From assembly GCA_964600165.1 (NCBI GenBank), contig CAZRIP010000003.1, positions 4,683 to 68,682 on the forward strand: a DNA stretch of 64,000 bases, read 5' to 3'. The translations under genes were made by a program, and so were the position numbers. Under the pieces are notes generated by a model. It ran no database searches, was not told where the DNA came from, and worked only from the letters and a program-made list of their open reading frames with translations. The DNA is from an uncultured Elusimicrobia bacterium. GTDB lineage: Bacteria; Elusimicrobiota; Elusimicrobia; UBA1565; UBA9628. Below, piece by piece: positions 1 to 64,000 of the stretch; positions within the stretch are counted from its first letter, which is position 1, and each line of letters starts with the position of its first letter.

Positions 1-542
1 ACGCCGAGTTTCTCGACGCCCTGTTTTCTCCCGAAGAGGCCTTCGCGCGCTATTGCGAGAAATACGGCGCGCGGCTCTACGTCCACACGGTCTACGAAGG
101 CTTGGACCTGACTTCGGACGGGCCGCTGTATCTTTCGGGCCGCGCCAAGCTCGAGGACGACGCGGCCGCCGTCTCCTTCCAGTTTCACCCCGAGCGGCTC
201 AAGAGATTCCGGCTCGTGTATCAAAACGACGGCTTCCGGATCTACGCCTTCGGGAACGGAGATTATCCGCCCGTTGAAGGCCCGGCGCCGGCGGTCTGGG
301 ACGAGTCGCAATTCGCTCCTCATATAACGGCGAACGGCGAATTGCTCTTGGACGTCTCCTCCGCGCTGCGTCGCCAGCAGGACGCCAAGCTCAAGGTCTT
401 CCTCGCGCGGGTTTATCAAGGAATGCACCGGTACGAAGAAGCCGTCGAGAACTACGACCTCGCGTTCAAGGAATGGCCGGCCGACGAGGCCTCAAGGAAG
501 GACTACGACGGCCTCAAGCGGCAGCTGCAAAGCCGCCGCTGA
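1..542 (+). CDS. Hypothetical protein, 5'-truncated at the window edge (C-terminal ~180 aa)
   Basis: The frame is open from nt 3 with no stop until the TAG at 540-542. The track's M at 102 is an internal TTG. No family is recognised. Confidence 0.4.
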   Translation, partial: AEFLDALFSPEEAFARYCEKYGARLYVHTVYEGLDLTSDGPLYLSGRAKLEDDAAAVSFQFHPERLKRFRLVYQNDGFRIYAFGNGDYPPVEGPAPAVWDESQFAPHITANGELLLDVSSALRRQQDAKLKVFLARVYQGMHRYEEAVENYDLAFKEWPADEASRKDYDGLKRQLQSRR

Positions 543-965
543 GGCCAGCCGCAGGCCGCGCGCGTCGATCAGGCGCATGAGCCGGTCCGCGCGCGCGCGC
601 CGGTAGTCCGCCAGCCCGTCTTCATCGGCCGACAGCACGGCCGGGTGGCCCTCGCTCGGCAGTCCCGAGCGCAGCGAGCCCTCGAGCGCGCGCTTGACCG
701 CCGCGGCCTCTTCCTTCGAGATCGAGAGCCCGGGAGCGAGGCTGTAGGTGAGTGTCACCGAGCGCGCGAAAACGGCGGTCTTGCCGCCGGAGCGCGCGCT
801 CTCGTCCCAGGCTATTCCAAGCGTCTTTTTGACGGGGGCGGCGGGCGTCCCATTGACGGCCCTACCCTCCTGACGCTCGAAAACGATTTTGACGTCGGCG
901 CCGGCGGCGCGCGCGCCCGCGGGAAGGGCGATCACGGCCACGGCAAGAAGCCACGCGCGCCGCAT
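492..965 (-). CDS. Hypothetical secreted protein (N-terminal signal peptide)
   Basis: 157-aa ORF. The N-terminus MRRAWLLAVAVIALPAGARA is a typical signal peptide. Its end overlaps the upstream plus-strand gene by 50 nt. Confidence 0.4.
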   Translation of the reverse strand: MRRAWLLAVAVIALPAGARAAGADVKIVFERQEGRAVNGTPAAPVKKTLGIAWDESARSGGKTAVFARSVTLTYSLAPGLSISKEEAAAVKRALEGSLRSGLPSEGHPAVLSADEDGLADYRRARADRLMRLIDARGLRLASAAALQLPLEAVVVLP

Positions 966-1031
966 ACGGGTAGTTTAACCCCGGAACCACGGGTGTCAAG
1001 GCCCAGGTTTTTGGTAGGATCGCGCGAAACC

Positions 1032-2078
1032 ATGGCCGATCAAACGCTTCCTCTTTTCAAGCTGCTGACCTCCGTGCCGACGGCGCCCTACCGCGAGCGC
1101 GCCGTGACGGCGCGCGCCTTGTCGTGGATCCGCGAAAACCTCGGCCGCGCGGCGTCGGTCGAGCAAAAGCGCGGCGGCGTGCTCGTCTCCTATCGCGGCG
1201 CCGGCGACGCGCCGGCGCTGGCCTTCGCCGCTCACTTGGACCACCCGGCCTTCGCCAAGGAAGGCGCGCTGTGGCGCCTGCGCGGCGGCCTGCCGCCGCA
1301 CCTCTTGCCGGGCGCCGCCGTCGAGGCTTTCGCGGCCGTTCCGAAAGGCAACGAACCTCTCGCTCGTGGACGGATCATCGAGGAAAAGAAGCCGGGGCTC
1401 TGGTCGATCCGATGGGACTCCCCGCCGCCCAAAAGCGCCGACTTCGCCGTGCTCGCGCTTTTGCCGTGCCAAGCCGCGAGAGGCTGGATCGCCTCGCGCT
1501 CGATCGACGACCTGATGGGCTGCGCGATGAGCTTGGAGGCGCTGCGCCGGATCGCCGATAAACGGCTGAAGGTCAACGTGACCGTCCTCCTTCATCGCGC
1601 GGAAGAAGTCGGCTTCATGGGCGCGCTCGACTTGATCGCCGAAGGCGCGGTCTCCAAGGACGACTCAGTGATCTCGGTCGAGACCTCGCGCGAGATGCCG
1701 GGCGCGCGGCCCGGCAAAGGGCCCGTCATCCGCTTGGGCGACAAGGCGACGCTCTTTGACGCGAACCTGACCGTCATCTTGGACGAGGCCGCGCGAGGAC
1801 TCAAAGTCCAGCGCTTGAGGCTCACCGGCGGCACCTGCGAGGCGACGGCTTACCTCGCCTTCGGCTACGAGGCGGGCGGCGTGGCGATCCCGCTCGTCAA
1901 CTATCACAACGGCTGGGGCGCGAAGGCGATCGCGGAGGAGCGCGTGCGCGCGTCCGACGTCAGGGGCGCGGTGCGGCTCTTGGTCGCGGCCGCTAAGGCG
2001 TTCTCGAAGGCGGTCCCGCGCGGGTCGCTGCGCCGGCGGCTTTCAGAACGCCACCGCCTCAACGAGCGGTTGCTTTAG
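1032..2078 (+). CDS. M42-family metallopeptidase-like protein (FrvX/endoglucanase-like)
   Basis: Start set at the ATG at 1032, because the 645 start would overlap the minus-strand gene. Motifs AHLDHPAF, SIDDLMGC and EEVGFMGA fit the M42 aminopeptidase fold. Confidence 0.55.
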   Translation: MADQTLPLFKLLTSVPTAPYRERAVTARALSWIRENLGRAASVEQKRGGVLVSYRGAGDAPALAFAAHLDHPAFAKEGALWRLRGGLPPHLLPGAAVEAFAAVPKGNEPLARGRIIEEKKPGLWSIRWDSPPPKSADFAVLALLPCQAARGWIASRSIDDLMGCAMSLEALRRIADKRLKVNVTVLLHRAEEVGFMGALDLIAEGAVSKDDSVISVETSREMPGARPGKGPVIRLGDKATLFDANLTVILDEAARGLKVQRLRLTGGTCEATAYLAFGYEAGGVAIPLVNYHNGWGAKAIAEERVRASDVRGAVRLLVAAAKAFSKAVPRGSLRRRLSERHRLNERLL

Positions 2079-2344
2079 CCGATCGCCAGCTCTTTTCGAG
2101 CTTGATAGAGATCGAACGCCGCCTGCGCGTTCATCCAAAACTCCGGGCTCATCTTGAAAAACCGCGCCAGGAGGAGGGCCGTCTCGGGTGAAATGCCGCG
2201 CTTGCCCCGGACGAGCGTGTTCACTCTCTGGATGGGAACATTCAGATCTTCCGCGAGCTTGGCCTGGGTGATTCCCATCGGCTCGAGAAACTCTTCGAGC
2301 AGTATCTCGCCCGGATGCGTCGGTTGTCTATGTTTCGGTATCAC
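2075..2344 (-). CDS. higA: HigA antitoxin (XRE-family HTH)
   Basis: 89 aa with ITQAKLAEDLNVPIQRVNTLVRGKRGISPETALLLARFF, the HigA/VapI helix-turn-helix. GTG start. Lies immediately downstream of higB. Confidence 0.8.
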   Translation of the reverse strand: MIPKHRQPTHPGEILLEEFLEPMGITQAKLAEDLNVPIQRVNTLVRGKRGISPETALLLARFFKMSPEFWMNAQAAFDLYQARKELAIG

Positions 2345-2350
2345 TTGTCA

Positions 2351-2626
2351 TCACCCCCGATGGTCATCGGTGATCTCCACATCGTGAGCGGCGCCTTCGT
2401 CCCACTTGAAAATGATCCGGTATTGACCGTTGATCCGGACGCTATGGTATTCCTTCAAGTCGCCTTTAAGCTTCTCCAATCGATTGCCTGGAGGAACCGC
2501 CAGGTCGCCGATCTCGTGCGCCGCGTGGATCATGTCGAGCTTTCTGCCCGCGATCTTCCTCGCCTGCGCCGAGTTGTCGCCGTTCCATACGTCCTCGGTC
2601 CCCTTATCCCGAAAGGTTCTGATCAC
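2351..2626 (-). CDS. higB: HigB toxin (RelE/ParE superfamily mRNA interferase)
   Basis: 91 aa (MIRTFRDKGTEDVWNG...RIIFKW...). This is the HigB 'plasmid maintenance system killer' signature. 6-nt gap to higA. GTG start. Confidence 0.8.
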   Translation of the reverse strand: MIRTFRDKGTEDVWNGDNSAQARKIAGRKLDMIHAAHEIGDLAVPPGNRLEKLKGDLKEYHSVRINGQYRIIFKWDEGAAHDVEITDDHRG

Positions 2627-2670
2627 CTATGCATATATTAACACATTCCGTTAATTTATCAATAGAGGAG

Positions 2671-3477
2671 CTAATCCTCGTGGATCGGCCGGAAGTTGAC
2701 GAGCGCGGCGCAGACGCGCGCCTGCCATGTGGCGAACGCGCGCAGCAGCGTCCGCAGTTCCTCTTCGTCGAAGGTCTTGCTCGACACGACGCGGGTCGCG
2801 CCGCCGTCCAGCTGGATCGCCACCTCGCGCTCGTCGCCGCGCAGCTCGAGGATCGTCGAGGCGAAGGCCAGCGTCGGCCGGTCGAGCAATAAGAGGCCGA
2901 AGTCGAAGGGCTCGGCCCGCGCGATCAACCAACTCGGCGCGCCCGACAGGTCGAGCGCCGGGGCTTTGGTGAGCTTGCCGGCGAGCGTCTCCGCGTCCTT
3001 ATGGTGGATCACGAGCGAGACCGGCCTAAACGGCCGCACCGGCGCCCATAACAGGACCTGATACTCGTCCTCGACCTCGCCCTGCAGCTCGAGTTTGACC
3101 AGAGGCAGGCCGGCCGGGGCGCCGGAGCCTTCCAACGGCGCGATCCGCCACGCCGCCGCGTGCGTGCCCGTGATGTCGTCGGCGAGGATCAGCCTGACGC
3201 CGTCCGCTTCGGCCTTGACGTCGTTGATCGCGCGCGCGGCGGCCGCCAGGCGGCTTTTGACCGAGCGGTGGTAGATGAACGGCGTCACGAGGATCGCGAT
3301 CAGGTACGACCACGTCGGCAGGTCGAAGACGTAGTCGACGCCGAAGATGAGGATCGCCGCGGCGACCGGGACGGCGTATTGGCGGTAGCCCCTGCCGCCG
3401 AACTGACGCAGCGCGGCCCACGAGGCGAGCGCGAGGAACGCCGTGACCGCGAGCGGCAGGGCTTGGGTCGCCGTCAT
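2671..3477 (-). CDS. Hypothetical membrane protein (two N-terminal TM helices plus a soluble domain, possibly bacterial-PH/DUF304-like)
   Basis: The real start is the ATG at 3477 (MTATQALPLAVTAFLALASW...). The longer ORF starting at 3753 is an Arg-rich read-through. Confidence 0.5.
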   Translation of the reverse strand: MTATQALPLAVTAFLALASWAALRQFGGRGYRQYAVPVAAAILIFGVDYVFDLPTWSYLIAILVTPFIYHRSVKSRLAAAARAINDVKAEADGVRLILADDITGTHAAAWRIAPLEGSGAPAGLPLVKLELQGEVEDEYQVLLWAPVRPFRPVSLVIHHKDAETLAGKLTKAPALDLSGAPSWLIARAEPFDFGLLLLDRPTLAFASTILELRGDEREVAIQLDGGATRVVSSKTFDEEELRTLLRAFATWQARVCAALVNFRPIHED

Positions 3478-3558
3478 CGAGGCATAGCTTAGCGGACGCT
3501 CGCGCGAGGCGCAAGCGGTGATCCGGACCGCGGGGTAATTTCCTAGAATGTTCGTCCG

Positions 3559-4137
3559 ATGAAGATCTACACCCGCACCGGCGACGCGGGCCAGACGGGC
3601 CTTTTCGGCGGCGACCGCCTGTCGAAAGACGCCCCGCGCGTGGCCGCCTACGGCGACGTCGACGAGCTCAACTGCGCGCTCGGCGCGGCGCTGGCCGTTT
3701 TTCCAAAAGAAGAGAAGCTCGCGCCGCTTAAGGGCGCGCTGGCGCGCGTGCAAGAGGAGCTCTTCGTCGTCGGCGCGCTGCTCGCCACGCTACCCGGGAA
3801 GCTCGGCCAGTTGAAGCCTCCTTTTTCCAGCGGCCTCCCCGAGGACTCCGCCGCGCGTTTGGAGACGGAAATAGACTCGTGGACCGCCGAGCTCCCCGAG
3901 ATGAAGCACTTCATCCTGCCCGGCGGCGGCCCGCTCGGGGCCGCGCTGCACCTCGCGCGCGCCGCCTGCCGCCGCGCCGAGCGCTCGGCGGTGACGTTGT
4001 CGCGCGAGGAGCCGCTTCCGGACGGCGTGCTCGTCTATCTCAACCGGCTCTCGGATCACTTGTTCGTCGACGCGCGCTGGGCCAACGCGAAGGAAGGCCG
4101 CCCGGAGACGCCGTGGCTGGGCCTCGCCAAGAAGTAG
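3559..4137 (+). CDS. pduO: ATP:cob(I)alamin adenosyltransferase, PduO-type
   Basis: MKIYTRTGDAGQTGL... is the canonical PduO/MMAB N-terminus. 192 aa. Confidence 0.85.
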   Translation: MKIYTRTGDAGQTGLFGGDRLSKDAPRVAAYGDVDELNCALGAALAVFPKEEKLAPLKGALARVQEELFVVGALLATLPGKLGQLKPPFSSGLPEDSAARLETEIDSWTAELPEMKHFILPGGGPLGAALHLARAACRRAERSAVTLSREEPLPDGVLVYLNRLSDHLFVDARWANAKEGRPETPWLGLAKK

Positions 4138-4138
4138 G

Positions 4139-5341
4139 ATGAGCAAGACCCGCAACGTCCTTCTCCCCATTTTCCTCATCGTCGTCGTCGACGTGCTCGG
4201 CATGACGATCATCCTGCCCCTGCTGCCGTTTTACGCCGAGCGCTACGGGGCCACGCCGCAGGTCGTGGGCCTTCTCGTGACGACTTACGCGCTCTGCCAG
4301 CTCGTCGCCGGACCGATCTTGGGCCAGCTCTCGGATCGCCACGGGCGCCGCCCGCTGTTGATCGTCAGCCAGCTCGGCACTTTCGCGGGGTTTCTCGTCC
4401 TCGGCTTCGCGCGCACGCTGTGGCTGATCTTTTTCTCGCGTTTCCTGGACGGCATCACGGCCGGCAATCTGTCGCTCGCTCAAGCCTACATCTCGGACGT
4501 CACGGAGCCCAAGGACCGCGCCAAGTCCTTCGGCCTGATCGGCATCGCCTTCGGCATCGGCTTCCTGATCGGGCCGGCGATCTCGGGCTTTCTGTCGCAG
4601 TACGATTACTCTTATCCCGCATGGGCCGCCGCGGCGCTGTCGTTTACGAGCGTCTGCTGCACGTACTTCCTGCTGCCGCGGGCGGCGCCGCACGCCGGAG
4701 AAGAATCAGGCCCCGGCGGCAAGCGCCTGGGCGTGCTCGACTGGGGCGCCTACGCGCAGTACTTCAAGCGCCCGGAACTTGGGCGTTTGTTGGGAACTTT
4801 CTTCATCTTCTCGCTGATGTTCGGCCTTTTCCTCTCGGGCTTCGCGCTGTTCGCCGAGCGGCGGTTTACGACGGGCGGGCATCCGTTCGGGCCCAAGGAA
4901 GTGGGCTATCTCTACGCCTACTCGGGGCTCTTGGGCGTCTTCATTCAAGGCGGGCTGCTGGGACGGCTCGTCAAGAAGTTCGGCGAGAGACGCCTCGCCC
5001 TGGTCGGGTACGCGAGCGCGTGCCTGGGCTTGCTCGGCCTCTCGATGGCGCGGCCGCTCGGCGCCCTGCTTCTCGTCTTTTCCTTCACGGCCTTCGGCAA
5101 CAGCGTGCTGCGGCCGTGCCTGACCGCGCTCGTCACGCACCACTCCGACCGCCGCGAGCAAGGGACGGTCCTGGGACTGACGCAGTCGCTTTACTCGATC
5201 GCGATGATCGTCTCGCCGCTCGTCTCGGGATGGCTGATCGGCGTCGGCCTGCTGGCGCCGTGGGCGCTCTTGGGCGCGGCGCTGGCCGCGTCGGGCTTCG
5301 CCGTCTCTTCGGGCGGCGGCGCCGCGCCGGCTACTGCTTGA
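4139..5341 (+). CDS. MFS transporter (TetA-like efflux family)
   Basis: 400 aa with about 12 TM helices. MFS motifs GPILGQLSDRHGRRPLL and LDGITAGN. ATG lies 2 nt after the pduO stop. Confidence 0.8.
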   Translation: MSKTRNVLLPIFLIVVVDVLGMTIILPLLPFYAERYGATPQVVGLLVTTYALCQLVAGPILGQLSDRHGRRPLLIVSQLGTFAGFLVLGFARTLWLIFFSRFLDGITAGNLSLAQAYISDVTEPKDRAKSFGLIGIAFGIGFLIGPAISGFLSQYDYSYPAWAAAALSFTSVCCTYFLLPRAAPHAGEESGPGGKRLGVLDWGAYAQYFKRPELGRLLGTFFIFSLMFGLFLSGFALFAERRFTTGGHPFGPKEVGYLYAYSGLLGVFIQGGLLGRLVKKFGERRLALVGYASACLGLLGLSMARPLGALLLVFSFTAFGNSVLRPCLTALVTHHSDRREQGTVLGLTQSLYSIAMIVSPLVSGWLIGVGLLAPWALLGAALAASGFAVSSGGGAAPATA

Positions 5342-5897
5342 CCGACTGCGTCGCCGCGCTCGTCGGGCTGATCCCCGACGCGCCGTAACCGGGCGCCGAG
5401 CCATAGGAGGACGGCGAAGCGGTCGTGCCCGTCGTCGCCGCGCTGGCCGTGGCGCCCGTCGAGCCCGCGCCCGCCGCCCCGGCCGGCGTCGCCGCCGCGC
5501 CTCCGGGAGCCGCCGCGGCCGCGGCTTGGCCCAAGGTCGGCGCCGGAGCCGCAGCATCGGCCACGCACTTGCCCGTGGCGTCCTTATGGAACGCGCTCGG
5601 ACAGCCGAGCGAGCTCTGGCCCAACGACGTGAATGAGCCTTTGGCGAAGGAGCCCGACCCGCCGGCTCCGGCGCCCGCGCCCGTGCTCGACGCGCTGCCG
5701 CCCGAAGAGCTCGCCGACGTGCCGAAAGGCTGCGTGACGATGTCTCCCGTCGCCGAACGCGGAGCGACGCGCCGGGACTGCTGCGCCGTCTTCTTCTTGG
5801 AGCGCTGCAGTTCGATGTTCGTATAGCTGCCGCCGTAGCCGAAGGCGCCGCCGGGCGCAAGCGAGGCTGCGAGATAAATCGCCAATAAAGCCTTCAT
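5331..5897 (-). CDS. Secreted low-complexity protein rich in Ala/Gly/Ser/Thr
   Basis: Start set at the ATG at 5897 (MKALLAIYLAASLAPGGAFG, a signal peptide). The 276 codons upstream of it in the same ORF are Arg/Asp-rich high-GC read-through. Confidence 0.45.
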   Translation of the reverse strand: MKALLAIYLAASLAPGGAFGYGGSYTNIELQRSKKKTAQQSRRVAPRSATGDIVTQPFGTSASSSGGSASSTGAGAGAGGSGSFAKGSFTSLGQSSLGCPSAFHKDATGKCVADAAAPAPTLGQAAAAAAPGGAAATPAGAAGAGSTGATASAATTGTTASPSSYGSAPGYGASGISPTSAATQSVKQ

Positions 5898-5957
5898 ATT
5901 CCAAGGATAACCCCTCGCCCTCGATCGCGCAAGACCCAGGTTTGATATACTGAGGTC

Positions 5958-6755
5958 ATGTTGCTTGACCCGATCAACGCGATCACGAGCGTGAATTTCT
6001 ACCGCCGGATCGTCGCCCAGAGCGCCGCCCGCACGTTCAGCTATCTGCTCTACGTCTCCCTGCTTTTCTCGATCGCCTCCACGGCGGCGCTCAAGGTGCG
6101 CGTCGGACCGGAGATCGACAAGACCTTCGCTTGGCTCGCCCAGTCGATGCCGACCGTGACGCTGCAGGCCGGCAAGGTCACTTCCTCGGCGGCGGGGCCG
6201 GTGACGGTGCGCCACCCGGACATCTCCGAGATCGCCGTGACCGTAGATACCGCGCGCGTCGAGCCCGTGAACGCCGACACGCTCGAGTCGAGCAAGGTCT
6301 TGGCGTATTTGACCGGAAGCGCGCTCTACGTGCGCGGGGCTCAGGGCCGCGTCGAAGTCTACGATCTCTCGAAGGCCGTGACTCCCAAGCCGGTCGTCAT
6401 CGACGCCGCGTTCTACCAAAGCGCCGCGCGGCTTCTGTCGCGATTCCTCTATCCGCTCGCTTTCGTCTTCGGCTTCTTCTTCGTGATGATGTGGAAAACG
6501 GGGGCGAGCCTGATCTACGCGCTGCTCGCGCTCATGATCAACGCGATGGCCGAGGGCGGCCAGCCGTTCAACTGTCTCTTCAACCTCGCGGTCTACGCGC
6601 AGACGCTCGTGATCGCGCTGCAGGCGGTCTTTCTGTTTACGCCCGTCAGCCCTCCCGCCTTTCCGGTCATCGCGCTGATCTCCACGGGGGTCTATCTTTG
6701 GCTCGCGCTCAAGCGGCTCAAGCAATCGCCCGCGGCCCCTCCCGCCGCCGCCTAG
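5958..6755 (+). CDS. Integral membrane protein (DUF1189-like)
   Basis: 265 aa with several TM helices. ATG at 5958, with TGAGG 3-7 nt upstream. Confidence 0.55.
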   Translation: MLLDPINAITSVNFYRRIVAQSAARTFSYLLYVSLLFSIASTAALKVRVGPEIDKTFAWLAQSMPTVTLQAGKVTSSAAGPVTVRHPDISEIAVTVDTARVEPVNADTLESSKVLAYLTGSALYVRGAQGRVEVYDLSKAVTPKPVVIDAAFYQSAARLLSRFLYPLAFVFGFFFVMMWKTGASLIYALLALMINAMAEGGQPFNCLFNLAVYAQTLVIALQAVFLFTPVSPPAFPVIALISTGVYLWLALKRLKQSPAAPPAAA

Positions 6756-7153
6756 CCGCGGCGCTGCTGCCGCTGGCTTTGGCGTCGCTGGCGGCCTCCA
6801 GCTGCTCCCGCGCGTTCCACGTCTCCGGCACCATCACGCTCGCCGCGCCGCTGCAAAGCCGCGCGCGGATGACCAATGGGGTCTTGTTCGTGATCGCCAA
6901 GAACCGCGGCGGCGTGCCGCTCGCCGTCAAACGCATCGTCAACCCGCAGTTTCCCGTCGACTTCTCGCTCGAGCCCGACGACCTCGTCGTGCCCGGCGCC
7001 CGCCTTTCCGACGCTTTGACGCTCGAAGTCGAGATGAACACGCACGGCAACGTCGGCAAGCCGGTCCGGGGCGATCTTGAGGGGGCGTCTCCCGATCTGG
7101 TCTACTCGGGGGACCGCGACGTCCACGTGGTGATCGACCGCGTGCGCAACTAG
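6698..7153 (+). CDS. Putative small lipoprotein or secreted protein (start uncertain)
   Basis: The frame encodes RRRLAAALLPLALASLAASSC, a signal peptide with a Cys, upstream of the first ATG at 6869. The only canonical in-frame start before it is the TTG at 6698. The ATG at 6869 is the conservative alternative. Confidence 0.4.
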   Translation: MARAQAAQAIARGPSRRRLAAALLPLALASLAASSCSRAFHVSGTITLAAPLQSRARMTNGVLFVIAKNRGGVPLAVKRIVNPQFPVDFSLEPDDLVVPGARLSDALTLEVEMNTHGNVGKPVRGDLEGASPDLVYSGDRDVHVVIDRVRN

Positions 7154-7293
7154 CGCGCGATCAGGTGAGGGATCCCGTCGACGACGGGATAGCTCTTCGC
7201 GCAGCGCGCGCAGTCGAGGGAAGAGGCGCCTTCCGTCAGATCTCCGTGGCAAACCGGGCAGGCGAGCAGCCGCAGCAGCTCGGCGTCGAACAC
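7150..7293 (-). CDS. Trm112-like small zinc-ribbon protein (UPF0434/YcaR family)
   Basis: Not in the ORF track. The minus strand encodes VFDAELLRLLACPVCHGDLTEGASSLDCARCAKSYPVVDGIPHLIAR (47 aa) with CPxC...CxxC and the DGIP motif. The GTG start lies 2 nt after the tldD stop. Confidence 0.6.
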   Translation of the reverse strand: MFDAELLRLLACPVCHGDLTEGASSLDCARCAKSYPVVDGIPHLIAR

Positions 7294-7295
7294 GA

Positions 7296-8651
7296 TCAGG
7301 CGACCGTAAGATCGGCGACGCGGAAGGTCGGCGCGCCCATCGCGCCGTAGAAGGTCAGGTCGTCGGCGACGCAGTCGACGCGGTCCAAGAGCTCGAGCAG
7401 GTTGCCGGAGATCATCGCGCCCTTGACCGCGTGCCCGACCTTCCCGTCCTTGACGGCGAGGCCCGAGACGCCGACCGAGAACTCGCCGGAGATGGGGTCC
7501 GCCATGTGCATGCCCATGACGTCCAACACGAGCACGCCGTCTTTCGTCGAGCTCATGAGCTCGTCGCGGCTCGTCTTTCCGGCCTCGAGATAAAAGTTGC
7601 TCGGGCCCGGGCCCGGCAGCCCGCGATAGGAGCCGCGGCCGGCGCTGGCGTTGCTCGCGCGGCCCTCGCGGGCGGCCGTGTAGGCGTCGTGGAAGAAATC
7701 CTTGACGACGCCGCTCTCGATCATGATCTTGCGCGCGGTCGGCGCGCCCTCGTCGTCGTAGAGCGCGCTCGCCATGCCCGCCTTCTTGCGCGGGTCGTCG
7801 ACGAACGTCAGCAACGACGAGCCCACCTTCTGGCCGATCTTGCCCGCCAAAAGCGACTTGCCGCGCTGCGCCTCGTCGGCGCAGAGCAGTCCGGAAATGA
7901 GCTCTAAAAATTCACCCGACACCCACGGGTCGAAGATCACCGAGCGGCGTCCGCCGGGGAGCTTCGTCGCGCCCAGGAGGGCCACCGTGCGCTCAGCCGC
8001 CTGCCGCGCCACGAGGTCGAAATCGAGGGCCGCGGCGATCCGGGAGGATTGGTAAGCCGAACCCACCTGCAGCTCGCCCCCGTCGTCGCAGAGCGCCGAC
8101 GCGCCGACGGAGCAGGAGCCTCCCCGCTCATGGGTCATCACGCCGCGCGTCGAGGCGATCGCCACTTCGCCGCGCGACTCAGAATAGCCCGCGCGCAGCA
8201 CGGAGGCGACGCGCTTGTCGGCCTTTCGGACCCGCGCGCTCAGCTCCTCGAGGCGCGGTCGGATGACGTCCCAGCTCGTCGTGAAAAGCTTCTCGTCCCA
8301 GAGCGAGCGCGAAAGCTCCGCGTCGTCGGCCGCTTTCGGCGGAACGGGCAGCGCGCGCTTGTCGTCGGCCTCGACGTGCGGCAGCTGCTCCAGCGCGCGA
8401 GGCAAGAGCGCCATGGCGGCGTCCACGCTCGCCTGCCCCGCCGCGGCGAAGGCCATGCGGCCCGCGCCGATCACGCGCAGCCCGGCGCCCTCGGAGGCCG
8501 CGCTCTGGACGCCATCCAAGCGCCCGTCGCGCAGGTCGATGGAGCGCTCTTCGCTTCGAGAAAGGTACAGCTCGAGCTCGACGTTTTTGGGAGCGGCCGC
8601 GCGCAGCCGGACGAGCGCCTCCTCGGCAGTCTTCGCCAGGGCCGCCGTCAC
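7296..8651 (-). CDS. tldD: TldD/PmbA-family metalloprotease (peptidase U62)
   Basis: Family-wide similarity (..GVVKDFFHDAYTAAREG..., ...GEFSVGVSGLAVKDGKVGHAVKGAMISGN...). Start set at the GTG at 8651, which forms a GTGA overlap with the upstream small gene. The track start at 8723 would overlap that gene by 76 nt. Confidence 0.8.
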   Translation of the reverse strand: MTAALAKTAEEALVRLRAAAPKNVELELYLSRSEERSIDLRDGRLDGVQSAASEGAGLRVIGAGRMAFAAAGQASVDAAMALLPRALEQLPHVEADDKRALPVPPKAADDAELSRSLWDEKLFTTSWDVIRPRLEELSARVRKADKRVASVLRAGYSESRGEVAIASTRGVMTHERGGSCSVGASALCDDGGELQVGSAYQSSRIAAALDFDLVARQAAERTVALLGATKLPGGRRSVIFDPWVSGEFLELISGLLCADEAQRGKSLLAGKIGQKVGSSLLTFVDDPRKKAGMASALYDDEGAPTARKIMIESGVVKDFFHDAYTAAREGRASNASAGRGSYRGLPGPGPSNFYLEAGKTSRDELMSSTKDGVLVLDVMGMHMADPISGEFSVGVSGLAVKDGKVGHAVKGAMISGNLLELLDRVDCVADDLTFYGAMGAPTFRVADLTVA

Positions 8652-8872
8652 GGCTTCCACCCGAGGGCGGTCAGCCCCATATAAAGGAACAGGAAGGCGG
8701 TCAAAAGAAAGAACGCTCCCCATTTCCGGCGCTCGAGGGCGATGTAAGAATCATTCAATATCGTTTCGCGTATCAGGGTGTTCATCCGGGAGATCAAGTC
8801 CGGCCGGTAGAGATAGCCGAAGCCGAGCAGGAAGCAGAGCGCGCTCAACGTCAGCTTTGCGATCGGGGTCAC
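8648..8872 (-). CDS. Small two-helix membrane protein (hypothetical)
   Basis: 74 aa with hydrophobic helices at both ends. 4-nt overlaps with pth upstream and tldD downstream. Confidence 0.5.
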   Translation of the reverse strand: MTPIAKLTLSALCFLLGFGYLYRPDLISRMNTLIRETILNDSYIALERRKWGAFFLLTAFLFLYMGLTALGWKP

Positions 8873-9435
8873 GCGGGTTCCGCGCTATTATAGCGGTTCA
8901 TGGCGAGCTCGACGCCCCGCTCGACGCAGTCGCGCACGGCGAGGTCGGCGCGCTCAAGCATGTCCTGAAGCTCTTTCTTTTCCGCGGGCTTAAAAGAGCT
9001 GAGCACGTGCACCGCCGAATCGACGCCCGGAGGCTGCCCGATGCCCAACCGCAGACGCGCGAAGGCCTCGGTTCCGAGGTGCCGGATGATCGATTTCATG
9101 CCGTTATGCCCTCCCGCCGAACCAGCCGGCTTGAGCTTCAGCCGGCCGAGGGGAAAAGCGACGTCATCGTAGCAGACGAGCAGCTCGTCGGCCTTGATCT
9201 TGTAGTAATGGCAGAGCGGCTGGAGGAACTCGCCCGAATCGTTCATGAACGTCATCGGCTTGGCCAGCATAAAAGCGGCGCCCCGGGCGAAATCGCCCGG
9301 GGCGCCTTTGAACTCTTCCCAACGCAGGCCCATCGCGTCGGCCAACCGGTCCACGAGCATGAACCCGACGTTGTGGCGGGTGCCCGCGTACTTGGTCCCG
9401 GGGTTGCCGAGACCGACGACCAGTCGAATAGCCAA
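8869..9435 (-). CDS. pth: Peptidyl-tRNA hydrolase
   Basis: MAIRLVVGLGNPG...HNVGFM... are the canonical Pth motifs. TTG start. Confidence 0.9.
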   Translation of the reverse strand: MAIRLVVGLGNPGTKYAGTRHNVGFMLVDRLADAMGLRWEEFKGAPGDFARGAAFMLAKPMTFMNDSGEFLQPLCHYYKIKADELLVCYDDVAFPLGRLKLKPAGSAGGHNGMKSIIRHLGTEAFARLRLGIGQPPGVDSAVHVLSSFKPAEKKELQDMLERADLAVRDCVERGVELAMNRYNSAEPA

Positions 9436-9444
9436 CGCCGAAGG

Positions 9445-10188
9445 CTACTTGCCTTCCTTCTTGGCCGGCTCCTTGCCCTTTTCCGCGGCGGGAGCGGCTT
9501 TGGCTTCCTTCGGGATGACCTTGCCTTCCTCGTCCTTCTTGCCCTTCGTCGAAGCGGACTCGGGCTCCGCGGGGGCGGCGGCGCCCTCGGCGCCGGGGAC
9601 TGCGGCGGCGGGAGCGACCTCGGCGACCTCCTCCTTGACGATGGTCACGGACAAGACCATGTGGTCGGCGGCGTCCAAGACCTCGACGTCCGTCGGGATG
9701 CGCAGGTCCTTGACCGCCAGATGCTGGTGCAGCTCGAGCGACGAGACGTCGACGTCGATCTTCTGCGGGATCTTCGTCGGCAGCGCGCGCACGCGGAGCT
9801 CGCGCAAGTCGTGGACCAGGGTACCACCGTTGTTGCGCACGCCCGGAGCCTCGCCCACGATGTGCAGGGGGACGCGAGCCTCGATCTTCTCGGTCAGCGA
9901 GATGCGCTGGAAGTCGGCGTGAACGGGGCGGTCCGTCACAGGATGGCGCTGGAGCGCCTTGACGATGACCGTCTCCGTCGTCTTGTCGACCTTAAGATGA
10001 AGGATCGCGTTGACGCCGCCCTTCTTGCGGGCGGCCAGGAGCTCCCGCTCCGAAAAAGCGATCTGCACGGCCGGCTTGTCGCCGCCGTAGATGACGCCCG
10101 GGACTCTATTGCCCGCGCGGATGGTCGAGAGCTCCTTTTTGGTGCCCGCGCCCTTTCTTGCTTCAACCGTCAACGTGATCTCTTCCAT
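9445..10188 (-). CDS. rplY: 50S ribosomal protein L25 / general stress protein Ctc
   Basis: L25/Ctc fold with a Lys/Ala/Pro/Glu-rich C-terminal tail. ATG at 10188, with AAGGAGA 12 nt upstream. The track start at 10197 is a GTG only 3 nt after that SD. Confidence 0.85.
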   Translation of the reverse strand: MEEITLTVEARKGAGTKKELSTIRAGNRVPGVIYGGDKPAVQIAFSERELLAARKKGGVNAILHLKVDKTTETVIVKALQRHPVTDRPVHADFQRISLTEKIEARVPLHIVGEAPGVRNNGGTLVHDLRELRVRALPTKIPQKIDVDVSSLELHQHLAVKDLRIPTDVEVLDAADHMVLSVTIVKEEVAEVAPAAAVPGAEGAAAPAEPESASTKGKKDEEGKVIPKEAKAAPAAEKGKEPAKKEGK

Positions 10189-10223
10189 GACTTGCACTGT
10201 TCTCCTTACGTTAAGCTAAATCT

Positions 10224-11252
10224 TCAAACGAAAAGCGCGCTGATCGACTTGCCTTGGTGATTGCGCGCGATCGCTTCTCCCATCAGCCCCGCGATGGACA
10301 AGACTTTGATCTTGCCGCCTTCGAGGTGCCTGACCGGGATCGAGTCCGTCAAAATCATCTCCTCGAGCATCGAAGCCTCGACGAGGTCGCGCGCGGCGCC
10401 GGAAAGGACGCCGTGCACGCAGGCGGCGTAGACCTTCGTCGCGCCGTTCTCGCGGATCTTGGCCGCGACCTTGGTCAGCGTGCCGCCGGTGTCCACCATG
10501 TCGTCCAAGATGATGCAGTTCTTGCCCGCCACGTCGCCGATGATGTTGTAGACCGAGGCTTCGTTCGGCCGCGGCCGCCGCTTGTCGATGATGACGAGCT
10601 GGGCGTTCAAGCGCTTGGCGAAGGCGCGCGCGCGCTCGACGCCGCCGACGTCGGGACTGACGACGCAGAGGTTCTTCAAATTCTTCTTGCGGACGTATTC
10701 GAGGATGATCGGGGCGGCGTAGAGGTGATCGACCGGGATGTCGAAGAAACCCTGGATTTGCGACGCGTGCAGGTCCATCGTGATCACGCGGTTGGCGCCG
10801 GCCGTCGTGATCAGATTCGCCATCAACTTCGAGCTGATGGGCATGCGCGGCGCGGCCTTGCGGTCGGCGCGCGCGTAGCCGAAATAGGGGATGACGGCCG
10901 TGATGCGGCCGGCCGAGGCGCGGCGCAGCGCGTCGATCATGATCAAGAGCTCGATCATGTTCTCGTTGACCGGGCGGCAGGTCGGCTGGATCACGTAGCA
11001 GTCCGAGCCGCGCACGTTCTCCTCAATCTGGACGTTGATCTCGCCGTCGGCGAAGCGGCCGACGTGCGCTTGGCCGAGCGGCATCTTGAGATAGCGCCCG
11101 ATGTCTTCGGCCAGCGGGCGGTTGGCGTTGCCCGTGAAGAGCTTGAGGTGCTGGAACAGTTTGATCCCGTCGACGTAGCGCGTCTCCGCGCTGGACCTCG
11201 AGGGCGTGCTCGACTCCGGAGGGGCGGTCTTCGTCGTGAGCGTTCGGGCCAT
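10224..11252 (-). CDS. prs: Ribose-phosphate pyrophosphokinase
   Basis: KLFTGNANRPLAEDIG...DLHASQIQGFF...VVSPDVGG are Prs motifs. The ATG lies 2 nt after the glmU stop. Confidence 0.9.
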   Translation of the reverse strand: MARTLTTKTAPPESSTPSRSSAETRYVDGIKLFQHLKLFTGNANRPLAEDIGRYLKMPLGQAHVGRFADGEINVQIEENVRGSDCYVIQPTCRPVNENMIELLIMIDALRRASAGRITAVIPYFGYARADRKAAPRMPISSKLMANLITTAGANRVITMDLHASQIQGFFDIPVDHLYAAPIILEYVRKKNLKNLCVVSPDVGGVERARAFAKRLNAQLVIIDKRRPRPNEASVYNIIGDVAGKNCIILDDMVDTGGTLTKVAAKIRENGATKVYAACVHGVLSGAARDLVEASMLEEMILTDSIPVRHLEGGKIKVLSIAGLMGEAIARNHQGKSISALFV

Positions 11253-11254
11253 GT

Positions 11255-12655
11255 TTATTTTTCTTTATTCACTTGGCGCGCGCGGGCGATCGCGAGCGCC
11301 TCGTCGGGAACGTCCTCGGTCACCGTCGAGCCGGCCGCGATCTTGGCGCCGCGGCCGATCTTGACGGGGGCGATGAGGTTGACGTTCGAGCCGACGAACG
11401 CCTTGGCGGCGATCGTCGTCTTGTGCTTGGCCTTGCCGTCGTAGTTGCACGTGATGGTTCCGGCGCCGATGTTGACGTCCTCGTGGATCTCGGCGTCGCC
11501 GATATAGCTCAAGTGGTTGATCTTCGTGCCGAAGCCGACGCGCGAGGCCTTGACCTCGGTGAAGTTGCCGATCTTGGCGCGCGGGCCGATCACGGACTCG
11601 GGCCGGATGTTCGCGAACGGCCCGATCGTCGTCTTCTCGAGGATGCGGCAGCTCTCGAGCTGCGACATGCGGACGTCGCACTCGTTGCCGATGACGACGT
11701 CCTGCATGTGCGTGAACGGCCCGATCTTGCACATCTTGCCGATCTTGGTCTTGCCGCGCAGGATGACGCCCGGCAGGATCGTCGAGTCCTGGCCGACCTC
11801 GACGTCGGCGTCGATGTGAGTGGATTGCGGGTCCAAGATCGTCACGCCCGAGAGCATCAAGCGCTCGAGCATGCGGCGGTTCATGATGCGCTCGGCGGTC
11901 GAAAGCTGGATGCGGGAATTAACGCCTAATACTTCCTCCGGGACCTGGCTCACGTAAGCGTTGACCTTGCCGCCCTTATGGCGGATGAGCTCGAGGATAT
12001 CGGTCAAGAAGTGCTCCTTCTTCGGACCTTTTTCTCCGATGTCCTTCAAGCCCGTCAGCAGGTTCTCGACCTCAAAGCAGTAGGCGCCCGAGTTGATCTC
12101 GTTGATCGAGAGCTCCTTGGACGTTCCGACCGATTCCTCGACGATGCGCAGCACCTCGCCCAGGGGCGAGCGGACGATGCGGCCGTAGCCCTTGGGGTTG
12201 GCGAGCTTGGCGGTCAAGAGCGTGACCTGGCCCTTCTGGTCCTCGTGGCTCTGCGCCAGCGCGTAGAGGCTTTCGTAGGTCAGCAGCGGCGTGTCGCCGC
12301 ACAAGACGACCGTCGTCTTGTGCTTCTTCATGAACGGCACGCTTTCCAAGACGGCGTTGCCCGAGCCGAGCTGCTTTTTCTGCTGGATGAAGGTGATGGG
12401 ACGGTTGATCTGGCACTCTTTGGCGATCTCTTGGATCTCCGCCTTGACGCGCTCGGCCTCGTGGCCGATGACGACGCCGATGGCCTGCGGCTTCAAGGCG
12501 TTGGCCAGGCGCAAGATGTAGAAGAGCATCGGCCGCCCGCCCACGTGGTGCAAGACCTTCGGGACGGCGGACTCCATGCGCGTGCCTTCGCCCGCCGCCA
12601 AGATCAGCACCGCCAGCGACTTCTGTCCTTTGTGATTGTTGTTCGAGTGGATCAT
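11255..12655 (-). CDS. glmU: Bifunctional UDP-N-acetylglucosamine pyrophosphorylase / glucosamine-1-phosphate N-acetyltransferase
   Basis: LAAGEGTRM (nucleotidyltransferase motif) plus a C-terminal left-handed beta-helix hexapeptide repeat region. 466 aa. Confidence 0.9.
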   Translation of the reverse strand: MIHSNNNHKGQKSLAVLILAAGEGTRMESAVPKVLHHVGGRPMLFYILRLANALKPQAIGVVIGHEAERVKAEIQEIAKECQINRPITFIQQKKQLGSGNAVLESVPFMKKHKTTVVLCGDTPLLTYESLYALAQSHEDQKGQVTLLTAKLANPKGYGRIVRSPLGEVLRIVEESVGTSKELSINEINSGAYCFEVENLLTGLKDIGEKGPKKEHFLTDILELIRHKGGKVNAYVSQVPEEVLGVNSRIQLSTAERIMNRRMLERLMLSGVTILDPQSTHIDADVEVGQDSTILPGVILRGKTKIGKMCKIGPFTHMQDVVIGNECDVRMSQLESCRILEKTTIGPFANIRPESVIGPRAKIGNFTEVKASRVGFGTKINHLSYIGDAEIHEDVNIGAGTITCNYDGKAKHKTTIAAKAFVGSNVNLIAPVKIGRGAKIAAGSTVTEDVPDEALAIARARQVNKEK

Positions 12656-12677
12656 GGTCGTTTGATCTAAATTTTCA

Positions 12678-12748
12678 TTCCCAGGCCTGGATTCGAACCA
12701 GGAATAACGGATTCAAAGTCCGCTGTGTTACCATTACACCACCTGGGA
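12678..12748 (-). tRNA. tRNA-Gln (anticodon UUG)
   Basis: The minus strand reads TCCCAGG-TG-GTGT-AATGGTA-ACAC-A-GCGGA-CTTTGAA-TCCGT-TATT-CCTGG-TTCGAAT-CCAGG-CCTGGGA-A. It has a 7-bp acceptor stem, D, anticodon and T arms, GTTCGAATC T-loop, anticodon TTG. 71 nt, no encoded CCA. Confidence 0.85.
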
Positions 12749-13036
12749 GTCAGAGCTGGGATCGGAGGACGGCACGCCGCCGCGCTTGACCTCCTCGTGG
12801 TAGCAGGCGATGACCCGGTCTTCCAAGACCTTGCGAAAATCCATGTTGATCGGATGGGCGATGTCCTTATACGTGCCGTCGGGCAGCTTGCGCGACGGCA
12901 TGCACAAGATGAGTCCTTTGTTGCTCGAGATGATCTTCATGTTCCGCACGACGAAGCAATTGTCGAAGGTCACGGTCGCGAAGGCCTTCAGCTTGTCTTC
13001 GTTGCGCAGATGAACGCGGATTTCCGTGATCTCCAT
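12734..13036 (-). CDS. spoVG: Septation protein SpoVG
   Basis: MEITEIRVHLRNEDKLKAFATVTFDNCFVVRNMKIISS is a near-canonical SpoVG. The ATG at 13036 overlaps the ispE stop (TAATG). The ORF runs ~15 nt into the tRNA-Gln before its first stop. Confidence 0.85.
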   Translation of the reverse strand: MEITEIRVHLRNEDKLKAFATVTFDNCFVVRNMKIISSNKGLILCMPSRKLPDGTYKDIAHPINMDFRKVLEDRVIACYHEEVKRGGVPSSDPSSDSQVV

Positions 13037-13935
13037 TACCCGTGGCAACTGGTCAGATAGACCTTCCAAGGATAGCCTCGAAGGCGTTTGACGCACTCCT
13101 CGCCTTCCTGATGCGAGGACACAAAACCGAAAACCGAAGACCCCGAGCCCGACATGCGGACAAATCGCGCGCCGGCGCGCTCGAGGATGGACCTGGCCTG
13201 GGCGACCCGCTCCAGTTCCGGCAGCTTGGCCTCTTCCAGGCGATTAAACAACAGACCGCCCCACTCGTCGACGGGGCGGCTTTTTTTAAGAGCGGCAAGC
13301 AGTTTATTAAGTTGGGAAAGCCTTGTCAACACGACGGGCCTGGAAGGCTTTTCGAGGGTCTTGTAGACGGACGGGGTGGCGACGTGAAGACCCGGATGGG
13401 CGAGGACCATATAAGGTAAAGACTTGCCGATCGCGACGCCCTTCAAGCGGTCGCCGATGCCGGTCCCCAAGCAGAACGCCTCAGGGCGCAGGAAGAACGG
13501 GACGTCGGCGCCGAGCGTGACCGCGATCTCGTGGAGCTTCTTTTTCTTCTTGGCGTCCAATTTGATGTCGAAGAGCTTCGCCAAGCCGAGCAGCGTCCCC
13601 GCGGCGTCGGAGGAGCCGCCGCCCAACCCCGCTCCCATCGGGATGCGTTTGGTGAGGACGATCTTGACGCCCTGCCCGACGCGGAACGCCTTGTAGAACG
13701 CGCGCGCCGCGCGCATGACGAGGTTGTCCTCGCCCGCGGACAGCGCGGGCGCGCCGGCTTCTTCCGAAGGAATCTCGAGCTGGATTTCGCCGGTCTGATC
13801 GGCGGTCATGTCGAGCACGTCGTAGAGGTTGATCTTCGCGAAGAGGGTGGCGAGCCGGTGATAGCCGTCGGGGCGCTTGCCGGTGATCTCGAGGAAAAGA
13901 TTGACCTTCGCCGGGCACTGCACCTTCAGACTCAT
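13036..13935 (-). CDS. ispE: 4-diphosphocytidyl-2-C-methyl-D-erythritol kinase
   Basis: GHMP-kinase motif PMGAGLGGGSSDAA. MSLKVQCPAKVNLFLEI is the IspE N-terminus. Confidence 0.9.
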   Translation of the reverse strand: MSLKVQCPAKVNLFLEITGKRPDGYHRLATLFAKINLYDVLDMTADQTGEIQLEIPSEEAGAPALSAGEDNLVMRAARAFYKAFRVGQGVKIVLTKRIPMGAGLGGGSSDAAGTLLGLAKLFDIKLDAKKKKKLHEIAVTLGADVPFFLRPEAFCLGTGIGDRLKGVAIGKSLPYMVLAHPGLHVATPSVYKTLEKPSRPVVLTRLSQLNKLLAALKKSRPVDEWGGLLFNRLEEAKLPELERVAQARSILERAGARFVRMSGSGSSVFGFVSSHQEGEECVKRLRGYPWKVYLTSCHG

Positions 13936-16133
13936 GGCTTGCTTCCCATCCCGTCGTTCGCGGCCGTCAGGGGCTCGAGGTCGAGCTTGACGTTGTCGAA
14001 CTCGATCGACATCGTGTAGCCTCGACCCGAGCCGACGAGGCGCTTGGGCACGAAGCGTCCCTCATAACGGGCGAAATCCTGGAGCTCGAGATTGAAATCG
14101 GGCCGCGCCGCCGGCGATACGTCCACGGCCAAACCGCCCTCGCGGGCGATCTTGATCTTCCAGCCGGGAACGTCGACGAAGCGGCTTCTCCAATGCTTCT
14201 CGTAGCGCGCGGGCCTGAGGGTCCAGAGCTCGCCGGAAAGATAGGCGCGCGCGGCGGTGAACAGCTGGGCGGCGGCGTCCGCGACGGCTTGGTCGTCGAG
14301 CCCCTCGACGTGGATCGGGTCCATTTGAAACCCTTGCGGGCCCGCGCGCACGCGAAAGAGCGGCGTAAACAGCGGCCCGAGCAGGTCGACGTCGAGCTCC
14401 TGGCCCTTGAACGTCAGCAGCCCGCGAAATTTCATCGAATGGCCGAGCACGGCGGCCTTGATGTCGCAAAGCCCGCTCACTTTCTTGAGCCCGCCCTGCG
14501 CCAGCCGGAAGAAATCGAGCGAAAGCTCGCCGAGCTTTTCCGACGAGAAGCGGCGCTCGAGCTTGCGCGACTTCTGCGGCAGCGGCGACTGCTCGGTGGC
14601 CAGCGACTCCGCGCGCCGCCAGAAAAGCCACGCCTTCTCGCGCTCGCCCAGCGCGTCGTAAGCGTCGCCGACGTGCTCCCAGACCGTCTCGTCTTCCGGG
14701 AGCCCTTTGAGCGCGGCGAGAAGGTCCGACAGCGCCTCCGTCGACCGGCCGAGCTTGAAGCGCGCCCAGCCGAGCGAATCCTGATAGGCCGCGTTTTGCG
14801 GATCGAGGGCCACGGCGCGCGCGATCATGTCCTCGGCCTCGCCGAGCTTGAGACCGCGGTCGGCCAGCGAGTAGCCGAGATAATTGAGGACGGCGGCGTC
14901 GTCGGGCTTATCGGCGAGCAGGTCTCGGAACTGGGCCTCGGCCCCCGTGATGTCGCCGGTCTTCTCGAGCAGCACGCCCAATTGATAGCGCGCGTCCCGG
15001 AAGTCGGGCTTGAGCGCCAGCGCCTTGCGCAGCACCTTGATCGCGTCGGCGTCGCGCTTGAGGTCGTCGTAGCCGAGCGCGAGGAAATAGGCGAGCTGGT
15101 CGTTGTTGGGCCAGCGCGCCAACCCCGCCTCGAGGACGGAGACGGCGTCGTTGAGCCGGCCGGCTTGCGTGAGGTAATAGCTCAAGCGCATGCTCAAGGC
15201 CGGCTCGTCTTTGAGCGCCGCGCTCGAGCGCAGATAGGTCGCCGCCTTCAGGTAGTCGCCCTCGCGTTCGGCGTCGAGCGCGAGCCAGTGATTGGCCGTC
15301 GGATCGTCAGGTTGGGCGTTCTTGGCCTCCTGGAACTGGGCTCGCGCCTTGTCGTACTCTCCATTCGCGAAATAAATCTGCCCGATGTGATTGAGAAGCG
15401 CGGCGTTCTGCGACTCGATCTTGGCGATCTGGAGGTACTCGTCGAGCGCGGCCTGCGTCGAGTGCTGCGTCTCGTAGGCCTGCGCGAGCGCGTAGCGCGC
15501 GGGAAGCGCGTCGCCCTCGGGATCGAGCTCGATCGACGCCTTGAGCTCCTTCTCGGACGACGGGAACCTTCCTTCCTGGAGATCGATCTTCGCGAGCTGG
15601 AAGTGGGCCTCCGCGGCCTCCTCGGGATTCTGCTCGAGGAAGCGCTGGAGCAGCTCGCGCGCCTTCTGCGGCGACTTGGCGGCGAGCAAGCTGCCGAGCG
15701 AGAAGATCGTCTCGGCCGACTTCGGATCGAGCTTGAGCGCGGTCTCGAAGGAAGCCTCGGCCTCGTCGAGGCGGCCGAGGGCCCAGCACACCCGTCCGAT
15801 GAGAAGATGCGACGACGCGCTCTTGGGCTCGAGCTCGACGACCTTGCGGGCCCAGCGCTCGGCCTTGTCCGGCTGGCCGATCTCGAGCGAGAGCTCGGCC
15901 GCTTGGCGGCAGATGAAAGCCGAGTTCGGATCGGCCGCGAGCGCCTGCTCATAAGCTTCGAGGGCCTCGGCGTAGGCCCCTCGGCGCTCGGCGAGCATCC
16001 CGCGGAGATAGGCCATCTCCGCGGTCTTCGCGATGACGCCAGACGGCGCCTCGGCCCGGGCGCTCGGCGCGAGGACGCCGAAGGCCGGGAAAGCGAAGAC
16101 AAAGACGGCGAGCAACGGGGCGGAGGCTTTCAA
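13932..16133 (-). CDS. Secreted TPR-repeat protein with a C-terminal LolB/LppX-like lipoprotein-fold domain
   Basis: 733 aa. Signal peptide MKASAPLLAVFVFAFPAFG. About 12 TPR-like helical repeats. The C-terminal ~200 aa resemble LolB/DUF4292 (inference). Confidence 0.7.
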   Translation of the reverse strand: MKASAPLLAVFVFAFPAFGVLAPSARAEAPSGVIAKTAEMAYLRGMLAERRGAYAEALEAYEQALAADPNSAFICRQAAELSLEIGQPDKAERWARKVVELEPKSASSHLLIGRVCWALGRLDEAEASFETALKLDPKSAETIFSLGSLLAAKSPQKARELLQRFLEQNPEEAAEAHFQLAKIDLQEGRFPSSEKELKASIELDPEGDALPARYALAQAYETQHSTQAALDEYLQIAKIESQNAALLNHIGQIYFANGEYDKARAQFQEAKNAQPDDPTANHWLALDAEREGDYLKAATYLRSSAALKDEPALSMRLSYYLTQAGRLNDAVSVLEAGLARWPNNDQLAYFLALGYDDLKRDADAIKVLRKALALKPDFRDARYQLGVLLEKTGDITGAEAQFRDLLADKPDDAAVLNYLGYSLADRGLKLGEAEDMIARAVALDPQNAAYQDSLGWARFKLGRSTEALSDLLAALKGLPEDETVWEHVGDAYDALGEREKAWLFWRRAESLATEQSPLPQKSRKLERRFSSEKLGELSLDFFRLAQGGLKKVSGLCDIKAAVLGHSMKFRGLLTFKGQELDVDLLGPLFTPLFRVRAGPQGFQMDPIHVEGLDDQAVADAAAQLFTAARAYLSGELWTLRPARYEKHWRSRFVDVPGWKIKIAREGGLAVDVSPAARPDFNLELQDFARYEGRFVPKRLVGSGRGYTMSIEFDNVKLDLEPLTAANDGMGSKP

Positions 16134-16573
16134 GGAAGATTCCGATCCATCAGGACGGCGTCGGAGCCGTCATTATAAAACTTTGGGCGGCGGCCGACAA
16201 CGCGAAAGCCCGCGGCCGTGTAAAAGTTTTGTGCGCGGACGTTGCGCGCGCCCACCTCGAGCGTCACGCGGGTAAGCCTCAGCGAGCGCGCCGTCTCGAA
16301 AAGCGCGTCGAGCAAGGCGCGGCCGGCCCCACGGCGGTCCTCGCGCGCGGCGATATCGACGATCTGCGCCTCATCGGGCGCGATACGCGCGATCAAATAG
16401 CCGAGGACTCCGGCGGCGCCCTCGGAGACGAAGAAGAGCGACCCATCGCGCTCTATTTCTTCTTCGAGCGCCGCGGGCGGCCAGCCGGCGGATTCAGTCC
16501 GCGCGCGAGCGACCGCGGCGACCGCCGCGACGTCAGCGCGCCGCGCCGGCCTGACGCTTGGCTTTTGCTTCAT
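16130..16573 (-). CDS. rimI: Ribosomal-protein-alanine N-acetyltransferase (GNAT)
   Basis: GNAT core ..IARIAPDEAQIVDIAAREDRRGAGRALL... Lies next to tsaB, the typical context. The start may be an internal GTG. Confidence 0.75.
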   Translation of the reverse strand: MKQKPSVRPARRADVAAVAAVARARTESAGWPPAALEEEIERDGSLFFVSEGAAGVLGYLIARIAPDEAQIVDIAAREDRRGAGRALLDALFETARSLRLTRVTLEVGARNVRAQNFYTAAGFRVVGRRPKFYNDGSDAVLMDRNLP

Positions 16574-17153
16574 AACCGGCCGGCTTGAGATAAAGCGGCT
16601 CGAATGCGGGCTTGCGGCCCGAGGCGATGATCGCGGCGGCGGCGGCGGCGAGGTCCTCGGCCGTCGGGTCGGCCTCGAGGAGCTCCGCGCCGCGATCGCG
16701 CAGGGCGGCCCGGACGCCGGGCCAGCCCGCGGCGTCCACCCAGACGGGAGGCTCGGCGGGCGCGAGCCCCTTGGGGCCTCGCGCGAAGAGCTGGCAGAAT
16801 TTCTCGTCGCGCCAGCCCGGCACGACGACGGCGATCAGCGCGCCGTTCGCGCGCGTGGCGGCGGCCTCGAGGCGCGAGACGGCGAGCGCGCGCTTCTTGA
16901 GCGCGCCGGCGGCGACGGCCGCGAAGGCCATGCCGATGCGGATGCCCGTGAAGCGCCCGGGGCCGCTGGCGGCGGCGAAGGCGTCGAGCTCATCGATGCG
17001 CAGGCCGGCCCGCTTGAGAAGCGCGTCGACCCGCTTGATGAGCGTCTCGTCGTGAGGCTTGGCCAAGACCTTGTGGAAACGATAGACCTTGCCGCCCGAG
17101 AGAAGCGCGAGGCTCAGAGGCTCGCCGGCCGTGTCGATCGCGAGGATGTTCAT
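16533..17153 (-). CDS. tsaB: tRNA threonylcarbamoyladenosine biosynthesis protein TsaB (YeaZ)
   Basis: MNILAIDTAGEPLSLALL is the YeaZ N-terminus. ATGA overlap with tsaE. Confidence 0.85.
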   Translation of the reverse strand: MNILAIDTAGEPLSLALLSGGKVYRFHKVLAKPHDETLIKRVDALLKRAGLRIDELDAFAAASGPGRFTGIRIGMAFAAVAAGALKKRALAVSRLEAAATRANGALIAVVVPGWRDEKFCQLFARGPKGLAPAEPPVWVDAAGWPGVRAALRDRGAELLEADPTAEDLAAAAAAIIASGRKPAFEPLYLKPAGYEAKAKRQAGAAR

Positions 17154-17602
17154 CGCGCGATGCCCGCGAGCAGCGCGCGCGAGCGCTTTCCGCGCGCCTT
17201 GAACGCGAGCCGCCGCGCGCCGGCCGCGTGCGCGAGCCGCACCTCGAGGCGGTCTTTGGGATAGAAGATCTCCCCCGCCTCAGGCCACTCGATCACGCAA
17301 GCCGCGCGCGGGTCGCGGACGAAGTCCTCGATGCCGATGTCGCCGGTCTGGTCCGCGTCGACGCGATAGAGATCGAGATGATGGAGCGTGAGCCTCTTGC
17401 CGCGGTACTCGCGGGCGAGCCCGAATGTGGGGCTCATCACGCGGCCGCGGCAGCCCGCGCCTTTGGCCAGGCCCTTCGTCAAAGTCGTCTTGCCGCTGCC
17501 GAGGTTGCCGTAAAGGCAGATGACATCAAGGGGCTTGAGAAGCTTGCCCAGCCGCAGGCCGACGGCGGTGGTCTCGTCGGGGGAATGGGTCGTGACGGTC
17601 AC
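17150..17602 (-). CDS. tsaE: tRNA threonylcarbamoyladenosine biosynthesis ATPase TsaE (YjeE)
   Basis: Walker A GNLGSGKTTLTKG. 150 aa. GTG start. Confidence 0.85.
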   Translation of the reverse strand: MTVTTHSPDETTAVGLRLGKLLKPLDVICLYGNLGSGKTTLTKGLAKGAGCRGRVMSPTFGLAREYRGKRLTLHHLDLYRVDADQTGDIGIEDFVRDPRAACVIEWPEAGEIFYPKDRLEVRLAHAAGARRLAFKARGKRSRALLAGIAR

Positions 17603-17656
17603 GCGGTCAGATTAGCAAATCGACCGCGCGGCACGCGCGCCAGCCCAAACCGCGGC

Positions 17657-17690
17657 GGCAACATACTGTGGCCGGCCACAATATGTTGCC
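17657..17690. repeat. 34-bp near-perfect inverted repeat GGCAACATACTGTGGCC|GGCCACAATATGTTGCC
   Basis: Read directly from the sequence. One mismatch. Lies in the 119-bp nnrD-tsaE intergenic region, immediately beside palindrome B. Confidence 0.5.
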
Positions 17691-17696
17691 GCATCG

Positions 17697-17718
17697 TCAT
17701 CCGCCACGTGGCGGATGA
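17697..17718. repeat. 22-bp perfect palindrome TCATCCGCCACGTGGCGGATGA (copy 1 of a repeated 21-bp motif, CACGTG core)
   Basis: Perfect dyad. The same 21-mer CATCCGCCACGTGGCGGATGA recurs at about 49679-49699. It lies 4 nt beyond the nnrD stop and ~95 nt upstream of the tsaE start. Confidence 0.6.
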
Positions 17719-17721
17719 CGG

Positions 17722-18630
17722 TCACAGCCGCGAGAAAGCTTCGCCGAGAGACTCGACGACGTCTTGGGCGGTCATCGCGTGCGGGCCGAGGCGCTTTTCG
17801 GCGGCGTCGCCCGCGAGGCCGTGCAGGTGCGCCCCGAGCGCGGCGGCCAAGAAGGCCGTCTTGCCTTCCACGCGGGAAGAAGCGAGCATCTGCGCCCACA
17901 GCCCGGCGATGAGGCCGGTCAACACGTCGCCCGTGCCTCCTTTGGCCAGACCCGCTCCGCCCGTGGCGTTGGCGAGGACGCGCTCGCCGTCGCTGACGAG
18001 CGAGCGGTGGCCCTTGAGCAGCGTCACCGCGCTCCAATCGCGCGCCAGACGCAGAGCCGCGGCCTCGCGGTCCGCCATCACGGCGCGCGTCGAAGTCTTC
18101 AAGCAGCGCGCTGCCTCGCCCGGATGAGGGGTCAGCACGCAGGGCTCCTTGCGCGCGCCCATGAGCTCGCGCACGCCCGGGTCGTCCTCGCCCGCCAGAA
18201 TGTTGAGCGCGTCGGCGTCGATGACGGCCGGGACCGGCAGCGAGGCGAGCGCGAGCAAGACGAAGCGCTGCGTGTCGGGGTTCTGCGAGAGGCCCGGACC
18301 GATCGCGAGGACCGAATACTGACGCTCTTTGTGGGCGGCCTTGAGGCGCCCCACGCCGTCGGGGCGCAGGCAGCCCGCCGAGTTCTCGGGCAGCCCGAGC
18401 GTGAGCGCCTCGGGAACGTGGCCCGCCACGGCGGCCTGAAGCGAGGCCGGCACGGCGAGAGTCACCAGGCCCGCGCCCGAGCGCAGCGCCGCGCGCGCGC
18501 ACAAGATCGAGGCCCCGGCCATGCCGCGCGAGCCCGCCGCGATCAGGACGTGGCCGAAGGTGCCCTTGTGGTCGTCGACGCGGCGCGCGACGAGCGCGGC
18601 GCGCAGCTCTCCTTTAGATAGGAACTTCAT
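17722..18630 (-). CDS. nnrD: ADP-dependent (S)-NAD(P)H-hydrate dehydratase (stand-alone YjeF C-terminal domain)
   Basis: Carbohydrate-kinase-like fold with GGTGDVLTGLIAG. There is no N-terminal epimerase half. Confidence 0.8.
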   Translation of the reverse strand: MKFLSKGELRAALVARRVDDHKGTFGHVLIAAGSRGMAGASILCARAALRSGAGLVTLAVPASLQAAVAGHVPEALTLGLPENSAGCLRPDGVGRLKAAHKERQYSVLAIGPGLSQNPDTQRFVLLALASLPVPAVIDADALNILAGEDDPGVRELMGARKEPCVLTPHPGEAARCLKTSTRAVMADREAAALRLARDWSAVTLLKGHRSLVSDGERVLANATGGAGLAKGGTGDVLTGLIAGLWAQMLASSRVEGKTAFLAAALGAHLHGLAGDAAEKRLGPHAMTAQDVVESLGEAFSRL

Positions 18631-18959
18631 TGGCGGATCGCCACGGCGACGGCGTAGCGGTCGCTGTGCGACAGCGAGAGCTTGAAGCCCTTGGCGGGCT
18701 TGCCTTTGATCAGCACGCTCGGCTTGCCGCGCTCGTCGTTGGCGACGGAGATGTCCTTCAAGCTAAGGCCCTCTTTATCGATCGCCTTCCAGACCGCTTC
18801 CTTCGCCGCGAAGCGCACGGCGTAGTGCTGCCATGGCAGCTTCTTCGCGCCGCAGTAGGCGATCTCCGCCTTCGAGAAGACCCGGTCCAAGAACTTGGGC
18901 GTCTTTTTGACGAGGTCGCGCACGCGATCGATCTCGACGATGTCGAGGCCTATCTCCAT
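18627..18959 (-). CDS. acpS: Holo-[acyl-carrier-protein] synthase
   Basis: Start at the ATG at 18959 (MEIGLDIVEIDRV...). The upstream poly-Arg stretch is read-through. 110 aa. Confidence 0.85.
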   Translation of the reverse strand: MEIGLDIVEIDRVRDLVKKTPKFLDRVFSKAEIAYCGAKKLPWQHYAVRFAAKEAVWKAIDKEGLSLKDISVANDERGKPSVLIKGKPAKGFKLSLSHSDRYAVAVAIRQ

Positions 18960-19358
18960 CAGAGCTGCTGCACGAAGCGCAGCTTGACGCCCTGCGGCAC
19001 GCGCCCCTCGACGACGGCGACGACGTCGGCGCACCAGCTGCTCGAGCCGCCGCCGTTGGTGATCGGCACCTGCGCGTCGTTAGACCAGACGAGCGGCTGC
19101 GATTGCCGGCCGGACAGATACGAGACGCCCTTGGCCGGGTGATCGACGCACCAGACGACGGGCTTGCCGGCTTCGGCCGTCTCGTAGGTCATCGGCCAGA
19201 GCTTGGCCTGCTCGACGAGCGGCGCGACGGCCCGCCGCGCCGTGTTTTTCTCGGATATCTGGGTCCCGAAAAAGCTCCACGGGAACTCGCAGAGCGCGAC
19301 GAAAACGATCGCGGCGAGCGAGGCGAACGCGGCGCGCCGGAGAGCGTCTTGCCGGCCG

Positions 19359-21224
<1,866 letters not shown>

Positions 21225-21245
21225 GTCTGTCTCTAGTCTATCCTT

Positions 21246-21977
21246 TTAATTGATCAGGCCTTTCATCTCCGTCACGGCCGATTTCAGGCCGACGAAGACC
21301 GAGCGCGCGACGATCGAGAAGCCGATGTTGAGCGCTTGGAGATGCGGGATGCGGGAGACGGCCTGGACGTTGTGATAATCGAGGCCGTGGCCGGCGTGAA
21401 GGTTCAAGCCCATCTCGTGGGCGAGATAGCCCGCGAGCTCGAGGCGCTCGAGTTCGGCCTTGGCCTTGTTCTTGCCCTCGGCGGTCGTATAAGCGGTCGT
21501 GCAGAGCTCGACCGTGTCGGCGCCCAAGGCCTTGGCCTGGCGAACGGCCGCCGCCTCGGGATCGACGAAGAGGCTCACCTCGATGCCGGCCGCTTTGAGC
21601 TTCTCGACCGTTTTGCCCAGGCTCTTCATAGAGCGCAGGTCGAGTCCGCCCTCCGTCGTGACTTCCTGGCGCTTCTCGGGGACGATGCAGATGGATCCCG
21701 GCTTGGCCTTGAGCGCGATCTGCACGATCTCCGGCACATCGGCCATCTCGAGATGCGTCTCGCCCTTGAGGCGGCAGAGCTTGAACAAATCATCGTCCTG
21801 AAGATGCCTTCGGTCCTCGCGTAGATGGCAGACGATCATGTCCGCCCCCGCGGAGCGCGCGACCTGCGCGGCCGCGATGGGGTCGGGGTCGATGTCGCGG
21901 CGGGCTTGGCGCAGCGTCGCGACGTGGTCGATGTTGACGCCGAGCTTGACGGGGCGGCCGAATTTCGAGGCGGTCAT
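21246..21977 (-). CDS. pdxJ: Pyridoxine 5'-phosphate synthase
   Basis: LGVNIDHVATLRQARR is the PdxJ signature. 243 aa. Confidence 0.9.
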   Translation of the reverse strand: MTASKFGRPVKLGVNIDHVATLRQARRDIDPDPIAAAQVARSAGADMIVCHLREDRRHLQDDDLFKLCRLKGETHLEMADVPEIVQIALKAKPGSICIVPEKRQEVTTEGGLDLRSMKSLGKTVEKLKAAGIEVSLFVDPEAAAVRQAKALGADTVELCTTAYTTAEGKNKAKAELERLELAGYLAHEMGLNLHAGHGLDYHNVQAVSRIPHLQALNIGFSIVARSVFVGLKSAVTEMKGLIN

Positions 21978-23347
21978 GGGCGGGCTCCTTGCATGGATGC
22001 TACTTCTTCTTCGAAGGCGTCGGCGAGTTGCTTGGCCAGCTCCTTGACGCGGGAGCGGCTCGGGCCTTCGATCATGATGCGTAAAAGCGGCTCGGTTCCG
22101 GAGTAGCGCAAGACGACGCGGCCATTGTCGCCGAGCTCGGACTCGATCTTCTTGACCAGCGCTTGGACGCTTCCGAGAGAATCCAGGCGCGGCTTGGCGG
22201 CGACGCGGAGATTGACGAGCACCTGAGGCACGGCGCGAAACGCCTTTCGCACGTTCGAGAGCGGCTTGCCGGAGTCGCGCAGCGCGGCGAGGGTCTGCAG
22301 CGCGGTGAGCATGCCGTCGCCGGTCGCGGCGAAGCGCCGGAAGATGACGTGCCCCGAGGCCTCGCCGCCGAGCGAGAGGCCGTCTTTCTCGATCGCCTCG
22401 GTCACGTTGCGATCGCCGACGGGGACGCTGACGACGCGGATGCCTTGCTCGTTGAGCGCGTTGACCAAGCCGACGTTCGACATGATCGTCAGCACGACGG
22501 CGTCCTTCTTGAGAAGCCCTTGGCGGCGCAGCCGCTGGGCCGAGAAGCAGATGATCGCGTCGCCGTCGAGCAGCGCGCCCGTTTCATCGGCGAAGATCGC
22601 GCGGTCGGCGTCGCCGTCGAAGCAGACGCCGCAATCCGCGCGCCGGCGGCGGACTTCCTTGCTCATCGCGGACGGATGCAGCGCGCCGCAGCCCGCGTTG
22701 ATGTTCTTGCCGTCGGGTGCGCAAGAAAGCGGGAACACCTCGGCGCCGAGGCTCTCGAAGAGCGCGGGCGCGAACGCGGACGCGGCGCCGTTGGCGCAAT
22801 CGACGATCAGGCGCAGGCCCGAGAGGTCCGTCGTCGCCGGGAAGGTGCTTTTTAGGAAATCGACATAGCCCCGCGACAGCTTGGCGCCGCTCTCCGCTTT
22901 CGCGCCGGTGCCGCCGAAGCGCGTCTTCTCGGTCTTCAAGATCGCCTCGATGCGGTCTTCGGTGTCGGGATCCATCTTGTAGCCCGCGGCGTCGAAGAAC
23001 TTGACGCCGTTGAACTCGGCCGGGTTGTGGCTCTCGGAGATGACCGCGCCGCCGATGGCGCCTTGCCGGGGGACGAGATAGGAGACGCCGGGAGTCGGGA
23101 TCACGCCGAGATCGATCGCCCGCACGCCGGAGTCCGCGAAGCCCGCGACGACGGCGCGCAAGAGGGACGGGCCCGAGCCGCGCGTGTCGCGACCGATGAG
23201 CATCGCGGGCGCCGTCCCGTTGCGCTTGACGCCCTGCTGCATGATCTTGGCCGCGATCGCGGCGATGCGCCGGACGTTGCTCTCCGTGAGGGGTTCTTGC
23301 CCGGGAATCCCGCGCACGCCGTCGGTGCCGAAGAGCCGCTCGCTCAT
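21974..23347 (-). CDS. glmM: Phosphoglucosamine mutase
   Basis: MSERLFGTDGVRG and the phosphoserine loop ISESHNPAEFNG. Start at an internal ATG (track coordinate about 23347). The upstream 32 codons are an Arg/Gly-rich TTG-initiated extension. Confidence 0.9.
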   Translation of the reverse strand: MSERLFGTDGVRGIPGQEPLTESNVRRIAAIAAKIMQQGVKRNGTAPAMLIGRDTRGSGPSLLRAVVAGFADSGVRAIDLGVIPTPGVSYLVPRQGAIGGAVISESHNPAEFNGVKFFDAAGYKMDPDTEDRIEAILKTEKTRFGGTGAKAESGAKLSRGYVDFLKSTFPATTDLSGLRLIVDCANGAASAFAPALFESLGAEVFPLSCAPDGKNINAGCGALHPSAMSKEVRRRRADCGVCFDGDADRAIFADETGALLDGDAIICFSAQRLRRQGLLKKDAVVLTIMSNVGLVNALNEQGIRVVSVPVGDRNVTEAIEKDGLSLGGEASGHVIFRRFAATGDGMLTALQTLAALRDSGKPLSNVRKAFRAVPQVLVNLRVAAKPRLDSLGSVQALVKKIESELGDNGRVVLRYSGTEPLLRIMIEGPSRSRVKELAKQLADAFEEEVASMQGARP

Positions 23348-24163
23348 GAGGCTCCCGAGACGCTCGCCCAAAAAGCGAATGCCTTTCGCGTCGCGCCCAC
23401 GTCGTGGACGCGCGCCACGCGCACGCCCCGTTGCGCGGCCCAAACGGCGGCGGCGAGCGACCCCGGCAGCCGATCTTCGGGGCCGGAATCCGGCGAGATC
23501 TTGCCGAGGAACGACTTGCGCGAGGCGCCGAGGACGACCGGCGCGAGTTTCGCCAGCTCGCCCAGGTGCTTGAGCAGCGAGAGATTGTGCTCGAGCTCCT
23601 TGCCGAAGCCGATGCCGGGGTCGATCAGGACCTTGGCGGCGTCTCCGCCGGCTTTGGCGAACGCGGCGACGCGCTCCTCCAGAAAATCGCGGACTTCGCG
23701 CACGACGTCGCGGTAGCGCGGCGCTTGCTGCATCGTCTTCGGGCTCTCGCCCAGCATGTGCATGACGATCACCGCGTCGAACTTCACGGCCTCGTCCATC
23801 ATTCGGCTGCTTCTAAGAGCCAGCACGTCGTTGAGGATCGAGGCCCCGGCCTCGCGCGCCGCGCGCGCGACGATCGCCTTATCGGTGTCGACCGAGAGCA
23901 AGACATCCGTCTTGCTCTTGATCTCCTCGATGACCGGCAGGACGCGCGCGAGCTCCTCGTCGATGGAAACCGGCTCGGAGCCGGGCCGCGTCGACTGGCC
24001 GCCCACGTCGAGGATGTCGGCCCCTTCCTCGATCATCTTCAGCGCGCGGGCGACGGAGGTTTCTTTCGAGGGCGTCCTGCTCCCCGGGAAAAAAGAGTCC
24101 GAAGTGACGTTGACGACGCCCATGATCAGCGGGACCGCGCGCCCGCCGAACAGCGGGGCGACG

Positions 24164-24192
<29 letters not shown>
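23344..24192 (-). CDS. folP: Dihydropteroate synthase
   Basis: GVVNVTSDSFFPGS...ILDVGGQSTRPG are the pterin-binding DHPS motifs. Confidence 0.9.
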
Positions 24193-25966
<1,774 letters not shown>

Positions 25967-25969
25967 TTT

Positions 25970-26515
25970 CTAGCCTTTGTACACGCCGACGTACGGAAGA
26001 TTCCGGTAGCGCTCGTTGTAATCGAGCCCGAAGCCGACGACGAACTCATTGGCGATCTTGAAGCCCACGTACTTCGCCTCGATCTTCGCCTTGCGGCACT
26101 CCGGCTTGTCGAGAAGCGCGCAGATCTCGACCGACCGGGGATGGTGAGCCTTCAGCGTTTCCTTAAGAGAGCTCAACGTCAGGCCCGTGTCGATGATGTC
26201 CTCGACGATCAGCAAATCTTTGCCTTCGGCGCTCTCGCGCAGATCGAGAAGCACGCGGATCATGCCGGTCGAGCTGCTTCCTGAATAAGAAGAGACGCAG
26301 ATGAAATCGACCGTGCAGTCCTCGTGCTCGATCGCGCGCATCAGATCGGCGAGGAACACGACGCTGCCCTTCAAAATGCCGACGAGCGTGAGCTTTCGCC
26401 CCGCGTAATCGCGCGAGATCTCCCGGCCCAGTTCCTTAATACGAGCCTTGATGCGGGACTCGTCGAGGAGGATACGAGAGATGTCGGGATGGGCCGGTGC
26501 GGCGTTGGTGGCCAT
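25970..26515 (-). CDS. hpt: Hypoxanthine phosphoribosyltransferase
   Basis: Start at the ATG at 26515 ([17 protein letters not shown]...). PRPP-binding [13 protein letters not shown]. The 78 upstream codons are low-complexity read-through. Confidence 0.9.
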
Positions 26516-26531
26516 CGACGAAATAGGATAA

Positions 26532-27746
26532 CTAAAACGTGTGCCCGAAGACAAGGTAAACCAGCCCGACGTCCTCGTTGCTGAAGCCGACGTCGAGGCG
26601 CGCGACGATGGCGTCGCCGATCTCGGCGCGCAGTCCGGTCCCATAGCTGTAGCGAAACTCGTCGACCTCGCGCGGAAGGTTCCGGGACGGCACGTTGAAA
26701 TCGCGGGAAACCTGCGCGTCGCTGATAAAGACCTCGCCGATGTCGCCAAAGAGGACGCCGTCGATCTGCACGTCCCAAAGATTCCGGAATGTAAACGTGG
26801 CCAGCCGGTTGCGATATTCCGTGTTGATCACGAGCTTGCCGCGCCCGAGGAACCTGTTCGGGAAGAAGCCTCGCATGTCGTTGGGCCCGCCGAGGGTGGC
26901 GAGCTCGAAAAACGGGATGTAGCGATTGCGTCCGACGACCTCCTCGCCGCCGACGTGCACGCCGAGAACGCGCTGCGGCCCGAGGATCGGATAGAGGTAG
27001 CTCGCGTCGAGCGTGTAGCGGAAGAAATGAAAATCGTTGGCGAGGTTTTGATTGACGTACTCGAAGGTGCCGATGGCGCTCCAGCCGCGGGTAGGGCGCG
27101 TGACGCTGCGGCGCTCGTTGTATACGAGCGAGACGATCATCGGGTTGGTGCGGCCGCCGTCGAGCCCGATGAGGTTCGGGAAGGCGTCGACCACCGAGGG
27201 GATCGCCTCAACGGAGCGCCCGCGGGAGATCTTCGTCTGCCTCGGGCCCGCGGAGAACGCGCCGACCAAGTCGTCGGTCAAATGCCAGCCGAAGGTCGCC
27301 AGCGCGCGCTGCCGTTCGATCTCATAGTAGGCGATCGGATTGCGCACGAGGTTGTTGCCGATGCCGAAGAAGAGCTCCTTGGGGCTCAAGTAGTAATGAT
27401 ACTCGTCGACGTTGAGCGTCCGGGGCCCGAACGGCCGCGGCACGACGATCGTCGCGTCGACGCCGCGCTGGCTCTTGAGCGCGGCGTTGAACTCGAGGTC
27501 CACGGTCGCTTGATGGCTCGTCAGATCGCGCCCCGTGAACTTGAAGCCCCCGTTGAAGCTCTGGTCGGGACTATAGCCGAACTCGGGAAGGACCGCCCAG
27601 TTGTTCGAGCTCGCCGTGGCCGACGACAGGTGCTGGCTCGGGATCATGTCGCTGATCTCGCGCTGCGTGCCGATGCCGTCTTCCGCGCGGGCGGACGGAG
27701 AGAGCGCCAGCAAGGCGAGCAGTAAAATCGGAGGCACCTGGAGCAT
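26532..27746 (-). CDS. Outer-membrane beta-barrel protein, Omp85/BamA-like (surface antigen D15 family)
   Basis: Start at the ATG at 27746 (MLQVPPILLLALLALSPSARA, a signal peptide). Amphipathic beta-strand pattern. Ends ...VFGHTF with a terminal Phe, as outer-membrane proteins do. Confidence 0.6.
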   Translation of the reverse strand: MLQVPPILLLALLALSPSARAEDGIGTQREISDMIPSQHLSSATASSNNWAVLPEFGYSPDQSFNGGFKFTGRDLTSHQATVDLEFNAALKSQRGVDATIVVPRPFGPRTLNVDEYHYYLSPKELFFGIGNNLVRNPIAYYEIERQRALATFGWHLTDDLVGAFSAGPRQTKISRGRSVEAIPSVVDAFPNLIGLDGGRTNPMIVSLVYNERRSVTRPTRGWSAIGTFEYVNQNLANDFHFFRYTLDASYLYPILGPQRVLGVHVGGEEVVGRNRYIPFFELATLGGPNDMRGFFPNRFLGRGKLVINTEYRNRLATFTFRNLWDVQIDGVLFGDIGEVFISDAQVSRDFNVPSRNLPREVDEFRYSYGTGLRAEIGDAIVARLDVGFSNEDVGLVYLVFGHTF

Positions 27747-28893
27747 GAGACGCGCGATGGCGGTGAAAGTGTCGCATTTTACAATCAAAAGCGAAAACTG
27801 GTACAAGCTCAGTGTGAATCGAAGAGTCTTGGTTCTTTGCGGCGGGCGCTCGGCCGAGCGCGACGTCTCGCTCGTCTCGGCGCGCACCGTCGTCGCCGCG
27901 CTGGGCCGGCGCTATCGAGTGGACGTCGTCGCGATCGACGCGCGGGGACGCTGGCGCCTCGCATCGCCCGAGCTCTTGAGCGCGCGCGTGAGCGAGACCG
28001 GCGGGCGCTTCGACCGCTGCCGAGTCCTCGAGGGACCGGCGCGCTTCGCGCCCAAGGGACGCCGCGCCGACGTCGTGTTTCCCGTTCTGCACGGCCCTCT
28101 CGGCGAGGACGGCACGATGCAGGGCCTTTTGGAGGTCGAGGGCATTCCCTACGTCGGCTGCGGCGTGCTCGGCTCCTCGGTCGGAATGGACAAGGAGTAC
28201 ACGAAGATCGCGGCCGAGCGCGCGGACCTGCCGATCCTGCCGTGGGGCGTGATCCGCGATCCGCGCGCGGCGGGCGCGCTCGCGCGGCGCTTGGGCTACC
28301 CGGTCTTCGCCAAGCCGGCGCGCATGGGCTCGTCGGTCGGGGTCTCGAAGGTCAAGAAGCCCGCGGAGCTCGCCGCGGCGATCAAGCTGGCGCTGCGCTA
28401 CGACGACAAGGCGATCCTCGAGAAAGGCGTCGCCGCGCGAGAGATCGAGACGGCGGTCCTCGGCGACCCCTGGGCCGGCGCTTCGGGCCCGCTCGCTCTC
28501 AGAGCCTCGATCTGCGGCGAGATCGTTCCCTCGTCGAACTACGAGTTCTACGATTACCGGTCGAAATACCTCGATCCGAACGGCTCGTCGCTGGCCATGC
28601 CCGCGCCGATCACGAAGGCGCAGTCGGACGAGGTTCGTTCCCTCGCCTCGCGCGCCTTTCGCGCGCTCGACTGCTACGGCATGGGCCGCGTCGACTTCTT
28701 GATGGACAAGAAGTCCGGCAAGATCTACTTCAACGAGATCAACACGATCCCGGGCTTCACGGCGATGAGCATGTACCCGTTGCTCTGGAAGGAGTCGGGC
28801 CTGCCGATCGAGAGGCTCGTCGACCGCCTGATCGTCCTCGCCCTGCGCCGCCAAAAGCTCCGCGCGCGCATCTCGATCGCGCCGGGCGCGTAG
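27745..28893 (+). CDS. ddl: D-alanine--D-alanine ligase
   Basis: VLCGGRSAERDVSLVS...HGPLGEDGTMQGLLE...NEINTIPGFT are Ddl motifs. First ATG at 27745, with GGAGG 11 nt upstream. The start is divergent from, and 2 nt overlapping, the Omp85-like gene. Confidence 0.85.
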   Translation: MRRAMAVKVSHFTIKSENWYKLSVNRRVLVLCGGRSAERDVSLVSARTVVAALGRRYRVDVVAIDARGRWRLASPELLSARVSETGGRFDRCRVLEGPARFAPKGRRADVVFPVLHGPLGEDGTMQGLLEVEGIPYVGCGVLGSSVGMDKEYTKIAAERADLPILPWGVIRDPRAAGALARRLGYPVFAKPARMGSSVGVSKVKKPAELAAAIKLALRYDDKAILEKGVAAREIETAVLGDPWAGASGPLALRASICGEIVPSSNYEFYDYRSKYLDPNGSSLAMPAPITKAQSDEVRSLASRAFRALDCYGMGRVDFLMDKKSGKIYFNEINTIPGFTAMSMYPLLWKESGLPIERLVDRLIVLALRRQKLRARISIAPGA

Positions 28894-28900
28894 GCGCCGG

Positions 28901-28956
28901 TCTGAACTATCGCCGGCGATAGTTCAGATCTCGACTCACCCCGGGGTAAGTCGAGA
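28901..28956. terminator. Two adjacent 28-bp palindromes between the convergent ddl and SDR genes (putative bidirectional terminator hairpins)
   Basis: TCTGAACTATCGCC|GGCGATAGTTCAGA (perfect) is followed immediately by TCTCGACTCACCCC|GGGGTAAGTCGAGA (one mismatch). There is no clear U-tract. Confidence 0.3.
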
Positions 28957-28964
28957 TTCCCCGA

Positions 28965-29756
28965 TCAGAACGGCGAGCGAGTACGTCCCCCATCCACCGC
29001 GAGCGCTTGGCCCGTGATGTAGGACGCCGACGTCGAGGATAAGAACGCCACGGCTTGGCCGAGCTCGCGCGGATCGGCGAGGCGCCGCAGCGGCACCGAC
29101 GCCGCCCAGATCTCGTAGACCTTGGCCGTCGACACGCCGCGCCGGGCGGCCGCGGACTTGGCCAGCTCTTCTAATCTTTCCGTCGTCGTGTAGCCCGGCA
29201 GCACGGAGTTGACGGTGATCCCGTCGGGGCCGAGCTCGTCGGACAAGGTCTTCGCGAGCGAGAGCATGCCCGTGCGCAGCACGTTCGAGATGGCGAGGTT
29301 CTCGATCGGCATCTTCGCGGAGGTCGAGCCGATCATCACGATCCGTCCCCAGCCCGCCTTCTTCATCGACGGCGCGACGAGCCGGCTCAAGCGCGCGAAA
29401 GAAAGAAGGTTGCGCTCGAAGCCCTCGCGCCACTCGGCGTCGGTCGCCTCCAGGGCCGGTCCTTCGGGCGGCCCGCCGGCGTTGCATACGAGGACGTCGA
29501 CGCGGCCGAAGCGCTTGAGCGTGCCGTCGATCCAGCGCTTGGATTGCTGCGTGTCCTCGACGTCGGCCGCGAAAGCCGCGACCTCGACGCGCGTCTTGCC
29601 GGCGATCTCGGCGGCCGCGGCCTTGGCGCGCGCCAGGCTGCGCGAGGCCACGCTCAGCTTCGCCCCCTCCTGCGCGAGGGCCAGCGCCGAGGCTTTGCCC
29701 AAGCCCGCGCTCGCGCCCGCGACGACCGCCACTCTTCCGGAAAGACCTAAATTCAT
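28965..29756 (-). CDS. SDR-family oxidoreductase (FabG-like)
   Basis: Cofactor-binding VVAGASAGLGKA, NAG motif CNAGG, and a Ser-Tyr-Lys catalytic region. Confidence 0.75.
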   Translation of the reverse strand: MNLGLSGRVAVVAGASAGLGKASALALAQEGAKLSVASRSLARAKAAAAEIAGKTRVEVAAFAADVEDTQQSKRWIDGTLKRFGRVDVLVCNAGGPPEGPALEATDAEWREGFERNLLSFARLSRLVAPSMKKAGWGRIVMIGSTSAKMPIENLAISNVLRTGMLSLAKTLSDELGPDGITVNSVLPGYTTTERLEELAKSAAARRGVSTAKVYEIWAASVPLRRLADPRELGQAVAFLSSTSASYITGQALAVDGGRTRSPF

Positions 29757-29802
29757 ATAATGTCCTCCTCTTTAGCCCAGCGCACATACTATGTTTTTTC
29801 CC

Positions 29803-29830
29803 CGAACCTTTTCGCGCGCCGGCCGTATTA
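29803..29830 (+). promoter_or_regulatory. Candidate ECF-type promoter for the sigma factor gene (CGAACC-N17-CGTATT)
   Basis: The -35-like GAACC and -10-like GTATT are spaced 17 nt apart, ~20 nt upstream of the GTG at 29850. The SD AAGGGA lies 7 nt upstream of that GTG. By eye only. Confidence 0.25.
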
Positions 29831-29849
29831 TTAGTGAAGGGACGGGTCG

Positions 29850-30431
29850 GTGGAGGCGCGGTTGAGCCCGAAGCAGTCTCGCGGACGCGCCGAGGCCTTC
29901 CCGGAGCTGATCCGGCTTTACGGCGAGAAGGCGTATAACTTCGCGTTCCGCCTGGCCGGCAACGAGCCCGACGCGCGGGACTTGACGTCAGAGGCCTTCG
30001 CGCGCGCGTTCGAGCATTTCAGCTCCTACGATCCGTCCAAGCCGTTCGATTCGTGGCTGCTGCGCATCTTGCGCAACATCTACCTCGACGGCGTGAGGCT
30101 TTACTCGCACGGTCACAGCGTCTCGCTCGACGCGGCGGCGCCGGTCGAGGGCTCGTCCTGGGAAGAGATACTTCCCGGCGATGATCCCGAGCTCGGCTCC
30201 GGCATCGAGCGGAAGCAAACCGACGAGCTGGTGCAGAAGGCGCTGGACGCTTTGCCGGTGCATTACAAGACGGCCGTGACTTTGTGCGACGTAGAGGGCC
30301 TTTCATACGAGCAGATCGGAGAGATCATGGCCTGCCCGGTCGGGACGGTCAGGTCCAGGATCCACGAGGGCCGCAAGATCATGAAAGAGACGTTTGAGAA
30401 GCTCGAAAAGAGCGGGGGACGAGCGCAATGA
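29850..30431 (+). CDS. RNA polymerase sigma-70 factor, ECF subfamily
   Basis: Region 2 (FPELIRLYGEKAYNFAFRL...DLTSEAFARAF) and region 4 (LPVHYKTAVTLCDVEGLSYEQIGEIMACPVGTVRSRIHEGRK). Confidence 0.85.
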   Translation: MEARLSPKQSRGRAEAFPELIRLYGEKAYNFAFRLAGNEPDARDLTSEAFARAFEHFSSYDPSKPFDSWLLRILRNIYLDGVRLYSHGHSVSLDAAAPVEGSSWEEILPGDDPELGSGIERKQTDELVQKALDALPVHYKTAVTLCDVEGLSYEQIGEIMACPVGTVRSRIHEGRKIMKETFEKLEKSGGRAQ

Positions 30432-30919
30432 ACGAGCACGATGAAGGCCAGCTGCTGTCGGCCTATCTCGACGGAGAGCTGTCCGCCGACGAGAACGCTC
30501 GCGTGAAGGTCCACCTCGACGGCTGCCCCGGCTGCCGCGTCGATCTCGAGGGCCTGCGCCACGCCAAGCACTTGCTCGCCGCCGCCCCGCGGCGCGCCAT
30601 GCCTCCCGAGCTCATCGCCGATTTGAACGAGCGCCTCGAGGCCCCGACCCTCGCCGACCGGTTGTTCGCCTGGCGCCGCTCGCCGCGCGTCATGGTCCCG
30701 GCGGGCGCGTTCGCGGCGCTCGCGCTGGCCGCCGCCTCTTGGTTCGTCTGGCAGAGCCGCGAGCCCGACCAATTCGTCCCGCTCGAGCCTCTTCTCGCCG
30801 CCCACTCCCGCTACGAAGCCGAGTCGCTCGTGCCGCAAGGAAGCCTCGTCGCGTCGAGCTACGCCTCGAATTTGACGGCCTTCTATGCGGATGGGCAGGA
30901 TCAAGACTCCGCTGAATAA
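30428..30919 (+). CDS. Transmembrane zinc-binding anti-sigma factor (HxxxCxxC 'ZAS' motif)
   Basis: LSAYLDGELSADENARVKVHLDGCPGCR is the HxxxCxxC zinc motif. One TM helix (AGAFAALALAAASWFVW) and a short C-terminal exo-domain. 4-nt overlap with the sigma gene. Confidence 0.7.
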   Translation: MNEHDEGQLLSAYLDGELSADENARVKVHLDGCPGCRVDLEGLRHAKHLLAAAPRRAMPPELIADLNERLEAPTLADRLFAWRRSPRVMVPAGAFAALALAAASWFVWQSREPDQFVPLEPLLAAHSRYEAESLVPQGSLVASSYASNLTAFYADGQDQDSAE

Positions 30920-31934
30920 GGCGCTCGCCGGCGCTCTGCTCGTCCTCGCGGCGACGCGCGGAGCGCGGGCCGAGGCGCCTCCGGACCCGCAGAAGCTCCT
31001 GTCCGCCGTCCTCGAGCCCTCCGCCGTGGCCTTCGAAGGGCGCATGATGGTCACGCATTGGTACGGAAAGCACCACAGCGAGGCGGAGGAAGTCCACGTC
31101 TACCATTTGCCGCCGAACCTGAGCCGGCGGGAGTTCACCGCGCCCGACGGCACGGTCACGAAGGTCGTCGTCAGCGACGGCGACCGCGAGGAAGTCCACC
31201 TCATCCGCCAGAAGAAGATCATCGAGGGCGACGCCGTCAAGTCGTTCGAGAAGCTCATGCCCGAGGACCGCGAGCTCGAGCTTTTGCTCAAGAACTACAA
31301 GCTCTCGGTGACGGGACCGGACCAGGTCGCCGGCCGCAAGGCCTGGGTCCTTCACATGGCGTCGGATCATCCCGGCAAGCCCTCGCAGGACTTCTGGGTC
31401 GATCAAGAGACGCACGCGATCCTCGAGAACCGCCGCTTTCTCCCGCACCGGCCCTTCGCCGCTTTGTCGCGCTACTCGCATTTCGAGACCAAGAAGACTC
31501 TCCCGGAAGATCTGTTCAAACTCGAGCTCTCGTCGAGCGCGATCCAGGGCAAGGGGCTCGAGCCCGATTTCATGAGCCTCGACGAGCTTTCCCAAACGAG
31601 CGGAAAGAAGGCGGCGTTCCCCGTGGCGCTCAACGACGGCTTCGTCTTCGAGAGCGCCGATTACTTGACGGTCGGCAAGCACACCGTCTTGCACGCGCGC
31701 TACACCGACGGGCTCGCCGTGATCTCGCTCTTTCAGACCGACCGTCCGGCGCGCAGCACGAGCAAGACGGACTCCCAGGTCGCCGCGCCGGCGTCCTCGG
31801 CCAAAGGCGCCGGGCAGCTGCGCCTGTCGGCCTCGGCGAAGGTCTTGAATTTCCGGCGCGGCCCGCGCTTTTACACGCTGATGGGCGACGTCTCGCGCGA
31901 GATGCTCCAAGAGATCGCCGCGCAAGTCAAGTAG
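30885..31934 (+). CDS. RseB/MucB-like anti-sigma-factor-binding periplasmic protein (LolA-like fold)
   Basis: Signal peptide. The N-terminal domain pattern FEGRMMVTHWYGK...EVHVYH...RREF.APDG fits RseB. Third gene of the sigma/anti-sigma cassette. Confidence 0.5.
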   Translation: MRMGRIKTPLNKALAGALLVLAATRGARAEAPPDPQKLLSAVLEPSAVAFEGRMMVTHWYGKHHSEAEEVHVYHLPPNLSRREFTAPDGTVTKVVVSDGDREEVHLIRQKKIIEGDAVKSFEKLMPEDRELELLLKNYKLSVTGPDQVAGRKAWVLHMASDHPGKPSQDFWVDQETHAILENRRFLPHRPFAALSRYSHFETKKTLPEDLFKLELSSSAIQGKGLEPDFMSLDELSQTSGKKAAFPVALNDGFVFESADYLTVGKHTVLHARYTDGLAVISLFQTDRPARSTSKTDSQVAAPASSAKGAGQLRLSASAKVLNFRRGPRFYTLMGDVSREMLQEIAAQVK

Positions 31935-32011
31935 CGGGTCCCCCACCGTCCACGCCGCTCTCCTTGAAAGCCCGCCGAGGGGCTGTTACACTTCCCGTGA
32001 TCGGCGCGGCC

Positions 32012-32635
32012 ATGGATGACATGCTCGAGCCTTCCGTAGGTGCGCCCGCCAAGCGTCGGCGGCGGACGGCGCTTTTGGCGGGCGCCGCGGCGTTGCTGCT
32101 GTCCGCGCCGCTCGGCATGGTGTTGCGCCGGCGAAAAGCCGCCGTGCCCGATCAAGACGAGGGCTTTAAGCCCATCGCCGAGATCAGCGGTCTCGCGCGC
32201 GACGCGACGCGCGTCCGGCTGGCGCAGCCCAAGCCCAAACCGGAGCTCGCGTCGACAATCTCGCTGCCCACTTTTTCCCCGCCGCCTCCTCGCGCGAGGA
32301 CGGAACCGGCCATGAAGAAAACACTCCCCGCTCCGAGAAGGCTGGCGGCGAAGACAAAGAAAAAACGCGCTCGTCCCGCGGCAGCCAAAACGCAGGCGAA
32401 AACCGCCGCGCCGCCGATCTTCGCGCGCTCGGAGGATTTCTTTGATCTGGATTTCCCGATGCCTGCTCGCGGCCCTGAAACCGCGGCCGCGCCGCTCAAG
32501 CAGCGCCCGCCATCGGCGCTCGAGCCCGTCGCCGTCCCGGACCCTCTCGAGCTGTCCGCGACCAAAGACGACGCGACCGCGCCGAGCCGCGCCGGATCGC
32601 CCGCCGTCATCGTCGAGCGCGTGCCGAGCAATTAG
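32012..32635 (+). CDS. Hypothetical single-pass membrane protein with a Pro/Ala/Lys-rich tail
   Basis: ATG at 32012 (MDDMLEPS...). TM helix TALLAGAAALLLSAPLGMVL. 207 aa. Forms the C-terminal part of a longer out-of-frame track ORF. Confidence 0.4.
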   Translation: MDDMLEPSVGAPAKRRRRTALLAGAAALLLSAPLGMVLRRRKAAVPDQDEGFKPIAEISGLARDATRVRLAQPKPKPELASTISLPTFSPPPPRARTEPAMKKTLPAPRRLAAKTKKKRARPAAAKTQAKTAAPPIFARSEDFFDLDFPMPARGPETAAAPLKQRPPSALEPVAVPDPLELSATKDDATAPSRAGSPAVIVERVPSN

Positions 32636-32649
32636 GTAGTATCGCTGCC

Positions 32650-34014
32650 GTGCTCGACGCGCTGATCGTCCTCGCCTACCTCGCCTGCGTCGTGTTCCTC
32701 GGCTTATGGGCCGCGCGCCGCGGGCACGATGGCCTTTCCGACTTCGTGCTCGCGGGGCGGCGCCTGACGCTGCCGCTGTTTGTCGCCACGCTCGTGCCGA
32801 GCTTCTACGGCGGCGTGCTCGGCGTCGGCGAGTTCACGTGGGAAAACGGCCTTTCCAATTGGCTCGTGATGGGCCTGCCTTATTACGTCTTCGCCGCGGT
32901 CTACGCCGTCGCGCTCGCGGGCCGCGTGCGCGCCGCCGAGGGGCTGACGATCCCCGATCACTTCGAGCGCGCCTATGGCCCGCGATTGGCCGCCTGGTCC
33001 GGACTGCTCGTCTTCCTGCTGGCCAATCCCGCCGACGAGCTGCTGATGATCGGGCTGCTGCTTTCGCGCGCGATCGGCGTGCCCGTGGCCGCGGCCATGG
33101 CGCTCGCCGGCGCGGCTTCTTTCGCGCTGCTGCGGCGCGGCGGGCTGCGCTCGGACGTCTGGGCCAACGCGCTCCAGTTCGTCGTGATGTTCGCGGGCTT
33201 CGCCGTCATCTTGCCGGGGGCTCTCTCGCGCGCGGGCGGATTGGGAGGCTTGAGCGCCGCGCTGCCGGCCGGCCACCTGTCTCTGAGGGGCGGCATGAGC
33301 GGATGGCGGATATTGAGCTGGTGGCTGATCGCCGTCTGGACGCTCGTCGACCCGTCTTTCCACCAGCGCTGCGCGTCCGCCGAGAGCGGCGCGACCGCGC
33401 GCGCCGGCATCTTGTGGTCGATCGCGTTCTGGTTTCTCTTCGACGCGATGACGACGACGGCGGGGCTGTGCTCGCGCGCGCTGATGCCGGGGCTGCGCGC
33501 CCCGCTGCTCGCCTACCCGTCGCTCGCCGACGCCCTGCTTCCGGCGGGGCTGCGAGGCCTCTTCTACGCGGCCCTGGCTTCCTCGATCCTCGCGGCGCTC
33601 CAGACCAAGACGCTCCTCGCCGGCGTGAGCCTGGGCAAGGACGCCGCCGCGCGGATACTTTCTCTGGGCGAGCGCGCGCAGCAGTCGCTCGCGCGGTGGG
33701 CGCTGCTCGCCGCGCTGGCGCTCGGCTGGGCGCTGGCGCTCTGGATCCCGTCGGTCGTCGATCTCTGGTACGCGGTCGGCACGACGATCATCCCCGCGCT
33801 GCTGCTGCCGCTGCTGGGGACGTATTTCCCCCGCATGCGGGTCTCCGCGCGGTTCGCCGCGCTCTCGTCGGCCGCGGGTCTCGCCCTTTCGGGCGGCTTC
33901 TGGCTCGCGGGACGTTTCCTCGGCGCCCCGCCGTGGGGCATCGAGCCGATGTTTCCCGGCTTGGCCGCGTCGGCGCTCGTCTGGGCGGTCGGCTTAAGTC
34001 GGGCTTTGGCGTAG
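32650..34014 (+). CDS. Sodium:solute symporter (SSS) family transporter
   Basis: 454 aa with ~12-13 TM helices. SSS-like N-terminal region. GTG start. Confidence 0.65.
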   Translation: MLDALIVLAYLACVVFLGLWAARRGHDGLSDFVLAGRRLTLPLFVATLVPSFYGGVLGVGEFTWENGLSNWLVMGLPYYVFAAVYAVALAGRVRAAEGLTIPDHFERAYGPRLAAWSGLLVFLLANPADELLMIGLLLSRAIGVPVAAAMALAGAASFALLRRGGLRSDVWANALQFVVMFAGFAVILPGALSRAGGLGGLSAALPAGHLSLRGGMSGWRILSWWLIAVWTLVDPSFHQRCASAESGATARAGILWSIAFWFLFDAMTTTAGLCSRALMPGLRAPLLAYPSLADALLPAGLRGLFYAALASSILAALQTKTLLAGVSLGKDAAARILSLGERAQQSLARWALLAALALGWALALWIPSVVDLWYAVGTTIIPALLLPLLGTYFPRMRVSARFAALSSAAGLALSGGFWLAGRFLGAPPWGIEPMFPGLAASALVWAVGLSRALA

Positions 34015-34124
34015 GCCGCTCGTCCCTTCCTTTATAGGACTATTGCCGCTGACAATGGGTCCCAATCGGACCTGAGTCGCGCGGACGTCATGTTATAAGC
34101 TTCTTCAACGGGAGAATTATCAAT

Positions 34125-37100
34125 ATGACCAAGCCACGCATCTCGACCAAGATCATCTCCGCCTCGCTGTCGACGGCGCTCGCGTTCCTTTCCTTCGCGC
34201 TGCCCGCGGCCCCGGCGCTCGGCGCCGAGCTGACCGCGGCGCCGACCATGGGCCTTCCGGCCGGCGGTTGGACGCCCGTCGTGGCCGGCCTCGCGACGCC
34301 CGCGAACCTCTCCCGGTTCTCGGGCGTCACGATGCAAGGCGTCGACGTCGCCGATCTTCTGACGCAAATCGGGCGCGTGAACTTAGCCGCTCCAGGCCAA
34401 TTCATTCCCGCGCAGGCTCTCGAAAAGCTCGCCGGTCTGCCGAAGAACGCCTCCGAGCGCGAGGTCGTGACGGCGCTGGCGCTCGCCGCCGCGCAGACGC
34501 GCGCCGACGCGACCGACGCGCTCGCGCAGCTGCGCTCGGGGGTCAAGGCCTCCGAGCTTCCGGCGCTCGCGGCTCGGCTCAACCGCGCCGACCTCGCCTT
34601 TACCCTGCTGACCTCCGAACAGCGCGCCGCGATCCCCGCCGCGTCGGCCGCCGTCTCGCGCGAAGTCGCGCAGACGCGCGGCGCGAACGCCGACCGCCTC
34701 GTGAAGATCGGCGTGACCGGCTGGAATAAGACGACGGACGCGACGGAAGTCTCCGGCTCCGAATCAACGACGCTCTCCCGGCTGTCTCCAGCGTCCGCCC
34801 AAGGCGAGAAGCGGACCGCCAACGCCATCGAGTATTCCCGCACCGTCGTCACGACGACGAAGACGACGACCAAGCTCGGCTGGAAGCAGGCGCTGCGCTA
34901 CGGCGCGCTGATCGCCGCCTTGCCCGTCGCCGTCTTCGCGCTGCCGCAGATGAGCCCGGTCGCGCTGATCGTCGCCGTCGGCGTGATGGGCTCGGTGGTC
35001 GCGCACGAGTACGCGCACCTCTTCATGCTCCGCCGGCTGGGCGACGACACGTCGACCAAGCAGAACGTCTCGGCCAACCCCTTCAAGCTCGTCGACCCCG
35101 TCGGCACCGTCGCCGTGCCGGTCATCACCTCGGCGCTCTCCGCGGCGTTAGGCGTCCCGGCGCTCTTCGGCTGGGCCAAGCCCGTGCCGGTCGACTTCAA
35201 CAAACTCGCCGACCCGCAGAAGGACGCGATGAAGGTCGCTCTCGCCGGGCCGGTCATGAACGCCGCTCTCGGCGCCGTCGCCTTCGGCGCCCTCGCGCTC
35301 TTCCACCCGGCCGGGGCCGCCGCGGCGTCGCTCTTGGCGCTCGGCAAGATCAACCTCGTGCTCGCCGTCTTCAACATGCTGCCGTTCTCGCCGCAGATGG
35401 ACGGCTTCAAGGTCGCCATCGGGATGCTGTCGCGCGAGCAGTACGCGAAATGGACCGAGAACAAGAGGCTGCCTGAAGCCTACCGCTCCACGTTCAACAA
35501 GCTCTTCGAGGGGCCGTCCGCGATCCTCAACTGGGTCGGCATGGACAGCCAGGGGCACGTCAACTTCGCCACGCGGGCGATCACCTTCGCCGCGTTCGGC
35601 GTCGTGGCCATCGCCGCGCACGCCTTCATCGGCGCGCCGTTCATCATCATGGCGCTCGTCTGCAGCTACGACTACTACTGCATCCGCGAGAAGATCCAAA
35701 ACGAGGAGGCGGTCAAGAAGCTGATCCCGATCATGCAGGGGATCGGCTCGGCGATCGCGCGCGTCGCGGAGGAAGACGAGTCCATCCAGTCGCAGATCAA
35801 CACGGAAGAGATCGAGCACGCGATGAAGAACGTGTTCGAGGACGTCCTCGATAAAGTCGTCGACTCGACGGGCTTCTCGAGCCTTTCGGACGATGAGAAG
35901 TGGTCGCGCTTCGAGGAGGCTTATCTCGACGCCGCCGTCGACTCGCTCTCGCGCAAGGGCATGTCGAAAGACTCCAAGGAAAAGATCCGCGAGACGCTGC
36001 GCCACCAATACGTGCGGGAGTACATCGACAAGCTGCGCGGCTGGGTGGAGGAGAACGACGTCTGGCGCAAGTGGCACAGCCCGAACCGCAAGAAGAAGAG
36101 CGGCATCAGCGAAGCGGTCAAGAAGAAGGCCGGCTCCCTCGGCTCCTCGGGCATGGCCGTCGTCGCGCTCGCGCTCGTGGGCGGCTCGATCCTCGCGCCG
36201 CACGGCGTCGGCGCGGCGCTGAGCCTGGCCGGCGCGGGGCTGATGATGGGCACGATCTCGGCCAAGAAGCCCAAGCCTTTCAAAGAAGCCCTCGAGGATT
36301 TGCGGCTCTCCGACAAGGAGCTCGCCGCGATGATCATGCTCCTGAAAGACATGACGCTCGACAACAAGCCGCCGCTGTCGGGCCGCATCGACGAGCTCTC
36401 GCGCGCGTATTCCGGCGTGACCGGACCGCGCGGCATCAAGGAGTCGGTCGCGCTCGTCGGCAAGCCCGGCACGGGCAAGACCGCGATCGTCGAGAAGCTC
36501 GCGCAGTCGGCCGTGATGGGACAGAGCCACGAGGGGACGCTTTCCCTTAAGAAGATGGAAGGCCGCTACGTCATCGAGGTCAACTCGACGCGCCTCATGC
36601 GCCAGGAAGACCCGGCCGGCACGCTCGAAGCCGTCATCGACATCCTCAACAAGCTCAACGAAGAAGACCCTCGCGCGGGCAACAAGGTGATCCTGTTCCT
36701 CGACGAGGCGCACGTCCTCTTCGACGGCGAGAAGGGCAAGCACGTCGCCAACACGTTGAAAAAGCCGGTCCGCGACGGCGCCGTCTCCATCATCCTCGCC
36801 ACGACGCTCGACGAGTACAAGAAGTACGTCGAGCCCGACGAAGCCCTCAAACGCCGCTTCCCGGCGATCTTCGTCGACGAGTCGACGACCGAGGAGACGC
36901 TGCGCGCGCTGGAAAACGCGAGCGCGTGGTACGAGAAGCGCTTCGGCGTGAAGGTCGACCCTTCCGCGCTCAAGGCCGCCGCCGAGTTGGCGCCCAAGTT
37001 CAACCACGAGGAGTATCTGCCCGGCAGCGCGTTCACCTACTTCGAGAACGCGGTCAAGTGGGCCGACTTCGACCTGCGCCGCGACTTGGTCGCGCTGTCG

Positions 37101-40100
37101 ATCGCGGATAAGATCAGCGATCTCCAGTACGCGATGAAGAAGCTCAAGGAGAACCTCCAGAAGACCGACCGGGTCACGGAGAATCTCAAGAAAGACGAGC
37201 CGACGACCGTCGGGTACTACAATCTCGCGATCAAGCTCAGCCAAGAGCTCGTCGAACTCTACAAGGAGCAGGCCGCGATCCCGGCCGAGGGCAAGCCCGT
37301 CGTCGACGGCGAGCTCGTCGGCATGGCGATCTCGCGCGAGACCGGCATCAAGTCCGGCCAGCTCACGCTCGGCAGCGAGCCGATAGAGAAATACCTCAAG
37401 ATGGAAGAAGAGGTCGGCAAGAAGGTCATCGGCCAGCCGGACGCGATCGCCGCGATCGCGCGCTCGGTGCGCCAGAACAAGGCCGGCCTCTCCGATCCCA
37501 AGCGGCCGCTCGGCGTCTATTATCTGACCGGCCCGACGGGCTCGGGCAAGACGCACCTCGCCAAGGAGCTCGCCCGCTTCCTCTTCGATGATCCGGAAGC
37601 CGTCGTGCGCGTCGACATGTCGGAGTACATGGAGAGCCACTCGGTCTCGAAGTTCATCGGCTCGCCCCCCGGCTACGTGGGCTTCGAGTCCGGCGGCCAG
37701 CTGACGGAGGCCGTCCGCAAGAAGCCGTACTCGGTCGTGCTCTTCGACGAGATCGAGAAGGCGCACCCGCAGGTCTGGCTGATGATGCTCCAGATCCTGG
37801 GCGAAGGGCGCCTGACCGACGGCCAGGGCAAGACGACGAGCTTCAAGAACACGATCATCCTCATGACGTCGAACCTCGGCATGCACGCCGTCGACGTCGA
37901 GCCTTACGTGAAGGCTTTCGAGGAGCTGCGCGCCAAGGAGCGGGCCGCCGCGGGCGACCGTATCGCCCTGCGCGAGCTCGAGCAGGAGAAATTAGAGCTC
38001 GCCGAGCGGCTCTCCGCGGAGACCAAGGCCGCGACGTCGGTGATCACGGCCCAGGCTTTCAAGGAGACTTACCCGCCGGAGTTCGAGGGCCGCTTATCGG
38101 CGCCTCCGATCGTCTTCAACCGCATCACGCCGGCGATGGCGCTGCAGATCGCGGAGTTGAATCTCAAGGAGCTGCGCGGCGTGCTCGGCTACGCCGGCCA
38201 CGAGTTCGCCTGGACGCCCGGCGTCGTCAAGAAGGTCGTCGACGAGGGCTTCTCGGTGCGGCTGGGCGCGCGCCCGCTGCAAAACGCCATCGACCGCCTG
38301 ATCACGCAGAACATCGCCACGGAGATCCTCCACACGGCGATGCGGAACGGCGGCAAAGTCGAGCCCTCGCGCATCGAGGCCGTGCTCGGCGAGGACGGCG
38401 AGGTCAAGCTCAACATCAAGTCGCTGCCTCCGAAGCAGGTCAAGAAGGGCGAGGCCCAGGGCGCGGCCAAGGAGCTCTTCACGACGGTGCTCGAGCAGAC
38501 GCTGACGGCGGCGGCCGACACCGCCGTGCCGGCGCCGACGCTCCAGATCATCGACGAGTGGGTCAAGGCCGCGCTCGCCGCCAACCCCGAGCAAACCTCG
38601 GTCGCTGACGCGGCTCAGCCCGAGACGGCGCAGCCTGCCGCTCCCGCGGACGAGGAGCAAGTCGCGCGCCCCGCGCCCGTCCAGGCTCCCGTCAGGCCCG
38701 GACTCCTGACGCTTGACGCGGCTTCGCCGCTCTCGGCGCAGGCGCGCAGCGTGGCCGCCGCCAACAACGACCCCGAGCTCAAGGACCCGGGCGTCCGACA
38801 GGCCGCCGCCGCGATCAAGGAAGCCATGGCCGGCTATCCCGAAGCCGCGCGCGAGGCCGTCCTGCGCACGATCGAAGATCAGAACGACCCCTACGTCGGC
38901 TGGCTCAAGATCTTCGTAGAGCAAGCCAAGCGCAACGGCGGAGGCAATCCGACCATCAAGTACGAGGTCAACGACGAAACGGCCCGCGTCGCCGTAGCTC
39001 GCACCGGCGCGCTGTCGAGCCGCGAGAAGGACTTGCTGACCCGGCACTTCACCGGCCTCGCGCCGTTGGACGCCTCGCAGGCGCGCACCCGCGTCGAGAC
39101 CTGGAACGTCCAGGACAGCGGCTCGGGCATGCGGCTGATGCTCGACCTCCATCGCATCCTCGCGAAGATCCCCGGCGCCAAGCTCGGCGTCGAGGTGGCG
39201 GGCGGCGGCGTCGAGTACTGGATCGAGATCCCGAAGCCCCAGACGCCCGCGGCGCCCGCGGCCGAACCGACTCCTCCGACCTCGGCGGAAGCGGCGCCTC
39301 CGGCGACGCAGCCGGCGGCCCCGCGCCCGCTCGTGGCGGCGGCCGAGGGCGCTCCCCAGTTCAACGAGGCGGGGAACGCCACGCCGCTCGCGGTGGCTAA
39401 GCGCGGGCTCTCGGACGATTCCATCAAGACCCACGCGACCCGCATCCGGAACGCGATGGCAGAGAAATCGTACGGCGGCGAGGCCAAAGGCGCCGCGGTG
39501 CTCTTTCTCGCTCGGGCCGCGGACTTCATGAAGTCCAACGCCGCCACAGGCGAAGGCGTCACCCTGATGTGGAGCGTCGACGAAAACGGCGCGCAGGTCC
39601 TGATCCACCGCGCGGGCCATCCTCTCAACGACGCCGAGATCGCGCGTCTCAACATCCTCATCGACAGCAGCACGGAGCTGAAGGCAAAGCTCGAAGCTGC
39701 GGGGGGTCGAGTGTTTTATGGCTCGGAAGAATTCTCGCAAGGGGGCAACGGCGCCTCCGTGTGGATCCAGCTCCCTCATCAAGCGCCGGCCGGCCAGGCC
39801 GACGGCAGCGCGGCGACGCCGCTCTCTTCCACGCAGGAAGGGACCGACGTCGCCGCGCTGCTGGCCAAGATCCACACGCCCTCGGAAGCCGGCAGCGATC
39901 CGCGGATCATGTGGGTCGCCTTCAGCGGAAGCGAAGAGGACGCGCTCGGGCAGCTCGAGGCGCGCGGCTTCGAGGTCCCGCTCGTGCGCCACGAGGACGG
40001 CTTCAAGCGCGCCCGGCTCATCGCTCCGACGGCCCAGGCCGCGGCGCGCGCCGCGCTGATGCTCGCCGTGAACCCGGATGTCCGGGAGATCGACCTGCAT

Positions 40101-42410
40101 CCCCAGGCGCGCTCGCTCATACGCGCCACGCCGGCGGCCGACATGTCTCACGCGCCCGAGGGCTTCACCTCCGTCGAGATCGACCGGGTTTCCCCGAACG
40201 CCGAGGACGCGGAGCTCGGCAACGCGAAGAATTCGATCCGGCGCGCCGCGCCTGAAGGCGACGCCCGCCGGCAGGCCGCGCTCGCCCGATTCGTGGACGA
40301 GACGGCGCGTAAAGCCAAGGAGTCCTCGCGCCCGGGCGACAAGATCTTCGTCGAATGGAAGGCGACGCCCGACGAGCTGCAGGTCTCGGTGCGCGTGCAA
40401 GGCGCCGCGGTCAACGCTCTCGAGTGGACCGGCTGGGCCGCGGGCTCCGTCTTCGCCGCCGAGCTCGCCGAGATGAACGGGATGGTGCACGTGGAGGGCG
40501 GCGCGGGCGGCGGACGCTTCACGCTTTCGCTGCCGGCTCCGCGCGCGGTCTCCGGGACCCGCCCGGGCTCCGGCGCGCCCGCGATGCGCGCGACGACCCA
40601 ATTCAAGGAGCAGCTCGTCACGCTGATGCGCGAGCTGATCCGCCAAAGAGAGCAGCGCGGCCTGGCGCTGCGCTACACGGCGGCGGAGATCGTCGCCGAA
40701 GCGTCGTCGCGCTCCGACATGGACTGGACGGCCGATTGGCTGCGCTTCGCCAGCGACCCCGAGGTCACCTCGGTCAATGAGGACAACGGCCCTCAAGTCG
40801 CCGCCGCCGGCATGGTCATCTCCAAGCACGGCAGCCGCTCGCAGGACGAGCGGCGCCTGATCGCCGCGATGAAGAAATTCCAATCGAGCGACAGCTGGGA
40901 CCATGCCCGTCCCGCGCGCACGCGCCTGATCCGTTCGCTCGCCAAGCTGCTGACGCCCGGAAACGACCGCCAGCTCGAGGAGCTCATCGCGCGCTACGAC
41001 CGCCAGAAGCAGCCGAACCTCCCGGCCTCCGAGAAGCTCCACGCCGACGTCGTGCTGGCGATCCAGACCGCGCTGCTGCGCAACGCCGGGCGCGACCAGT
41101 TCGACAAGCTCGTCACGCGCGACTGGAACAAGCGCCTTTTCGCCGAGACCTACGACTACGTCAAGCGCGTCAACCCCGATTATCTGCGCCGCGTCTACGA
41201 CGACTGGAAGGCCGGCAACACGCTCGACGGAGCGCGCCGCATGATGGCTCTCTGGGCCATCGCCGATTACGGCGACCGCGGCGACATGGCGACGCTCATG
41301 GCCTCCGTGCGCGAGGACCGCTGGATGGGCTCGTCGGTCAACCTCGAGGAGAAGAACTTCTTCGGCGAGGCGCTCGGCCGCATGGCGCAGCGCCTCGGCT
41401 ACGACGACGCCCTCAAGCACGACGCGCGGCTTTGGATGCGCGAGGGCATGGGCACCGGGGGCAGCTACCTGCGCATGGTGACGGCGGTCCAGATCGCCGG
41501 CGCGGTCGGCGACGCCGAGGACATGCCGTACTTGGAGCGGATCTTCCGCGTGAACCCGTCCGGCGGCGTCTCCTTCGAGCACGAGATGACGCAGATGGAA
41601 TCGACGGTCGCCTGGGGCAAGATCGCGCAGCGCGAGGGCTTGGTTCCCGAGTATTGGGGCACGCGCCAGGACCCGAGCGACCCCAATTCATTGCCGCTGC
41701 TGCAGGCCTGGCTCTCGGACACGAACTCCGGCGTCAACATGGCCGCCGCCCAAGCTCTCCTCGAGTTCGTCAAGCACGGCTCGCCCGCCCGCCCCGCCGC
41801 GGCCGCGGCGCGCCCGGCGCCACCCGTGGCCGACCACCCGTTCTTGCGCACCGGCGCGCCGTCGATGCCCGGCGGCGACTTGCGCACGTTCACCGAGACG
41901 CCGTCCGACGCGACCCTGCCCTACGCACGGTTGAGCGACGGCAATAAGGAGTTCGCCCGTCTTTGGCTCGACGCATTCGGCAGCATCGCGAGCGCCATTT
42001 TCGGCTTGGACTTCTCACGCCAGCTGCGCATGTCGCAGAACGCCTCGGCCGGCGCCGCCACGTTCGTGCTGTCTCAAGCCGGTGGGAGCGCGATCGAGGC
42101 CGCCCGCTTCGCCGAGTTCCGCCAGCTCGTGCTGCTTTTGCTCAACATCGCGCGCGACCCGCAGGACGTCCGCGCGCGCAAATGGACGGAACTCTCCGCG
42201 CGCTTCGTCGAGGTCCACACGGCTTACACGGTGCTCAACGGGCTGGTGAACCAAGCCGGCGTCTCGATGGGCGTCAATCATGACGCCTCGCTCCCGGGCG
42301 AGCCCGCGCGCGCCGAGATCTGGCTCAAGTTCGACGTCAGCGGCCGCCCGACGCCGCCCCGGCCGTCTAACCCGAGCTTGCGCGACGACGGCGACGACCT
42401 CCCGTTTTGA
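34125..42410 (+). CDS. Giant 2,761-aa multidomain membrane protein: signal peptide, M50/site-2-protease-like domain, ClpB-like double AAA+ module, three GHKL-like repeats, C-terminal alpha-helical repeats
   Basis: One uninterrupted ORF. GGGAGA SD lies 9 nt upstream of the ATG. M50 motifs: HEYAH (35004-35018) and NMLPFSPQMDG (35373-35405). NBD1: Walker A GKPGTGKT (36458-36481), Walker B ILFLDEAH, then ATTLDEYKKYVEPDEALKRRF. NBD2: GPTGSGKT (37530-37553), VVLFDEIEKAHPQVW, MTSNLG, sensor-2 GARPLQNAIDR. Three repeats ending GGGVEYWIEIP, GGNGASVWIQLP and GGAGGGRFTLSLP. Confidence 0.85.
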   Translation: MTKPRISTKIISASLSTALAFLSFALPAAPALGAELTAAPTMGLPAGGWTPVVAGLATPANLSRFSGVTMQGVDVADLLTQIGRVNLAAPGQFIPAQALEKLAGLPKNASEREVVTALALAAAQTRADATDALAQLRSGVKASELPALAARLNRADLAFTLLTSEQRAAIPAASAAVSREVAQTRGANADRLVKIGVTGWNKTTDATEVSGSESTTLSRLSPASAQGEKRTANAIEYSRTVVTTTKTTTKLGWKQALRYGALIAALPVAVFALPQMSPVALIVAVGVMGSVVAHEYAHLFMLRRLGDDTSTKQNVSANPFKLVDPVGTVAVPVITSALSAALGVPALFGWAKPVPVDFNKLADPQKDAMKVALAGPVMNAALGAVAFGALALFHPAGAAAASLLALGKINLVLAVFNMLPFSPQMDGFKVAIGMLSREQYAKWTENKRLPEAYRSTFNKLFEGPSAILNWVGMDSQGHVNFATRAITFAAFGVVAIAAHAFIGAPFIIMALVCSYDYYCIREKIQNEEAVKKLIPIMQGIGSAIARVAEEDESIQSQINTEEIEHAMKNVFEDVLDKVVDSTGFSSLSDDEKWSRFEEAYLDAAVDSLSRKGMSKDSKEKIRETLRHQYVREYIDKLRGWVEENDVWRKWHSPNRKKKSGISEAVKKKAGSLGSSGMAVVALALVGGSILAPHGVGAALSLAGAGLMMGTISAKKPKPFKEALEDLRLSDKELAAMIMLLKDMTLDNKPPLSGRIDELSRAYSGVTGPRGIKESVALVGKPGTGKTAIVEKLAQSAVMGQSHEGTLSLKKMEGRYVIEVNSTRLMRQEDPAGTLEAVIDILNKLNEEDPRAGNKVILFLDEAHVLFDGEKGKHVANTLKKPVRDGAVSIILATTLDEYKKYVEPDEALKRRFPAIFVDESTTEETLRALENASAWYEKRFGVKVDPSALKAAAELAPKFNHEEYLPGSAFTYFENAVKWADFDLRRDLVALSIADKISDLQYAMKKLKENLQKTDRVTENLKKDEPTTVGYYNLAIKLSQELVELYKEQAAIPAEGKPVVDGELVGMAISRETGIKSGQLTLGSEPIEKYLKMEEEVGKKVIGQPDAIAAIARSVRQNKAGLSDPKRPLGVYYLTGPTGSGKTHLAKELARFLFDDPEAVVRVDMSEYMESHSVSKFIGSPPGYVGFESGGQLTEAVRKKPYSVVLFDEIEKAHPQVWLMMLQILGEGRLTDGQGKTTSFKNTIILMTSNLGMHAVDVEPYVKAFEELRAKERAAAGDRIALRELEQEKLELAERLSAETKAATSVITAQAFKETYPPEFEGRLSAPPIVFNRITPAMALQIAELNLKELRGVLGYAGHEFAWTPGVVKKVVDEGFSVRLGARPLQNAIDRLITQNIATEILHTAMRNGGKVEPSRIEAVLGEDGEVKLNIKSLPPKQVKKGEAQGAAKELFTTVLEQTLTAAADTAVPAPTLQIIDEWVKAALAANPEQTSVADAAQPETAQPAAPADEEQVARPAPVQAPVRPGLLTLDAASPLSAQARSVAAANNDPELKDPGVRQAAAAIKEAMAGYPEAAREAVLRTIEDQNDPYVGWLKIFVEQAKRNGGGNPTIKYEVNDETARVAVARTGALSSREKDLLTRHFTGLAPLDASQARTRVETWNVQDSGSGMRLMLDLHRILAKIPGAKLGVEVAGGGVEYWIEIPKPQTPAAPAAEPTPPTSAEAAPPATQPAAPRPLVAAAEGAPQFNEAGNATPLAVAKRGLSDDSIKTHATRIRNAMAEKSYGGEAKGAAVLFLARAADFMKSNAATGEGVTLMWSVDENGAQVLIHRAGHPLNDAEIARLNILIDSSTELKAKLEAAGGRVFYGSEEFSQGGNGASVWIQLPHQAPAGQADGSAATPLSSTQEGTDVAALLAKIHTPSEAGSDPRIMWVAFSGSEEDALGQLEARGFEVPLVRHEDGFKRARLIAPTAQAAARAALMLAVNPDVREIDLHPQARSLIRATPAADMSHAPEGFTSVEIDRVSPNAEDAELGNAKNSIRRAAPEGDARRQAALARFVDETARKAKESSRPGDKIFVEWKATPDELQVSVRVQGAAVNALEWTGWAAGSVFAAELAEMNGMVHVEGGAGGGRFTLSLPAPRAVSGTRPGSGAPAMRATTQFKEQLVTLMRELIRQREQRGLALRYTAAEIVAEASSRSDMDWTADWLRFASDPEVTSVNEDNGPQVAAAGMVISKHGSRSQDERRLIAAMKKFQSSDSWDHARPARTRLIRSLAKLLTPGNDRQLEELIARYDRQKQPNLPASEKLHADVVLAIQTALLRNAGRDQFDKLVTRDWNKRLFAETYDYVKRVNPDYLRRVYDDWKAGNTLDGARRMMALWAIADYGDRGDMATLMASVREDRWMGSSVNLEEKNFFGEALGRMAQRLGYDDALKHDARLWMREGMGTGGSYLRMVTAVQIAGAVGDAEDMPYLERIFRVNPSGGVSFEHEMTQMESTVAWGKIAQREGLVPEYWGTRQDPSDPNSLPLLQAWLSDTNSGVNMAAAQALLEFVKHGSPARPAAAAARPAPPVADHPFLRTGAPSMPGGDLRTFTETPSDATLPYARLSDGNKEFARLWLDAFGSIASAIFGLDFSRQLRMSQNASAGAATFVLSQAGGSAIEAARFAEFRQLVLLLLNIARDPQDVRARKWTELSARFVEVHTAYTVLNGLVNQAGVSMGVNHDASLPGEPARAEIWLKFDVSGRPTPPRPSNPSLRDDGDDLPF

Positions 42411-43183
42411 CGCCGCTCGCCGAATTCGGACCCTATAAGCTCGCTGGCCTTGCCGCCCTGATCTTCTTTGGCGGCGTCGTCGACGCCCTGGCGGGCGGCG
42501 GCGGCCTAGTGACGATCCCCGCCTACCTCGCCTTCGGCCTCGATCCTCGGTTCCTGCTCGGGACCAACAAACTCAGTTCCTGCATCGGCACGGCGGCCGC
42601 CTCGCTCAACTATCAAAGGAACCAGCGCCTCGACTTGGCGGCGATGGCGCCCGGCTTCGCGGCGGCGCTGCTCGGGGCGGTCCTGGGAGCGACGGCGGCG
42701 AAGTCCCTCGGCGCGAGCGGCATCCGGATCCTCGTGCTCGTCGCGCTGCCGCTCGTCGGCTGGTTCATCTACTCGAAGCACGGGTTCGGGCGGGAGGACC
42801 GCAGCGCCTCGCTCGGCGGCGCGCTCAAGAGGCGCGAAACGGCCCTCGCGCTGCCGATCGGGGTTTACGACGGCTTTTTCGGTCCCGGGACAGGGCTTTT
42901 CTTCGCGCTAGCCCAGGTGCGCTGGTGCCGCCGCGACTTGCTCGGCGCGACCGTGCGCGCGAAGTTCTTGAATCTCACGACCAATCTCGCCGCCCTCGCC
43001 ACTTTTCTGCTCGCCGGTCGCGTCGACATCCCGCTCGGACTGCTGATGGCCGCGGCGAGCGTCGCGGGAAACTGGACAGGTTCGCATCTGGGCCTCAAGA
43101 ACGGCCCAAAGGCGATCCGCCCCGCCGTCCTTCTCGTCTGTTTCGGCCTTTTCGCGAAACTTTTGCTCGACTATCTGAAGTAA
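42407..43183 (+). CDS. Sulfite exporter TauE/SafE-family membrane protein (DUF81)
   Basis: GGVVDALAGGGGLVTIPAYL is the TauE signature. The TTG start overlaps the giant gene's stop (TTGA). Confidence 0.75.
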   Translation: MTPLAEFGPYKLAGLAALIFFGGVVDALAGGGGLVTIPAYLAFGLDPRFLLGTNKLSSCIGTAAASLNYQRNQRLDLAAMAPGFAAALLGAVLGATAAKSLGASGIRILVLVALPLVGWFIYSKHGFGREDRSASLGGALKRRETALALPIGVYDGFFGPGTGLFFALAQVRWCRRDLLGATVRAKFLNLTTNLAALATFLLAGRVDIPLGLLMAAASVAGNWTGSHLGLKNGPKAIRPAVLLVCFGLFAKLLLDYLK

Positions 43184-43267
43184 GACGATTCTTGACGCCC
43201 CCGACGGCAACTTGATATCATTGATCCTTCGCCGTTCATCCCGTCTTTCTCTATTTAAGGAGCCGGT

Positions 43268-43810
43268 ATAAACAAGTTCGGTAACAGCTACAACAACAGC
43301 AATCGCGACACAACTCGAGTCAACAACAGGATCAGCGCCAGCCAAGTCAGGCTCATCGACGCGGACGGCACTCAAGTCGGCGTAAAGCCTCTCTCGGAAG
43401 CTCTGGCGATGGCGCGCCAGCGCGGCCTCGACCTCATCGAGATCGCTCCGACGGCCAACCCGCCGGTCTGCAAGATCCTCGATTACTCGAAATACAAGTA
43501 CGAGCAGGAGCGCAAAGCCCGCGATCAGCGCAAGAAGCAGAAGGCGGGGCTCTTGAAGGAAGTCCGGTTCAAGCCGCACATCGGACAGCACGATTTAGAC
43601 GTCAAAATTAAGCACATCAGCGAATTCATCGCCGAGCACGACAAGGTGCGCATCACCGTCGTGTTTCGAGGCCGCGAGATGCAGCATCGCGACCTCGGCA
43701 TGAAGCTGCTGGACCAGATAAAGGAGCGGTTGATAGAGACGGCAGTGGTGGAGCAGGCTCCGGCGCCGGATCGGAACAGGCTCATCATGACGTTGATCCC
43801 GAAACACTAA
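43268..43810 (+). CDS. infC: Translation initiation factor IF-3, with a non-canonical ATA (AUA) start
   Basis: IF3 homology (RISASQVRLIDADGTQVGVKPLSEALAMARQRGLDLIEIAPTANPPVCKILDYSKYKYEQ) extends 47 codons upstream of the track ATG at 43409. The frame opens after a TAA at 43256. The only start-like codon is ATA at 43268, with AAGGAG 5 nt upstream. infC classically uses AUU or AUA. Confidence 0.75.
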   Translation: MNKFGNSYNNSNRDTTRVNNRISASQVRLIDADGTQVGVKPLSEALAMARQRGLDLIEIAPTANPPVCKILDYSKYKYEQERKARDQRKKQKAGLLKEVRFKPHIGQHDLDVKIKHISEFIAEHDKVRITVVFRGREMQHRDLGMKLLDQIKERLIETAVVEQAPAPDRNRLIMTLIPKH

Positions 43811-43811
43811 G

Positions 43812-44009
43812 ATGCCAAAGATGAAGTCGCACAGCGGCGCCAAAAAGCGCTTTTTCAAGACGGCCAAGGGCAAATGGCGCCATCAGCGCGCGGGCAAGCG
43901 GCACCTGCTCGCCCCCCTCTCGTCGAACCGCTCGATGTTCTTGAGCGGCAAGAACGAGCTCAACAAGACCGAGGGCAAGACGATGTCCAAGTACTTGCCT
44001 TACGCGTAA
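43812..44009 (+). CDS. rpmI: 50S ribosomal protein L35
   Basis: MPKMKSHSGAKKRF is the L35 signature. The ATG lies 2 nt after the infC stop. Confidence 0.9.
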   Translation: MPKMKSHSGAKKRFFKTAKGKWRHQRAGKRHLLAPLSSNRSMFLSGKNELNKTEGKTMSKYLPYA

Positions 44010-44019
44010 GGATTAACCC

Positions 44020-44367
44020 ATGAGGATCAAGTCCGGCGTCTCCACGCGTCGTCACAAGAAGAAGTTCTTCAAGCTCGCCAAGGGCAACTATTCCGCCAAG
44101 AGCACGCGCTGGCGGATGGTCAAGCAGCAGGTCGAGCAGTCGCTCAACCGCGCCTACACTGGCCGCAAGGACAAGAAAGGCGATTTCCGCTCGCTTTGGA
44201 TCGAGCGCATCAACGCCGCTTGCCGCGAGCAAGGCACGAGCTACAGCCGGTTCATGAACGGCCTCAAGAAGGCGGGCGTCACGCTCAATCGCAAGATGCT
44301 CTCCGAGATGGCCATCCGCGACGCGAGCTCGTTCAAGGAGCTCGTCGGCCTCGCCAAAGGCGCGTAA
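44020..44367 (+). CDS. rplT: 50S ribosomal protein L20
   Basis: MRIKSGVSTRRHKKKFFKLAKGNY...LWIERINAACREQG are canonical L20 motifs. Confidence 0.95.
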   Translation: MRIKSGVSTRRHKKKFFKLAKGNYSAKSTRWRMVKQQVEQSLNRAYTGRKDKKGDFRSLWIERINAACREQGTSYSRFMNGLKKAGVTLNRKMLSEMAIRDASSFKELVGLAKGA

Positions 44368-44374
44368 GCGAGCC

Positions 44375-45436
44375 ATGGCGGTCTCCCGCCAAGAGCTCGA
44401 AGCGGCCCTCCAAGAGCTGACGAAAGCTCTGGAGGGCTTCGCGTCTCAGGCCGGCGTCACCCCAGACCAGCTCGAGGCCTTCCGCGTCCAATACGTCGGG
44501 CGCAGCGGCAAGGTCACCGAACGGCTCAAGTCGCTCAAGGACTTGTCGATGGACGACAAGCGCGAGCTCGGCCCGAAGCTCCAGCAGCTCAAGGGCCTTT
44601 TCGACTCGGCGATCGGCGCCAAGCAGCGCGCGCTCGAGGCCGAGCAAGACGCGAAGACCTTGTCCGATTCCGGCATCGACCTCACGCTGCCGGGCTTTCC
44701 GTCCCCGCGCGGCCGCGTGCACCCTCTCACGCAAGTGCTCGACGAAATGGGCCGCATCCTCGGCCTCATGGGCTTCTCCTGGGCCGAGGGCCCGTTCGCC
44801 GAGACCGATTACCACAACTTCACCGCTTTGAACATCCCGGAGCATCACCCCGCGCGCGACATGCACGACACCTTCTATTTGAAGGAATTCCCGCTCGTGC
44901 TGCGCACGCACACCTCTCCGGTGCAGATCCGGACGATGGAGGCGCGCAAGCCGCCGCTGCGCATCATTTGCCCGGGCCGGGTGTTCCGCCACGAGGCCGT
45001 GGACGCCACGCACTCGGCCGTATTCCATCAAGTCGAGGGCCTCGCCGTCGACGAGAGCATCGGCTTCGCCGACTTGAAAGGCACTCTTTCCGACTTCATG
45101 AAGCGCCTCCTCGGGTCGGACACCAAGATCCGCTTCCGGCCGTCGTACTTCCCGTTCACCGAGCCCTCGACTGAAGTCGACGTGACGTGCTTTTTCTGCA
45201 AGCAGAAGGGCTGCCCGGCCTGCAAGCACACGGGCTGGATCGAGCTTCTGGGCGCCGGCGTCGTCAACCCGAACGTCTTGCGCGCCGTCGGCTACGATCC
45301 CGAGAAGTGGTCCGGCTTCGCGTTCGGCATCGGCGTGGAAAGGATCGCCATGCTGCGCCTGGGCGTGCGCGACATCCGCCTGTTTTACGAGAACGACCTC
45401 CGCTTCCTCGAGCAATTCGATGAAAATCTCGTTTAA
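44375..45436 (+). CDS. pheS: Phenylalanine--tRNA ligase alpha subunit
   Basis: Class II motifs PGRVFRHE...FHQVEGL...GFAFGIGVERIAML. Confidence 0.95.
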   Translation: MAVSRQELEAALQELTKALEGFASQAGVTPDQLEAFRVQYVGRSGKVTERLKSLKDLSMDDKRELGPKLQQLKGLFDSAIGAKQRALEAEQDAKTLSDSGIDLTLPGFPSPRGRVHPLTQVLDEMGRILGLMGFSWAEGPFAETDYHNFTALNIPEHHPARDMHDTFYLKEFPLVLRTHTSPVQIRTMEARKPPLRIICPGRVFRHEAVDATHSAVFHQVEGLAVDESIGFADLKGTLSDFMKRLLGSDTKIRFRPSYFPFTEPSTEVDVTCFFCKQKGCPACKHTGWIELLGAGVVNPNVLRAVGYDPEKWSGFAFGIGVERIAMLRLGVRDIRLFYENDLRFLEQFDENLV

Positions 45437-47795
45437 CTGGCTCAAGGAGCGCCTCCCGCTCTCGCTCTCCGCCGAGCAGCTCGCGGAGCGCATGCCGCAG
45501 CTCGGCTTCGAGGTGGCGTCCATCGAGAAACGCGGGCCCGCGTTCACGGGCGTCGTGACCGCGCAGATCCTCCAGATCGACAAGCACCCGAACGCGGACC
45601 GCCTCTCTCTGTGCGTCGTCGAAGACGGCACCGGCAAAGTATCTGTTGTTTGCGGCGCGAAGAACATAGCCGTCGGCCAAAAGATCCCTTTTGCCCGCGT
45701 CGGCGCCGTGCTTCCCGGCGACTTCAAGATCACGAAGTCCAAGATCCGCGGCGTGGAGTCGAACGGGATGATCTGCTCGGCGGAAGAGCTGGGCATCGGA
45801 AAAGCGAACGGCGGCATCCTCGTCCTCGATCCGAGTATCAGCATCGGCAAGGACTTCGCCTCCATGCTCGGTCCGGCCGACGACGTGCTCGAAGTCGAGA
45901 TCACGCCGAACCGGCCCGACTGCCTTTCGCACTTGGGCCTGGCGCGCGAGCTCGCCGTCTTCCTCAAGACGCCTCTCGTCCATAAGCCGCTGCCCGCGCT
46001 TTCGGAGTCCGGCGAGTGCCCCAGGATCACGATCAAGGACCCTCTTTCCTGCCCTCGCTACGTCGGCCGCTTGATCACGGGCGTGAAGGTCGCGGAGAGC
46101 CCGGCCTGGCTCAAGGCCAAGCTCGAGGCCGTCGGCCTGCGCCCGATCAACAACGTCGTCGACGTCACCAATCTCATCTTGATGGACATGGGGCAGCCGC
46201 TGCACGCCTTCGACCTTCAGAAGCTGAGCGGCCCGGAGATCGTCGTCCGAGCCGCTTCCAAAGGCGAAAGGATCAAGGCTCTCGACGGCAAGACCTACGA
46301 CCTGACCGACGCCAACCTCGTGATCGCCGACGCGCAAAAGCCGGTCGCCATCGCGGGCGTCATGGGAGGCGAGGAGACGGGCGTGACGGAAGCGACGACG
46401 TCGGTGCTGCTCGAGTCCGCGTACTTCGCGCCGCCGGCCGTGCGCAAGAGCGGCCAGAAGCTGCGCCTGCGCAGCGACTCGTCCTATCGCTTCGAGCGCG
46501 GCGTCGATCCCGGCGCCGTCGAGGAAGCGTCGGCGCGCGCGGCGGCGTTGATCGCCGAGCTCACCGGCGGCAAGGCGTCCACGGCGCGCGCCGCCGGCGA
46601 GGCGTATAAGCCCCGCCCCGCGATCTCTTTTACGAGCGCGCGCATCAACCGGATCCTCGGCTCCGAGTTCTCGGAGAAGGAGATCCTCGGCGTCCTTTCC
46701 GCGATCGGCGCGATCTCCCCGCACGAGTTCTCCGCGCCTTCGCACCGCGGCGACTTGGAGACCGTCTGGGACCTCGCGGAGGAGGTCGGCCGCCTGCTCG
46801 GCTACGACGCGATCCCCTCGCGCATCAAGCCTTTCACCGTCGAGCCGTCGGCGCAGACGCCGATGCAGACCCTCGGCGCTCGCCTGCGCCAGCGGCTCGT
46901 CGCGCAAGGATTCTTCGAGGCCTATAACTACGACCTCATCGCAAGGAAGGAGCTGACGAGCCTCGGCATGGCGGCCGAGGGCTTGGTCGAGCTCGCGAAC
47001 CCGCTTTCCGAGGACTGGGCGCTGCTGCGGCCGTCGCTGCTGCCGAGCCTCCTGCGCAACGCGGTCTTCAACAAGAACCGCGGCGCCAAGGCCGCGCGGC
47101 TCTTCGAGCTCGGCAAGATTTACGGCAAGGCGGAGGGGCAAGTCACGGAGCGCTGGCGCCTGGCCGGCGTCATGCTCGGCCCCGTCGCGCCGGCGTTCTG
47201 GAAAGCGGCGCGCACCCCCGACGCCGATTTCCACGATTTGAAGGGCGTGATCGAGGATCTGGTCGCCGGCCTCCCCGGCGTCAAACTCGAGCCGCGCGGC
47301 GTCGACCCTCACTGCCCGAACACGCCGCTCTATCATCCCGGCGCGGCGATGAAGCTCACGCTCGGGAAAGAGAAGCTCGGCGACTTCGGACTCCTGCATC
47401 CGCGCGTCGCGCGCGCGCTCGACCTCGACCGCCAGCCGGTCGGCGTCTTCAATCTCAAGCTCGACGTGCTTTTGTCGGCGAAAGCGCCCGCGACGCGTTT
47501 TACGCCGTTCTCGGTCTTCCCTTCCGTTGAGCGCGACCTCAGCTTCTTCGTCGACGCCAAGCGCCTCTACGCGGAGCTCGAGTCCGCTATCCGCGAAGCC
47601 GCCGGAGCCGAGTTGCGAGGGCTCTCGCTCATCGATCTGTTCGCGGGCAAGGGCGTTCCCGAAGGCAAGCGCAGCCTCACGGTCCGCCTGGTCTTTTCCA
47701 GAGAAGACCGCACGCTCACCGACCCCGAGGTCAACCAAGCGGTCGACGCGGCGATCAAGGCGCTGGAGGCCGCCGGCGCGATCTTGCGCAAATGA
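45420..47795 (+). CDS. pheT: Phenylalanine--tRNA ligase beta subunit
   Basis: MKISFNWLKE N-terminus. tRNA-binding, B3/B4, B5 and FDX-ACB domains. 791 aa. Overlaps pheS by 17 nt. Confidence 0.95.
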   Translation: MKISFNWLKERLPLSLSAEQLAERMPQLGFEVASIEKRGPAFTGVVTAQILQIDKHPNADRLSLCVVEDGTGKVSVVCGAKNIAVGQKIPFARVGAVLPGDFKITKSKIRGVESNGMICSAEELGIGKANGGILVLDPSISIGKDFASMLGPADDVLEVEITPNRPDCLSHLGLARELAVFLKTPLVHKPLPALSESGECPRITIKDPLSCPRYVGRLITGVKVAESPAWLKAKLEAVGLRPINNVVDVTNLILMDMGQPLHAFDLQKLSGPEIVVRAASKGERIKALDGKTYDLTDANLVIADAQKPVAIAGVMGGEETGVTEATTSVLLESAYFAPPAVRKSGQKLRLRSDSSYRFERGVDPGAVEEASARAAALIAELTGGKASTARAAGEAYKPRPAISFTSARINRILGSEFSEKEILGVLSAIGAISPHEFSAPSHRGDLETVWDLAEEVGRLLGYDAIPSRIKPFTVEPSAQTPMQTLGARLRQRLVAQGFFEAYNYDLIARKELTSLGMAAEGLVELANPLSEDWALLRPSLLPSLLRNAVFNKNRGAKAARLFELGKIYGKAEGQVTERWRLAGVMLGPVAPAFWKAARTPDADFHDLKGVIEDLVAGLPGVKLEPRGVDPHCPNTPLYHPGAAMKLTLGKEKLGDFGLLHPRVARALDLDRQPVGVFNLKLDVLLSAKAPATRFTPFSVFPSVERDLSFFVDAKRLYAELESAIREAAGAELRGLSLIDLFAGKGVPEGKRSLTVRLVFSREDRTLTDPEVNQAVDAAIKALEAAGAILRK

Positions 47796-48028
47796 TCGCC
47801 TCCAGCGGGCTCAAGCGCCTCGAGGCGCTCGTCGCGCAGGCCGCCCAGCAGCTCAAGGCCCTCGGCGACGAGAACTCGAGGCTGACCTCCATGAACGAGC
47901 GCCTCGACCGGGAGAACCGCCAGCTCAAAGAGGAGCTCAAGCGCCTCAGCCAGACCGCCGGCCGGCACGAGAGGCTCAGGCAGCGCCTGCTCAAGCTGTC
48001 GCAAAAACTCGACAAGATTTCTCCCTGA
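47792..48028 (+). CDS. ZapB-like coiled-coil protein
   Basis: 78 aa, entirely heptad-like coiled coil. ATGA overlap with pheT. Lies immediately upstream of zapA. Confidence 0.5.
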   Translation: MIASSGLKRLEALVAQAAQQLKALGDENSRLTSMNERLDRENRQLKEELKRLSQTAGRHERLRQRLLKLSQKLDKISP

Positions 48029-48038
48029 TAAAAAACTC

Positions 48039-48338
48039 ATGAACGACAAAGTCGAGATCACGATCTTCCGCCGCAACCTCACCGTCGAGATGGAAGGCTT
48101 CGCGCCGATGGAGATCGCCGCTCTCGCGCAAAAGGTCACCGAGAAGATGCAGGAGATGGCCGACCAAAACCAGAAGATCGCGGACTCGAGCAAGCTCGCG
48201 ATCTTGACGGCCTTGGACTTCGCCGCGCAGCTTTATCAGCTCTCGCAGAAGATCGACACCGAGCAGCGCGCCTCCGAGCACAAGCTGGAAGAGCTGACTC
48301 TGGCGCTTCAGAGCGCGCTCGCCGCCTCCAAACGGTGA
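48039..48338 (+). CDS. zapA: Cell division protein ZapA
   Basis: KVEITIFRRNLTVEMEGFAPMEIAALAQKV... followed by a C-terminal coiled coil. This is the ZapA fold pattern. Confidence 0.7.
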   Translation: MNDKVEITIFRRNLTVEMEGFAPMEIAALAQKVTEKMQEMADQNQKIADSSKLAILTALDFAAQLYQLSQKIDTEQRASEHKLEELTLALQSALAASKR

Positions 48339-49639
48339 CGGAGCTCTTTCCCACCGAGCCACCGCTGTCCGCCCAGCCGCTCGCCGCGCGGATGGCGCCG
48401 CGCGCGCTCGACGAGTTCGCGGGCCAGGAGGCGCTGCTCGGCCCAGGCAAGATGCTGCGCCGGCTCGTCGAGGCGAACAAGTTCTCCTCCGCGATCTTCT
48501 TCGGCCCTCCGGGCGTCGGCAAGACGGCCCTCGCGCGCTTCATCGCCAAGCAAGCGAGCGCCCACGTCGTGGAGCTCAACGCGGTGGCCGCGGGCGTCGC
48601 TGATTTAAAAAAAGCCCTGGAGCAGGCGCGTTTCGACCGCTCGAGCCGGAACCTGAAGACCTTGCTCCTGGTCGACGAGATCCATCACTTCAACCGCACC
48701 CAGCAAGACGTGCTGCTGCCCGCCGCCGAGCGCGGCGAGGTCTTCCTGATCGGCATGACGACGGAGAATCCTTCGTTCTACGTCAACGCGGCCCTCTTAT
48801 CCCGCGTGACGGCCTTCGAGTTCCAGCCGCTGCCGCAAGGCGAGCTCGAAAAGCTGCTCGATCGGGCCGTCGCCGACAAAGAGCGCGGCCTGGGGCGGAT
48901 GAAAGTCCAGCTCTCGCCCGAGGCGCGCAAGCACTTGGCGACGATGGCCGGCGGCGACGCTCGCAAGATGCTCAACGCCCTGGAGCTCGCCGCGCTCTCG
49001 ACCGCCGCGGACGCCAAGGACGTCAAGAGGATCACGCTGGAAGTCGCCGAGGAATCCATCCAGCGGCGCTCGATCCGCTACGACAAGAAATCCGACGACC
49101 ATTACGACCACATCTCCGCTTTCATCAAGTCGATGCGCGGCTCCGATCCCGACGCCGCGCTCTATTGGATGGCCAAGATGCTCGCCGCGGGCGAGGACGC
49201 GCGCTTCATCGCGCGCCGCGTGTTGATCTGCGCCTCCGAGGACGTCGGCAACGCCGACTTCCGCGCGCTGCTGGTCGCGCAGGCGGCGTTTCACGCGGTC
49301 GAAGTTCTGGGCATGCCCGAGGCCCGCATCACGCTCGCCCAAGCCGTCACGTTCGTCGCCAGCGCGCCTAAGTCGAACGCGGCCTATCTCGCCGTCGACG
49401 CGGCGATGAACGAAGCGCAGCGCGGCGAGACGCGCGAGGTCCCGCTCCATCTACGCGACGCGAGCATGGACCGCAAGACCCGCGGCCACGGCGAGGGCTA
49501 CAAGTACGCCCACGACTACCCCGGCCACTGGGTGGCGCAAGAGTACATGCCGAAGCCGGTCGTCTTCTACGAGCCGTCGGACCAAGGCGACGAGAAGCGC
49601 ATCGGTGAAAGGCTGCGCGAGCTTCGAAAGAAGCGCTAG
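48335..49639 (+). CDS. rarA: Replication-associated recombination protein A (AAA+ ATPase)
   Basis: Walker A GPPGVGKT, Walker B LLVDEIHHFN, and the MgsA C-terminal domain. GTGA overlap with zapA. Confidence 0.9.
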   Translation: MTELFPTEPPLSAQPLAARMAPRALDEFAGQEALLGPGKMLRRLVEANKFSSAIFFGPPGVGKTALARFIAKQASAHVVELNAVAAGVADLKKALEQARFDRSSRNLKTLLLVDEIHHFNRTQQDVLLPAAERGEVFLIGMTTENPSFYVNAALLSRVTAFEFQPLPQGELEKLLDRAVADKERGLGRMKVQLSPEARKHLATMAGGDARKMLNALELAALSTAADAKDVKRITLEVAEESIQRRSIRYDKKSDDHYDHISAFIKSMRGSDPDAALYWMAKMLAAGEDARFIARRVLICASEDVGNADFRALLVAQAAFHAVEVLGMPEARITLAQAVTFVASAPKSNAAYLAVDAAMNEAQRGETREVPLHLRDASMDRKTRGHGEGYKYAHDYPGHWVAQEYMPKPVVFYEPSDQGDEKRIGERLRELRKKR

Positions 49640-49642
49640 CCG

Positions 49643-49670
49643 CTGTCCCCGGGGACAGTCTTCTTCTCTC
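49643..49670 (+). terminator. Rho-independent terminator of rarA
   Basis: CTGTCCCCGGGGACAG is a perfect GC-rich dyad. It is followed by TCTTCTTCTCTC, 4 nt after the rarA stop. Confidence 0.5.
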
Positions 49671-49678
49671 GCGTTCAG

Positions 49679-49698
49679 CATCCGCCACGTGGCGGATG
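49679..49698. repeat. 20-bp perfect palindrome CATCCGCCACGTGGCGGATG (copy 2 of the repeated motif)
   Basis: Identical to the 21-nt core at 17697-17718. Lies between the rarA terminator and the xseA ATG (49718). Confidence 0.6.
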
Positions 49699-49717
49699 AT
49701 TGGTAGAATTGAACGGC

Positions 49718-50926
49718 ATGCCCGCCCCATCTACGGCGAAGGTCCTCTCGATCACCGAGCTCAACGAGCATATCCACGACCTGCTCGAAAGCTCCTTCTC
49801 GGAGCTCTGGGTCGAGGGCGAGATCTCGAACTGCAAGACCTACCCGTCGGGCCACACCTACCTCACGCTCAAAGACGAAAAATCGCAGATCCGCGCCGTG
49901 CTCTGGAAGGGCAACGCGTTCGGGCTCAAGTTCCGCCCCGAGGACGGCCTCAAGATACTCGCCCGCGGGCGAGTGACCTCTTATCCGGTCCGCGGCGACC
50001 TGCAGTTCGTGCTCTCGACGCTCGAGCCCAAGGAAAAAGGCGGCCTGCAGCTCGCCTTCGAGCAGCTCAAGGCCAAGCTCGAGGCCGAGGGGCTCTTCGC
50101 CGAGGAGCGCAAGCGGCCGCTGCCGGCTTACCCGCGCTCGATCGGCGTCGTCACGTCGCTTCAAGGCGCCGCGCTGCGCGACATCCTCTCCGTGCTGCGC
50201 CGCCGCTGGGAGGGGCTCGAAGTCCTCGTAGCGCCCGTCGCCGTCCAGGGCGAGGCCGCCAAAGACGAGATCGCGCGCGCCATCGCCGACCTCAATCGAC
50301 ACTTTCCCGATCTCGATATCCTGCTCGTCGGGCGCGGCGGCGGCTCTATCGAGGATCTATGGGCCTTCAACGAGGAGAAGGTCGCGCGCGCCATCGCGGC
50401 TTCCGACATCCCGGTCATCTCATGCGTCGGGCACGAGACCGATTTCACGATCGCCGACTTCGTCGCGGATCGCCGCGCGCCCACGCCGTCGGCCGCCGCC
50501 GAGCTGGCCGTCCCCGACAAGCGCGCCGCGCTCGAGGCCGTCTACGGCCTGGAAAAAGACCTCGTCGATTCCACGCTCGTCCTCATCGAGCGGCTCGAGC
50601 AGCGGCTCGATCACCTCGCGCGCCATCCAGCCCTGCTGAGTCCGACCCGCCTCTACGAAGAAAAGCTGCGCCGCGCCCAAGAGCTCGCGACACGTCTGCC
50701 CGAGGCCGCGCGTCAAATACTCAGGCACGCCGAGAAAGACTTGGCCCTCCAGGCCCAGCGCCTCGACGCGTTCTCGCCGCTCAAGGTGCTCGCGCGCGGC
50801 TACGCGATCGCGGAGAAGCGCCCGGGCGGCGAGATATTGAGGAAAGCGTCGCAGGTCAGGACCGGCGATAAAATTTTACTCCGTCTACACGAAGGCGCCG
50901 TCCCCTGCGAGGTCATCGATGAATAA
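49718..50926 (+). CDS. xseA: Exodeoxyribonuclease VII large subunit
   Basis: VLSITELNEHIHDLLESSFSELWVEGEISN (OB-fold N-terminus) aligns with E. coli XseA. ATG at 49718 preferred over the TTG at 49700. Confidence 0.9.
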   Translation: MPAPSTAKVLSITELNEHIHDLLESSFSELWVEGEISNCKTYPSGHTYLTLKDEKSQIRAVLWKGNAFGLKFRPEDGLKILARGRVTSYPVRGDLQFVLSTLEPKEKGGLQLAFEQLKAKLEAEGLFAEERKRPLPAYPRSIGVVTSLQGAALRDILSVLRRRWEGLEVLVAPVAVQGEAAKDEIARAIADLNRHFPDLDILLVGRGGGSIEDLWAFNEEKVARAIAASDIPVISCVGHETDFTIADFVADRRAPTPSAAAELAVPDKRAALEAVYGLEKDLVDSTLVLIERLEQRLDHLARHPALLSPTRLYEEKLRRAQELATRLPEAARQILRHAEKDLALQAQRLDAFSPLKVLARGYAIAEKRPGGEILRKASQVRTGDKILLRLHEGAVPCEVIDE

Positions 50927-51158
50927 GATCAATAGCGCGAAGAAGGAGTCGTTCGAGTCTTCGCTCAAATCCCTCGAAGAGCTCGTGCGCGCGCTCGAGG
51001 CCGGCGACACGGGCCTCGAGGAAAGCCTCGCGCTCTTCGAAAAGGGCGTGGCGCTGTCCAAGTCCTTGACCAAGCAGCTCGAGGAAGCCAAGCACAAGGT
51101 CGAAGTGTTGACCATGGAGAACGGCAAGCCCGGGAAAAAATCGCTCGCGGAGGACTGA
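50919..51158 (+). CDS. xseB: Exodeoxyribonuclease VII small subunit
   Basis: ESFESSLKSLEELVRALEAGDTGLEESLALFEKGVALSK is the XseB helical hairpin. Confidence 0.85.
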   Translation: MNKINSAKKESFESSLKSLEELVRALEAGDTGLEESLALFEKGVALSKSLTKQLEEAKHKVEVLTMENGKPGKKSLAED

Positions 51159-51204
51159 GATCGCCGATACGAAGCGCCTGCTTTCGCTGGATATCTTCCG
51201 AGGG

Positions 51205-52269
51205 TTGACGATCGCCGGCATGATCGTCGTGAACTCCTCGGGAAGCGACAACGTCTATCCCACCCTCGACCACGCGCCCTGGCACGGCTGCACGTTCGCC
51301 GACTTCGTCTTTCCGAGCTTTCTGGTGATCATGGGCGTATCCCTGTCTTTATCCCTGCGCGGGAGGCTCGAGCGCGGAGAGCATCGCGAGCGCATCTTCA
51401 AGCAAGCCCTCCAGCGCGCGGCGATCATCTTCGGGCTGGGCCTGCTGATGAACCTCGTCTATTACGCCTCGGGCTCGCAGCCGAATTTCCGCTACATGGG
51501 CGTGCTGCAACGCATCGCGCTCTGCTACTTGCTGTCCTCGACGCTCTTCTTGGTCTCGGGCTGGAAGAGGCAAGCGGCGGTCACCGCCGCGCTCATCGCG
51601 GGCTACTGGCTCCTCCTCACGCGCGTGCCGGTGCCCGGCTACGGCGCGCCGGACCTCACCGAGCAAGGAAATCTCGCGTCTTGGCTCGACCGCGCGCTCT
51701 TAGCCGGTCACCTCTACAAGCCGTACTTCGACCCCGAGGGCTTGCTCGGCACGATTCCTTCCGTCGCCACCACGCTGTTCGGCGTGCTCGCGGCGCGCTG
51801 GCTCGGCTCGCGAGCCGCGCCCGAGCGCAAGGCGCTCGGCATGATCGCGGCGGGGCTCGCGCTCGCCGCCGCCGGCTATTTGTGGAGCGCGACCTTTCCT
51901 TTCAACAAGCATCTCTGGACGAGCTCCTTCGCGCTTTGGACGGGCGGCGTCTCGCTCGCCCTCCTCGGCGCCTGCTACGGCGTGATCGAGCTGCGCGGCG
52001 CCTGGAAGTGGCTGCGCCCGCTCGAGTGGTTCGGGCGCAACTCGCTGCTGTCCTACTTCCTGTCGGGGCTTCTCTACGGCCTGCAGGAGTTCGTCTCGAT
52101 CCACGGCGCCGACGGGCGCATGAACGTCAAGCTTTGGATCACGAATATCCTTTTCGGCTCGTGGCTGCAGCCGCGCGCGGCCTCGCTCGCCTACGCGCTC
52201 GTTTTCACCGCGCTCTGCCTGCTCATGATGGCGGAGCTCCACCGCCGCAAGGTCTACCTCAAGATCTAG
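51205..52269 (+). CDS. Membrane acyltransferase, DUF5009/HGSNAT-like
   Basis: ~10 TM helices. The track start is the TTG at 51205. The conserved family N-terminal segment KRLLSLDIFRGLTIAGMIVVN begins upstream of that codon (see findings). Confidence 0.65.
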   Translation: MTIAGMIVVNSSGSDNVYPTLDHAPWHGCTFADFVFPSFLVIMGVSLSLSLRGRLERGEHRERIFKQALQRAAIIFGLGLLMNLVYYASGSQPNFRYMGVLQRIALCYLLSSTLFLVSGWKRQAAVTAALIAGYWLLLTRVPVPGYGAPDLTEQGNLASWLDRALLAGHLYKPYFDPEGLLGTIPSVATTLFGVLAARWLGSRAAPERKALGMIAAGLALAAAGYLWSATFPFNKHLWTSSFALWTGGVSLALLGACYGVIELRGAWKWLRPLEWFGRNSLLSYFLSGLLYGLQEFVSIHGADGRMNVKLWITNILFGSWLQPRAASLAYALVFTALCLLMMAELHRRKVYLKI

Positions 52270-53204
52270 TGAGCGAGCCGGCCGACGTCGAGGTCAAGGT
52301 GCCCTTCGAGGTCCAAGCGCCCCACGAAGGCTGGCGCGTCGACCGCTACCTGGCCCAGCGGCTTCACGGCTACTCGCGCGCGGCCGTGCAGAGGCTGATC
52401 GCCGACGGCAAGGTCTCGATCCGCGGACGCGCGGCGAAGGCGTCGACGACGGTCAAGGACGGGGACGTCGTCGTGATCCGCTACCTCAGGACGCCGGAGC
52501 CGCCTCCGGGCGTCGAGCGGCTCGACGTCCTCTACGAGGACGAGCAGCTGCTCGCCGTCGACAAGCCCGCGGGCGTGCTCTCGCACCCGACGGACAAGAT
52601 CGTGCGCAACGCGGCGACGTCGATCTTGAAGCTTCAGCTGCCGGGCCGCAAGCTCCACCTCGCCCATCGGCTCGACCGCGAGACGAGCGGCGTGCTGCTC
52701 TTTTCCAGATCGCCCGAGGCGGCGCGCGCGCTGGGCGAGGCGTTCCTCGAACGCCGCGTCGAGAAGGAGTACCTCGCCGCCGTCGCCGGCCGCGTGACGT
52801 GGGAGACGAAGACCGTCGACGCGCCGCTCGGCAGGGAGGGCGGCGAGATCAGGGTGCGGCAGAAGGCGGGCGAGGGCCGCCGCGCCGTGACGGAGTTTAC
52901 GCGTGTCGACGCCGGCGAAGAGGCTTCGCTCGTGCGCTGCGTGCCCAAGACCGGGCGGCTGCATCAGATCCGCGTCCACCTGGCCTTGCTCGGCCATCCG
53001 ATCCTCGGCGACAAGCTCTATAAAGGAGACGGCGCGGCCTACATGAAGGCCGTGCGGCGCGAGTTGGCGGAAGAGGACTTGGTCGCTCTCGGCGCGAGGC
53101 GCCAGATGCTCCACGCGGCTAAGCTCACCCTGGCGCATCCGATCACCGGCCGCATGCTCGTGATCGAGTCCCCTCTCCCCGCCGATTTCGTCCTGCCCGG
53201 CTAA
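52269..53204 (+). CDS. rluD: RluA-family 23S rRNA pseudouridine synthase (RluD-like)
   Basis: S4 domain plus catalytic HRLDRETSGVLL. GTG start with TAGTG overlap. Confidence 0.85.
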   Translation: MSEPADVEVKVPFEVQAPHEGWRVDRYLAQRLHGYSRAAVQRLIADGKVSIRGRAAKASTTVKDGDVVVIRYLRTPEPPPGVERLDVLYEDEQLLAVDKPAGVLSHPTDKIVRNAATSILKLQLPGRKLHLAHRLDRETSGVLLFSRSPEAARALGEAFLERRVEKEYLAAVAGRVTWETKTVDAPLGREGGEIRVRQKAGEGRRAVTEFTRVDAGEEASLVRCVPKTGRLHQIRVHLALLGHPILGDKLYKGDGAAYMKAVRRELAEEDLVALGARRQMLHAAKLTLAHPITGRMLVIESPLPADFVLPG

Positions 53205-53950
53205 AGATCTTCGGGAGTGGGCGGAGGCTTGCGGTGCTTCTTGTATTCTTTCGCGGGAATGATCCTCGTGACCGTGGCGGTCCGGCCGCGGATCTCGAAG
53301 TGGACGTCGCAGTCGTAGATGAAGAACCCGAGGTCCTTGCCCTCTTTCATCTGCGAGCGGTCGCGGTGGTTGCGCAAGTCGCGGGAAAGGATCTCGATGA
53401 TCAAGTCGCGCAGGCCCGCTTGGCCGATCGAAAGCCGCCGGTGCACCTCGGCCTCGGCCGCCGGAGAGAAGACGACCGCGAAGAGCTCCTCGGCCGCGCT
53501 CGTCCAGCCTTCCTTGGCGTCCGCGACGCGGTCGTAGCTCGGGATATAGGGCTTAACGTCCAAGATCGGCGTGCCGTCGACGAGGTCGACCTCGGCCAGA
53601 TGCAGCGTGTCTCCCTCGACGCGCAGGAGCCTCGCCGCCGAGAGGCCGATCGGCGACGGGCGGTGCGGCGAGCGCGACGCGAAAACGCCGACGGTCTTGC
53701 CCTTCAGGCGCGGCGGGTGCACGGTCGAGAGGAAGATCTTGTTCGTGTTGAGATTGAAATACGCGAGAAGCCAGACGTGAGAGAATTCGGCCAGACCCTT
53801 GAGGGATTGCTCCGGGATGAACTCGGCCTTGATCTTGAGCCGGGCCCGCGAGTGCGGGACGAGGCCAGGCTGGCGCGGCGCGCCGAATTTCTCCTTGAAG
53901 CAAGATTCGAGCACGCCGATCGCGCGCACGAGCCTTCGGGGAGCCGTCAC
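53201..53950 (-). CDS. trmO: tRNA (adenine37-N6)-methyltransferase TrmO/TsaA
   Basis: YaeB-like domain (IGVLES...FSHVWLLAYFN...RSPHRPSPIGLS). The GTG at 53950 forms a GTGA overlap with the eamA stop. The upstream Arg-rich 175 codons are rejected. Confidence 0.8.
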   Translation of the reverse strand: MTAPRRLVRAIGVLESCFKEKFGAPRQPGLVPHSRARLKIKAEFIPEQSLKGLAEFSHVWLLAYFNLNTNKIFLSTVHPPRLKGKTVGVFASRSPHRPSPIGLSAARLLRVEGDTLHLAEVDLVDGTPILDVKPYIPSYDRVADAKEGWTSAAEELFAVVFSPAAEAEVHRRLSIGQAGLRDLIIEILSRDLRNHRDRSQMKEGKDLGFFIYDCDVHFEIRGRTATVTRIIPAKEYKKHRKPPPTPEDL

Positions 53951-54840
53951 GCCGGAAGGACCTCCTTCTTGCGGCCCTTGAGCAGGGGCAGCTTCGACAG
54001 CTCCCCCGCCATCATAGCCGCGACGATGAGCCCGCCGCCAGCCGCGCGCGCCGGGACGAAAACCTCGCCGCCGAGCGTCCATGAAAAGAGCGCGGCGAAC
54101 ACCGGCTCGAGCGAGAAGATCAAGGAGACTTTCACCGGCGAGGTGGATTTCTGCGCGACCATCTGGATGTAGAAGGCCGACAGGGTGGGGATCAAGGCGA
54201 GGAACACGATCACCTCCGCGGCCCCGGGCTTCCCGACCGTCATCGGCCGGCCTCCCGCGAGCGCGAACGCGAACGAGATCAAGCCCGTCATCCAGAATTG
54301 GTGAAAGGCGAGCAGGATCGCGTCCGCGTCGGCGCGCACGTACACGTCCGTGGCCAGCAAGTGCGCGGCGTATGTGACCGCGGCGACGATCGTCAACAGG
54401 TCGCCGCGATTGCAGTTGGCGATCCCGCCCATAAGAAGCCACAATCCCCCGAGCGCGAGCAGGGAAGAGCCCCATTGAACCGTCGTCGGCGGCTTCTTGA
54501 AGAACAGGAGCAGGAAGATGGGCACGAAGATCACGAACAATCCCGTGATGAAGCCCGAATTAGACGCGGATGTGTATCTCAGGCCGATCGTCTGCGTCAG
54601 ATACAACGCGCCGAGGATGGCGGCGAGGATCGCCGCTTCCTTCATATGCGCGAGCGGATTCTTGCGCCGCAGCGCCCAGGGCGCCAGGCACGCGGCCGAG
54701 AGCAAGAAACGGTAGGCGACGAGCACGACCGGGTCGACCGCGGAGAGCGCGCCCTTGACCATCGGGAAGGTCGCGCCCCAGACGGCGGCGCAATAGACCA
54801 AGCCGACGTCGGCGACCCAAGGCGAAAACGCGTCCGGCAC
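53947..54840 (-). CDS. EamA/DMT-superfamily transporter
   Basis: 10 TM helices arranged as two EamA repeats. 297 aa. Confidence 0.8.
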   Translation of the reverse strand: MPDAFSPWVADVGLVYCAAVWGATFPMVKGALSAVDPVVLVAYRFLLSAACLAPWALRRKNPLAHMKEAAILAAILGALYLTQTIGLRYTSASNSGFITGLFVIFVPIFLLLFFKKPPTTVQWGSSLLALGGLWLLMGGIANCNRGDLLTIVAAVTYAAHLLATDVYVRADADAILLAFHQFWMTGLISFAFALAGGRPMTVGKPGAAEVIVFLALIPTLSAFYIQMVAQKSTSPVKVSLIFSLEPVFAALFSWTLGGEVFVPARAAGGGLIVAAMMAGELSKLPLLKGRKKEVLPA

Positions 54841-54865
54841 GGCGATTAATATATCATAAGCGCGT

Positions 54866-55459
54866 ATGGTCGTCTTTTTCGATATCGGGAACGTCTTGCT
54901 GCGCTACGACTCGCGCGAAGTGGCCAAACGCATCGCCTGGGCGCTGCGCAGCCACCCGCTCAAGGTCTTGCGCATCCTGTGGGCCAGCGATCTGGTCGAC
55001 GCCGTCGAGCGCGGCGCGCTGCCGCCGGACAAGCTCTTCGCCCTTTTTCGCGACGAGCTCGGCTTTGAAGGTGATTTCGAGAGCTTCCGTAAACTGTGGT
55101 GCGACCATTTCACCCTCGAGCGGCGCAACGCCGCGCTGCTCAAGTCGCTGGCCGCGCGCCACCGCGTCTTCCTTCTATCGAACACCAACGCCTTGCACTA
55201 CGAGTTCATCAAGGAGCGCTACGCGTTCGCGCGGCAGGCCCATGGAGCGGTGCTGTCTTACGAGCTCGGCCTGCGCAAGCCCGAGGCCGCGATCTACGAG
55301 GCCGCGCTCAAAACCGCGGGCGCCAAGGCGAGCGAGTCGGTCTTCATCGACGATCTCGAGGAGAACGTGCGCGGCGCGCGCAGGGTCGGCATGGCCGCGA
55401 TCCGCAACGCGCCGGGCGTCGATCTCAAGAGCGAGCTGGCGAAGCTCGGCGTGCGCTAG
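54866..55459 (+). CDS. HAD-superfamily hydrolase (subfamily IA)
   Basis: Motif I FFDIGNVL, motif II LLSNTN, motif IV FIDDLEENV. Confidence 0.75.
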   Translation: MVVFFDIGNVLLRYDSREVAKRIAWALRSHPLKVLRILWASDLVDAVERGALPPDKLFALFRDELGFEGDFESFRKLWCDHFTLERRNAALLKSLAARHRVFLLSNTNALHYEFIKERYAFARQAHGAVLSYELGLRKPEAAIYEAALKTAGAKASESVFIDDLEENVRGARRVGMAAIRNAPGVDLKSELAKLGVR

Positions 55460-57221
55460 GCTCGTCGGGGTACTTCTCGATCACGGCTCGCGCCGCGCGG
55501 CGCGTGAGGGCGTGATATGCGGGCGCCGCCTCCGCGAAGATTTCTCGCGCGACGGCGCGCCCCTTCGGCGTTCGGCCCAGGGCTTGATAGAGCGGCCGGA
55601 CGAATTTGACGCGGCCGACGCTCGAAAGCAGCGCTCTCGCCTGAGGAAAAGCTTCCTCTCGTCCGGCGGCCGCGGACAGGCACAGCCAGAGGCACAGTAC
55701 CTCGCAGTTGCCGCGCCCGTCGAGCCCGAGCAGGGCCTCGAGGCTCGCGCAGTCCGCGGCGTCGAGACCGTCCGGCAGCGCCTGCAGATAGACGAGCAGC
55801 TCGGCCGCGCTCCAGCGCGAGGCCTGCGCGGCGTCCGGGCGCCGTCCCTCGCGCCAGCCGGCGGCGAGCTCGGATAGAGCCCTGAGCCTCTCCGACACGA
55901 AGCAAGGCGCGCTCGCCGACAGACCCGCTCCGTCGAGCCATTCCCGGGCCCCGACGCGCGCGAGCAGGCCGGGAAAGGAGCTCTCGACGAAGGCGCAGAA
56001 CTCCTCGGTCGTGATGCTCGAGAAGCGATAGCGCCGCATGTACTCCTTGACGAAAAGCTCGAAGGGCTCTTTTCCCGCCGCGCGCTCGAGGACGACCAGG
56101 AAGCGCGCGCCCTTCTCGTAGGGCACGACGGAGTACGCGTCGTCGGGATCGACGCCCGTCAGACGCGTGCGCAGGCGCGTGAGCTCGGGCTTGTCCTTGA
56201 AGCGCTCGAGCGCGTCGTCCAAGTCCTTCTGTCCGATCGCCCAGGCGAGCGACTCGGCCCGCTCGCCGCGCAGAGCGCCGATGATGCGCCGCTCGGCCCA
56301 GACGGTCCAGCCCTCGTTGAGCCAGAAGTGCTCGGCCGTGGCGTTCGTGACGAGGTTTCCCGTCCAGCTGTGAGCGAGCTCGTGCGCGACGACGTCGACC
56401 AAGCTCCGGTCGCCCGCGAGGATCGTCGGCGTCAGGAAAGTCATCCGGGGATTTTCCATCCCTCCGTAAGGAAACGAAGGCGGCAGCACGAGCATGTCGT
56501 AGCGATCCCAGGGATAAGGCCCGAACATGGACTCAGCCCGCGCGAGCATCTCCTCGACGCCCGCGAACTCCCACGCGGCCTTGTCGACGACCTCCGGCTC
56601 GGCCCAGACGCGCGAGCGCGGCGAAAGGTCGCGCGACGAAAGCTCGCCCGCGGCCAGCGCCAAGAGATAGCTCGGGATCGGCTGCGGCATCGAAAAGCGA
56701 AAGGCGCGGCGTCCGGGACCCGCCGAGGCGTCGCCCGCGGGGCCGGCGCTCATCACGGCGGTCAGCCCTTCCGGCACGACAATCGCGGCCTCGTAGCTCA
56801 CTCGCGCCGCGGCGCTGTCTTGGCAAGGCGCGACGCTGCGCGCGTGAATCGGCTGGCACTGGCTGAACAAGAACGGCCGGCGCCGCGAGGACGTTTGTTC
56901 CGGAGACAACCACTGCAAGCCCTCGGCTTCCGGGCTCGTCTCGTAGCGGATCGTCACGCTGCCGGTCTTCTCGGGGAGGGTCAGCCGCAACCGCCGGCCG
57001 AGGATCGGCTCCTGCGCGCCGAGCTCATAGGGGACGCTCGCGCCCAGGATCGTCAGGCCCTTCGTGTCGAGGTCTAGCGGGCCCGCGCCCGGAGCGATGA
57101 GCGAGATCTCGATTTCTCCTTTTATAATCCGTCGGTCGAAGTCGAGGTCGAGCTTGAGCCGCCACGCTTTCGAGCGCGGCTGCGCGTCGTCGAAATAAGA
57201 ATGCGGGTCGACGCGCGACAC
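55425..57221 (-). CDS. M1-family zinc aminopeptidase (LTA4 hydrolase / cold-active aminopeptidase-like)
   Basis: GGMENPRMTF (GAMEN), HELAHSWTGNLVTN (HExxH), WLNEGWTVW. GTG start ~57221 (VSRVDPHSYF...). The Arg-rich 60 codons upstream are rejected. Confidence 0.85.
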   Translation of the reverse strand: MSRVDPHSYFDDAQPRSKAWRLKLDLDFDRRIIKGEIEISLIAPGAGPLDLDTKGLTILGASVPYELGAQEPILGRRLRLTLPEKTGSVTIRYETSPEAEGLQWLSPEQTSSRRRPFLFSQCQPIHARSVAPCQDSAAARVSYEAAIVVPEGLTAVMSAGPAGDASAGPGRRAFRFSMPQPIPSYLLALAAGELSSRDLSPRSRVWAEPEVVDKAAWEFAGVEEMLARAESMFGPYPWDRYDMLVLPPSFPYGGMENPRMTFLTPTILAGDRSLVDVVAHELAHSWTGNLVTNATAEHFWLNEGWTVWAERRIIGALRGERAESLAWAIGQKDLDDALERFKDKPELTRLRTRLTGVDPDDAYSVVPYEKGARFLVVLERAAGKEPFELFVKEYMRRYRFSSITTEEFCAFVESSFPGLLARVGAREWLDGAGLSASAPCFVSERLRALSELAAGWREGRRPDAAQASRWSAAELLVYLQALPDGLDAADCASLEALLGLDGRGNCEVLCLWLCLSAAAGREEAFPQARALLSSVGRVKFVRPLYQALGRTPKGRAVAREIFAEAAPAYHALTRRAARAVIEKYPDEPSARRASPARS

Positions 57222-58075
57222 TAGCCTCTCCGGGCGAGAGCCTGCGCGCAGTAGATGAGGTTGACGAACGTCATCGCGCGCGTGACTTGGCCTATGCGGT
57301 TGCCGGGCATCGTCGCGTGAGCGACGGCAGCGGGCAGCGACACGGCGTCGATGTTGCCTTGATAAGAAACGTCGACGACGCTGGCGCCCGGCCGGATCCA
57401 ATCCGTCGGGATGTTGAACTCGACGTCGGGAACCGCCGTCACGACGACGTCCGCGCGCCGGATGCAGTCTTCCATGTCCGATTGGCGCGTCTTATCGAAG
57501 CATTCGACGACCGTCGCGCCGAGGTTCTCGAGCATCAAACCCAGCGGCTTGCCCACGCGCATCGAGTGGTTGACGATCGTCACGAACCGCCGCTCGAGCG
57601 GCACGCCGTGGTGCTGGAGCGTCTTGACCACGGCCTTCGCCGTGGCGGGAACGACGCACTTGATGCCGCGCTCCTCGTCCATGTAGCGCTTGTACTTGAC
57701 CAAGTAGCCCAGGTTGAGCGAGTGCAGCCCCTCGACGTCCTTGTGCGGCGAAACGAGGTCCATCAGGTCCTTGTCGGCGACCTGGCCGCCGATCGGATAG
57801 AAGATCATGACGCCGGTGACTCTCGGATCGTCGTTGAGCGCGCCGATCGAAGACAGCAGCTCGCCCTCGTCTTTCGGCTCGAGCTTGCGCGCCTCGATGC
57901 CCAGGCGCGCCGCGTCCTTGAGCATCAAGTCGCGGTATTGCAGCGAGCCCGCGTTATGGCCCGGCGCGAAGAGCACCGTGGCCAAGGTCGGCGGCGTGGT
58001 CAGCTTGGCCTTAGCCTCGACGACCCAGTCGAAAAAGCGATGGGCGACGGCGCGGCAATCGAGCGTCTCGGGCAC
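57221..58075 (-). CDS. folD: Bifunctional methylenetetrahydrofolate dehydrogenase / methenyltetrahydrofolate cyclohydrolase
   Basis: FolD fold. NAD(P)-binding VVGRS-like region and a conserved C-terminal catalytic region. Confidence 0.9.
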   Translation of the reverse strand: MPETLDCRAVAHRFFDWVVEAKAKLTTPPTLATVLFAPGHNAGSLQYRDLMLKDAARLGIEARKLEPKDEGELLSSIGALNDDPRVTGVMIFYPIGGQVADKDLMDLVSPHKDVEGLHSLNLGYLVKYKRYMDEERGIKCVVPATAKAVVKTLQHHGVPLERRFVTIVNHSMRVGKPLGLMLENLGATVVECFDKTRQSDMEDCIRRADVVVTAVPDVEFNIPTDWIRPGASVVDVSYQGNIDAVSLPAAVAHATMPGNRIGQVTRAMTFVNLIYCAQALARRG

Positions 58076-58110
58076 GCGCCGATTCTACTACTTATCCCGC
58101 GATCGCCTCA

Positions 58111-59841
58111 TCAGCGCGCGGCGAGCTCATCGACGCGCCGGTCTTGAGACAGCATCGACGGACGCTTCGAGACGAGCCAAGCGTCGCCGTAGATCGCCGT
58201 CTTGCCGTCGGCCAGCAGAAAGACGGCTCCGTCTTGCAGCATCAGATCGTTGCCTCGAGCGTCGAAGTCGTGAACGCGCGTGATCTTCCCGCGCGAGAGC
58301 GCGATCGCCTTGACGCCGGCTTGGGCGAGCGAGATCGCGGGCTTGTTGAAACCCCCGACCTTCATCTTGAGGCCGTAGGCCTTCTCGAGCGCGGCGAGGT
58401 CGCCGGAGTTAAGACGTTGCTCTTCGAGCGCCCGCGGCGCGATCACTCCGGCGTCGACGGCTTTCTCGACGAGCGCGCGCAGGGCCTGAAACCCGTCCGC
58501 GAAGCTCTTGCCGTCTAGCTTGGTGCGGTCGCCGAAGAGCTCCGTCCCGTTCTCGCCCGGCTTGCCGTCGCCGTCGCCGTCGAAGACGAGCAGGCCCGTC
58601 CCAGGCGCCAGATCGTCGATCCACTGCAAGGAGTCCTTTCGGCCTTTGCCGTCGATGTCGTAGAGCACGCTGCCGGCCGCGGTTTGCGGCCCTCTTCCCG
58701 CGAGATCGAAGACCAGCGGCGAGGCTTGCCAGATTTGCTCGCCGACGATCTGGTCGCCGTTCAAAAATTCCAAACCGTATGTCCTTTTTGAGCCGAATGG
58801 TTTCGAATCGTCAAAGGCGATCACCTCGGCCTTGACGCTCGTGATGGGCCCGATAACCTGTCCATCTTGCGTGACAAGCGCCGGGCCGTATCCGCGAGAG
58901 CCCGGCACAACTTTATATTTCCGCTGCGGCCTCCGAGCCGATGGCTGGACCGCGGCCGTCGCCGCGAGCGGTTGGACCGCCACAGGCGCCGCGACTGCGG
59001 GTGACGCGATCACCGCAGACAAAACGACGGCCGGGATGCTCGGCGCGGCCGCTTGCGCCACCGTCGTCGTCGCCGCGTAATCGGCGCTCGAGCCCCCTCC
59101 TGTAAAACGCGTGCGTGCACGGCCCTTGGGCGTCGGGGCCGCGCCCTTGTGCTCGACGTTCGCGGCGATGCGCCGCTCGGGCTTCGGAGCGGCGACCGTC
59201 TGCGCCGCCGCGGCCACGAGATATTTGACCCCCTGGCCCACGTCGGCGGTGTACGCATCGAGCTTGCTCAAAGTCGTGGTCAGGGCCGTGGCGAGGCCGC
59301 CGGAAGATTTGGCGGCGACGGCAGGGGCGATGCCGGCCGCGTCGAGCTCGCTTGCGTAGACGAGCCTCTCGGATCCGTCCTCGCCCGCAGGCTCCCAGGA
59401 CGCGAGGCGGCGCGTCGCGGCGGCCGCGCGCCGGGCCTTCGCCTTGACGGTCGGCGTCTCGAATCGAATCGGGTCGATCGCGGCGACGCGCTCCGGCCAG
59501 GTCCAGGAGGCCGCGACCCGCGCGGCCGCCCAATCCTCGGCCGAGCACGGCCCGTGATCGGCGACCGGAAGCGGAGCGGCGACGGGTTCCGCGACGACCG
59601 CCGGCGGCGCGGTAAGCAAAGTCCGGGGCTCGAGAGCGGGAGCGGACCGATCCGGCGTCGCCGCGGCCGCGTCGGCCGGAATAGGCGGCTGAGCCGCGTC
59701 CTTCGGTTGATACGAAAACCAGCCCGCCGCCGCCGTCGCGGCGAGCACGCCGGCCCCCAGTAGCGCCTCGCGGCGCCCCAGCGCCCGCCGCCGCGACGGC
59801 CGCGGCGTGTAGGAGCTCTCTGAAATCGTTTGGGGGATCAT
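58111..59841 (-). CDS. Hypothetical membrane-anchored exported protein with Ca-binding-like DxDGDG motifs
   Basis: Start at the ATG at 59841 (MIPQTISESSY..., then a TM helix). Ala/Pro-rich linker. C-terminal domain with DIDGKGRKD, VFDGDGDGKPGENG and LADGKT. The 284 upstream codons are antisense to the divergent gene. Confidence 0.5.
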   Translation of the reverse strand: MIPQTISESSYTPRPSRRRALGRREALLGAGVLAATAAAGWFSYQPKDAAQPPIPADAAAATPDRSAPALEPRTLLTAPPAVVAEPVAAPLPVADHGPCSAEDWAAARVAASWTWPERVAAIDPIRFETPTVKAKARRAAAATRRLASWEPAGEDGSERLVYASELDAAGIAPAVAAKSSGGLATALTTTLSKLDAYTADVGQGVKYLVAAAAQTVAAPKPERRIAANVEHKGAAPTPKGRARTRFTGGGSSADYAATTTVAQAAAPSIPAVVLSAVIASPAVAAPVAVQPLAATAAVQPSARRPQRKYKVVPGSRGYGPALVTQDGQVIGPITSVKAEVIAFDDSKPFGSKRTYGLEFLNGDQIVGEQIWQASPLVFDLAGRGPQTAAGSVLYDIDGKGRKDSLQWIDDLAPGTGLLVFDGDGDGKPGENGTELFGDRTKLDGKSFADGFQALRALVEKAVDAGVIAPRALEEQRLNSGDLAALEKAYGLKMKVGGFNKPAISLAQAGVKAIALSRGKITRVHDFDARGNDLMLQDGAVFLLADGKTAIYGDAWLVSKRPSMLSQDRRVDELAAR

Positions 59842-59931
59842 GGCTCTAGTATAGGGTCCGCGCGCGCGCGCATCCACCGCGCCACGGCAAAAGGAACGCA
59901 AAAAAAGCGTAAATGGTACAATCGCTCCTCG

Positions 59932-61329
59932 ATGAGGGCTTCCCTGCGCGCCTTGGCCGTCCTGGCCTTCGTCGAGATCGCCGCGTTCGGCGTCTTCTCC
60001 TCGCGCATCGGCTTTTACCACGACGACTGGGTCGTGCTCGAGCAGCTCTCGTCGGGAGGCTTCGCGGATCAAGTCCGCGCCCTGCGCTGGCTGGCGCCGC
60101 GGCCGCTCGACATTCCGCTCAACCAAGCTTTTTTCGCGATCGGCGGGCTCAACCCGCTTCCTTATCATCTCCTGCGCCTGCTGCTGGACCTCGCCGCGGG
60201 CTGGCTGTTCTATCTGCTGCTCGAGCGGCTGACGGGCCGGCGCGCCCTGGCGCTGTGCGCCGCCGCGCTCGCCATGCTCGTCCCGAACCGCGACGTCCTG
60301 CATTTCTGGTTCGGGATCAGCAACGAGAGCGCGGCGACGGTGGCGATGTTCGGGGCGCTGCTCTGTTATTGGGACTGGCTCGAAAAGCGCCGCGCTCCCG
60401 CGTTGTGGGCCGGGCTTTTCCTTTATATGGCCAGCGTGCTGACCTACGAGGCGCTGGCGTTCTTCCCGCTCGTCCTCTTCGCCGCGCGCGCCAAGAACGT
60501 CTCGTCCGCCAAGCGCGAGTTTCGGCGGTTCTGGCCGTTCGGAGCCGTCCTCGCGGTCGCGCTTTTGTGGCAGCGCAAGGGCGCGGCCTTGTACGCGGGG
60601 ATCGAGAACAACAAGACGATGGGGTTCTCGGCCGCGCACGCGCTCAAGGTCTTCGGCGCGGGCTTCGAGTGCGTGTCGAACCGCGTCGTGCACATCGGCG
60701 CGCTGTCGTTAAGAAGCCTTTGGGAGAACCATCCGTTTTACTTCCTCCCCTGCGCGCTGCTCGCGGCCGCGATGACTTGGCCGCTTCTTAGAGATCGCGA
60801 CGAGAAACGCGGCGAGGCGAAACCTTGGCTCATCGCCGCCGCGCTTTTCTTCGCGGCCTATCTGCCCTACGCCGCCACCGCCGACTACACGCCCCAGATC
60901 TTCGGCGTCATGTCGCGCACGAACGCGGGCGGCGCTTGGGCTTGCGGCCTGCTTCTCGCCTTACTTCTTTCGCTCGCCAAAAAGCCCTATATGAAATCAG
61001 CGCTGCTCGGCCTTCTCGTCCTCGCGTTCACGGCGACCGACTGGCACCGCGCCTTGGCCTGGGGCAGCTCCTGGGACGCGCAGCGCGAGATCTTCGCCAA
61101 GCTCAAGGCGAAGGACCTCCCGCAAGGCGCGCGCGTCCTCTTGACCGGCGCGCCGTCAGACCTCGACCACGCCGTGGTGATCGAGGCCGAGTACGCCTTC
61201 GACGCCTCGCTGCGCCTGATGACCGGCCGCTCGGACCTCCACGGAAACCTCTTGAGCCTCGAGAAAGGCCCCAGTCCGGGCAGCCTCGTCTACGACGCCC
61301 GAACGGGCGTCTTGTCGTCGAGGAATTGA
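59932..61329 (+). CDS. Polytopic membrane protein (GT-C / mannosyltransferase-like fold suspected)
   Basis: Start at the ATG at 59932 (MRASLRALAVLAF). About 11 TM helices. Divergent from the 58111-59841 gene. Confidence 0.55.
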   Translation: MRASLRALAVLAFVEIAAFGVFSSRIGFYHDDWVVLEQLSSGGFADQVRALRWLAPRPLDIPLNQAFFAIGGLNPLPYHLLRLLLDLAAGWLFYLLLERLTGRRALALCAAALAMLVPNRDVLHFWFGISNESAATVAMFGALLCYWDWLEKRRAPALWAGLFLYMASVLTYEALAFFPLVLFAARAKNVSSAKREFRRFWPFGAVLAVALLWQRKGAALYAGIENNKTMGFSAAHALKVFGAGFECVSNRVVHIGALSLRSLWENHPFYFLPCALLAAAMTWPLLRDRDEKRGEAKPWLIAAALFFAAYLPYAATADYTPQIFGVMSRTNAGGAWACGLLLALLLSLAKKPYMKSALLGLLVLAFTATDWHRALAWGSSWDAQREIFAKLKAKDLPQGARVLLTGAPSDLDHAVVIEAEYAFDASLRLMTGRSDLHGNLLSLEKGPSPGSLVYDARTGVLSSRN

Positions 61330-61343
61330 TAGAATCTCCGTCG

Positions 61344-62141
61344 ATGAAGCTCGAACCCGCCCGGCTGCGCCGCAGCGTCCTGGAGATGGCGCACCGCGGC
61401 CAGACCGTCCACGTGCCGTGCGCGTTCTCGCTCATCGAGATCCTCTCCGTTTTGTACTCCGATTTCATACGCCGGCCGAGCGGCAGGCCCGACGATCCCG
61501 AGCGCGACGTGCTCGCGCTCTCGAAGGGCCACGGCGTGATGGCGCTCTACGCCGTCTTGGGCGAGCTCGGCTGGATCACGAAAGAATGTCTCGATAACTA
61601 CAACGCGGACGGCTCGCCCTTGCGCGGCCTCTCCGAGAACAACATCCCCGGCGTCGACGTGACCTCGGGCTCCATGGGCCACGGCCTGCCGATCGCCGCC
61701 GGCTGGGCGTTCGGCCTCAAGAAGATGAAGAGCGCTCGCCGCGTCTACTGCGTCGTCGGCGACGGCGAGATGAACGAAGGATCGATGTGGGAGGCGCTCG
61801 CCTTCGCGGGCCACCACAAGCTCGACAACCTGACCGTCATCGTCGACGCCAACGCGTTCCAGGCCATGGGCCGCACCAAGGACATCCTGGACCTCGAGCC
61901 CTTCGAGGCGAAGTTCGAGGCGTTCGGCTTTTTCGCCGCGGGCTGCGACGGCCACGACCGCAAGGCCATCGCCTCCAATCTCAAGAAGCTCCTGAAGGTC
62001 AAAGGCAAGCCGCAGGCCCTGGTCGCGCGCACCGTCAAGGGCAAGGGCGTCTCTTTCATGGAAGCCGACAACAAGTGGCACTACACGCGGCTGACGAAAG
62101 AGTCGCTCGAGAAGGCGCTCGCCGAGCTGCCTCTCGTATGA
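61344..62141 (+). CDS. Transketolase, N-terminal subunit (split transketolase)
   Basis: TPP-binding motifs SKGHG...GSMGHGLPIAAG...GDGEMNEG. 265 aa. Confidence 0.85.
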   Translation: MKLEPARLRRSVLEMAHRGQTVHVPCAFSLIEILSVLYSDFIRRPSGRPDDPERDVLALSKGHGVMALYAVLGELGWITKECLDNYNADGSPLRGLSENNIPGVDVTSGSMGHGLPIAAGWAFGLKKMKSARRVYCVVGDGEMNEGSMWEALAFAGHHKLDNLTVIVDANAFQAMGRTKDILDLEPFEAKFEAFGFFAAGCDGHDRKAIASNLKKLLKVKGKPQALVARTVKGKGVSFMEADNKWHYTRLTKESLEKALAELPLV

Positions 62142-63061
62142 GGACCGCGCTCTCGAACGTTCTGACCAAGTCCGCGGAGGCCGACGAGCGTTTCGTCGTC
62201 CTCTCGGGCGACCACGGCTACGCGCTTTTCGACGAGCTGCGCCGCGCGCGCCCCGAGCAGTTCGTCAACGTCGGCATCGCCGAGCAGGCGATGGTGGGCT
62301 TGGCCGCCGGCATGGCCCGCGCGGGCTACCTGCCGGTGATCTACGGCCTCGCCGCCTTCGTGCCGATGCGCGTGGCCGAGCAGATCAAGCTCGACTTTTG
62401 CTTTTCCAAGACCAAGGTCATCATCCTCGGCGACGGCGCCGGGCTCGTCTATTCGACGCTCGGGGCCTCTCACCAGTGCGGCGAGGACATCGCGTGCCTG
62501 CGGCCGATGCCGCACCTGCGCGTCTACGCGCCCTGCGACGCCGAGGAGCTCAAGGCCTGCTACAAAGAGGCGCTCGGCTACGACGGGCCCAGTTATCTTC
62601 GCATCGGCAAGAGCGACCGGCCGCCGGTGCACGTCAAGTCTCTTTCTTCCGCGTCGCCGCATCTCGTCAAAAAGGGAGCGCGCCCGGTCTGTCTCGTCTC
62701 TCTGGGCTCGATGACGGCGCCTTGCGTCAAGATCGCCGAAGACCTCGGGCTTTCCTGCCTGTCGGTCCCGCGCGTAAAACCCCTCGACGCCTCGCTGCTC
62801 AAGACGCTGTCCGCCTTCGAAAAGCTCATCGTCGTCGAGGAGCACAGCGCGGCCGGCGGCCTCGCCTCCGCGATCCTCGAGCTCGGCGCGACGGGCGCCG
62901 GTCCGTCGCTGCCGCCCCTGTTTTCGATCGCGCTCAAGGAGCGCTTCACGGAGCTTTGCGGCGGATATCAGTTCGCGCTGTCGGAGCACGACTTGTCCGA
63001 CGAGCAGCTGGAGAAGCGCGTGAAGGCCGCGCTTACAAGTAAGACAGCACGGTCCGCCTAA
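62138..63061 (+). CDS. Transketolase, C-terminal subunit (split transketolase)
   Basis: Pyrimidine-binding and C-terminal domains (GIAEQAMVGLAAG...). ATGA overlap with the N-terminal subunit gene. Confidence 0.85.
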   Translation: MRTALSNVLTKSAEADERFVVLSGDHGYALFDELRRARPEQFVNVGIAEQAMVGLAAGMARAGYLPVIYGLAAFVPMRVAEQIKLDFCFSKTKVIILGDGAGLVYSTLGASHQCGEDIACLRPMPHLRVYAPCDAEELKACYKEALGYDGPSYLRIGKSDRPPVHVKSLSSASPHLVKKGARPVCLVSLGSMTAPCVKIAEDLGLSCLSVPRVKPLDASLLKTLSAFEKLIVVEEHSAAGGLASAILELGATGAGPSLPPLFSIALKERFTELCGGYQFALSEHDLSDEQLEKRVKAALTSKTARSA

Positions 63062-64000
63062 AACCGTCGTCGATCCCGTGCGTGGGCCCCCAGCCCAGCG
63101 CGCGCAGCCGCGAGATGTCGGGGCAGAACCGCGGGAACGGGCTCGGCAAGTAATTGGTGCCCGGCTTCCACCCGTGGCGCACCACGCGCAGCTTTTTTTC
63201 GGGAAAGAGCTTCACGAGTCGCCGCGCCAACGCGAGGATCGAGACGTCGGTCTTGTCGTTGCCGATGTTATACGCCGTGCCCGGCGCGCCCTTGAGCATC
63301 GCCGTGAAGGTCGCCGTCGTCGTGTCCGCGAGATAGCAGTAAGCGCGCACGGCCTTGCCGTCGCCGCGCACGGTGATGTCCCGGTTGCTGACGATGTCGC
63401 CGACGAAATCCGAGAACGCGCGCCCGTCGCCCAGAGGCATGCCCGGGCCGTAGGTGTGGAAGATGCGGATGATGATCGTGTGCACGCCGTACTGGCGGTG
63501 CCAGGCCGCGCATAAGGTCTCTCCCATGCGCTTGCCTTCCGTGTAGCAGGCGCGCGGATGAAGCGGGTCGACCAGCCCGACGTCCTGCTCGCGCAGCTTG
63601 TGCAATGGCTTGACCGTCTCGCCGTAGACCTCGCAGCTCGAGAAATAGAGGACGGCGGCGCCCTTCTCGCGCGCGAGTTCCAACAAGCGGCTCGTGCCGA
63701 AGATATTGGGCCCGAGCGTACCGACGGGGTCGGTGCCGTAATACATCGGGCTCGCTTGGCTGGCCGCATGCAGGATCCAATGCACGGGGCCGGAGGGCCT
63801 CAAGGCCTCGGAGGCGTCGCCGACCAAGAGGCGCAAGTCCTTCCTTCCTCGATACGCCGCGAAGCGCAGGCGGCCTTTTTCTCCATTGCGGACGGCGCCG
63901 ATCACCCTGATGCCGAGCTTTTTTTTCTCATTGATATAAAGAAGCGCCTCGATGAAATAGGCCGGCAAAAAACCGTTGGCGCCCGTCACGAGGATCGTCT
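63033..64000 (-). CDS. NAD-dependent sugar-nucleotide epimerase/dehydratase (UDP-glucuronate decarboxylase-like), 5'-truncated at the window edge
   Basis: ...ILVTGANGF (Rossmann motif at the window edge), extended-SDR catalytic YxxxK region (ACYTEGKRMGE). Continues past nt 64000. Confidence 0.8.
   Translation of the reverse strand, partial: TILVTGANGFLPAYFIEALLYINEKKKLGIRVIGAVRNGEKGRLRFAAYRGRKDLRLLVGDASEALRPSGPVHWILHAASQASPMYYGTDPVGTLGPNIFGTSRLLELAREKGAAVLYFSSCEVYGETVKPLHKLREQDVGLVDPLHPRACYTEGKRMGETLCAAWHRQYGVHTIIIRIFHTYGPGMPLGDGRAFSDFVGDIVSNRDITVRGDGKAVRAYCYLADTTTATFTAMLKGAPGTAYNIGNDKTDVSILALARRLVKLFPEKKLRVVRHGWKPGTNYLPSPFPRFCPDISRLRALGWGPTHGIDDGFRRTVLSYL

What the first reader, a model, noticed from the sequence alone, without database searches (positions are those of the whole stretch)
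34125..42410. 8.3-kb single gene fusing an M50 intramembrane protease, a ClpB-like AAA+ unfoldase, three GHKL-like repeats and an alpha-solenoid
The frame from 34125 to 42410 is one uninterrupted ORF of 2,761 codons with a good SD (GGGAGA) 9 nt upstream. Its domain order is as follows:
- Residues 1-34: signal peptide.
- Next ~220 aa: Ala-rich exo-domain.
- ~250-520: polytopic M50 domain.
- ~675-713: another TM segment.
- ~745-1410: complete Hsp100 double AAA+ module.
- ~1560-2140: three tandem ~150-aa repeats.
- ~2160-2761: alpha-helical-repeat tail.

I know of no described protein that joins an S2P-like protease and a Clp/Hsp100 unfoldase in one polypeptide. FtsH (AAA plus M41) is the nearest conceptual analogue. 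This could be a self-contained membrane proteolysis/unfolding machine.
Basis: partly seen in the sequence, partly recalled or inferred. Interest (0 to 1): 0.9.

Follow-up and report, generated by a model that had tools for sequence, protein, structure and literature searches.

The report
Fused intramembrane protease–Clp unfoldase giant protein
This real 2,761-codon gene, conserved in about 26 Elusimicrobia species, joins a membrane-embedded site-2 (M50) protease to a ClpB/ClpC-type ATP-driven unfoldase in one protein, a combination I found no description of, and it probably extracts and cuts membrane proteins.

Summary
The ORF (34125-42410, +) is real and is not an assembly artefact. One uninterrupted gene with the same domain order occurs in about 26 Elusimicrobia/Elusimicrobiota species representatives. 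Its 3' half was assembled independently in four other samples. One metagenome contig carries a natural split form: an M50+linker gene overlapping a Clp-half gene by 4 nt.

Domain order:
- Signal-peptide-like N-terminus and a helical N-domain.
- S2P/M50 core. HExxH, GPxxN and NxxPxPxLDG are kept in essentially all members (one divergent member and the split-form gene vary at the third).
- A family-specific cytoplasmic linker domain (CxYDYxC, ExEHxxKN motifs).
- A Gly/Ala-rich TM hairpin.
- Hsp100 D1-D2 with no Clp N-domain, no D1 pore-loop tyrosine and no ClpP loop. The D2 pore loop is intact.
- A probable HEAT-like tail.

Function is inferred. The most likely model is a hexameric, FtsH-like or ERAD-like machine that couples intramembrane cleavage to ATP-driven extraction. 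Stress regulators sit next to the gene: a σE/RseA/RseB-like module in subtype A and an HspR-like repressor in subtype B.

I rate it a new variant of known kinds, interest about 0.7.

The parts
34109..34114 (+). Shine-Dalgarno-like GGGAGA, 9 nt before the ATG
   Evidence: Read directly from the sequence.
34125..42410 (+). Giant gene, 2,761 codons plus stop
   Evidence: ORF list and translation. The exact protein is in NCBI on a 78-kb contig, unnamed.
34125..34226 (+). Residues 1-34: signal-peptide-like N-terminus (K/R n-region, hydrophobic core, ...PALGA)
   Evidence: Hydropathy. The family-wide motif LSPGxxxYxALAA is seen in the alignment. Not verified with a dedicated predictor.
34257..34745 (+). 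Residues 45-207: all-helical N-domain ('exo-domain'). Its side of the membrane is unresolved.
   Evidence: AF2 pLDDT 90-96. No Pfam hit. No convincing PDB fold match. Only 11-31% identity to relatives.
34881..35684 (+). Residues 253-520: polytopic S2P/M50 domain. It comprises the HExxH helix 278-304, a re-entrant region around 320-350, the GPxxN helix 364-393, the LDG helix 398-427 and two further TM helices 476-520.
   Evidence: Pfam PF02163 35.5 bits. Alignment with 35 stand-alone S2Ps. Foldseek hits to mjS2P 3b4r (prob 1.0) and SpoIVFB 8vjl (prob 0.97).
35004..35018 (+). HEYAH (residues 294-298), zinc-binding and catalytic motif
   Evidence: Invariant H294, E295, H298 across 40 aligned sequences and in all 37 family sequences.
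35373..35405 (+). NMLPFSPQMDG (residues 417-427), the NxxPxPxLDG motif with the third zinc ligand Asp426. The window copy has a one-residue insertion.
   Evidence: N417, P420, D426 and G427 are invariant.
35661..35681 (+). CSYDYYC (residues 513-519), family-specific motif where the last M50 TM helix meets the cytoplasm
   Evidence: Found in 34 of the 37 family sequences scanned, with the two Cys fixed; not matched in the divergent P0130 and in P0136; replaced by C-NSMRER in the M50-less P0154.
35685..36128 (+). Residues 521-668: family-specific helical linker domain with the invariant ExEHxxKN motif (562-569)
   Evidence: AF2 pLDDT 93-98. No Pfam family reaches threshold. No PDB fold match. 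Found only in this family.
36129..36263 (+). Residues 669-713: Gly/Ala/Pro-rich hydrophobic hairpin (two short TM helices)
   Evidence: Hydropathy. K/R-rich flanks and a K/R-free turn. Weakly hydrophobic in three subtype-B members.
36357..37169 (+). Residues 745-1015: AAA+ D1 with lid. Walker A is GKPGTGKT at 779-786 and Walker B is ILFLDE at 856-861. It has no aromatic pore loop.
   Evidence: Pfam AAA and AAA_lid_9. The alignment to ClpB 1qvr places 'lmrqedpaGtle' opposite 'lvagakyrGefe'. No KYRG motif in any member.
37170..37496 (+). Residues 1016-1124: short coiled-coil middle region (about 80 aa between the D1 lid and D2, ClpC-like length) and the start of D2
   Evidence: PDB alignments: ClpB aligns in separate pieces, ClpC in one stretch.
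37497..38369 (+). Residues 1125-1415: AAA+ D2 plus D2-small. Walker A is GPTGSGKT at 1136-1143, Walker B is VVLFDE, and the pore loop is GSPPGYVGF at 1179-1187. A helical insert of about 55 aa sits where ClpA/ClpC carry the ClpP loop.
   Evidence: Pfam AAA_2 181 bits and ClpB_D2-small. PDB alignment. Motif census.
38769..39236 (+). Residues 1549-1704: R1, a degenerate GHKL (Bergerat) fold domain, found in every family member whose sequence extends past D2
39414..39776 (+). Residues 1764-1884: R2, second degenerate GHKL-fold domain (subtype A only)
   Evidence: AF2 pLDDT 85-93. hhalign against R1 gives prob 97%.
39834..40151 (+). Residues 1904-2009: ferredoxin-like b-a-b-b-a-b domain. The same unit is repeated 2-8 times between the TM hairpin and D1 in subtype-B proteins.
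40194..40535 (+). Residues 2024-2137: R3, third degenerate GHKL-fold domain
   Evidence: Pfam HATPase_c E 0.006, 17.4 bits, below the 26.4 cut-off. AF2 model. No N-box, G1 or G2 motif at the expected positions.
40557..42407 (+). Residues 2145-2761: tail, probably HEAT-like helical repeats, ending in a conserved PSNPx[FL] peptide and an acidic/aromatic C-terminus
   Evidence: HEAT_2 is sub-threshold here and in P0001 and P0003. C-terminal peptides compared. No structure was predicted for this part.
42407..43183 (+). TauE/SafE-family membrane transporter gene, overlapping the giant gene by 4 nt
   Evidence: Pfam TauE 133 bits. The same arrangement occurs in L001, L003, L006 and L083-L086.
29850..31934 (+). 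Upstream sigmaE-type module on the same strand: ECF sigma (29850-30431), single-pass zf-HC2 anti-sigma (30428-30919) and a MucB/RseB-like protein (30885-31934). A functional link to the giant gene is not shown.
   Evidence: Pfam. Syntenic in L001 and L006 only.
32650..34014 (+). Sodium:solute symporter gene directly upstream, same strand, 110-nt gap
   Evidence: Pfam SSF. Syntenic in L001 and L006.

Best explanation
The gene encodes a membrane-embedded two-enzyme machine found only in a lineage of Elusimicrobiota.

**Shown**
- An S2P/M50 intramembrane metalloprotease core with all catalytic motifs.
- It is linked, through a family-specific cytoplasmic helical domain and a Gly/Ala-rich TM hairpin, to a type-II Hsp100 unfoldase (D1-D2) that must lie in the cytoplasm.
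- The unfoldase is followed by degenerate GHKL-fold domains, a ferredoxin-like domain and a probable HEAT-like tail.

**Inferred**
- The AAA+ module forms a hexamer directly under the membrane. Its entry (D1) face points at the bilayer, because D1 starts about 40-60 residues after the last TM helix. This places up to six M50 domains around the entry.
- A membrane-protein substrate is cut within its TM segment by M50 at the cytoplasmic leaflet.
- The D2 ring is the only ring with an aromatic pore loop. It pulls the cytoplasm-facing fragment out of the membrane, or off a partner, and unfolds it. Alternatively it pulls first and so feeds an unwound TM segment to the protease.
- D1 serves mainly for nucleotide-dependent assembly, as in p97.
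- The C-terminal non-catalytic domains at the D2 exit bind substrates, adaptors or regulators.

**Likely role.** The likely physiological role is stress-linked membrane-protein quality control or regulated intramembrane proteolysis. This collapses the two-step 'S2P then Clp' logic of the sigmaE pathway, or the 'rhomboid plus FtsH/p97' logic of ERAD-like systems, into one polypeptide.
For: **Architecture**
- Domain assignments.
- 26 Elusimicrobia species representatives match the full M50+linker module; every locus with enough DNA carries one ORF of 2,398-3,042 aa in the order M50-linker-(insert)-D1-M-D2-R1.
- Among 1.84 billion representative proteins, only 37 reach E<=1e-30, and the top ~25 are this family.

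**Both enzymes appear active**
- HExxH and GPxxN, both Walker A motifs and the D2 pore-loop Tyr are present in every member with enough sequence; NxxPxPxLDG in all but one divergent member.

**Functional coupling**
- A natural split form has the M50+linker gene overlapping the Clp-half gene by 4 nt.

**Geometry and topology**
- The TM hairpin is followed almost at once by D1 in subtype A.
- K/R-rich loops flank the linker and the AAA+ module, and the opposite turns are K/R-free.

**No downstream peptidase partner**
- There is no [LIV]-G-[FL] ClpP loop.

**Stress context**
- A sigmaE/RseA/RseB-like module lies upstream in three subtype-A loci.
- An HspR-like MerR gene lies directly upstream in 13 subtype-B loci.

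**Precedents**
- DegS, then RseP, then ClpXP (PMC10202637).
- Rhomboid YqgP working with FtsH (PMC7231995).
Against: - No experimental or expression data exist. No substrate is known.
- No partner gene is conserved across both subtypes, so context says little about substrates.
- Hexamer formation, the placement of M50 relative to the pore and the direction of threading are extrapolated from ClpB, ClpA and p97.
- The D1 pore loop lacks an aromatic residue, so engagement at the membrane face may be weak.
- M50-less relatives exist (P0154; P0150 has the protease as a separate gene). The anchored unfoldase can therefore work without a covalently attached protease.
- The topology of the first 275 residues is unresolved.
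- The Pfam M50 score is only just above threshold, and the Foldseek E-value for the S2P match is weak (0.02), although its probability is 1.0.
Confidence: 0.5

Rival explanations
1. The protein is a dedicated executor of the neighbouring sigmaE-type switch. The M50 domain carries out site-2 cleavage of the adjacent single-pass zf-HC2 anti-sigma factor. The Clp module then strips or unfolds the released anti-sigma fragment to free the ECF sigma factor, replacing RseP plus ClpXP. The SpoIIAB/RsbW-like GHKL-fold domains bind the sigma factor or the anti-sigma fragment.
For: - ECF sigma, a zf-HC2 anti-sigma with one TM helix (about residues 88-107) and a MucB/RseB-like gene lie upstream on the same strand in the window, L001 and L006. 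In L006 all six genes are tightly packed.
- Anti-sigma factors are the classical S2P substrates, and ClpXP finishes the job in E. coli (PMC10202637).
- The closest structural relatives of R1-R3 are anti-sigma factors that bind sigma factors.
Against: - The module is absent from subtype-A locus L004 and from all subtype-B loci, which have a different conserved neighbourhood.
- In L001, opposite-strand genes intervene.
- The loci that share the module are close relatives, so the synteny may be inherited by descent, not kept for function.
- SpoIIAB/RsbW-type proteins bind group-3 sigma factors, not ECF sigma factors.
- A 2,761-aa protein conserved across about 26 species is more machinery than one anti-sigma factor should need.
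Confidence: 0.2
2. The protein is a membrane-tethered precursor. On a signal, the M50 domain cuts its own Gly/Ala/Pro-rich TM hairpin (residues 669-713) in cis or in trans within an oligomer. This releases a soluble Clp-GHKL-HEAT protein into the cytoplasm, by analogy with S2P release of membrane-tethered transcription factors.
For: - The hairpin is rich in helix-destabilising Gly, Pro and Ser, which is what S2P substrates need, and the AF2 model gives it low confidence.
- It lies exactly between the protease and unfoldase halves.
- The natural split form breaks at this same junction.
Against: - The hairpin is only weakly hydrophobic in some members (P0003, L022, L027), so it is not a conserved substrate element.
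- In subtype B, hundreds of residues of ferredoxin-like repeats separate the hairpin from D1.
- Nothing suggests that a released soluble form would have a defined function different from an ordinary ClpB.
- No test is possible with these tools.
Confidence: 0.1
3. The protein is a membrane-anchored ClpB-like disaggregase. Its M50 part serves only as a polytopic anchor or substrate-binding pseudoprotease, and no proteolysis takes place.
For: - M50-less relatives keep the anchor, linker and Clp module (P0154).
- YqgP shows that an intramembrane protease can act as a non-catalytic adaptor for an AAA+ machine (PMC7231995).
- The window's own LDG motif is atypical (MDGF, with a one-residue insertion).
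Against: - All three zinc ligands, the catalytic Glu and the GPxxN and NxxP helper motifs are kept in essentially all of 37 family sequences, and H294, E295, H298 and D426 are invariant across 40 aligned S2Ps, despite only 40% overall identity. Pseudoproteases normally lose these.
Confidence: 0.1
4. The long ORF is an artefact: an assembly chimera, or a read-through of separate genes.
For: - The sequence comes from a metagenome-assembled, high-GC genome, where long spurious ORFs are common. Examples are antisense ORFs of 912 and 1,162 aa inside this gene.
- Two related loci show broken ORFs.
Against: - The same single ORF occurs in more than 15 independent assemblies from different studies.
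- The 3' 1,709 codons plus the overlapping TauE gene recur in other samples.
- Every part of the frame is homologous to known domains or to family members.
- GC content is uniform.
- The broken loci hop between frames inside domains, which is typical of indel errors.
Confidence: 0.01

Closest known systems
FtsH (membrane-anchored AAA+ / M41 zinc protease)
   Same: One polypeptide combines a membrane anchor, an AAA+ unfoldase and a zinc metalloprotease. It is probably hexameric, sits under the membrane, and acts on membrane proteins.
   Different: - FtsH has a single AAA module, and its soluble M41 protease sits after the ATPase, at the exit side.
- Here the protease is an intramembrane M50 placed before a double-ring Hsp100, at the entry side.
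- There is no M41 domain.
- A canonical FtsH is encoded separately in the window (24164-25966).
RseP (S2P) followed by ClpXP in the E. coli sigmaE pathway
   Same: Both enzyme classes are present and in the same order of action: intramembrane cleavage, then an ATP-dependent Clp unfoldase acting on the released fragment (PMC10202637). A sigmaE/RseA/RseB-like module lies nearby in subtype A.
   Different: - In E. coli these are separate proteins. RseP has PDZ domains, and ClpX is a single-ring ATPase that feeds ClpP.
- Here the two are covalently fused.
- There is no PDZ domain.
- The unfoldase is a double ring without a ClpP-docking loop.
Rhomboid YqgP with FtsH in B. subtilis; RHBDL4 or Derlins with p97/Cdc48 in ERAD
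   Same: An intramembrane protease (or pseudoprotease) works physically together with an AAA+ machine to remove membrane proteins (PMC7231995; the RHBDL4/Derlin-p97 part is from my own knowledge). As in p97, only the second ring has aromatic pore loops.
   Different: - Those systems use rhomboid-fold serine proteases and non-covalent recruitment.
- This one uses an S2P metalloprotease fused in cis to an Hsp100-type ATPase, not a Cdc48-type one.
ClpB / ClpC (class I Hsp100)
   Same: D1, AAA_lid_9, a coiled-coil middle region, D2 and D2-small are all present. The protein scores 353 bits to T. thermophilus ClpB and 338 bits to ClpC. The Walker motifs and the D2 pore loop are canonical.
   Different: - There is no Clp_N domain; the membrane module takes its place.
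- The D1 pore-loop Tyr is absent.
- The M-domain is about 80 aa.
- D2 carries an extra helical insert of about 55 aa.
- There is a C-terminal extension of about 1,350 aa.
- The NCBIfam ClpB score is 428 against a cut-off of 1,232.
Stand-alone ~225-aa 'site-2 protease family proteins' (S2P groups without accessory domains)
   Same: These are the closest sequence relatives of the M50 core (about 45% identity, 1,466 hits at E<=1e-10). They share the GWAKPVPV, AGPxxN and FNxLPxPPLDGG signatures.
   Different: - Those proteins consist of the core only, and according to the review they are uncharacterised.
- Here the core is embedded in a 2,761-aa protein with two extra TM helices, the linker domain and the unfoldase.
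SpoIIAB / RsbW / UsfX anti-sigma factors (small GHKL proteins)
   Different: - Sequence identity is 9-15%.
- The N-box, G1 and G2 nucleotide-binding motifs are missing.
- Pfam HATPase_c is below threshold.
- The domains are embedded as repeats in a giant protein.
- No sigma-factor binding has been shown.

Membership tests
Peptidase M50 / site-2 protease (S2P) | HExxH zinc-binding motif within a TM helix | tested here: met
   HEYAH at 294-298 lies in helix 278-304. It is invariant in 40 aligned sequences and in 37 family members.
Peptidase M50 / site-2 protease (S2P) | Second motif NxxPxxxLDG, with the Asp as third zinc ligand, in a later TM helix | tested here: met
   NMLPFSPQMDG at 417-427. 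N417, P420, D426 and G427 are invariant. The window copy has a one-residue insertion and M in place of L.
Peptidase M50 / site-2 protease (S2P) | Pfam PF02163 above the gathering score | tested here: met
   29.3 bits in the whole protein and 35.5 bits for the region alone, against a cut-off of 27.2. The margin is small.
Peptidase M50 / site-2 protease (S2P) | S2P core fold | tested here: met
   The best Foldseek PDB hits are mjS2P 3b4r (prob 1.00, E 0.02) and SpoIVFB 8vjl (prob 0.97).
Peptidase M50 / site-2 protease (S2P) | Intramembrane proteolytic activity | not testable with these tools
   This needs biochemistry with E295Q or H294A controls.
S2P group I (RseP type) / group III (SpoIVFB type) | PDZ domain(s) (group I) or a CBS domain (group III) | tested here: not met
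   No PDZ or CBS hit in Pfam scans of the whole protein or its pieces. The group definitions come from PMC10202637. The core resembles the accessory-domain-free groups.
Hsp100/Clp class I (ClpA/B/C type) | Two AAA+ modules with Walker A and B, a D1 lid and the D2-small domain | tested here: met
   Pfam AAA, AAA_lid_9, AAA_2 (181 bits) and ClpB_D2-small. Walker motifs were located. PDB phmmer gives E 2e-104 to ClpB.
Hsp100/Clp class I (ClpA/B/C type) | N-terminal Clp_N (Clp repeat) domain | tested here: not met
   No Clp_N hit. The PDB alignments start at ClpB residue ~170. D1 is preceded by the TM hairpin.
Hsp100/Clp class I (ClpA/B/C type) | Aromatic pore loops in both rings (D1 KYRG, D2 GYVG) | tested here: not met
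   D2 has GSPPGYVGF. D1 has MRQEDPAGT where ClpB has AGAKYRGEF. No family member has KYRG.
ClpB (equivalog) | NCBIfam TIGR03346 cut-off and a full-length M-domain (~120-130 aa) | tested here: not met
   428 bits against a cut-off of 1,232. About 80 aa lie between the D1 lid and D2.
ClpA / ClpC / ClpX (ClpP partners) | [LIV]-G-[FL] ClpP-docking loop in the last AAA module | tested here: not met
   The corresponding position reads PYVKAF and is followed by a helical insert of about 55 aa. No consistent tripeptide occurs across the family.
GHKL ATPases/kinases | Bergerat alpha/beta fold | tested here: met
GHKL ATPases/kinases | N-box Asn, G1 (DxGxG) and G2 nucleotide-binding motifs; Pfam HATPase_c threshold | tested here: not met
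   No motif at the expected positions in R1-R3. HATPase_c appears only on R3, at 17.4 bits against a cut-off of 26.4. R1 has no Pfam hit at all.
HEAT / alpha-solenoid repeats | Repeated helical hairpins recognised by HEAT/ARM profiles or by structure | tested here: inconclusive
   HEAT_2 gives E 3e-4 (21.3 bits, cut-off 27.7) in the window, and 7e-5 and 2e-4 in P0003 and P0001. No structure was predicted for the tail.
FtsH | Peptidase M41 domain after a single AAA module | tested here: not met
   The giant protein has no M41 hit. The true FtsH is at 24164-25966 on the minus strand.
Anti-phage defence systems (PADLOC) | A specific match to a defence-protein model beyond a generic P-loop | tested here: not met
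   Only the D2 P-loop region (1132-1254) matches PDC-M37B, DolB and mad8 models. The neighbourhood is made of housekeeping genes.

The most novel reading that the evidence does not exclude
The protein is a bacterial, single-polypeptide counterpart of the ERAD-type pairing of an intramembrane protease with a double-ring AAA+ dislocase. ATP-driven pulling by the Clp ring feeds TM segments into the S2P active site. Membrane proteins could then be cleaved and extracted without a prior site-1 cut, which would be a previously undescribed mode of S2P substrate licensing. The degenerate anti-sigma-like GHKL domains and the HEAT tail would act as built-in adaptors.
Probability: 0.3. Interest if true: 0.85.

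Novelty: new variant of a known kind. Interest (0 to 1): 0.72.

Why it matters
**Two usually separate steps in one chain.** S2P proteases and Clp/Hsp100 unfoldases normally act one after the other as separate proteins, as in RseP then ClpXP. How intramembrane proteases hand fragments to cytoplasmic AAA+ machines, and how TM helices get unwound for cleavage, are open mechanistic questions. A natural covalent fusion, together with a natural split form, gives direct genomic evidence that these two activities work as one unit.

**A tractable object for structure work.** The fusion is a single chain with fixed stoichiometry, which suits cryo-EM and biochemical study of coupled intramembrane proteolysis and extraction.

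**A function lead for uncharacterised S2Ps.** It assigns a likely working context to a branch of the accessory-domain-free S2P groups, which are uncharacterised.

**Annotation gap.** Current database names for family members ('AAA family ATPase', 'ClpC') miss the protease entirely.

**Two unmatched domains.** The linker domain with its CxYDYxC and ExEHxxKN motifs, and the R1 domain, have no detectable relatives outside the family.

Tried and rejected
**Searches that found nothing**
- Self-BLAST of the C-terminal half found no repeats. Profile and fold methods were needed.
- Pfam scans of residues 1-250, the linker and R1 gave nothing above threshold.
- Foldseek gave only generic helical-bundle matches (ferritin, GPCRs) for the N-domain and the linker. 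I treat these as chance.
- Six literature searches found no description of an S2P-AAA+ fusion.

**Searches limited by the tools**
- The word-indexed homologue search with the whole protein was swamped by Clp proteins and returned only four relatives.
- With the M50+linker profile it returned only stand-alone S2Ps.
- With R1 it returned only fragments.
- The window's own protein is hidden behind a 104-aa cluster representative.
- The look-up of encoding contigs does not hold the window's giant gene or P0154.

**Readings considered and rejected**
- PADLOC hits are generic P-loop matches, so I rejected a defence-system reading.
- I looked for a gene neighbour conserved across both subtypes and found none.
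- I looked by eye, not systematically, for an HspR HAIR-type operator (CTTGAGT-N7-ACTCAAG) in the subtype-B upstream regions and saw none. A different conserved block is present.
- I considered L008 and L019 as true split genes. I rejected this because the frame changes occur inside domains.
- ORF 31058-32635 (525 aa, Arg-rich, overlapping the RseB-like gene) has no Pfam hit, and I regard it as spurious.

**Left open**
- I tried to settle the topology from hydropathy, the positive-inside rule and the S2P fold. The result is a parity conflict, and it remains open.

Full report

Yes. The + strand holds one open frame from the ATG at 34125 to the stop ending at 42410, 2,761 codons. A GGGAGA lies 9 nt upstream. 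GC content is uniform at 0.64-0.71 across the gene and its neighbours. The antisense ORFs of 912 and 1,162 aa inside the gene are the usual by-product of high GC.

Pfam, NCBIfam and PDB sequence searches place recognisable domains along the whole frame. The exact protein is already deposited in NCBI on a 78-kb contig, without a name.

**2. Is the fusion genuine?**

- *Close relatives.* A word-indexed search with the whole protein found four relatives of 1,795-2,961 aa. All carry M50 plus the Clp domains.
- *Species representatives.* I scanned one genome per species (GTDB) with an alignment of the family-specific M50+linker region. The full module turned up only in MAGs labelled Elusimicrobia or Elusimicrobiota, plus one unclassified 'bacterium', about 26 species in all. 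Other phyla matched only the first ~160-180 residues, which is a stand-alone S2P.
- *Domain order.* Every locus with enough DNA has a single ORF of 2,398-3,042 aa with the order M50, linker, variable insert, D1, middle region, D2, R1.
- *Apparent exceptions.* L008 and L019, both long-read-style assemblies, keep the same order but hop between frames even inside the AAA+ domains. This indicates indel errors or decay, not separate genes.
- *Independent assemblies.* Four other samples carry the identical downstream TauE gene overlapped by the 3' end of the giant gene. One has 1,709 codons of the giant gene up to its contig edge.
- *Exhaustive search.* An HMMER pass over 1.84 billion representative proteins with residues 280-1015 found only 37 proteins at E<=1e-30. 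The top ~25 are this family or fragments of it. No fusion from another lineage appeared.

**3. A natural split form**

On contig L087 a 656-aa gene encodes the family-type N-terminus, the M50 core (HETAH, GPAAN, ...NDGG), the CSYDYWC motif and the linker domain. It is 39% identical to window residues 278-658 (E 3e-78) and stops where the fused proteins enter their second TM hairpin.

It overlaps by 4 nt the start of P0150 (2,580 aa). P0150 has its own family-type N-terminus, a hydrophobic pair, ferredoxin-like repeats and Clp D1-D2, but no M50.

Fused and split forms of the same two halves are classical evidence that the halves work together. A second relative, P0154, keeps the linker and the Clp module but has lost M50.

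**4. Anatomy of the window protein** (residue numbers)

- *1-34:* signal-peptide-like segment. Its motif (LSPGxxxYxALAA in relatives) is shared across the family.
- *45-207:* a confidently predicted all-helical domain (pLDDT 90-96) with no Pfam or PDB match.
- *208-251:* a Thr/Ser-rich, low-confidence linker.
- *253-520:* the S2P domain.
  - Its core aligns with the abundant ~225-aa 'site-2 protease family proteins' at about 45% identity.
  - H294, E295, H298, the GWAKPVPV block, G375-P376-N379, N417, P420, D426 and G427 are invariant.
  - The best structural matches are M. jannaschii S2P and SpoIVFB.
  - It has no PDZ or CBS domain, so it belongs with the accessory-domain-free, uncharacterised S2P groups.
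- *513-519 (CSYDYYC) and 521-668:* a helical domain predicted at pLDDT 93-98, with the ExEHxxKN motif. This is specific to the family.
- *669-713:* a Gly/Ala/Pro-rich hydrophobic hairpin.
- *745-1415:* a type-II Hsp100 module, scoring 353 bits to ClpB and 338 bits to ClpC.
  - Both Walker A and B motifs, the Arg-finger region and the D2 pore loop GSPPGYVGF are intact.
  - It has no Clp_N domain.
  - 'MRQEDPAGT' stands in place of the D1 pore loop 'AGAKYRGEF'.
  - The middle region is about 80 aa.
  - There is no ClpP-docking tripeptide. A helical insert of about 55 aa sits at that position.
- *1416-1548:* an Ala/Pro-rich spacer.
- *R1 (1549-1704), R2 (1764-1884), R3 (2024-2137):*
  - They share an a2-b2-a2-b2 layout in the AF2 model (pLDDT 75 overall, 80-93 in the domains).
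  - They are homologous at profile level (hhalign 97%, E 6e-11).
  - The N-box, G1 and G2 nucleotide-binding motifs are missing, so these are probably binding modules, not ATPases.
  - R1 is found in every member that extends past D2 but has no relatives outside the family.
- *2145-2761:* the tail gives consistent but sub-threshold HEAT_2 hits in three members. It ends in a short PSNPx[FL] peptide that recurs in both subtypes.

**5. Two subtypes**

- *Subtype A* (window, P0001, P0002, L004, L006) has D1 about 40-60 residues after the hairpin and a long C-terminal extension (R2, ferredoxin-like domain, R3).
- *Subtype B* (the rest) inserts 300-1,000 residues of ferredoxin-like repeats between the hairpin and D1 and has a shorter C-terminus.

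**6. Topology**

The AAA+ module needs ATP, so it must be cytoplasmic. The S2P fold fixes the HExxH helix (278-304) and the LDG helix as running from outside to inside. Loops rich in K/R (299-366, 424-478, 519-672, 711-745) alternate with K/R-free turns (274-279, 394-399, 499-503, 688-696), which fits this picture. The hairpin 669-713 is weakly hydrophobic in three subtype-B members. That is tolerable only for an element that crosses the membrane an even number of times.

One point stays unresolved. If helix 253-275 spans the membrane, residues 35-250 are cytoplasmic and the signal-peptide-like N-terminus is unexplained. A K/R cluster before the helix and a K/R-free turn after it favour this reading. 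If the signal peptide is real, that helix cannot span. I could not settle this with the tools available.

**7. Genomic context**

The gene sits among housekeeping genes. Further away in the window are infC-rpmI-rplT-pheST downstream, glmS, glmM, glmU, tldD and a canonical ftsH.

- *Subtype A.* The same-strand order is ECF sigma, single-pass zf-HC2 anti-sigma, MucB/RseB-like protein (23.7 bits, cut-off 22.3), SSF symporter, giant gene, TauE with a 4-nt overlap. It is seen in the window, L001 and L006, tightly packed in L006.
- *Subtype B.* The neighbourhood is different but also conserved: MgtE upstream and a thioredoxin/TPR gene downstream, both on the opposite strand. In 13 loci an 89-aa MerR-family gene lies directly upstream on the same strand. 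It is 59-93% identical between loci (76-93% in 12 of the 13). Its best NCBIfam match is the heat-shock repressor HspR (E 1.5e-19, 69.8 bits, below the 105-bit cut-off).
- *Both subtypes.* Paired TRGGCCY boxes about 21 nt apart lie upstream of the gene.
- No partner gene is shared by both subtypes. The common theme is proximity to stress regulators.

**8. How it most likely works**

*Shown:* two apparently active enzymes, with catalytic motifs conserved in all members, are joined in a fixed order in a membrane protein. Split and fused forms both exist.

*Inferred:*
- The Hsp100 part forms a hexamer under the membrane, with its D1 entry face towards the bilayer.
- The M50 domains surround the entry and cut TM segments at the cytoplasmic leaflet.
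- The D2 ring is the only one with an aromatic pore loop, a p97-like division of labour (my own knowledge). It pulls and unfolds the cytoplasm-facing product, or pulls first and so unwinds the TM helix for cleavage.
- With no ClpP loop, the output is unfolding or extraction, not processive degradation.
- The C-terminal non-catalytic domains at the D2 exit probably bind substrates, adaptors or regulators.

*Precedents for the logic:* DegS, then RseP, then ClpXP (PMC10202637), and rhomboid YqgP working with FtsH, described as a primordial ERAD (PMC7231995).

I put about 0.95 on the architecture and about 0.45-0.5 on this mechanism.

**9. Rivals**

- A dedicated executor of the adjacent sigmaE-type switch (0.2). 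This is attractive because of the synteny and the SpoIIAB-like fold, but the synteny is limited to three closely related loci.
- A self-cleaving membrane-tethered precursor (0.1).
- An anchored disaggregase with a non-catalytic M50 (0.1). The conserved catalytic residues argue against it.
- An artefact (0.01).

**10. Novelty**

Every module is of a known kind. An AAA+ unfoldase working with a membrane protease also has precedents. However, I found no described protein or family that fuses an S2P to an Hsp100. Existing database names ('AAA family ATPase', 'ClpC') overlook the protease. I therefore rate it a new variant of a known kind, confined to one poorly studied phylum. It also contains two domains, the linker and R1, with no detectable relatives elsewhere.

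Noticed in passing
L002:9415-9684 and the equivalent positions in L007-L009, L015, L016, L018, L019, L021-L023, L025, L027: An 89-aa MerR-family gene, 59-93% identical between loci (76-93% in 12 of the 13), lies directly upstream of the subtype-B giant genes on the same strand. Its best NCBIfam match is the heat-shock repressor HspR (E 1.5e-19, below the cut-off), and its best PDB matches are GlnR/TnrA. The window contains no such gene.
   Followed up: partly
L002:9267-9422 and equivalents: A 51-codon ORF (MPMIAKDLMPWMFVKRTATWTPYVKIR...) precedes the HspR-like gene. Its first ~35 codons are about 90% conserved. It has its own SD and a strong TTGACA-17-TATATA promoter. It could be a small protein or a conserved leader.
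   Followed up: no
window:33990-34070; L002:9770-9860 and equivalents: Paired TRGGCCY boxes about 21 nt apart lie upstream of the giant gene in both subtypes. In subtype B they are followed by CTATTGAT-N4-ATCAA and TATAAT, and in subtype A by TATAGGA. This looks like a dedicated operator for an unknown regulator. The window's first box is degenerate.
   Followed up: partly
window:29850-31934: A sigmaE/RseA/RseB-like module on the same strand as the giant gene: ECF sigma, a single-pass zf-HC2 anti-sigma and a MucB/RseB-like exported protein. It is syntenic in L001 and L006 only.
   Followed up: partly
window:42407-43183: A TauE/SafE-family transporter gene overlaps the giant gene's stop by 4 nt, suggesting translational coupling. 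This is conserved in all subtype-A loci that have downstream DNA and in four independent assemblies. Its functional relation to the giant gene is unknown.
   Followed up: partly
L087:3096-12805: A natural split form. A 656-aa gene (signal-peptide-like N-terminus, M50, linker) overlaps by 4 nt a 2,580-aa Clp-half gene (P0150) that has its own family-type N-terminus. P0154 is a further relative that has the linker and Clp module but no M50.
   Followed up: yes
window:34881-34949 (residues 253-275) and 34125-34226 (residues 1-34): A topology parity conflict. The signal-peptide-like N-terminus and a membrane-spanning helix 253-275 cannot both be real, given the fixed orientation of the S2P HExxH helix and a cytoplasmic AAA+ module.
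   Followed up: partly
window:42350-42407 (C-terminal residues); C-termini of P0003, L021, L022, L027: A short PSNP[RS][FL] peptide followed by an acidic/aromatic tail recurs near the extreme C-terminus in both subtypes, although the tails are otherwise divergent. It may be a docking motif.
   Followed up: no
L002:7780-9138 and equivalents in 10 subtype-B loci: MgtE is the conserved divergent upstream neighbour of the HspR-like/giant gene pair. This is curious because MgtE is the known substrate of the B. subtilis rhomboid YqgP/FtsH pair (PMC7231995). It may be coincidence or inherited synteny.
   Followed up: no
window:24164-25966 (-): A canonical FtsH (FtsH_ext, AAA, Peptidase_M41) is encoded 8 kb upstream. 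The giant protein is therefore additional to the standard membrane AAA protease, not a replacement. This exact FtsH sequence is not in the protein collection.
   Followed up: no
window:31058-32635 (+); 35148-37886 (-); 38094-41582 (-): These are long ORFs that are probably not genes. One is an Arg-rich 525-aa frame overlapping the RseB-like gene. The other two are antisense frames of 912 and 1,162 aa inside the giant gene. All are typical of ~68% GC DNA.
   Followed up: partly
protein collection (cluster of P0277): The window's 2,761-aa protein is clustered under a 104-aa fragment as its representative (P0146). Searches that return representatives therefore cannot retrieve it. This probably explains why the family looks smaller than it is in such searches.
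   Followed up: no

What the first reader, a model, noticed from the sequence alone, without database searches (positions are those of the whole stretch)
34870..35690. Site-2-protease-like (M50) domain with intact catalytic motifs
The sequence shows HEYAH at 35004-35018 inside a hydrophobic segment. It shows NMLPFSPQMDG at 35373-35405, about 120 residues downstream. HExxH in a TM helix followed by LNxxLAxFNLLPxxPLDGG is the defining pair of the M50 (S2P/RseP/SpoIVFB) family. Both are in TM context here, with GPVMNAALGAV between them. The ~220-aa Ala-rich region and signal peptide before it would place an extracytoplasmic domain ahead of the protease core.
Basis: partly seen in the sequence, partly recalled or inferred. 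Interest (0 to 1): 0.6.

Follow-up and report, generated by a model that had tools for sequence, protein, structure and literature searches.

The report
Membrane zinc protease fused to unfoldase
The flagged stretch is a genuine site-2-protease (M50) membrane domain, but it is only the first tenth of a 2,761-residue protein that also carries a complete ClpB-like ATP-driven unfoldase; this single-chain combination is seen only in Elusimicrobiota and was not found in the literature I could search.

Summary
HEYAH (35004-35018) and NMLPFSPQMDG (35373-35405) lie in hydrophobic helices. PF02163 passes its cut-off (29.3-30.1 vs 27.2 bits). A family profile hits every solved S2P (MjS2P, E = 1.7e-17).

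The domain is residues 253-522 of one 8.3-kb ORF (34125-42410). Its order is: signal peptide, exported Ala-rich domain, M50 core, conserved linker, TM hairpin, two-ring Hsp100/ClpB-like AAA+ module, three degenerate GHKL-fold modules, HEAT-like tail.

About 15 orthologue clusters exist among 1.84 billion representatives. All members that cover the N-terminal part keep HExxH and N..P...DG. All named members, and the only six full matches among 185,579 species genomes, are Elusimicrobiota. Public records call them "AAA family ATPase", "hypothetical protein" or "ClpC".

My best reading is inferred, not shown: a self-contained machine couples intramembrane cleavage to ATP-driven extraction and unfolding. 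RseP and ClpXP do this as separate proteins.

Open points: one extra residue in the Asp-ligand motif, the membrane topology, the substrate, and possible self-release.

Verdict: new variant of known kinds. Interest 0.62.

The parts
34110..34114 (+). Shine-Dalgarno-like GGGAG, 10 nt upstream of the ATG
   Evidence: Read from the sequence. The first in-frame start after the stop at 34053 is the ATG at 34125. The consensus scan found no sigma-70 promoter.
34125..42410 (+). Single ORF of 2,761 aa: the M50-Hsp100-GHKL-HEAT fusion protein
   Evidence: GC3 is 0.92 and GC2 is 0.47 along the whole length. Collinear orthologues of 1,770-2,961 aa occur in independent assemblies.
34125..34223 (+). Signal peptide (residues 1-33; K/R n-region, 17-residue h-region, ...PALG|AE)
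   Evidence: Hydropathy. Equivalent N-termini ending ...ALA|AD or AFA|Q occur in P0016-P0021, P0024, P0026 and P0034. Cleavage is inferred.
34224..34880 (+). Ala-rich N-terminal domain (residues 34-252), presumed exported
   Evidence: No Pfam hit. Only the first ~90 residues are conserved, and only in near relatives.
34881..35690 (+). Peptidase M50 (site-2 protease) transmembrane core, residues 253-522
   Evidence: PF02163 at 29.3/30.1 bits vs GA 27.2. Profile vs PDB: 3B4R at E = 1.7e-17. AF2 model pLDDT 76, with MjS2P and SpoIVFB as the top fold hits.
35004..35018 (+). HEYAH: two zinc-ligand histidines and the catalytic glutamate (H294, E295, H298)
   Evidence: invariant; aligned to MjS2P HELGH.
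35247..35279 (+). GPVMNAALGAV: conserved AGP..N motif of the helix equivalent to MjS2P TM3
   Evidence: G127 is invariant; P128 and N131 are nearly invariant. The motif aligns to MjS2P 'IAGPLVS'.
35373..35405 (+). NMLPFSPQMDG: N..P...DG motif with the third zinc ligand D426; one residue longer than the consensus, and followed by F where relatives have G
   Evidence: P0021 shares the variant (FNLLAPLPHADGF).
35661..35681 (+). CSYDYYC motif at the cytoplasmic end of the last M50 helix (family consensus C[ST]YDY[YW]CI[RH]EK)
   Evidence: C240, Y244, C246, E249 and K250 are invariant in alignment A2. Function unknown.
35691..36128 (+). Conserved charged helical linker domain (residues 523-668), found only in this family
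   Evidence: Alignment A2. In the GTDB scan only Elusimicrobiota loci match it.
36129..36263 (+). Gly/Ala-rich hydrophobic hairpin (residues 669-713); absent in P0018
   Evidence: Hydropathy; comparison of orthologue sequences.
36357..37169 (+). Hsp100 D1 AAA+ module with lid (Walker A GKPGTGKT 779-786; Walker B ILFLDEA from 856); the pore-loop tyrosine is absent
   Evidence: PF00004 and PF17871. Alignment to ClpB 1QVR: 'AGAKYRGEFE' corresponds to 'RQEDPAGTLE'. The loss is family-wide.
37170..37394 (+). Short coiled-coil insertion at the position of the ClpB/ClpC middle domain
   Evidence: Gap between the D1 and D2 matches; family alignment.
37395..38399 (+). Hsp100 D2 AAA+ module with D2-small domain (Walker A GPTGSGKT 1136-1143; pore loop PPGYVG 1181-1186; Walker B VVLFDEI from 1204). 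It has a coiled-coil insertion of roughly 65 residues (counted by eye) after sensor-1 and no [ILV]G[FL] ClpP loop
   Evidence: PF07724 at 180.9 bits and PF10431 at 43.2 bits.
38733..39254 (+). GHKL/Bergerat-fold module 1 ('C1', residues 1537-1710), conserved in nearly all family members; invariant His1641 in HFTG
   Evidence: AF2 pLDDT 90.4, pTM 0.86. All top 50 Foldseek hits are histidine-kinase CA domains, ChpT, SpoIIAB/RsbW or PDK. No N-box Asn or DxGxG is conserved.
39360..39815 (+). GHKL-like module 2 (residues 1746-1897)
   Evidence: hhalign A3 vs A5: probability 97.6%, E = 2.9e-12. Weak C1-HMM hit.
39900..40112 (+). ~70-residue repeat module (residues 1926-1996), probably ferredoxin-like; 1-5 copies at variable positions in relatives
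   Evidence: Iterative HMM search. Only non-significant hints to prodomain, CutA1 and RRM folds.
40122..40523 (+). GHKL-like module 3 (residues 2000-2133)
   Evidence: It is a member of alignment A5, which matches C1 by hhalign.
40545..42407 (+). C-terminal ~620 residues, probably alpha-helical repeats (HEAT_2 hit at residues 2519-2554 = 41679-41786)
   Evidence: PF13646 at 26.9 bits, just below GA 27.7. Conserved at about 32% identity in L001 and L002.

Best explanation
The flagged region is the catalytic transmembrane core of a genuine, probably active M50 (site-2-type) zinc metalloprotease. It is covalently fused to a two-ring Hsp100/ClpB-like AAA+ unfoldase within one 2,761-aa inner-membrane protein. 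Proposed mechanism, which is inferred: the signal peptide exports the N-terminal domain; the M50 helices hold the zinc site (H294, H298, D426) in the membrane; everything after residue ~522 is cytoplasmic. The Hsp100 part oligomerises under the membrane, tethered by its own M50 domains. Transmembrane client proteins, for example single-pass anti-sigma factors such as the RseA-like one encoded 3 kb upstream, are cut within the bilayer. Their cytoplasmic parts are then gripped by the D2 pore loops and extracted and unfolded with ATP. There is no peptidase chamber or ClpP-docking loop, so the expected outcome is release or remodelling, not degradation. This would put on one chain the two steps that RseP/RasP and ClpXP perform as separate proteins. 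The three degenerate GHKL-fold modules and the HEAT-like tail are proposed client- or adaptor-binding surfaces. What is shown: the domain identities, motif conservation, architecture and phyletic distribution. What is inferred: catalysis, topology, oligomeric state, coupling and the substrate.
For: M50 identity: PF02163 above GA; catalytic residues invariant; all solved S2Ps hit, ligands aligned; MjS2P and SpoIVFB are the top fold hits. The M50 is under selection within the fusion: every family member that covers the N-terminal part keeps HExxH and N..P...DG at 37-56% identity, and M50+linker is about as conserved as Hsp100 (56% vs 62% to L001; 38% vs 41% to L003). Hsp100 competence: both Walker A/B pairs, the Arg-finger region, the D2 GYVG loop and sensor-1 are conserved family-wide. 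The fusion is real and recurrent: about 15 clusters score above the ClpB plateau among 1.84e9 representatives, six GTDB Elusimicrobiota species carry it, and a second, very different M50-Hsp100 architecture exists in P0036. No conserved partner gene exists, so the system is self-contained. Precedent for functional coupling of S2P cleavage with an AAA+ unfoldase: RseP then ClpXP, in PMC7593790. A single-pass zf-HC2 anti-sigma factor with an RseB-like partner lies 3 kb upstream in the window and about 7 kb upstream in L001.
Against: No catalysis, substrate, oligomer or topology was tested. The window protein has one extra residue between N..P and DG, and DGF where relatives have DGG, so the ligand geometry could not be verified because model coordinates are not exposed. 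The D1 pore loop has no aromatic residue. In the P0018/P0023/P0024 clade, 300-550 residues of repeat modules separate the membrane part from D1, so a tight FtsH-like geometry is not conserved. Two relatives, P0027 and P0034, keep the anchor, Hsp100 and C-terminal modules but have no M50, so the Hsp100 part can evidently work without a cis protease. The sigma/anti-sigma cluster is syntenic only in the closest relative. PF02163 is only about 2-3 bits above its threshold, and fold TM-scores are 0.39-0.47.
Confidence: 0.5

Rival explanations
1. Self-release (cis- or trans-autoprocessing). The M50 domain cuts the protein's own Gly/Ala-rich hydrophobic hairpin or tether in response to a periplasmic signal sensed by the N-terminal domain. 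This frees a soluble Hsp100-GHKL-HEAT machine, as S2P frees SREBP/ATF6, or as PARL activates the human ClpB homologue Skd3. The Skd3/PARL comparison comes from my own knowledge.
For: The hairpin at residues 669-713 is rich in helix-destabilising Gly, Ser and Pro, a typical S2P substrate feature by general knowledge. A conserved signal peptide and exported domain could act as a sensor. The invariant CxYDYxC...EK lies at the membrane-cytosol boundary. No partner or substrate gene is conserved. Human CLPB/Skd3 appears among the D2 homologues.
Against: P0018 lacks the hairpin yet keeps an intact M50. P0027 and P0034 keep the membrane anchor without any M50, which suggests that permanent anchoring is functional. 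No cleavage-site evidence exists.
Confidence: 0.15
2. Loose association. The M50 domain is an active but functionally independent housekeeping protease, or mainly a membrane anchor. The Hsp100 part is simply a membrane-tethered disaggregase or remodeller, and the fusion reflects co-localisation, not mechanistic coupling.
For: Relatives without M50 exist (P0027, P0034). The spacing between the membrane part and D1 is highly variable, at 30 to about 580 residues. The closest M50 relatives are small stand-alone proteins of unknown role.
Against: Catalytic residues and the family-specific linker are strictly conserved in all fusion members. M50 and Hsp100 are also fused in an independent architecture, P0036. 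A pure anchor would not need HExxH and N..P..DG.
Confidence: 0.25
3. Ordinary stand-alone RseP/SpoIVFB-type site-2 protease with an extracytoplasmic domain.
For: M50 motifs and the PF02163 hit. An RseA/RseB-like operon lies nearby.
Against: The ORF continues for a further 2,239 residues with strong coding statistics and collinear orthologues. There is no PDZ or CBS domain. The nearest M50 relatives are the short LGDDTA/FGWAKPVPV clade.
Confidence: 0.03
4. Artefact: a chimeric assembly or read-through ORF in GC-rich DNA joins unrelated genes.
For: High-GC genomes produce long spurious ORFs. The window has antisense ORFs of 912 and 1,162 aa over this gene.
Against: GC3 is 0.92 in this frame. The same domain order occurs in at least 13 proteins from independent ENA, JGI, NCBI and Logan assemblies.
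Confidence: 0.01

Closest known systems
Short stand-alone M50 'Zn-dependent protease / site-2 protease family protein' (LGDDTA...NP..DP.GT...FGWAKPVPV...AGP..N...FN.LP.PPLDG clade), and structurally MjS2P (PDB 3B4R)
   Same: HExxH, AGP..N and N..P..DG sit in equivalent helices. Identity is 29-59% over the core. The profile hits 3B4R at E = 1.7e-17.
   Different: Those proteins are 250-500 aa with nothing attached. Here the core is preceded by a signal peptide and exported domain and followed by 2,239 more residues. The Asp is at N+9, not N+8.
RseP/RasP (M50) followed by ClpXP in sigma-E / sigma-W activation
   Same: Intramembrane cleavage of a single-pass anti-sigma factor is followed by ATP-dependent unfolding of the released fragment (PMC7593790). 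An RseA/RseB-like operon lies nearby.
   Different: In the known pathway the two activities are separate proteins, the unfoldase is single-ring ClpX docked on ClpP, and RseP has PDZ domains. Here they are one chain, with a two-ring Hsp100, no ClpP loop and no PDZ. The link to the anti-sigma factor is circumstantial.
FtsH (AAA+ with M41) and Lon: AAA+ and protease on one polypeptide
   Same: A membrane-anchored zinc metalloprotease is covalently joined to an AAA+ motor that presumably faces the membrane.
   Different: FtsH has one AAA ring followed by a soluble M41 chamber. Here an intramembrane M50 precedes a two-ring Hsp100 and there is no degradation chamber. No M41 or Lon hit was found.
ClpB / ClpC / ClpV (class I Hsp100)
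   Same: D1, lid, coiled coil, D2 and D2-small are present. ClpB 1QVR scores 354 bits, with intact Walker motifs and D2 GYVG.
   Different: There is no Clp_N domain and no D1 pore-loop tyrosine. The middle domain is short, D2 carries an extra coiled coil, and the protein is membrane-anchored. The ClpB equivalog score is 428 against a cut-off of 1,232.
GHKL-fold anti-sigma factors and pseudo-kinases (SpoIIAB, RsbW, ChpT)
   Same: The fold of the three post-Hsp100 modules matches.
   Different: There is no Pfam HATPase_c hit, and no conserved N-box Asn or G1 DxGxG. They are probably not ATP-binding. The only invariant residue is a His in HFTG.
Human CLPB/Skd3 activated by the rhomboid PARL (from my own knowledge)
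   Same: An Hsp100-type disaggregase has its activity tied to an intramembrane protease.
   Different: The protease class differs (serine rhomboid), the proteins are separate, and the setting is eukaryotic and mitochondrial.

Membership tests
Peptidase M50 (site-2 protease) | HExxH within a transmembrane helix | tested here: met
   HEYAH is at residues 294-298, in hydrophobic segment 279-297 and predicted helix 278-304. It is invariant in 17 and 10 aligned sequences.
Peptidase M50 (site-2 protease) | N-x-x-P-x-x-x-x-D-G in a second transmembrane helix, providing the third zinc ligand (Asp) | tested here: met
   NMLPFSPQMDG is at residues 417-427, and N, P, D and G are invariant. Deviation: the Asp is at N+9 instead of N+8, and DGF replaces DGG; only P0021 shares this.
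Peptidase M50 (site-2 protease) | Significant match to PF02163 above the gathering score | tested here: met
   29.3 bits for the whole protein and 30.1 bits for the domain alone, against GA 27.2; E = 6.8e-7 and 3.9e-7. The margin is small.
Peptidase M50 (site-2 protease) | Sequence-profile homology to experimentally solved S2Ps, with catalytic residues aligned | tested here: met
   3B4R E = 1.7e-17, 7W6Y 1.2e-11, 9J82 1.3e-8, 7W6X 1.1e-6, 8VJL 1.2e-5.
Peptidase M50 (site-2 protease) | S2P core fold | tested here: inconclusive
Peptidase M50 (site-2 protease) | His-His-Asp converge on one zinc site; zinc-dependent proteolysis | not testable with these tools
   Model coordinates are not exposed and there is no biochemistry.
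RseP-type (group I) or SpoIVFB-type (group III) S2P | PDZ tandem (RseP) or C-terminal CBS domain (SpoIVFB) | tested here: not met
   No PDZ or CBS hit appears in the Pfam scans of the whole protein or its segments.
Class I Hsp100/Clp ATPase (ClpA/B/C/V) | Two AAA+ modules with Walker A and B, AAA_lid_9 and ClpB_D2-small | tested here: met
   PF00004, PF17871, PF07724 (180.9 bits) and PF10431; motif table; ClpB 1QVR at 354 bits.
Class I Hsp100/Clp ATPase (ClpA/B/C/V) | N-terminal Clp_N domain | tested here: not met
   No Clp_N is among the Pfam hits down to E = 0.0036. Only about 30 residues lie between the hydrophobic hairpin and D1.
Class I Hsp100/Clp ATPase (ClpA/B/C/V) | Aromatic pore loops in D1 (KYRG) and D2 (GYVG) | tested here: inconclusive
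   D2 PPGYVG is conserved. The D1 tyrosine is replaced (RQEDPAG) in all family members.
ClpB (equivalog) | NCBIfam TIGR03346 score above the equivalog cut-off; long middle domain | tested here: not met
   427.7 bits vs a cut-off of 1,232.1. The coiled coil is about 75 residues.
ClpA/ClpC/ClpX-type ClpP partners | [ILV]-G-[FL] ClpP-docking loop after sensor-1 of the last AAA module | tested here: not met
   The equivalent insertion is a variable coiled coil without the tripeptide.
FtsH | Peptidase M41 domain C-terminal to a single AAA module | tested here: not met
   No PF01434 hit was found, and the protein has two AAA modules. It is a functional analogue only.
GHKL ATPase / histidine-kinase CA domain | Bergerat fold | tested here: met
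   The model has pLDDT 90.4 and all top 50 PDB hits are GHKL domains.
GHKL ATPase / histidine-kinase CA domain | N-box Asn, G1 DxGxG and G2 nucleotide-binding motifs; Pfam HATPase_c match | tested here: not met
   No such conserved columns exist in A3 and there is no HATPase_c hit.

The most novel reading that the evidence does not exclude
This family would be the first natural ATP-dependent intramembrane protease. An Hsp100 ring, covalently tethered to S2P cores, pulls transmembrane substrates into or out of the M50 active site. That would make site-2-type cleavage energy-dependent and independent of a prior site-1 cut. The GHKL-fold modules, which share the SpoIIAB/RsbW anti-sigma fold, would hold sigma-like clients at the membrane until release. 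The result would be a complete signal-transduction and quality-control device in one polypeptide.
Probability: 0.25. Interest if true: 0.8.

Novelty: new variant of a known kind. Interest (0 to 1): 0.62.

Why it matters
All characterised intramembrane metalloproteases (S2P/RseP/SpoIVFB) are ATP-independent enzymes whose products are handed to separate AAA+ machines. The only AAA+/protease single-chain enzymes listed in the review read here are FtsH and Lon, both with soluble protease domains (PMC7593790). A conserved natural fusion of an S2P core to a two-ring Hsp100 gives a physically linked system for studying how membrane-embedded cleavage and cytoplasmic extraction and unfolding are coordinated. 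It also suggests that Elusimicrobiota solved this coupling differently from model bacteria. On the practical side, these proteins are annotated only as "AAA family ATPase", "hypothetical protein" or "ClpC", so the protease domain is invisible in current annotation.

Tried and rejected
- **Neighbouring operon as a conserved partner.** I tested whether the ECF sigma / zf-HC2 anti-sigma / RseB-like operon, the SSF transporter or the translationally coupled TauE gene travel with the fusion. They are syntenic only in the nearest relatives (L001, L002) and absent from L003 and L005-L008. I rejected them as family-wide partners and kept the anti-sigma factor only as a candidate substrate.
- **Defence system.** PADLOC gives only generic P-loop matches. 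Rejected.
- **Assembly or ORF artefact.** Rejected on the basis.
- **C1 domain by sequence.** My last homologue search found only one fragment. The PDB profile search found nothing. The fold search solved the question.
- **~70-aa repeat module.** PDB and Pfam searches gave no significant hit.
- **Window protein in public collections.** The exact sequence is not on record, so the source sample is unknown.
- **Literature.** Four searches for an M50/S2P fusion with ClpB or AAA+ found nothing relevant. The library lacks most subscription journals.
- **Promoter and terminator scan upstream.** Nothing was found.
- **Seven-crossing topology.** I rejected this model by reasoning. It would place the HExxH and Asp ligands at opposite membrane faces.
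Full report
**1. Observation.**
- HEYAH is at 35004-35018, residues 294-298.
- GPVMNAALGAV is at 35247-35279.
- NMLPFSPQMDG is at 35373-35405, residues 417-427.
- Each motif lies in a hydrophobic segment and in a predicted helix.
- PF02163 matches above its gathering score, but narrowly: 29.3 bits for the whole protein and 30.1 bits for the isolated region, against 27.2.

**2. The gene is much larger than the finding.** The region is residues 253-522 of one 2,761-aa ORF, 34125-42410 on the + strand.
- GGGAG lies 10 nt upstream of the ATG. Coding-frame statistics are GC3 0.92 and GC2 0.47 throughout.
- The long antisense ORFs over the gene are GC-driven shadow ORFs.
- Domain order, with residue numbers:
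  - signal peptide, 1-33
  - Ala-rich domain with no Pfam match, 34-252
  - M50 core, 253-522
  - conserved charged helical linker, 523-668
  - Gly/Ala-rich hydrophobic hairpin, 669-713
  - Hsp100 D1 with lid, about 745-1015
  - short coiled coil, 1016-1090
  - Hsp100 D2 with D2-small, 1091-1425
  - Pro/Ala-rich spacer
  - three GHKL-fold modules, 1537-1710, 1746-1897 and 2000-2133, with one ~70-residue repeat (1926-1996) between the second and third
  - a ~620-residue helical tail with a sub-threshold HEAT_2 hit

**3. M50 membership.**
- A 17-sequence alignment of this domain and its relatives has invariant H, E, H (HExxH), GD.T, P, G..K, G (of AGP..N), FN..P and DG.
- Its profile hits all solved S2Ps: MjS2P 3B4R at E = 1.7e-17, RseP 7W6Y at 1.2e-11, Aquifex 9J82 at 1.3e-8 and SpoIVFB 8VJL at 1.2e-5. 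HExxH aligns to H54/H58 of MjS2P, and N..P..DG aligns to the D148 motif.
- The AF2 model has pLDDT 76.3 and pTM 0.73. MjS2P (probability 1.00) and SpoIVFB (0.98) are its two best PDB fold matches, with noise below them. TM-scores are only 0.34-0.47, so the fold evidence corroborates the profile but does not settle membership by itself.
- The domain belongs to the short stand-alone clade with the LGDDTA...FGWAKPVPV signature. It has no PDZ or CBS domain.
- One deviation: the window protein has an extra residue between N..P and DG (N+9 instead of N+8) and DGF where relatives have DGG. It is the only such sequence in the 20-sequence set. P0021 has the same length and the same DGF (FNLLAPLPHADGF), so this is a lineage variant and not an assembly error. 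Whether it changes the ligand geometry could not be measured, because coordinates are not exposed.

**4. Family and distribution.**
- Searching with the M50 part alone returns only short M50 proteins.
- Searching with the whole protein returns four giants with M50 and AAA domains together: P0016-P0019, 1,795-2,961 aa, up to 89% coverage.
- An exhaustive HMMER pass over 1.84 billion representatives with residues 254-1425 shows about 15-18 clusters above the ordinary ClpB/ClpC plateau of about 350 bits.
- Every one that includes the N-terminal part has HExxH, N..P...DG, both Walker A/B pairs and the D2 pore loop.
- Collinearity with P0016 runs from residue 276 to 2738.
- In one genome per species (185,579 species), only six loci match M50 plus the linker. 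All six are Elusimicrobia/Elusimicrobiota MAGs. The other 74 loci listed match only the M50 core, in other phyla.
- Public names are "AAA family ATPase", "hypothetical protein" and "ClpC".
- Four literature searches found no description of such a fusion.
- Two relatives, P0027 and P0034, have the signal peptide, anchor, Hsp100 and C-terminal modules but no M50.
- A very different 4,189-aa protein, P0036, combines an M50 core with two Hsp100-like modules.

**5. Hsp100 module.**
- The closest solved relative is ClpB (1QVR, 354 bits), then ClpC and ClpC1. None of the NCBIfam equivalog cut-offs is approached.
- Conserved family-wide: Walker A and B in both rings, the F-R-R-R arginine-finger region, D2 PPGYVG and sensor-1.
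- Missing: a Clp_N domain; the D1 pore-loop tyrosine (ClpB AGAKYRGEFE corresponds to RQEDPAGTLE here); and any [ILV]-G-[FL] ClpP-docking tripeptide. The equivalent D2 insertion is a variable coiled coil.
- This therefore looks like an unfoldase or remodeller, not the motor of a chambered protease.

**6. C-terminal modules.**
- The segment conserved in nearly all members (GWLK.F..QAK...HFTG..P...IPGA.LG...YWIE.P) models with pLDDT 90.4.
- All of its top 50 PDB matches are GHKL/Bergerat domains: CpxA and ThkA catalytic domains, the pseudo-kinase ChpT, the anti-sigma factors SpoIIAB, RsbW and UsfX, and PDK/BCK.
- No N-box Asn or DxGxG is conserved. The only invariant residue is the His of HFTG. 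I therefore read these as nucleotide-independent binding modules.
- Two further copies follow in the window protein (hhalign probability 97.6%, E = 2.9e-12).
- A ~70-residue module recurs 1-5 times per protein at different positions in different clades. It has only non-significant similarity to ferredoxin-like folds.

**7. Topology (inference only).**
- The signal peptide with an AxA-type site is conserved.
- The ATPase must be cytoplasmic.
- P0018 lacks the 669-713 hairpin, so the linker and Hsp100 lie on the same side of the membrane.
- H294/H298 and D426 each lie about two-thirds of the way along their helices, so those helices must run parallel.
- The only arrangement I found that satisfies all of these points, and most of the positive-inside rule, is as follows:
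  - helix 253-275, which has a central proline in the five orthologues inspected, does not cross and sits on the periplasmic side;
  - 278-304 runs out to in;
  - 325-342 is re-entrant from the cytoplasm;
  - 364-393 runs in to out;
  - 398-433 runs out to in;
  - two further crossings end in the cytoplasm.
- This would place the active site toward the cytoplasmic leaflet, as in canonical S2Ps. It needs experimental testing.

**8. Context.**
- Upstream lie an ECF sigma factor (29850-30431), a zf-HC2 single-pass anti-sigma factor (30428-30919; TM at residues ~89-107), a MucB/RseB-like protein (30885-31934) and an SSF transporter (32650-34014).
- Downstream, a TauE gene overlaps the stop codon by 4 nt (42407-43183), followed by infC-rpmI-rplT-pheST.
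- Only the closest relative shares the sigma cluster. Only near relatives share TauE. No gene besides the fusion itself is common to all eight loci.
- The giant gene holds the only M50 domain in the window.
- PADLOC gives no defence-system signal.

**9. Mechanism.**
- Shown: a bona fide M50 core with conserved catalytic residues is fused to a motif-complete Hsp100, and this fusion is maintained across a family at 37-56% identity.
- Inferred (confidence about 0.5): cleavage of transmembrane clients is coupled on one chain to ATP-driven extraction and unfolding. This is the division of labour that RseP/RasP and ClpXP share in trans (PMC7593790). The GHKL and HEAT modules would serve as client or adaptor docks.
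- Rivals: regulated self-release of the soluble Hsp100 machine (0.15), and loose co-localisation without mechanistic coupling (0.25). The latter is favoured by the M50-less relatives and by the highly variable membrane-to-D1 spacer.
- A stand-alone RseP-like enzyme and an artefact are both excluded.

**10. Verdict.** The M50 domain by itself is ordinary. The architecture it belongs to is a new variant that combines known kinds, is restricted to Elusimicrobiota, and is unannotated as a protease. No report of it turned up in the literature I could search. Interest is 0.62.

Noticed in passing
window 29850-31934 (+): There is a compact operon of ECF sigma factor, zf-HC2 single-pass anti-sigma factor (163 aa, TM at residues ~89-107) and MucB/RseB-like protein. 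This RseA/RseB-type module is a classic S2P substrate. It lies 2-3 kb upstream of the fusion gene and is syntenic only in the closest relative, L001.
   Followed up: partly
window 42407-43183 (+): A TauE/SafE-family membrane protein gene (133 bits) overlaps the stop codon of the giant gene by 4 nt (ATGA-type coupling). The arrangement is shared with L001 and L002 but not with distant family members.
   Followed up: partly
window 35661-35690 (residues 513-522): The motif C[ST]YDY[YW]CI[RH]EK is near-invariant, with two strictly conserved cysteines, at the membrane-cytosol boundary right after the last M50 helix. It has no known counterpart in stand-alone M50 proteins. Its function is unknown; a metal or redox site or a processing site is possible.
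   Followed up: partly
window 35382-35405; P0021 residues 432-444: There is a one-residue insertion in the LDG zinc-ligand motif together with a DGG-to-DGF change. It is seen only in the window protein and P0021, and the inserted residue sits at a different position in each. This may be a compensated change.
   Followed up: partly
window 39900-40112; P0018 735-1232, P0023, P0024, P0031, P0035: A ~70-residue module with the pattern V.V.F...AA..AR.LA....V..V.V.P has copy number 1-5. Its position has shifted between clades: before Hsp100 in some, after the GHKL modules in others. It is probably ferredoxin-like or prodomain-like, but no hit is significant.
   Followed up: partly
P0036 (4,189 aa, JGI metagenome, low-GC-looking sequence): An unrelated-looking giant has an N-terminal M50 core (HEYAH, FNMIPVSPLDGQ) and two Hsp100 D2-like modules. 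By eye it also has repeated blocks and NHL-like repeats. This suggests M50-Hsp100 fusion occurs in a second architecture or lineage. Its taxon was not determined.
   Followed up: no
P0027 (2,580 aa) and P0034 (1,950 aa): These family members have the signal peptide, hydrophobic anchor, Hsp100 and GHKL/C-terminal modules but no M50 domain. This could reflect loss or the ancestral state.
   Followed up: no
window 43268-43810 (+), infC: The ORF caller starts IF3 at 43409, inside the IF3_N domain. The in-frame upstream sequence encodes the missing N-terminal part and begins at an ATA codon (43268), 7 nt after an AAGGAG. This suggests a non-canonical infC start codon, as in E. coli (AUU).
   Followed up: partly
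N-termini of the window protein and P0016-P0021, P0024, P0026, P0034: The signal peptides share an unusual conserved tail, ...LSPG...(C)Y.A(L/F)A|A/Q. This may be a lineage-specific sorting or processing signal.
   Followed up: no
window 35148-37886 (-) and 38094-41582 (-): Antisense ORFs of 912 and 1,162 aa lie opposite the giant gene. They fail the GC3/GC2 coding filter that the sense frame passes. Homologous antisense ORFs also appear opposite the orthologues. These are shadow ORFs of GC-rich coding DNA, not genes.
   Followed up: yes

Follow-up and report, generated by a model that had tools for sequence, protein, structure and literature searches.

What does a complete pair of Hsp100 ATPase rings do in a gene that also encodes a membrane protein? 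The question is raised by a locus within the window, the whole 64,000-nt stretch of DNA from an uncultured Elusimicrobia bacterium analyzed here. Positions 36350-38360, where a first-pass annotation had recognized a ClpB/ClpC-type module, correspond to aa 743-1412 of a single ORF in the ORF list, which encodes a giant multidomain protein of 2,761 aa (34125..42410, stop codon included) and runs uninterrupted for 8.3 kb. This gene and all of its features described below lie on the + strand. The AAA+ module is a cytoplasmic block, preceded by an N-terminal membrane region of ~710 aa and followed by a cytoplasmic tail of ~1,350 aa. We tentatively regard the gene product, at somewhat less than an even chance, as a phylum-specific, single-chain membrane AAA+ machine; its architecture suggests a novel type of membrane protease powered by ATP.

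The Hsp100 module

Judged by sequence comparison, the resemblance of the module to Hsp100 proteins is far above chance. In Pfam, it matches AAA_2 (180.9 bits; cut-off 27), AAA (61.2 bits; cut-off 21.2), AAA_lid_9 (26.7 bits; cut-off 22.8), and ClpB_D2-small (43.2 bits; cut-off 21.9). The NCBIfam ClpB model gives an E of 1e-127, PDB matches include ClpB 1qvr (E 1.9e-104) and, in a single collinear stretch, ClpC (E 1.3e-99), and BLASTP against E. coli ClpB yields 35% identity over 708 columns (E 4e-113). However, every NCBIfam equivalog cut-off lies far above the scores obtained (for ClpB, 428 vs 1232), so the module can be placed in the superfamily but not among the orthologues of any named Clp protein.

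NBD1 (aa 746-988, 36360..37088) was delimited by Pfam AAA and AAA_lid_9, by alignments with ClpB and ClpA, and by a motif census. It contains the Walker A motif GKPGTGKT (aa 779-786, nt 36459-36482), the Walker B motif ILFLDE (aa 856-861, nt 36690-36707), sensor-1 ILATT (nt 36792-36806), and the arginine fingers ALKRRF (aa 907-912, nt 36843-36860). Its pore loop is degenerate: MRQEDPAGTLE (aa 825-835, nt 36597-36629) aligns with AGAKYRGEFEE of ClpB, with QEDP instead of KYRGEFE, and the tyrosine is missing in all 20 of the 20 family members. The middle (M-like) region, placed by aligning the family with the ClpB and ClpA of E. coli (aa 989-1056, 37089..37292), measures 68 aa and by this length is ClpC-like, unlike ClpB. 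NBD2 with D2-small (aa 1057-1412, 37293..38360), defined by Pfam AAA_2 and ClpB_D2-small and by alignments, carries the Walker A motif GPTGSGKT (aa 1136-1143, nt 37530-37553), the pore loop GYVG (aa 1183-1186, nt 37671-37682), the Walker B motif VVLFDE (aa 1204-1209, nt 37734-37751), sensor-1 MTSNLG (aa 1247-1252, nt 37863-37880), the arginine finger PPEFEGRL (aa 1317-1324, nt 38073-38096), and sensor-2 GARPL (aa 1381-1385, nt 38265-38279). The Walker A/B motifs, arginine fingers, sensors, and NBD2 pore tyrosine are thus intact, and the catalytic motifs are retained without exception in the 20 complete modules of the family. The module is complete, class-I, two-ring, and apparently active.

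These results bear out the main claim of the first-pass annotation, a complete two-ring Hsp100 module: all the strings it quoted are present, the module aligns to ClpB, ClpC, and ClpA, and the Walker B and arginine-finger residues, whose replacement it had named as the sign of a pseudo-ATPase, are unchanged. The HMM scores to which it also appealed exceed the Pfam cut-offs and fall far under the NCBIfam equivalog ones. The short middle region, which it took to be a coiled coil, is present. The term 'near-canonical' passes over the lost pore tyrosine of NBD1, and an extension in NBD2 was overlooked; the position given for the NBD2 Walker A motif was exact, and that for NBD1 was off by one base. 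As it had stated, Clp_N is lacking, with no match in Pfam at E<=0.01.

The order NBD1, middle region, NBD2, and D2-small, together with the motifs listed, is common to ClpB and ClpC, from which the module differs in the missing Clp_N, the altered NBD1 loop, and the fusion to a membrane protease and a long tail. In addition, the LGF/IGF loop of ClpC and ClpA is replaced by a family-specific insert, 64 aa in the window protein (aa 1253-1316, 37881..38072; from alignments), between sensor-1 and the arginine finger. This helical segment is ~40 aa longer than that of E. coli ClpB, and its position equals that of the ClpA IGL ClpP-docking loop. An insert exactly at this place in all members could point to a ClpP-dependent unfoldase with non-canonical docking, for example, through the insert itself. 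We consider this very improbable: no docking tripeptide [ILV]G[FL] was found between sensor-1 and the arginine finger of NBD2 in the window protein or the family, in agreement with the first-pass annotation; a single member has 'IGM'; the insert varies from 45 to 158 aa with weakly conserved sequence; and the ~1,350 aa after NBD2 would crowd the docking face. Absence of the ClpP loop does not imply absence of a protease partner, as the partner is most likely located in the same chain.

The membrane part

The protein starts with a predicted Sec signal peptide found by a hydropathy scan (aa 1-33, 34125..34223; hydrophobic core 10-28, ...ALG/AE), which is presumably cleaved and is resembled by the N-termini of the family members P0001, P0002, and P0004. 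It is followed by an Ala-rich region (aa 34-255, 34224..34889), weakly conserved across the family and without a match in the Pfam search, whose presumably periplasmic location follows from the signal peptide. The next block (aa 256-511, 34890..35657) is a zinc metalloprotease domain of the M50/site-2 type, sited in the inner membrane. Its HEYAH (HExxH; nt 35004-35018) and NMLPFSPQMDG (NxxPxxxxDG; nt 35373-35405) motifs are intact and kept in 30 of 30 sequences, the S2P fold was confirmed, and the core is ~45-50% identical to free-standing 'site-2 protease family' proteins of ~226 aa. The Pfam M50 score of 29.3 exceeds the cut-off of 27.2 by a narrow margin, which counts against our reading. 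These findings contradict the view that the membrane part does no more than anchor the module, while the earlier description of the module as embedded in a membrane protein holds for its tether but not for the module itself, which is not in the membrane.

A family-specific, cytoplasmic, helical juxtamembrane domain (aa 512-671, 35658..36137) opens with the invariant motif CSYDYYC (nt 35661-35681) and closes on WHSPNRKKK. It leads into a hydrophobic segment, identified by hydropathy and the family alignment (aa 672-710, 36138..36254), that probably forms a membrane hairpin, re-entrant or of two helices, and is not kept as such in the P0003 clade. A further point against our reading is that ~260-570 aa of small domains and Pro/Ala-rich linker lie between the membrane part and NBD1 in the P0003/P0004 clade, so that close placement of the ring beneath the protease is not required.

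Distribution and gene neighborhood

The M50-Hsp100 fusion, with the same architecture and 2,400-3,040 aa, occurs in ~20 independent Elusimicrobiota genomes. Among 1.84 billion representatives, searched exhaustively, 21 clusters have M50 plus the juxtamembrane region, the next matches being ordinary ~226-aa stand-alone M50 proteins. The architecture was found nowhere outside Elusimicrobiota. No description of an S2P-AAA+ fusion was found in the literature searched. The gene is broken up in two long-read assemblies (in L008, the M50 and AAA+ ORFs overlap by 4 nt; L019 has at least three frames), as might be expected if it were chimeric through misassembly, or a pseudogene in decay, merely joining M50 and clpB/clpC genes. 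This explanation is effectively refuted by the family survey: the ORF is intact in the window, at least 11 further independent assemblies contain ORFs of 2,398-3,042 aa, no catalytic motif has been lost, and the juxtamembrane domain and R1, the first domain of the tail, are restricted to the fusion context.

In at least 10 loci of one clade, the gene is immediately preceded by one for an HspR-like heat-shock repressor, and a palindrome covers the -35 in a promoter-like element that is conserved. This neighbor hints at a function under heat or proteotoxic stress, in membrane-protein quality control; the absence of the HspR-like gene from the window's own clade counts against this reading. No conserved partner gene common to both clades was found among the neighborhoods compared, from which we argue that the protein is self-contained.

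HspR-type regulation is typical for clpB and dnaK regulons. It would also fit a membrane-tethered, ClpB-like disaggregase or unfoldase acting alone, in essence the view of the first-pass annotation, with M50 serving as an anchor or in an unrelated function, and ClpB is indeed the nearest relative by sequence and the ClpP loop is absent. We nevertheless judge this alternative unlikely, since ClpB-defining features are missing (an M-domain of 68 aa vs ~120, no Clp_N), neither the conservation of both M50 motifs nor the identity to free-standing M50 enzymes is needed for an anchor, and the fusion is kept throughout the family.

Proposed mechanism and known systems

We propose, as a possibility falling a little short of even likelihood, a ClpP-independent, membrane-anchored unfoldase that works with its own intramembrane protease by an FtsH-like logic. 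In Hsp100 proteins, substrates enter at the NBD1 face and are threaded through to that of NBD2, and S2P active sites open to the cytoplasmic side. The Hsp100 part would hexamerize in the cytoplasm, with the M50 block standing in for the usual N-domain; because this block is attached at the NBD1 N-terminus, the substrate-entry face of NBD1 would be directed towards the membrane. The ring might then grip membrane proteins by their cytoplasmic tails or loops, mainly through the intact NBD2 pore tyrosines, with NBD1 acting more as an assembly or ATPase ring, comparable to p97 D1. Pulling would unwind or extract transmembrane segments, adjacent M50 active sites would cut them, and the ring could also clear the released fragments, all without ClpP. 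It counts against this model that known S2Ps are ATP-independent and that the entry ring, NBD1, has no aromatic pore loop.

FtsH, which is heat-shock related, follows the same overall plan: anchored in the inner membrane, it has a cytoplasmic AAA+ ring with its entry turned to the membrane and, within the same chain, a zinc metalloprotease. Its single AAA+ ring is followed by a soluble M41 protease chamber, whereas the window protein has two Hsp100 rings and an intramembrane M50 domain before them; the Pfam search found no M41 match. The HExxH and NxxPxxxLDG motifs are common to RseP, SpoIVFB, mjS2P, and stand-alone site-2 proteases, to which the window protein adds the CSYDYYC domain and the fused ATPase; neither a PDZ nor a CBS domain was found by Pfam. 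The model could equally be viewed as the RseP-then-ClpXP relay collapsed to one polypeptide. In known pathways of anti-sigma factor degradation (e.g., RsgI), S2P cleavage products are passed to Clp unfoldases (PMC12203970); there, the proteins are separate, the unfoldase is ClpX, and ClpP finishes, while here one chain holds an Hsp100-type unfoldase without a ClpP-docking motif. ClpI of Actinomycetota, a different phylum, represents a third double-ring class among the Clp unfoldases. It is likewise a lineage-restricted Hsp100 class recognized by sequence analysis, in which the ATPase is intact, the M-domain matches that of ClpC in length, and the N-terminus varies; the LGF motif is lacking from some members (PMC10149685).

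The C-terminal tail

In every family member of sufficient length, the AAA+ module is followed by R1 (aa 1547-1706, 38763..39242), a GHKL (Bergerat-fold) domain of the SpoIIAB/RsbW type. R2 (aa 1763-1886, 39411..39782) is its paralogue (hhalign probability 98.4%, E 1e-14), and R3 (aa 2027-2139, 40203..40541) is a paralogue of both (97%, E 8e-11 vs R2; 80% vs R1) and alone shows a weak, below-threshold Pfam HATPase_c match (E 0.087, profile positions 5-110 of 111). The C-terminal R4 (aa 2605-2740, 41937..42344) is possibly of R type, given a weak hhalign match to R1 in the last 36 columns only (68%). The SpoIIAB/RsbW anti-sigma serine kinases differ from these 3-4 tandem copies fused to an unfoldase; the R-domain family consensus has an invariant Lys at the N-box Asn position, as placed by reading, and lacks DxGxG. 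The three to four GHKL domains, devoid of ATP-binding motifs, are probably non-catalytic.

Upstream of the gene, at 2-6 kb, a trio of ECF sigma, zf-HC2 anti-sigma, and RseB-like genes is found in the window, L002, and L006. The protein might be a dedicated signaling device, a one-chain RseP-then-ClpXP relay for gene regulation, not bulk quality control: M50 would perform regulated intramembrane proteolysis of an anti-sigma factor or tethered regulator, Hsp100 would strip or unfold the fragment, and the GHKL domains would bind a sigma or partner-switching protein. The order S2P, then Clp unfoldase, is a known one (PMC12203970). We hold this explanation to be improbable, as the trio is missing near the other clade's gene and may be only inherited synteny, with SSF and TauE genes equally conserved in the window's clade; furthermore, the GHKL domains lack ATP-binding motifs, the R-domain number differs between members, and the HspR linkage favors stress proteostasis.

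The preferred unfoldase-protease model does not account for the 1,350-aa GHKL/HEAT tail, which counts against that model. A HEAT/ARM-like helical repeat region (aa 2157-2600, 40593..41924; Pfam HEAT_2 28.2 bits vs cut-off 27.7, and alignments) is common to the other clade too. Between R2 and R3 lies a small domain of unverified fold (aa 1907-2003, 39843..40133), delimited by sequence pattern by eye. A Fervidolysin_NPro-like match, the sole family match of the P0003 repeats (E 0.02, under the cut-off), was not obtained for this segment; by eye, its pattern is like that of the repeats between M50 and AAA+ in the P0003/P0004 clade.

The Hsp100 module

One unbroken open reading frame (34125-42410, plus strand) encodes a giant protein of 2,761 aa, and the interval 36350-38360, which the first-pass annotation described as a ClpB/ClpC-type module with two AAA+ rings, corresponds to aa 743-1412 of this product. 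All strings quoted in that annotation are present in the protein. The Walker A motif of the second ring (NBD2), GPTGSGKT, lies exactly where it was placed (37530-37553); that of the first ring (NBD1), GKPGTGKT, was read correctly but located one base off, its position being aa 779-786 (nt 36459-36482). Comparisons with Pfam, NCBIfam and the PDB, as well as BLASTP, confirm a two-ring Hsp100 module. In Pfam, AAA_2 scored 180.9 bits (cut-off 27) and ClpB_D2-small 43.2 bits (cut-off 21.9), and AAA (61.2 bits) and AAA_lid_9 (26.7 bits) also exceeded their cut-offs. The NCBIfam ClpB model matched the module with E 1e-127, and the PDB matches include ClpB (1qvr, E 1.9e-104) and ClpC (E 1.3e-99, in a single collinear stretch). 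Escherichia coli ClpB is 35% identical to it over 708 columns (BLASTP, E 4e-113). All 20 complete modules of the family contain both Walker A/Walker B pairs (GKPGTGKT/ILFLDE and GPTGSGKT/VVLFDE). The arginine fingers (ALKRRF and PEFEGRL), sensor-1 (ILATT and MTSNLG) and sensor-2 (GARPL) align with their ClpB counterparts; the replaced Walker B or arginine-finger residues that would mark a pseudo-ATPase were thus not found, as ILFLDE, VVLFDE, ALKRRF and PEFEGRL are all in place. Judged from the family models, there is no doubt that the predicted module is an Hsp100.

The module does not reach any of the NCBIfam equivalog cut-offs for named Clp proteins: ClpB (TIGR03346, 427.7 against 1232.1; NF008118, 365 against 1417), ClpA (357 against 993), ClpV (TssH; 342 against 885), ClpG (327 against 1900) and ClpK (321 against 1900). 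Since all of these cut-offs are missed widely, the module is, on its sequence, best classed as a separate kind of Hsp100 and not as an orthologue of a named Clp. The Clp_N (Clp repeat) domain, already reported as missing, is absent from the Pfam matches of the giant protein at E<=0.01, the N-terminus being occupied by an M50 membrane block. The middle region comprises 68 aa (aa 989-1056), a ClpC-like length, unlike the coiled-coil M-domain of about 120 aa in ClpB, and alignments with ClpB are interrupted here, while those with ClpC are collinear.

The description of the signatures as near-canonical holds for the catalytic motifs and for the NBD2 pore loop, in which GYVG is intact, but not for the pore loop of NBD1. 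In alignments, MRQEDPAGTLE stands opposite AGAKYRGEFEE of ClpB, so that the pore tyrosine is lost, and the aromatic pore loop KYRG was found in 0 of 20 family members with complete modules (motif census). The substitute for this loop (window 36597-36629) is conserved as [QSE][ED][DEN]P in 19 of 20 members. Such a conserved replacement suggests a new function and not decay.

The segment between sensor-1 and the arginine finger of NBD2 measures 64 aa, about 40 more than the aligned segment of E. coli ClpB, and occupies the exact position of the ClpA IGL loop, with KLEL opposite the SIGL of ClpA. As the first-pass annotation had it, a ClpP-docking loop is lacking: there is no [ILV]G[FL] tripeptide in this segment, nor in that of the 19 other members, the sole oddity being IGM in the homologous protein P0001. 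The insert could in principle dock ClpP in a non-canonical way, which we regard as highly improbable.

The membrane protease part

The first 255 residues consist of a signal-peptide-like N-terminus followed by a poorly conserved Ala-rich stretch. The zinc-site motifs of the M50 (site-2 protease, S2P) family follow as HEYAH (aa 294-298) and NMLPFSPQMDG (aa 417-427), and each of the 30 sequences of the family has motifs of the types HExxH and NxxPxxxLDG. The Pfam match to PF02163 is marginal and partial (29.3 bits against a gathering threshold of 27.2, profile positions 3-102 of 221); precomputed PF02163 matches are recorded for all homologues, and the M50 domain was found to have the S2P core fold. 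This core is approximately 45-50% identical to stand-alone proteins of about 226 aa, annotated as "site-2 protease family", from Proteobacteria and other phyla. The strict conservation of the protease motifs, together with the absence of the ClpB-defining features, speaks against the view that the giant protein is a tethered disaggregase for which the M50 part serves as an unrelated anchor, and we consider that view unlikely.

Immediately after the final M50 helix, at the boundary between membrane and cytoplasm, all 30 family sequences carry the motif C[ST]YDY[YW]C (window 35661-35681, aa 513-519). Its two Cys residues are five residues apart and enclose Asp and Tyr, and might provide a metal-binding or redox site. 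The M50 part is followed by a hydrophobic hairpin (aa 672-710). Both of its flanks, and hence the ATPase, should be cytoplasmic. The hairpin is not conserved in the second clade of the family (the one containing the homologues P0003 and P0004), where about 260-570 aa of small domains and linker separate the membrane part from NBD1.

The C-terminal tail

In every member spanning the region, a domain designated R1 (aa 1547-1706) lies C-terminal to the AAA+ module. Two further domains are its paralogues: R2 (aa 1763-1886; hhalign 98.4% with R1) and R3 (aa 2027-2139; hhalign 97% with R2). The C-terminal domain R4 can be assigned to the same type only tentatively. Comparison of the tail with itself by BLASTP gave no repeats, which were detected by profile-profile comparison. 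When R1-R3 were compared with GHKL proteins of the SpoIIAB/RsbW group, a Bergerat fold was found, and the AF2 model of R1 has the GHKL fold; the input for structure prediction was 9 family sequences. The ATP-binding motifs are missing from R1-R3 in our reading of the consensus, in which an invariant Lys occupies the putative N-box Asn position and DxGxG does not occur; a Pfam HATPase_c match was obtained for R3 only, at 13.7 bits against a cut-off of 26.4. We take R1 to be non-catalytic. Beyond R3, a HEAT-like region (aa 2157-2600) scores barely above its Pfam cut-off.

A relation of R1 to HslV/proteasome beta subunits (Ntn-hydrolases) was also considered. A 4-sequence profile matched HslV chains alone (E 0.01); this reading was rejected, as the match was lost with two 16-sequence profiles and the AF2 model has the GHKL fold. 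Small repeated domains with an h-x-V-x-V-x-P ending were recognized by eye at window 39843-40133, at aa ~730-1190 of P0003 and at aa ~650-860 of P0004. The window protein has one candidate copy, in its tail; in the other clade, several are placed between M50 and AAA+. Their assignment as an I9-like subtilisin prodomain is tentative at most, the sole match being Fervidolysin_NPro-like, below the cut-off (E 0.02) and for the P0003 repeats only. Both the small repeats and the R-type GHKL domains differ in copy number and position among members.

Distribution and conservation

A profile scan covering one genome per GTDB species identified the complete M50 part with its juxtamembrane region (the family-specific helical domain at aa 512-671) at 25 loci, 24 of them labelled as Elusimicrobia/Elusimicrobiota MAGs and one labelled only as "bacterium"; outside these loci, the scan matched just the small M50 core in other phyla. 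Where the contig is long enough, the open reading frame spans 2,398-3,042 aa and contains HExxH and two Walker A motifs. When 1.84 billion cluster representatives were searched exhaustively with an HMM, 21 of them contained the full region (E<1e-98); beyond these, the scores fall sharply to the stand-alone M50 proteins of about 226 aa (around E 1e-39).

The motif census was based on 20 sequences with complete modules. HExxH, NxxPx(3-5)DG, C[ST]YDY[YW]C and both sets of Walker A and B motifs are kept in all 20, as are the RR finger, the NBD2 pore tyrosine, sensor-1, PEFxxR and GARP. Given this conservation, both enzymatic parts appear to be under purifying selection. The family survey rules out an assembly chimera, and the chance that the gene is an artefact or a pseudogene seems vanishingly small. 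The gene is interrupted at two homologous loci, both from assemblies with long contigs. At L008 (9167-15306), an M50 open reading frame and an AAA+ open reading frame overlap by 4 nt, which could represent a genuine two-gene split, and at L019 (9008-17176, in the complete genome CP096137.1) the gene is spread over at least three frames. These interruptions may reflect frameshift errors or real splitting.

Proposed mechanism and comparison with known systems

A single conserved chain contains a two-ring Hsp100 ATPase and a metalloprotease domain of the S2P type, both intact, together with HEAT repeats and with GHKL domains from which the ATP-binding motifs are missing. From its sequence we would describe the giant protein as an AAA+ protease or unfoldase with a novel combination of modules and a remodelled NBD1. 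Our preferred and simplest reading, held at slightly below even confidence, is a ClpP-independent machine in which the motor and the M50 domain of the same chain would act together on membrane proteins. The M50 block would take the place of the N-domain at the entry face of NBD1, so that, on established knowledge of Hsp100 and S2P proteins, the entry pore of the hexamer would face the membrane. Hsp100 proteins thread their substrates from NBD1 to NBD2, which would mean movement away from the membrane, and the active sites of S2P enzymes open toward the cytoplasm. The motor would grip and pull cytoplasmic parts of membrane proteins, help to extract transmembrane segments or present them to its own M50 sites, and the same machine would clear the fragments after cleavage. 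The lack of a pore tyrosine in NBD1 suggests that grip would come mainly from NBD2.

Site-2 proteases are generally regarded as independent of ATP. They require prior site-1 cleavage and a substrate with helix-destabilising residues, and what they release is passed on to AAA+ proteases that are separate and cytoplasmic. The natural fusion of an S2P with a full Hsp100 motor, found across the phylum, is a "Rosetta stone" in this respect: it speaks for a possible mechanical coupling of the two activities, and it brings ATP-driven extraction and intramembrane cleavage within reach of study in one protein. By analogy, the logic of the giant protein would be FtsH-like, or that of an RseP-then-ClpXP relay (PMC12203970) within a single chain.

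The nearest conceptual precedents are FtsH and ClpI. In FtsH, Peptidase_M41 is C-terminal to a single AAA+ domain, whereas the giant protein has two Hsp100-type rings and no Pfam match to M41. ClpI, restricted to one lineage, is a third class of Clp unfoldases with a double ring (PMC10149685). The components (Hsp100, S2P, GHKL and HEAT) are all familiar and it is their combination that is new; in the full-text literature searched, neither an S2P-AAA+ nor an M50-Hsp100 fusion was found to be described. Source annotations label these proteins "AAA family ATPase" or "ClpC" and so overlook the protease. The Hsp100 family gains a membrane-tethered class without an N-domain or a ClpP loop, whose remodelled NBD1 pore loop bears on the division of labour between the two rings.

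A broader reading, which we hold to be rather doubtful, would place the protein next to FtsH and membrane-bound LonB as a membrane AAA+ protease of a third architecture. In the hexamer, the double-ring Hsp100 motor would act mechanically on transmembrane substrates, feeding or extracting them through the six intramembrane site-2 domains of the chains, arranged as a crown, so that intramembrane proteolysis would be powered by ATP. At the exit face, the tail of pseudo-kinase GHKL and HEAT domains would serve as a platform for substrates or regulators, and the whole machine, controlled by HspR as a heat-shock system, would be a hallmark of the phylum Elusimicrobiota. If intramembrane proteolysis does prove to be ATP-driven, the protein would be more than a new combination of known parts.

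Genomic neighbourhood

In the clade of the window, which includes the homologous loci L002, L003 and L006, the gene order is ECF sigma factor, zf-HC2 anti-sigma factor, RseB-like protein, SSF symporter, giant gene and TauE, followed further on by housekeeping genes (IF3, L35, L20, PheST, ZapA and MgsA in L003). The order ECF-SSF-giant gene-TauE is common to the window and the Elusimicrobia MAG loci, which makes an origin of the window in this phylum very probable. In the window, the ECF sigma factor (29850-30431), the zf-HC2 anti-sigma factor (30428-30919) and the MucB/RseB-like protein (30885-31934) form a trio 2.2 kb upstream of the giant gene, with synteny in L002 and L006. The trio may be relevant to the site-2 protease, or it may be mere inherited gene order. 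Its closeness and the SpoIIAB/RsbW-like fold of the tail domains would suit a dedicated sigma/anti-sigma signalling device, but the trio is limited to one clade, and we judge such a device improbable.

The gene for a TauE/SafE-family membrane protein (window 42407-43183) overlaps the stop codon of the giant gene by 4 nt. In L003 and L006, too, the giant gene is followed by a TauE homologue, and in L002 the contig ends within the beginning of one. In this clade, the arrangement suggests translational coupling.

The other clade has MgtE on the opposite strand, then a small MerR-family gene, the giant gene and a thioredoxin/TPR gene. At no fewer than 10 loci, the MerR-family gene has the same orientation as the giant gene and immediately precedes it (L001, with 9415-9684 and 9685-9897 as the positions of interest for gene and downstream element, L008, L009, L018, L019, L021, L022, L023, L025 and L027), with 58-92% identity. 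Its top NCBIfam match is the heat-shock repressor HspR, which, though sub-threshold (69.8 bits, cut-off 105), is well above other MerR families. The interval between this gene and the giant gene contains the conserved element 'CCTATTGATTCAGATCAAC...TATAAT', a promoter-like -35/-10 pair, and a TTGAT-N4-ATCAA palindrome, a candidate operator, overlies its -35. The HspR linkage favours a use in stress or quality control. The HspR-like gene and the promoter-like element are absent from the clade of the window, and no neighbour gene common to both clades was found, so that the giant protein looks self-contained.

A role in anti-phage defence was rejected, PADLOC having returned nothing beyond generic AAA matches. 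No canonical ClpB was found elsewhere in the window, where an 860-aa open reading frame (58111-60693, minus strand) without an NCBIfam match may be a shadow ORF in DNA of 66% GC. A leukotriene-A4-hydrolase-like M1 aminopeptidase (55425-57401), a large TPR protein (13932-16133) and a tRNA-Gln(TTG) (12678-12748), all on the minus strand, represent ordinary chromosomal content.
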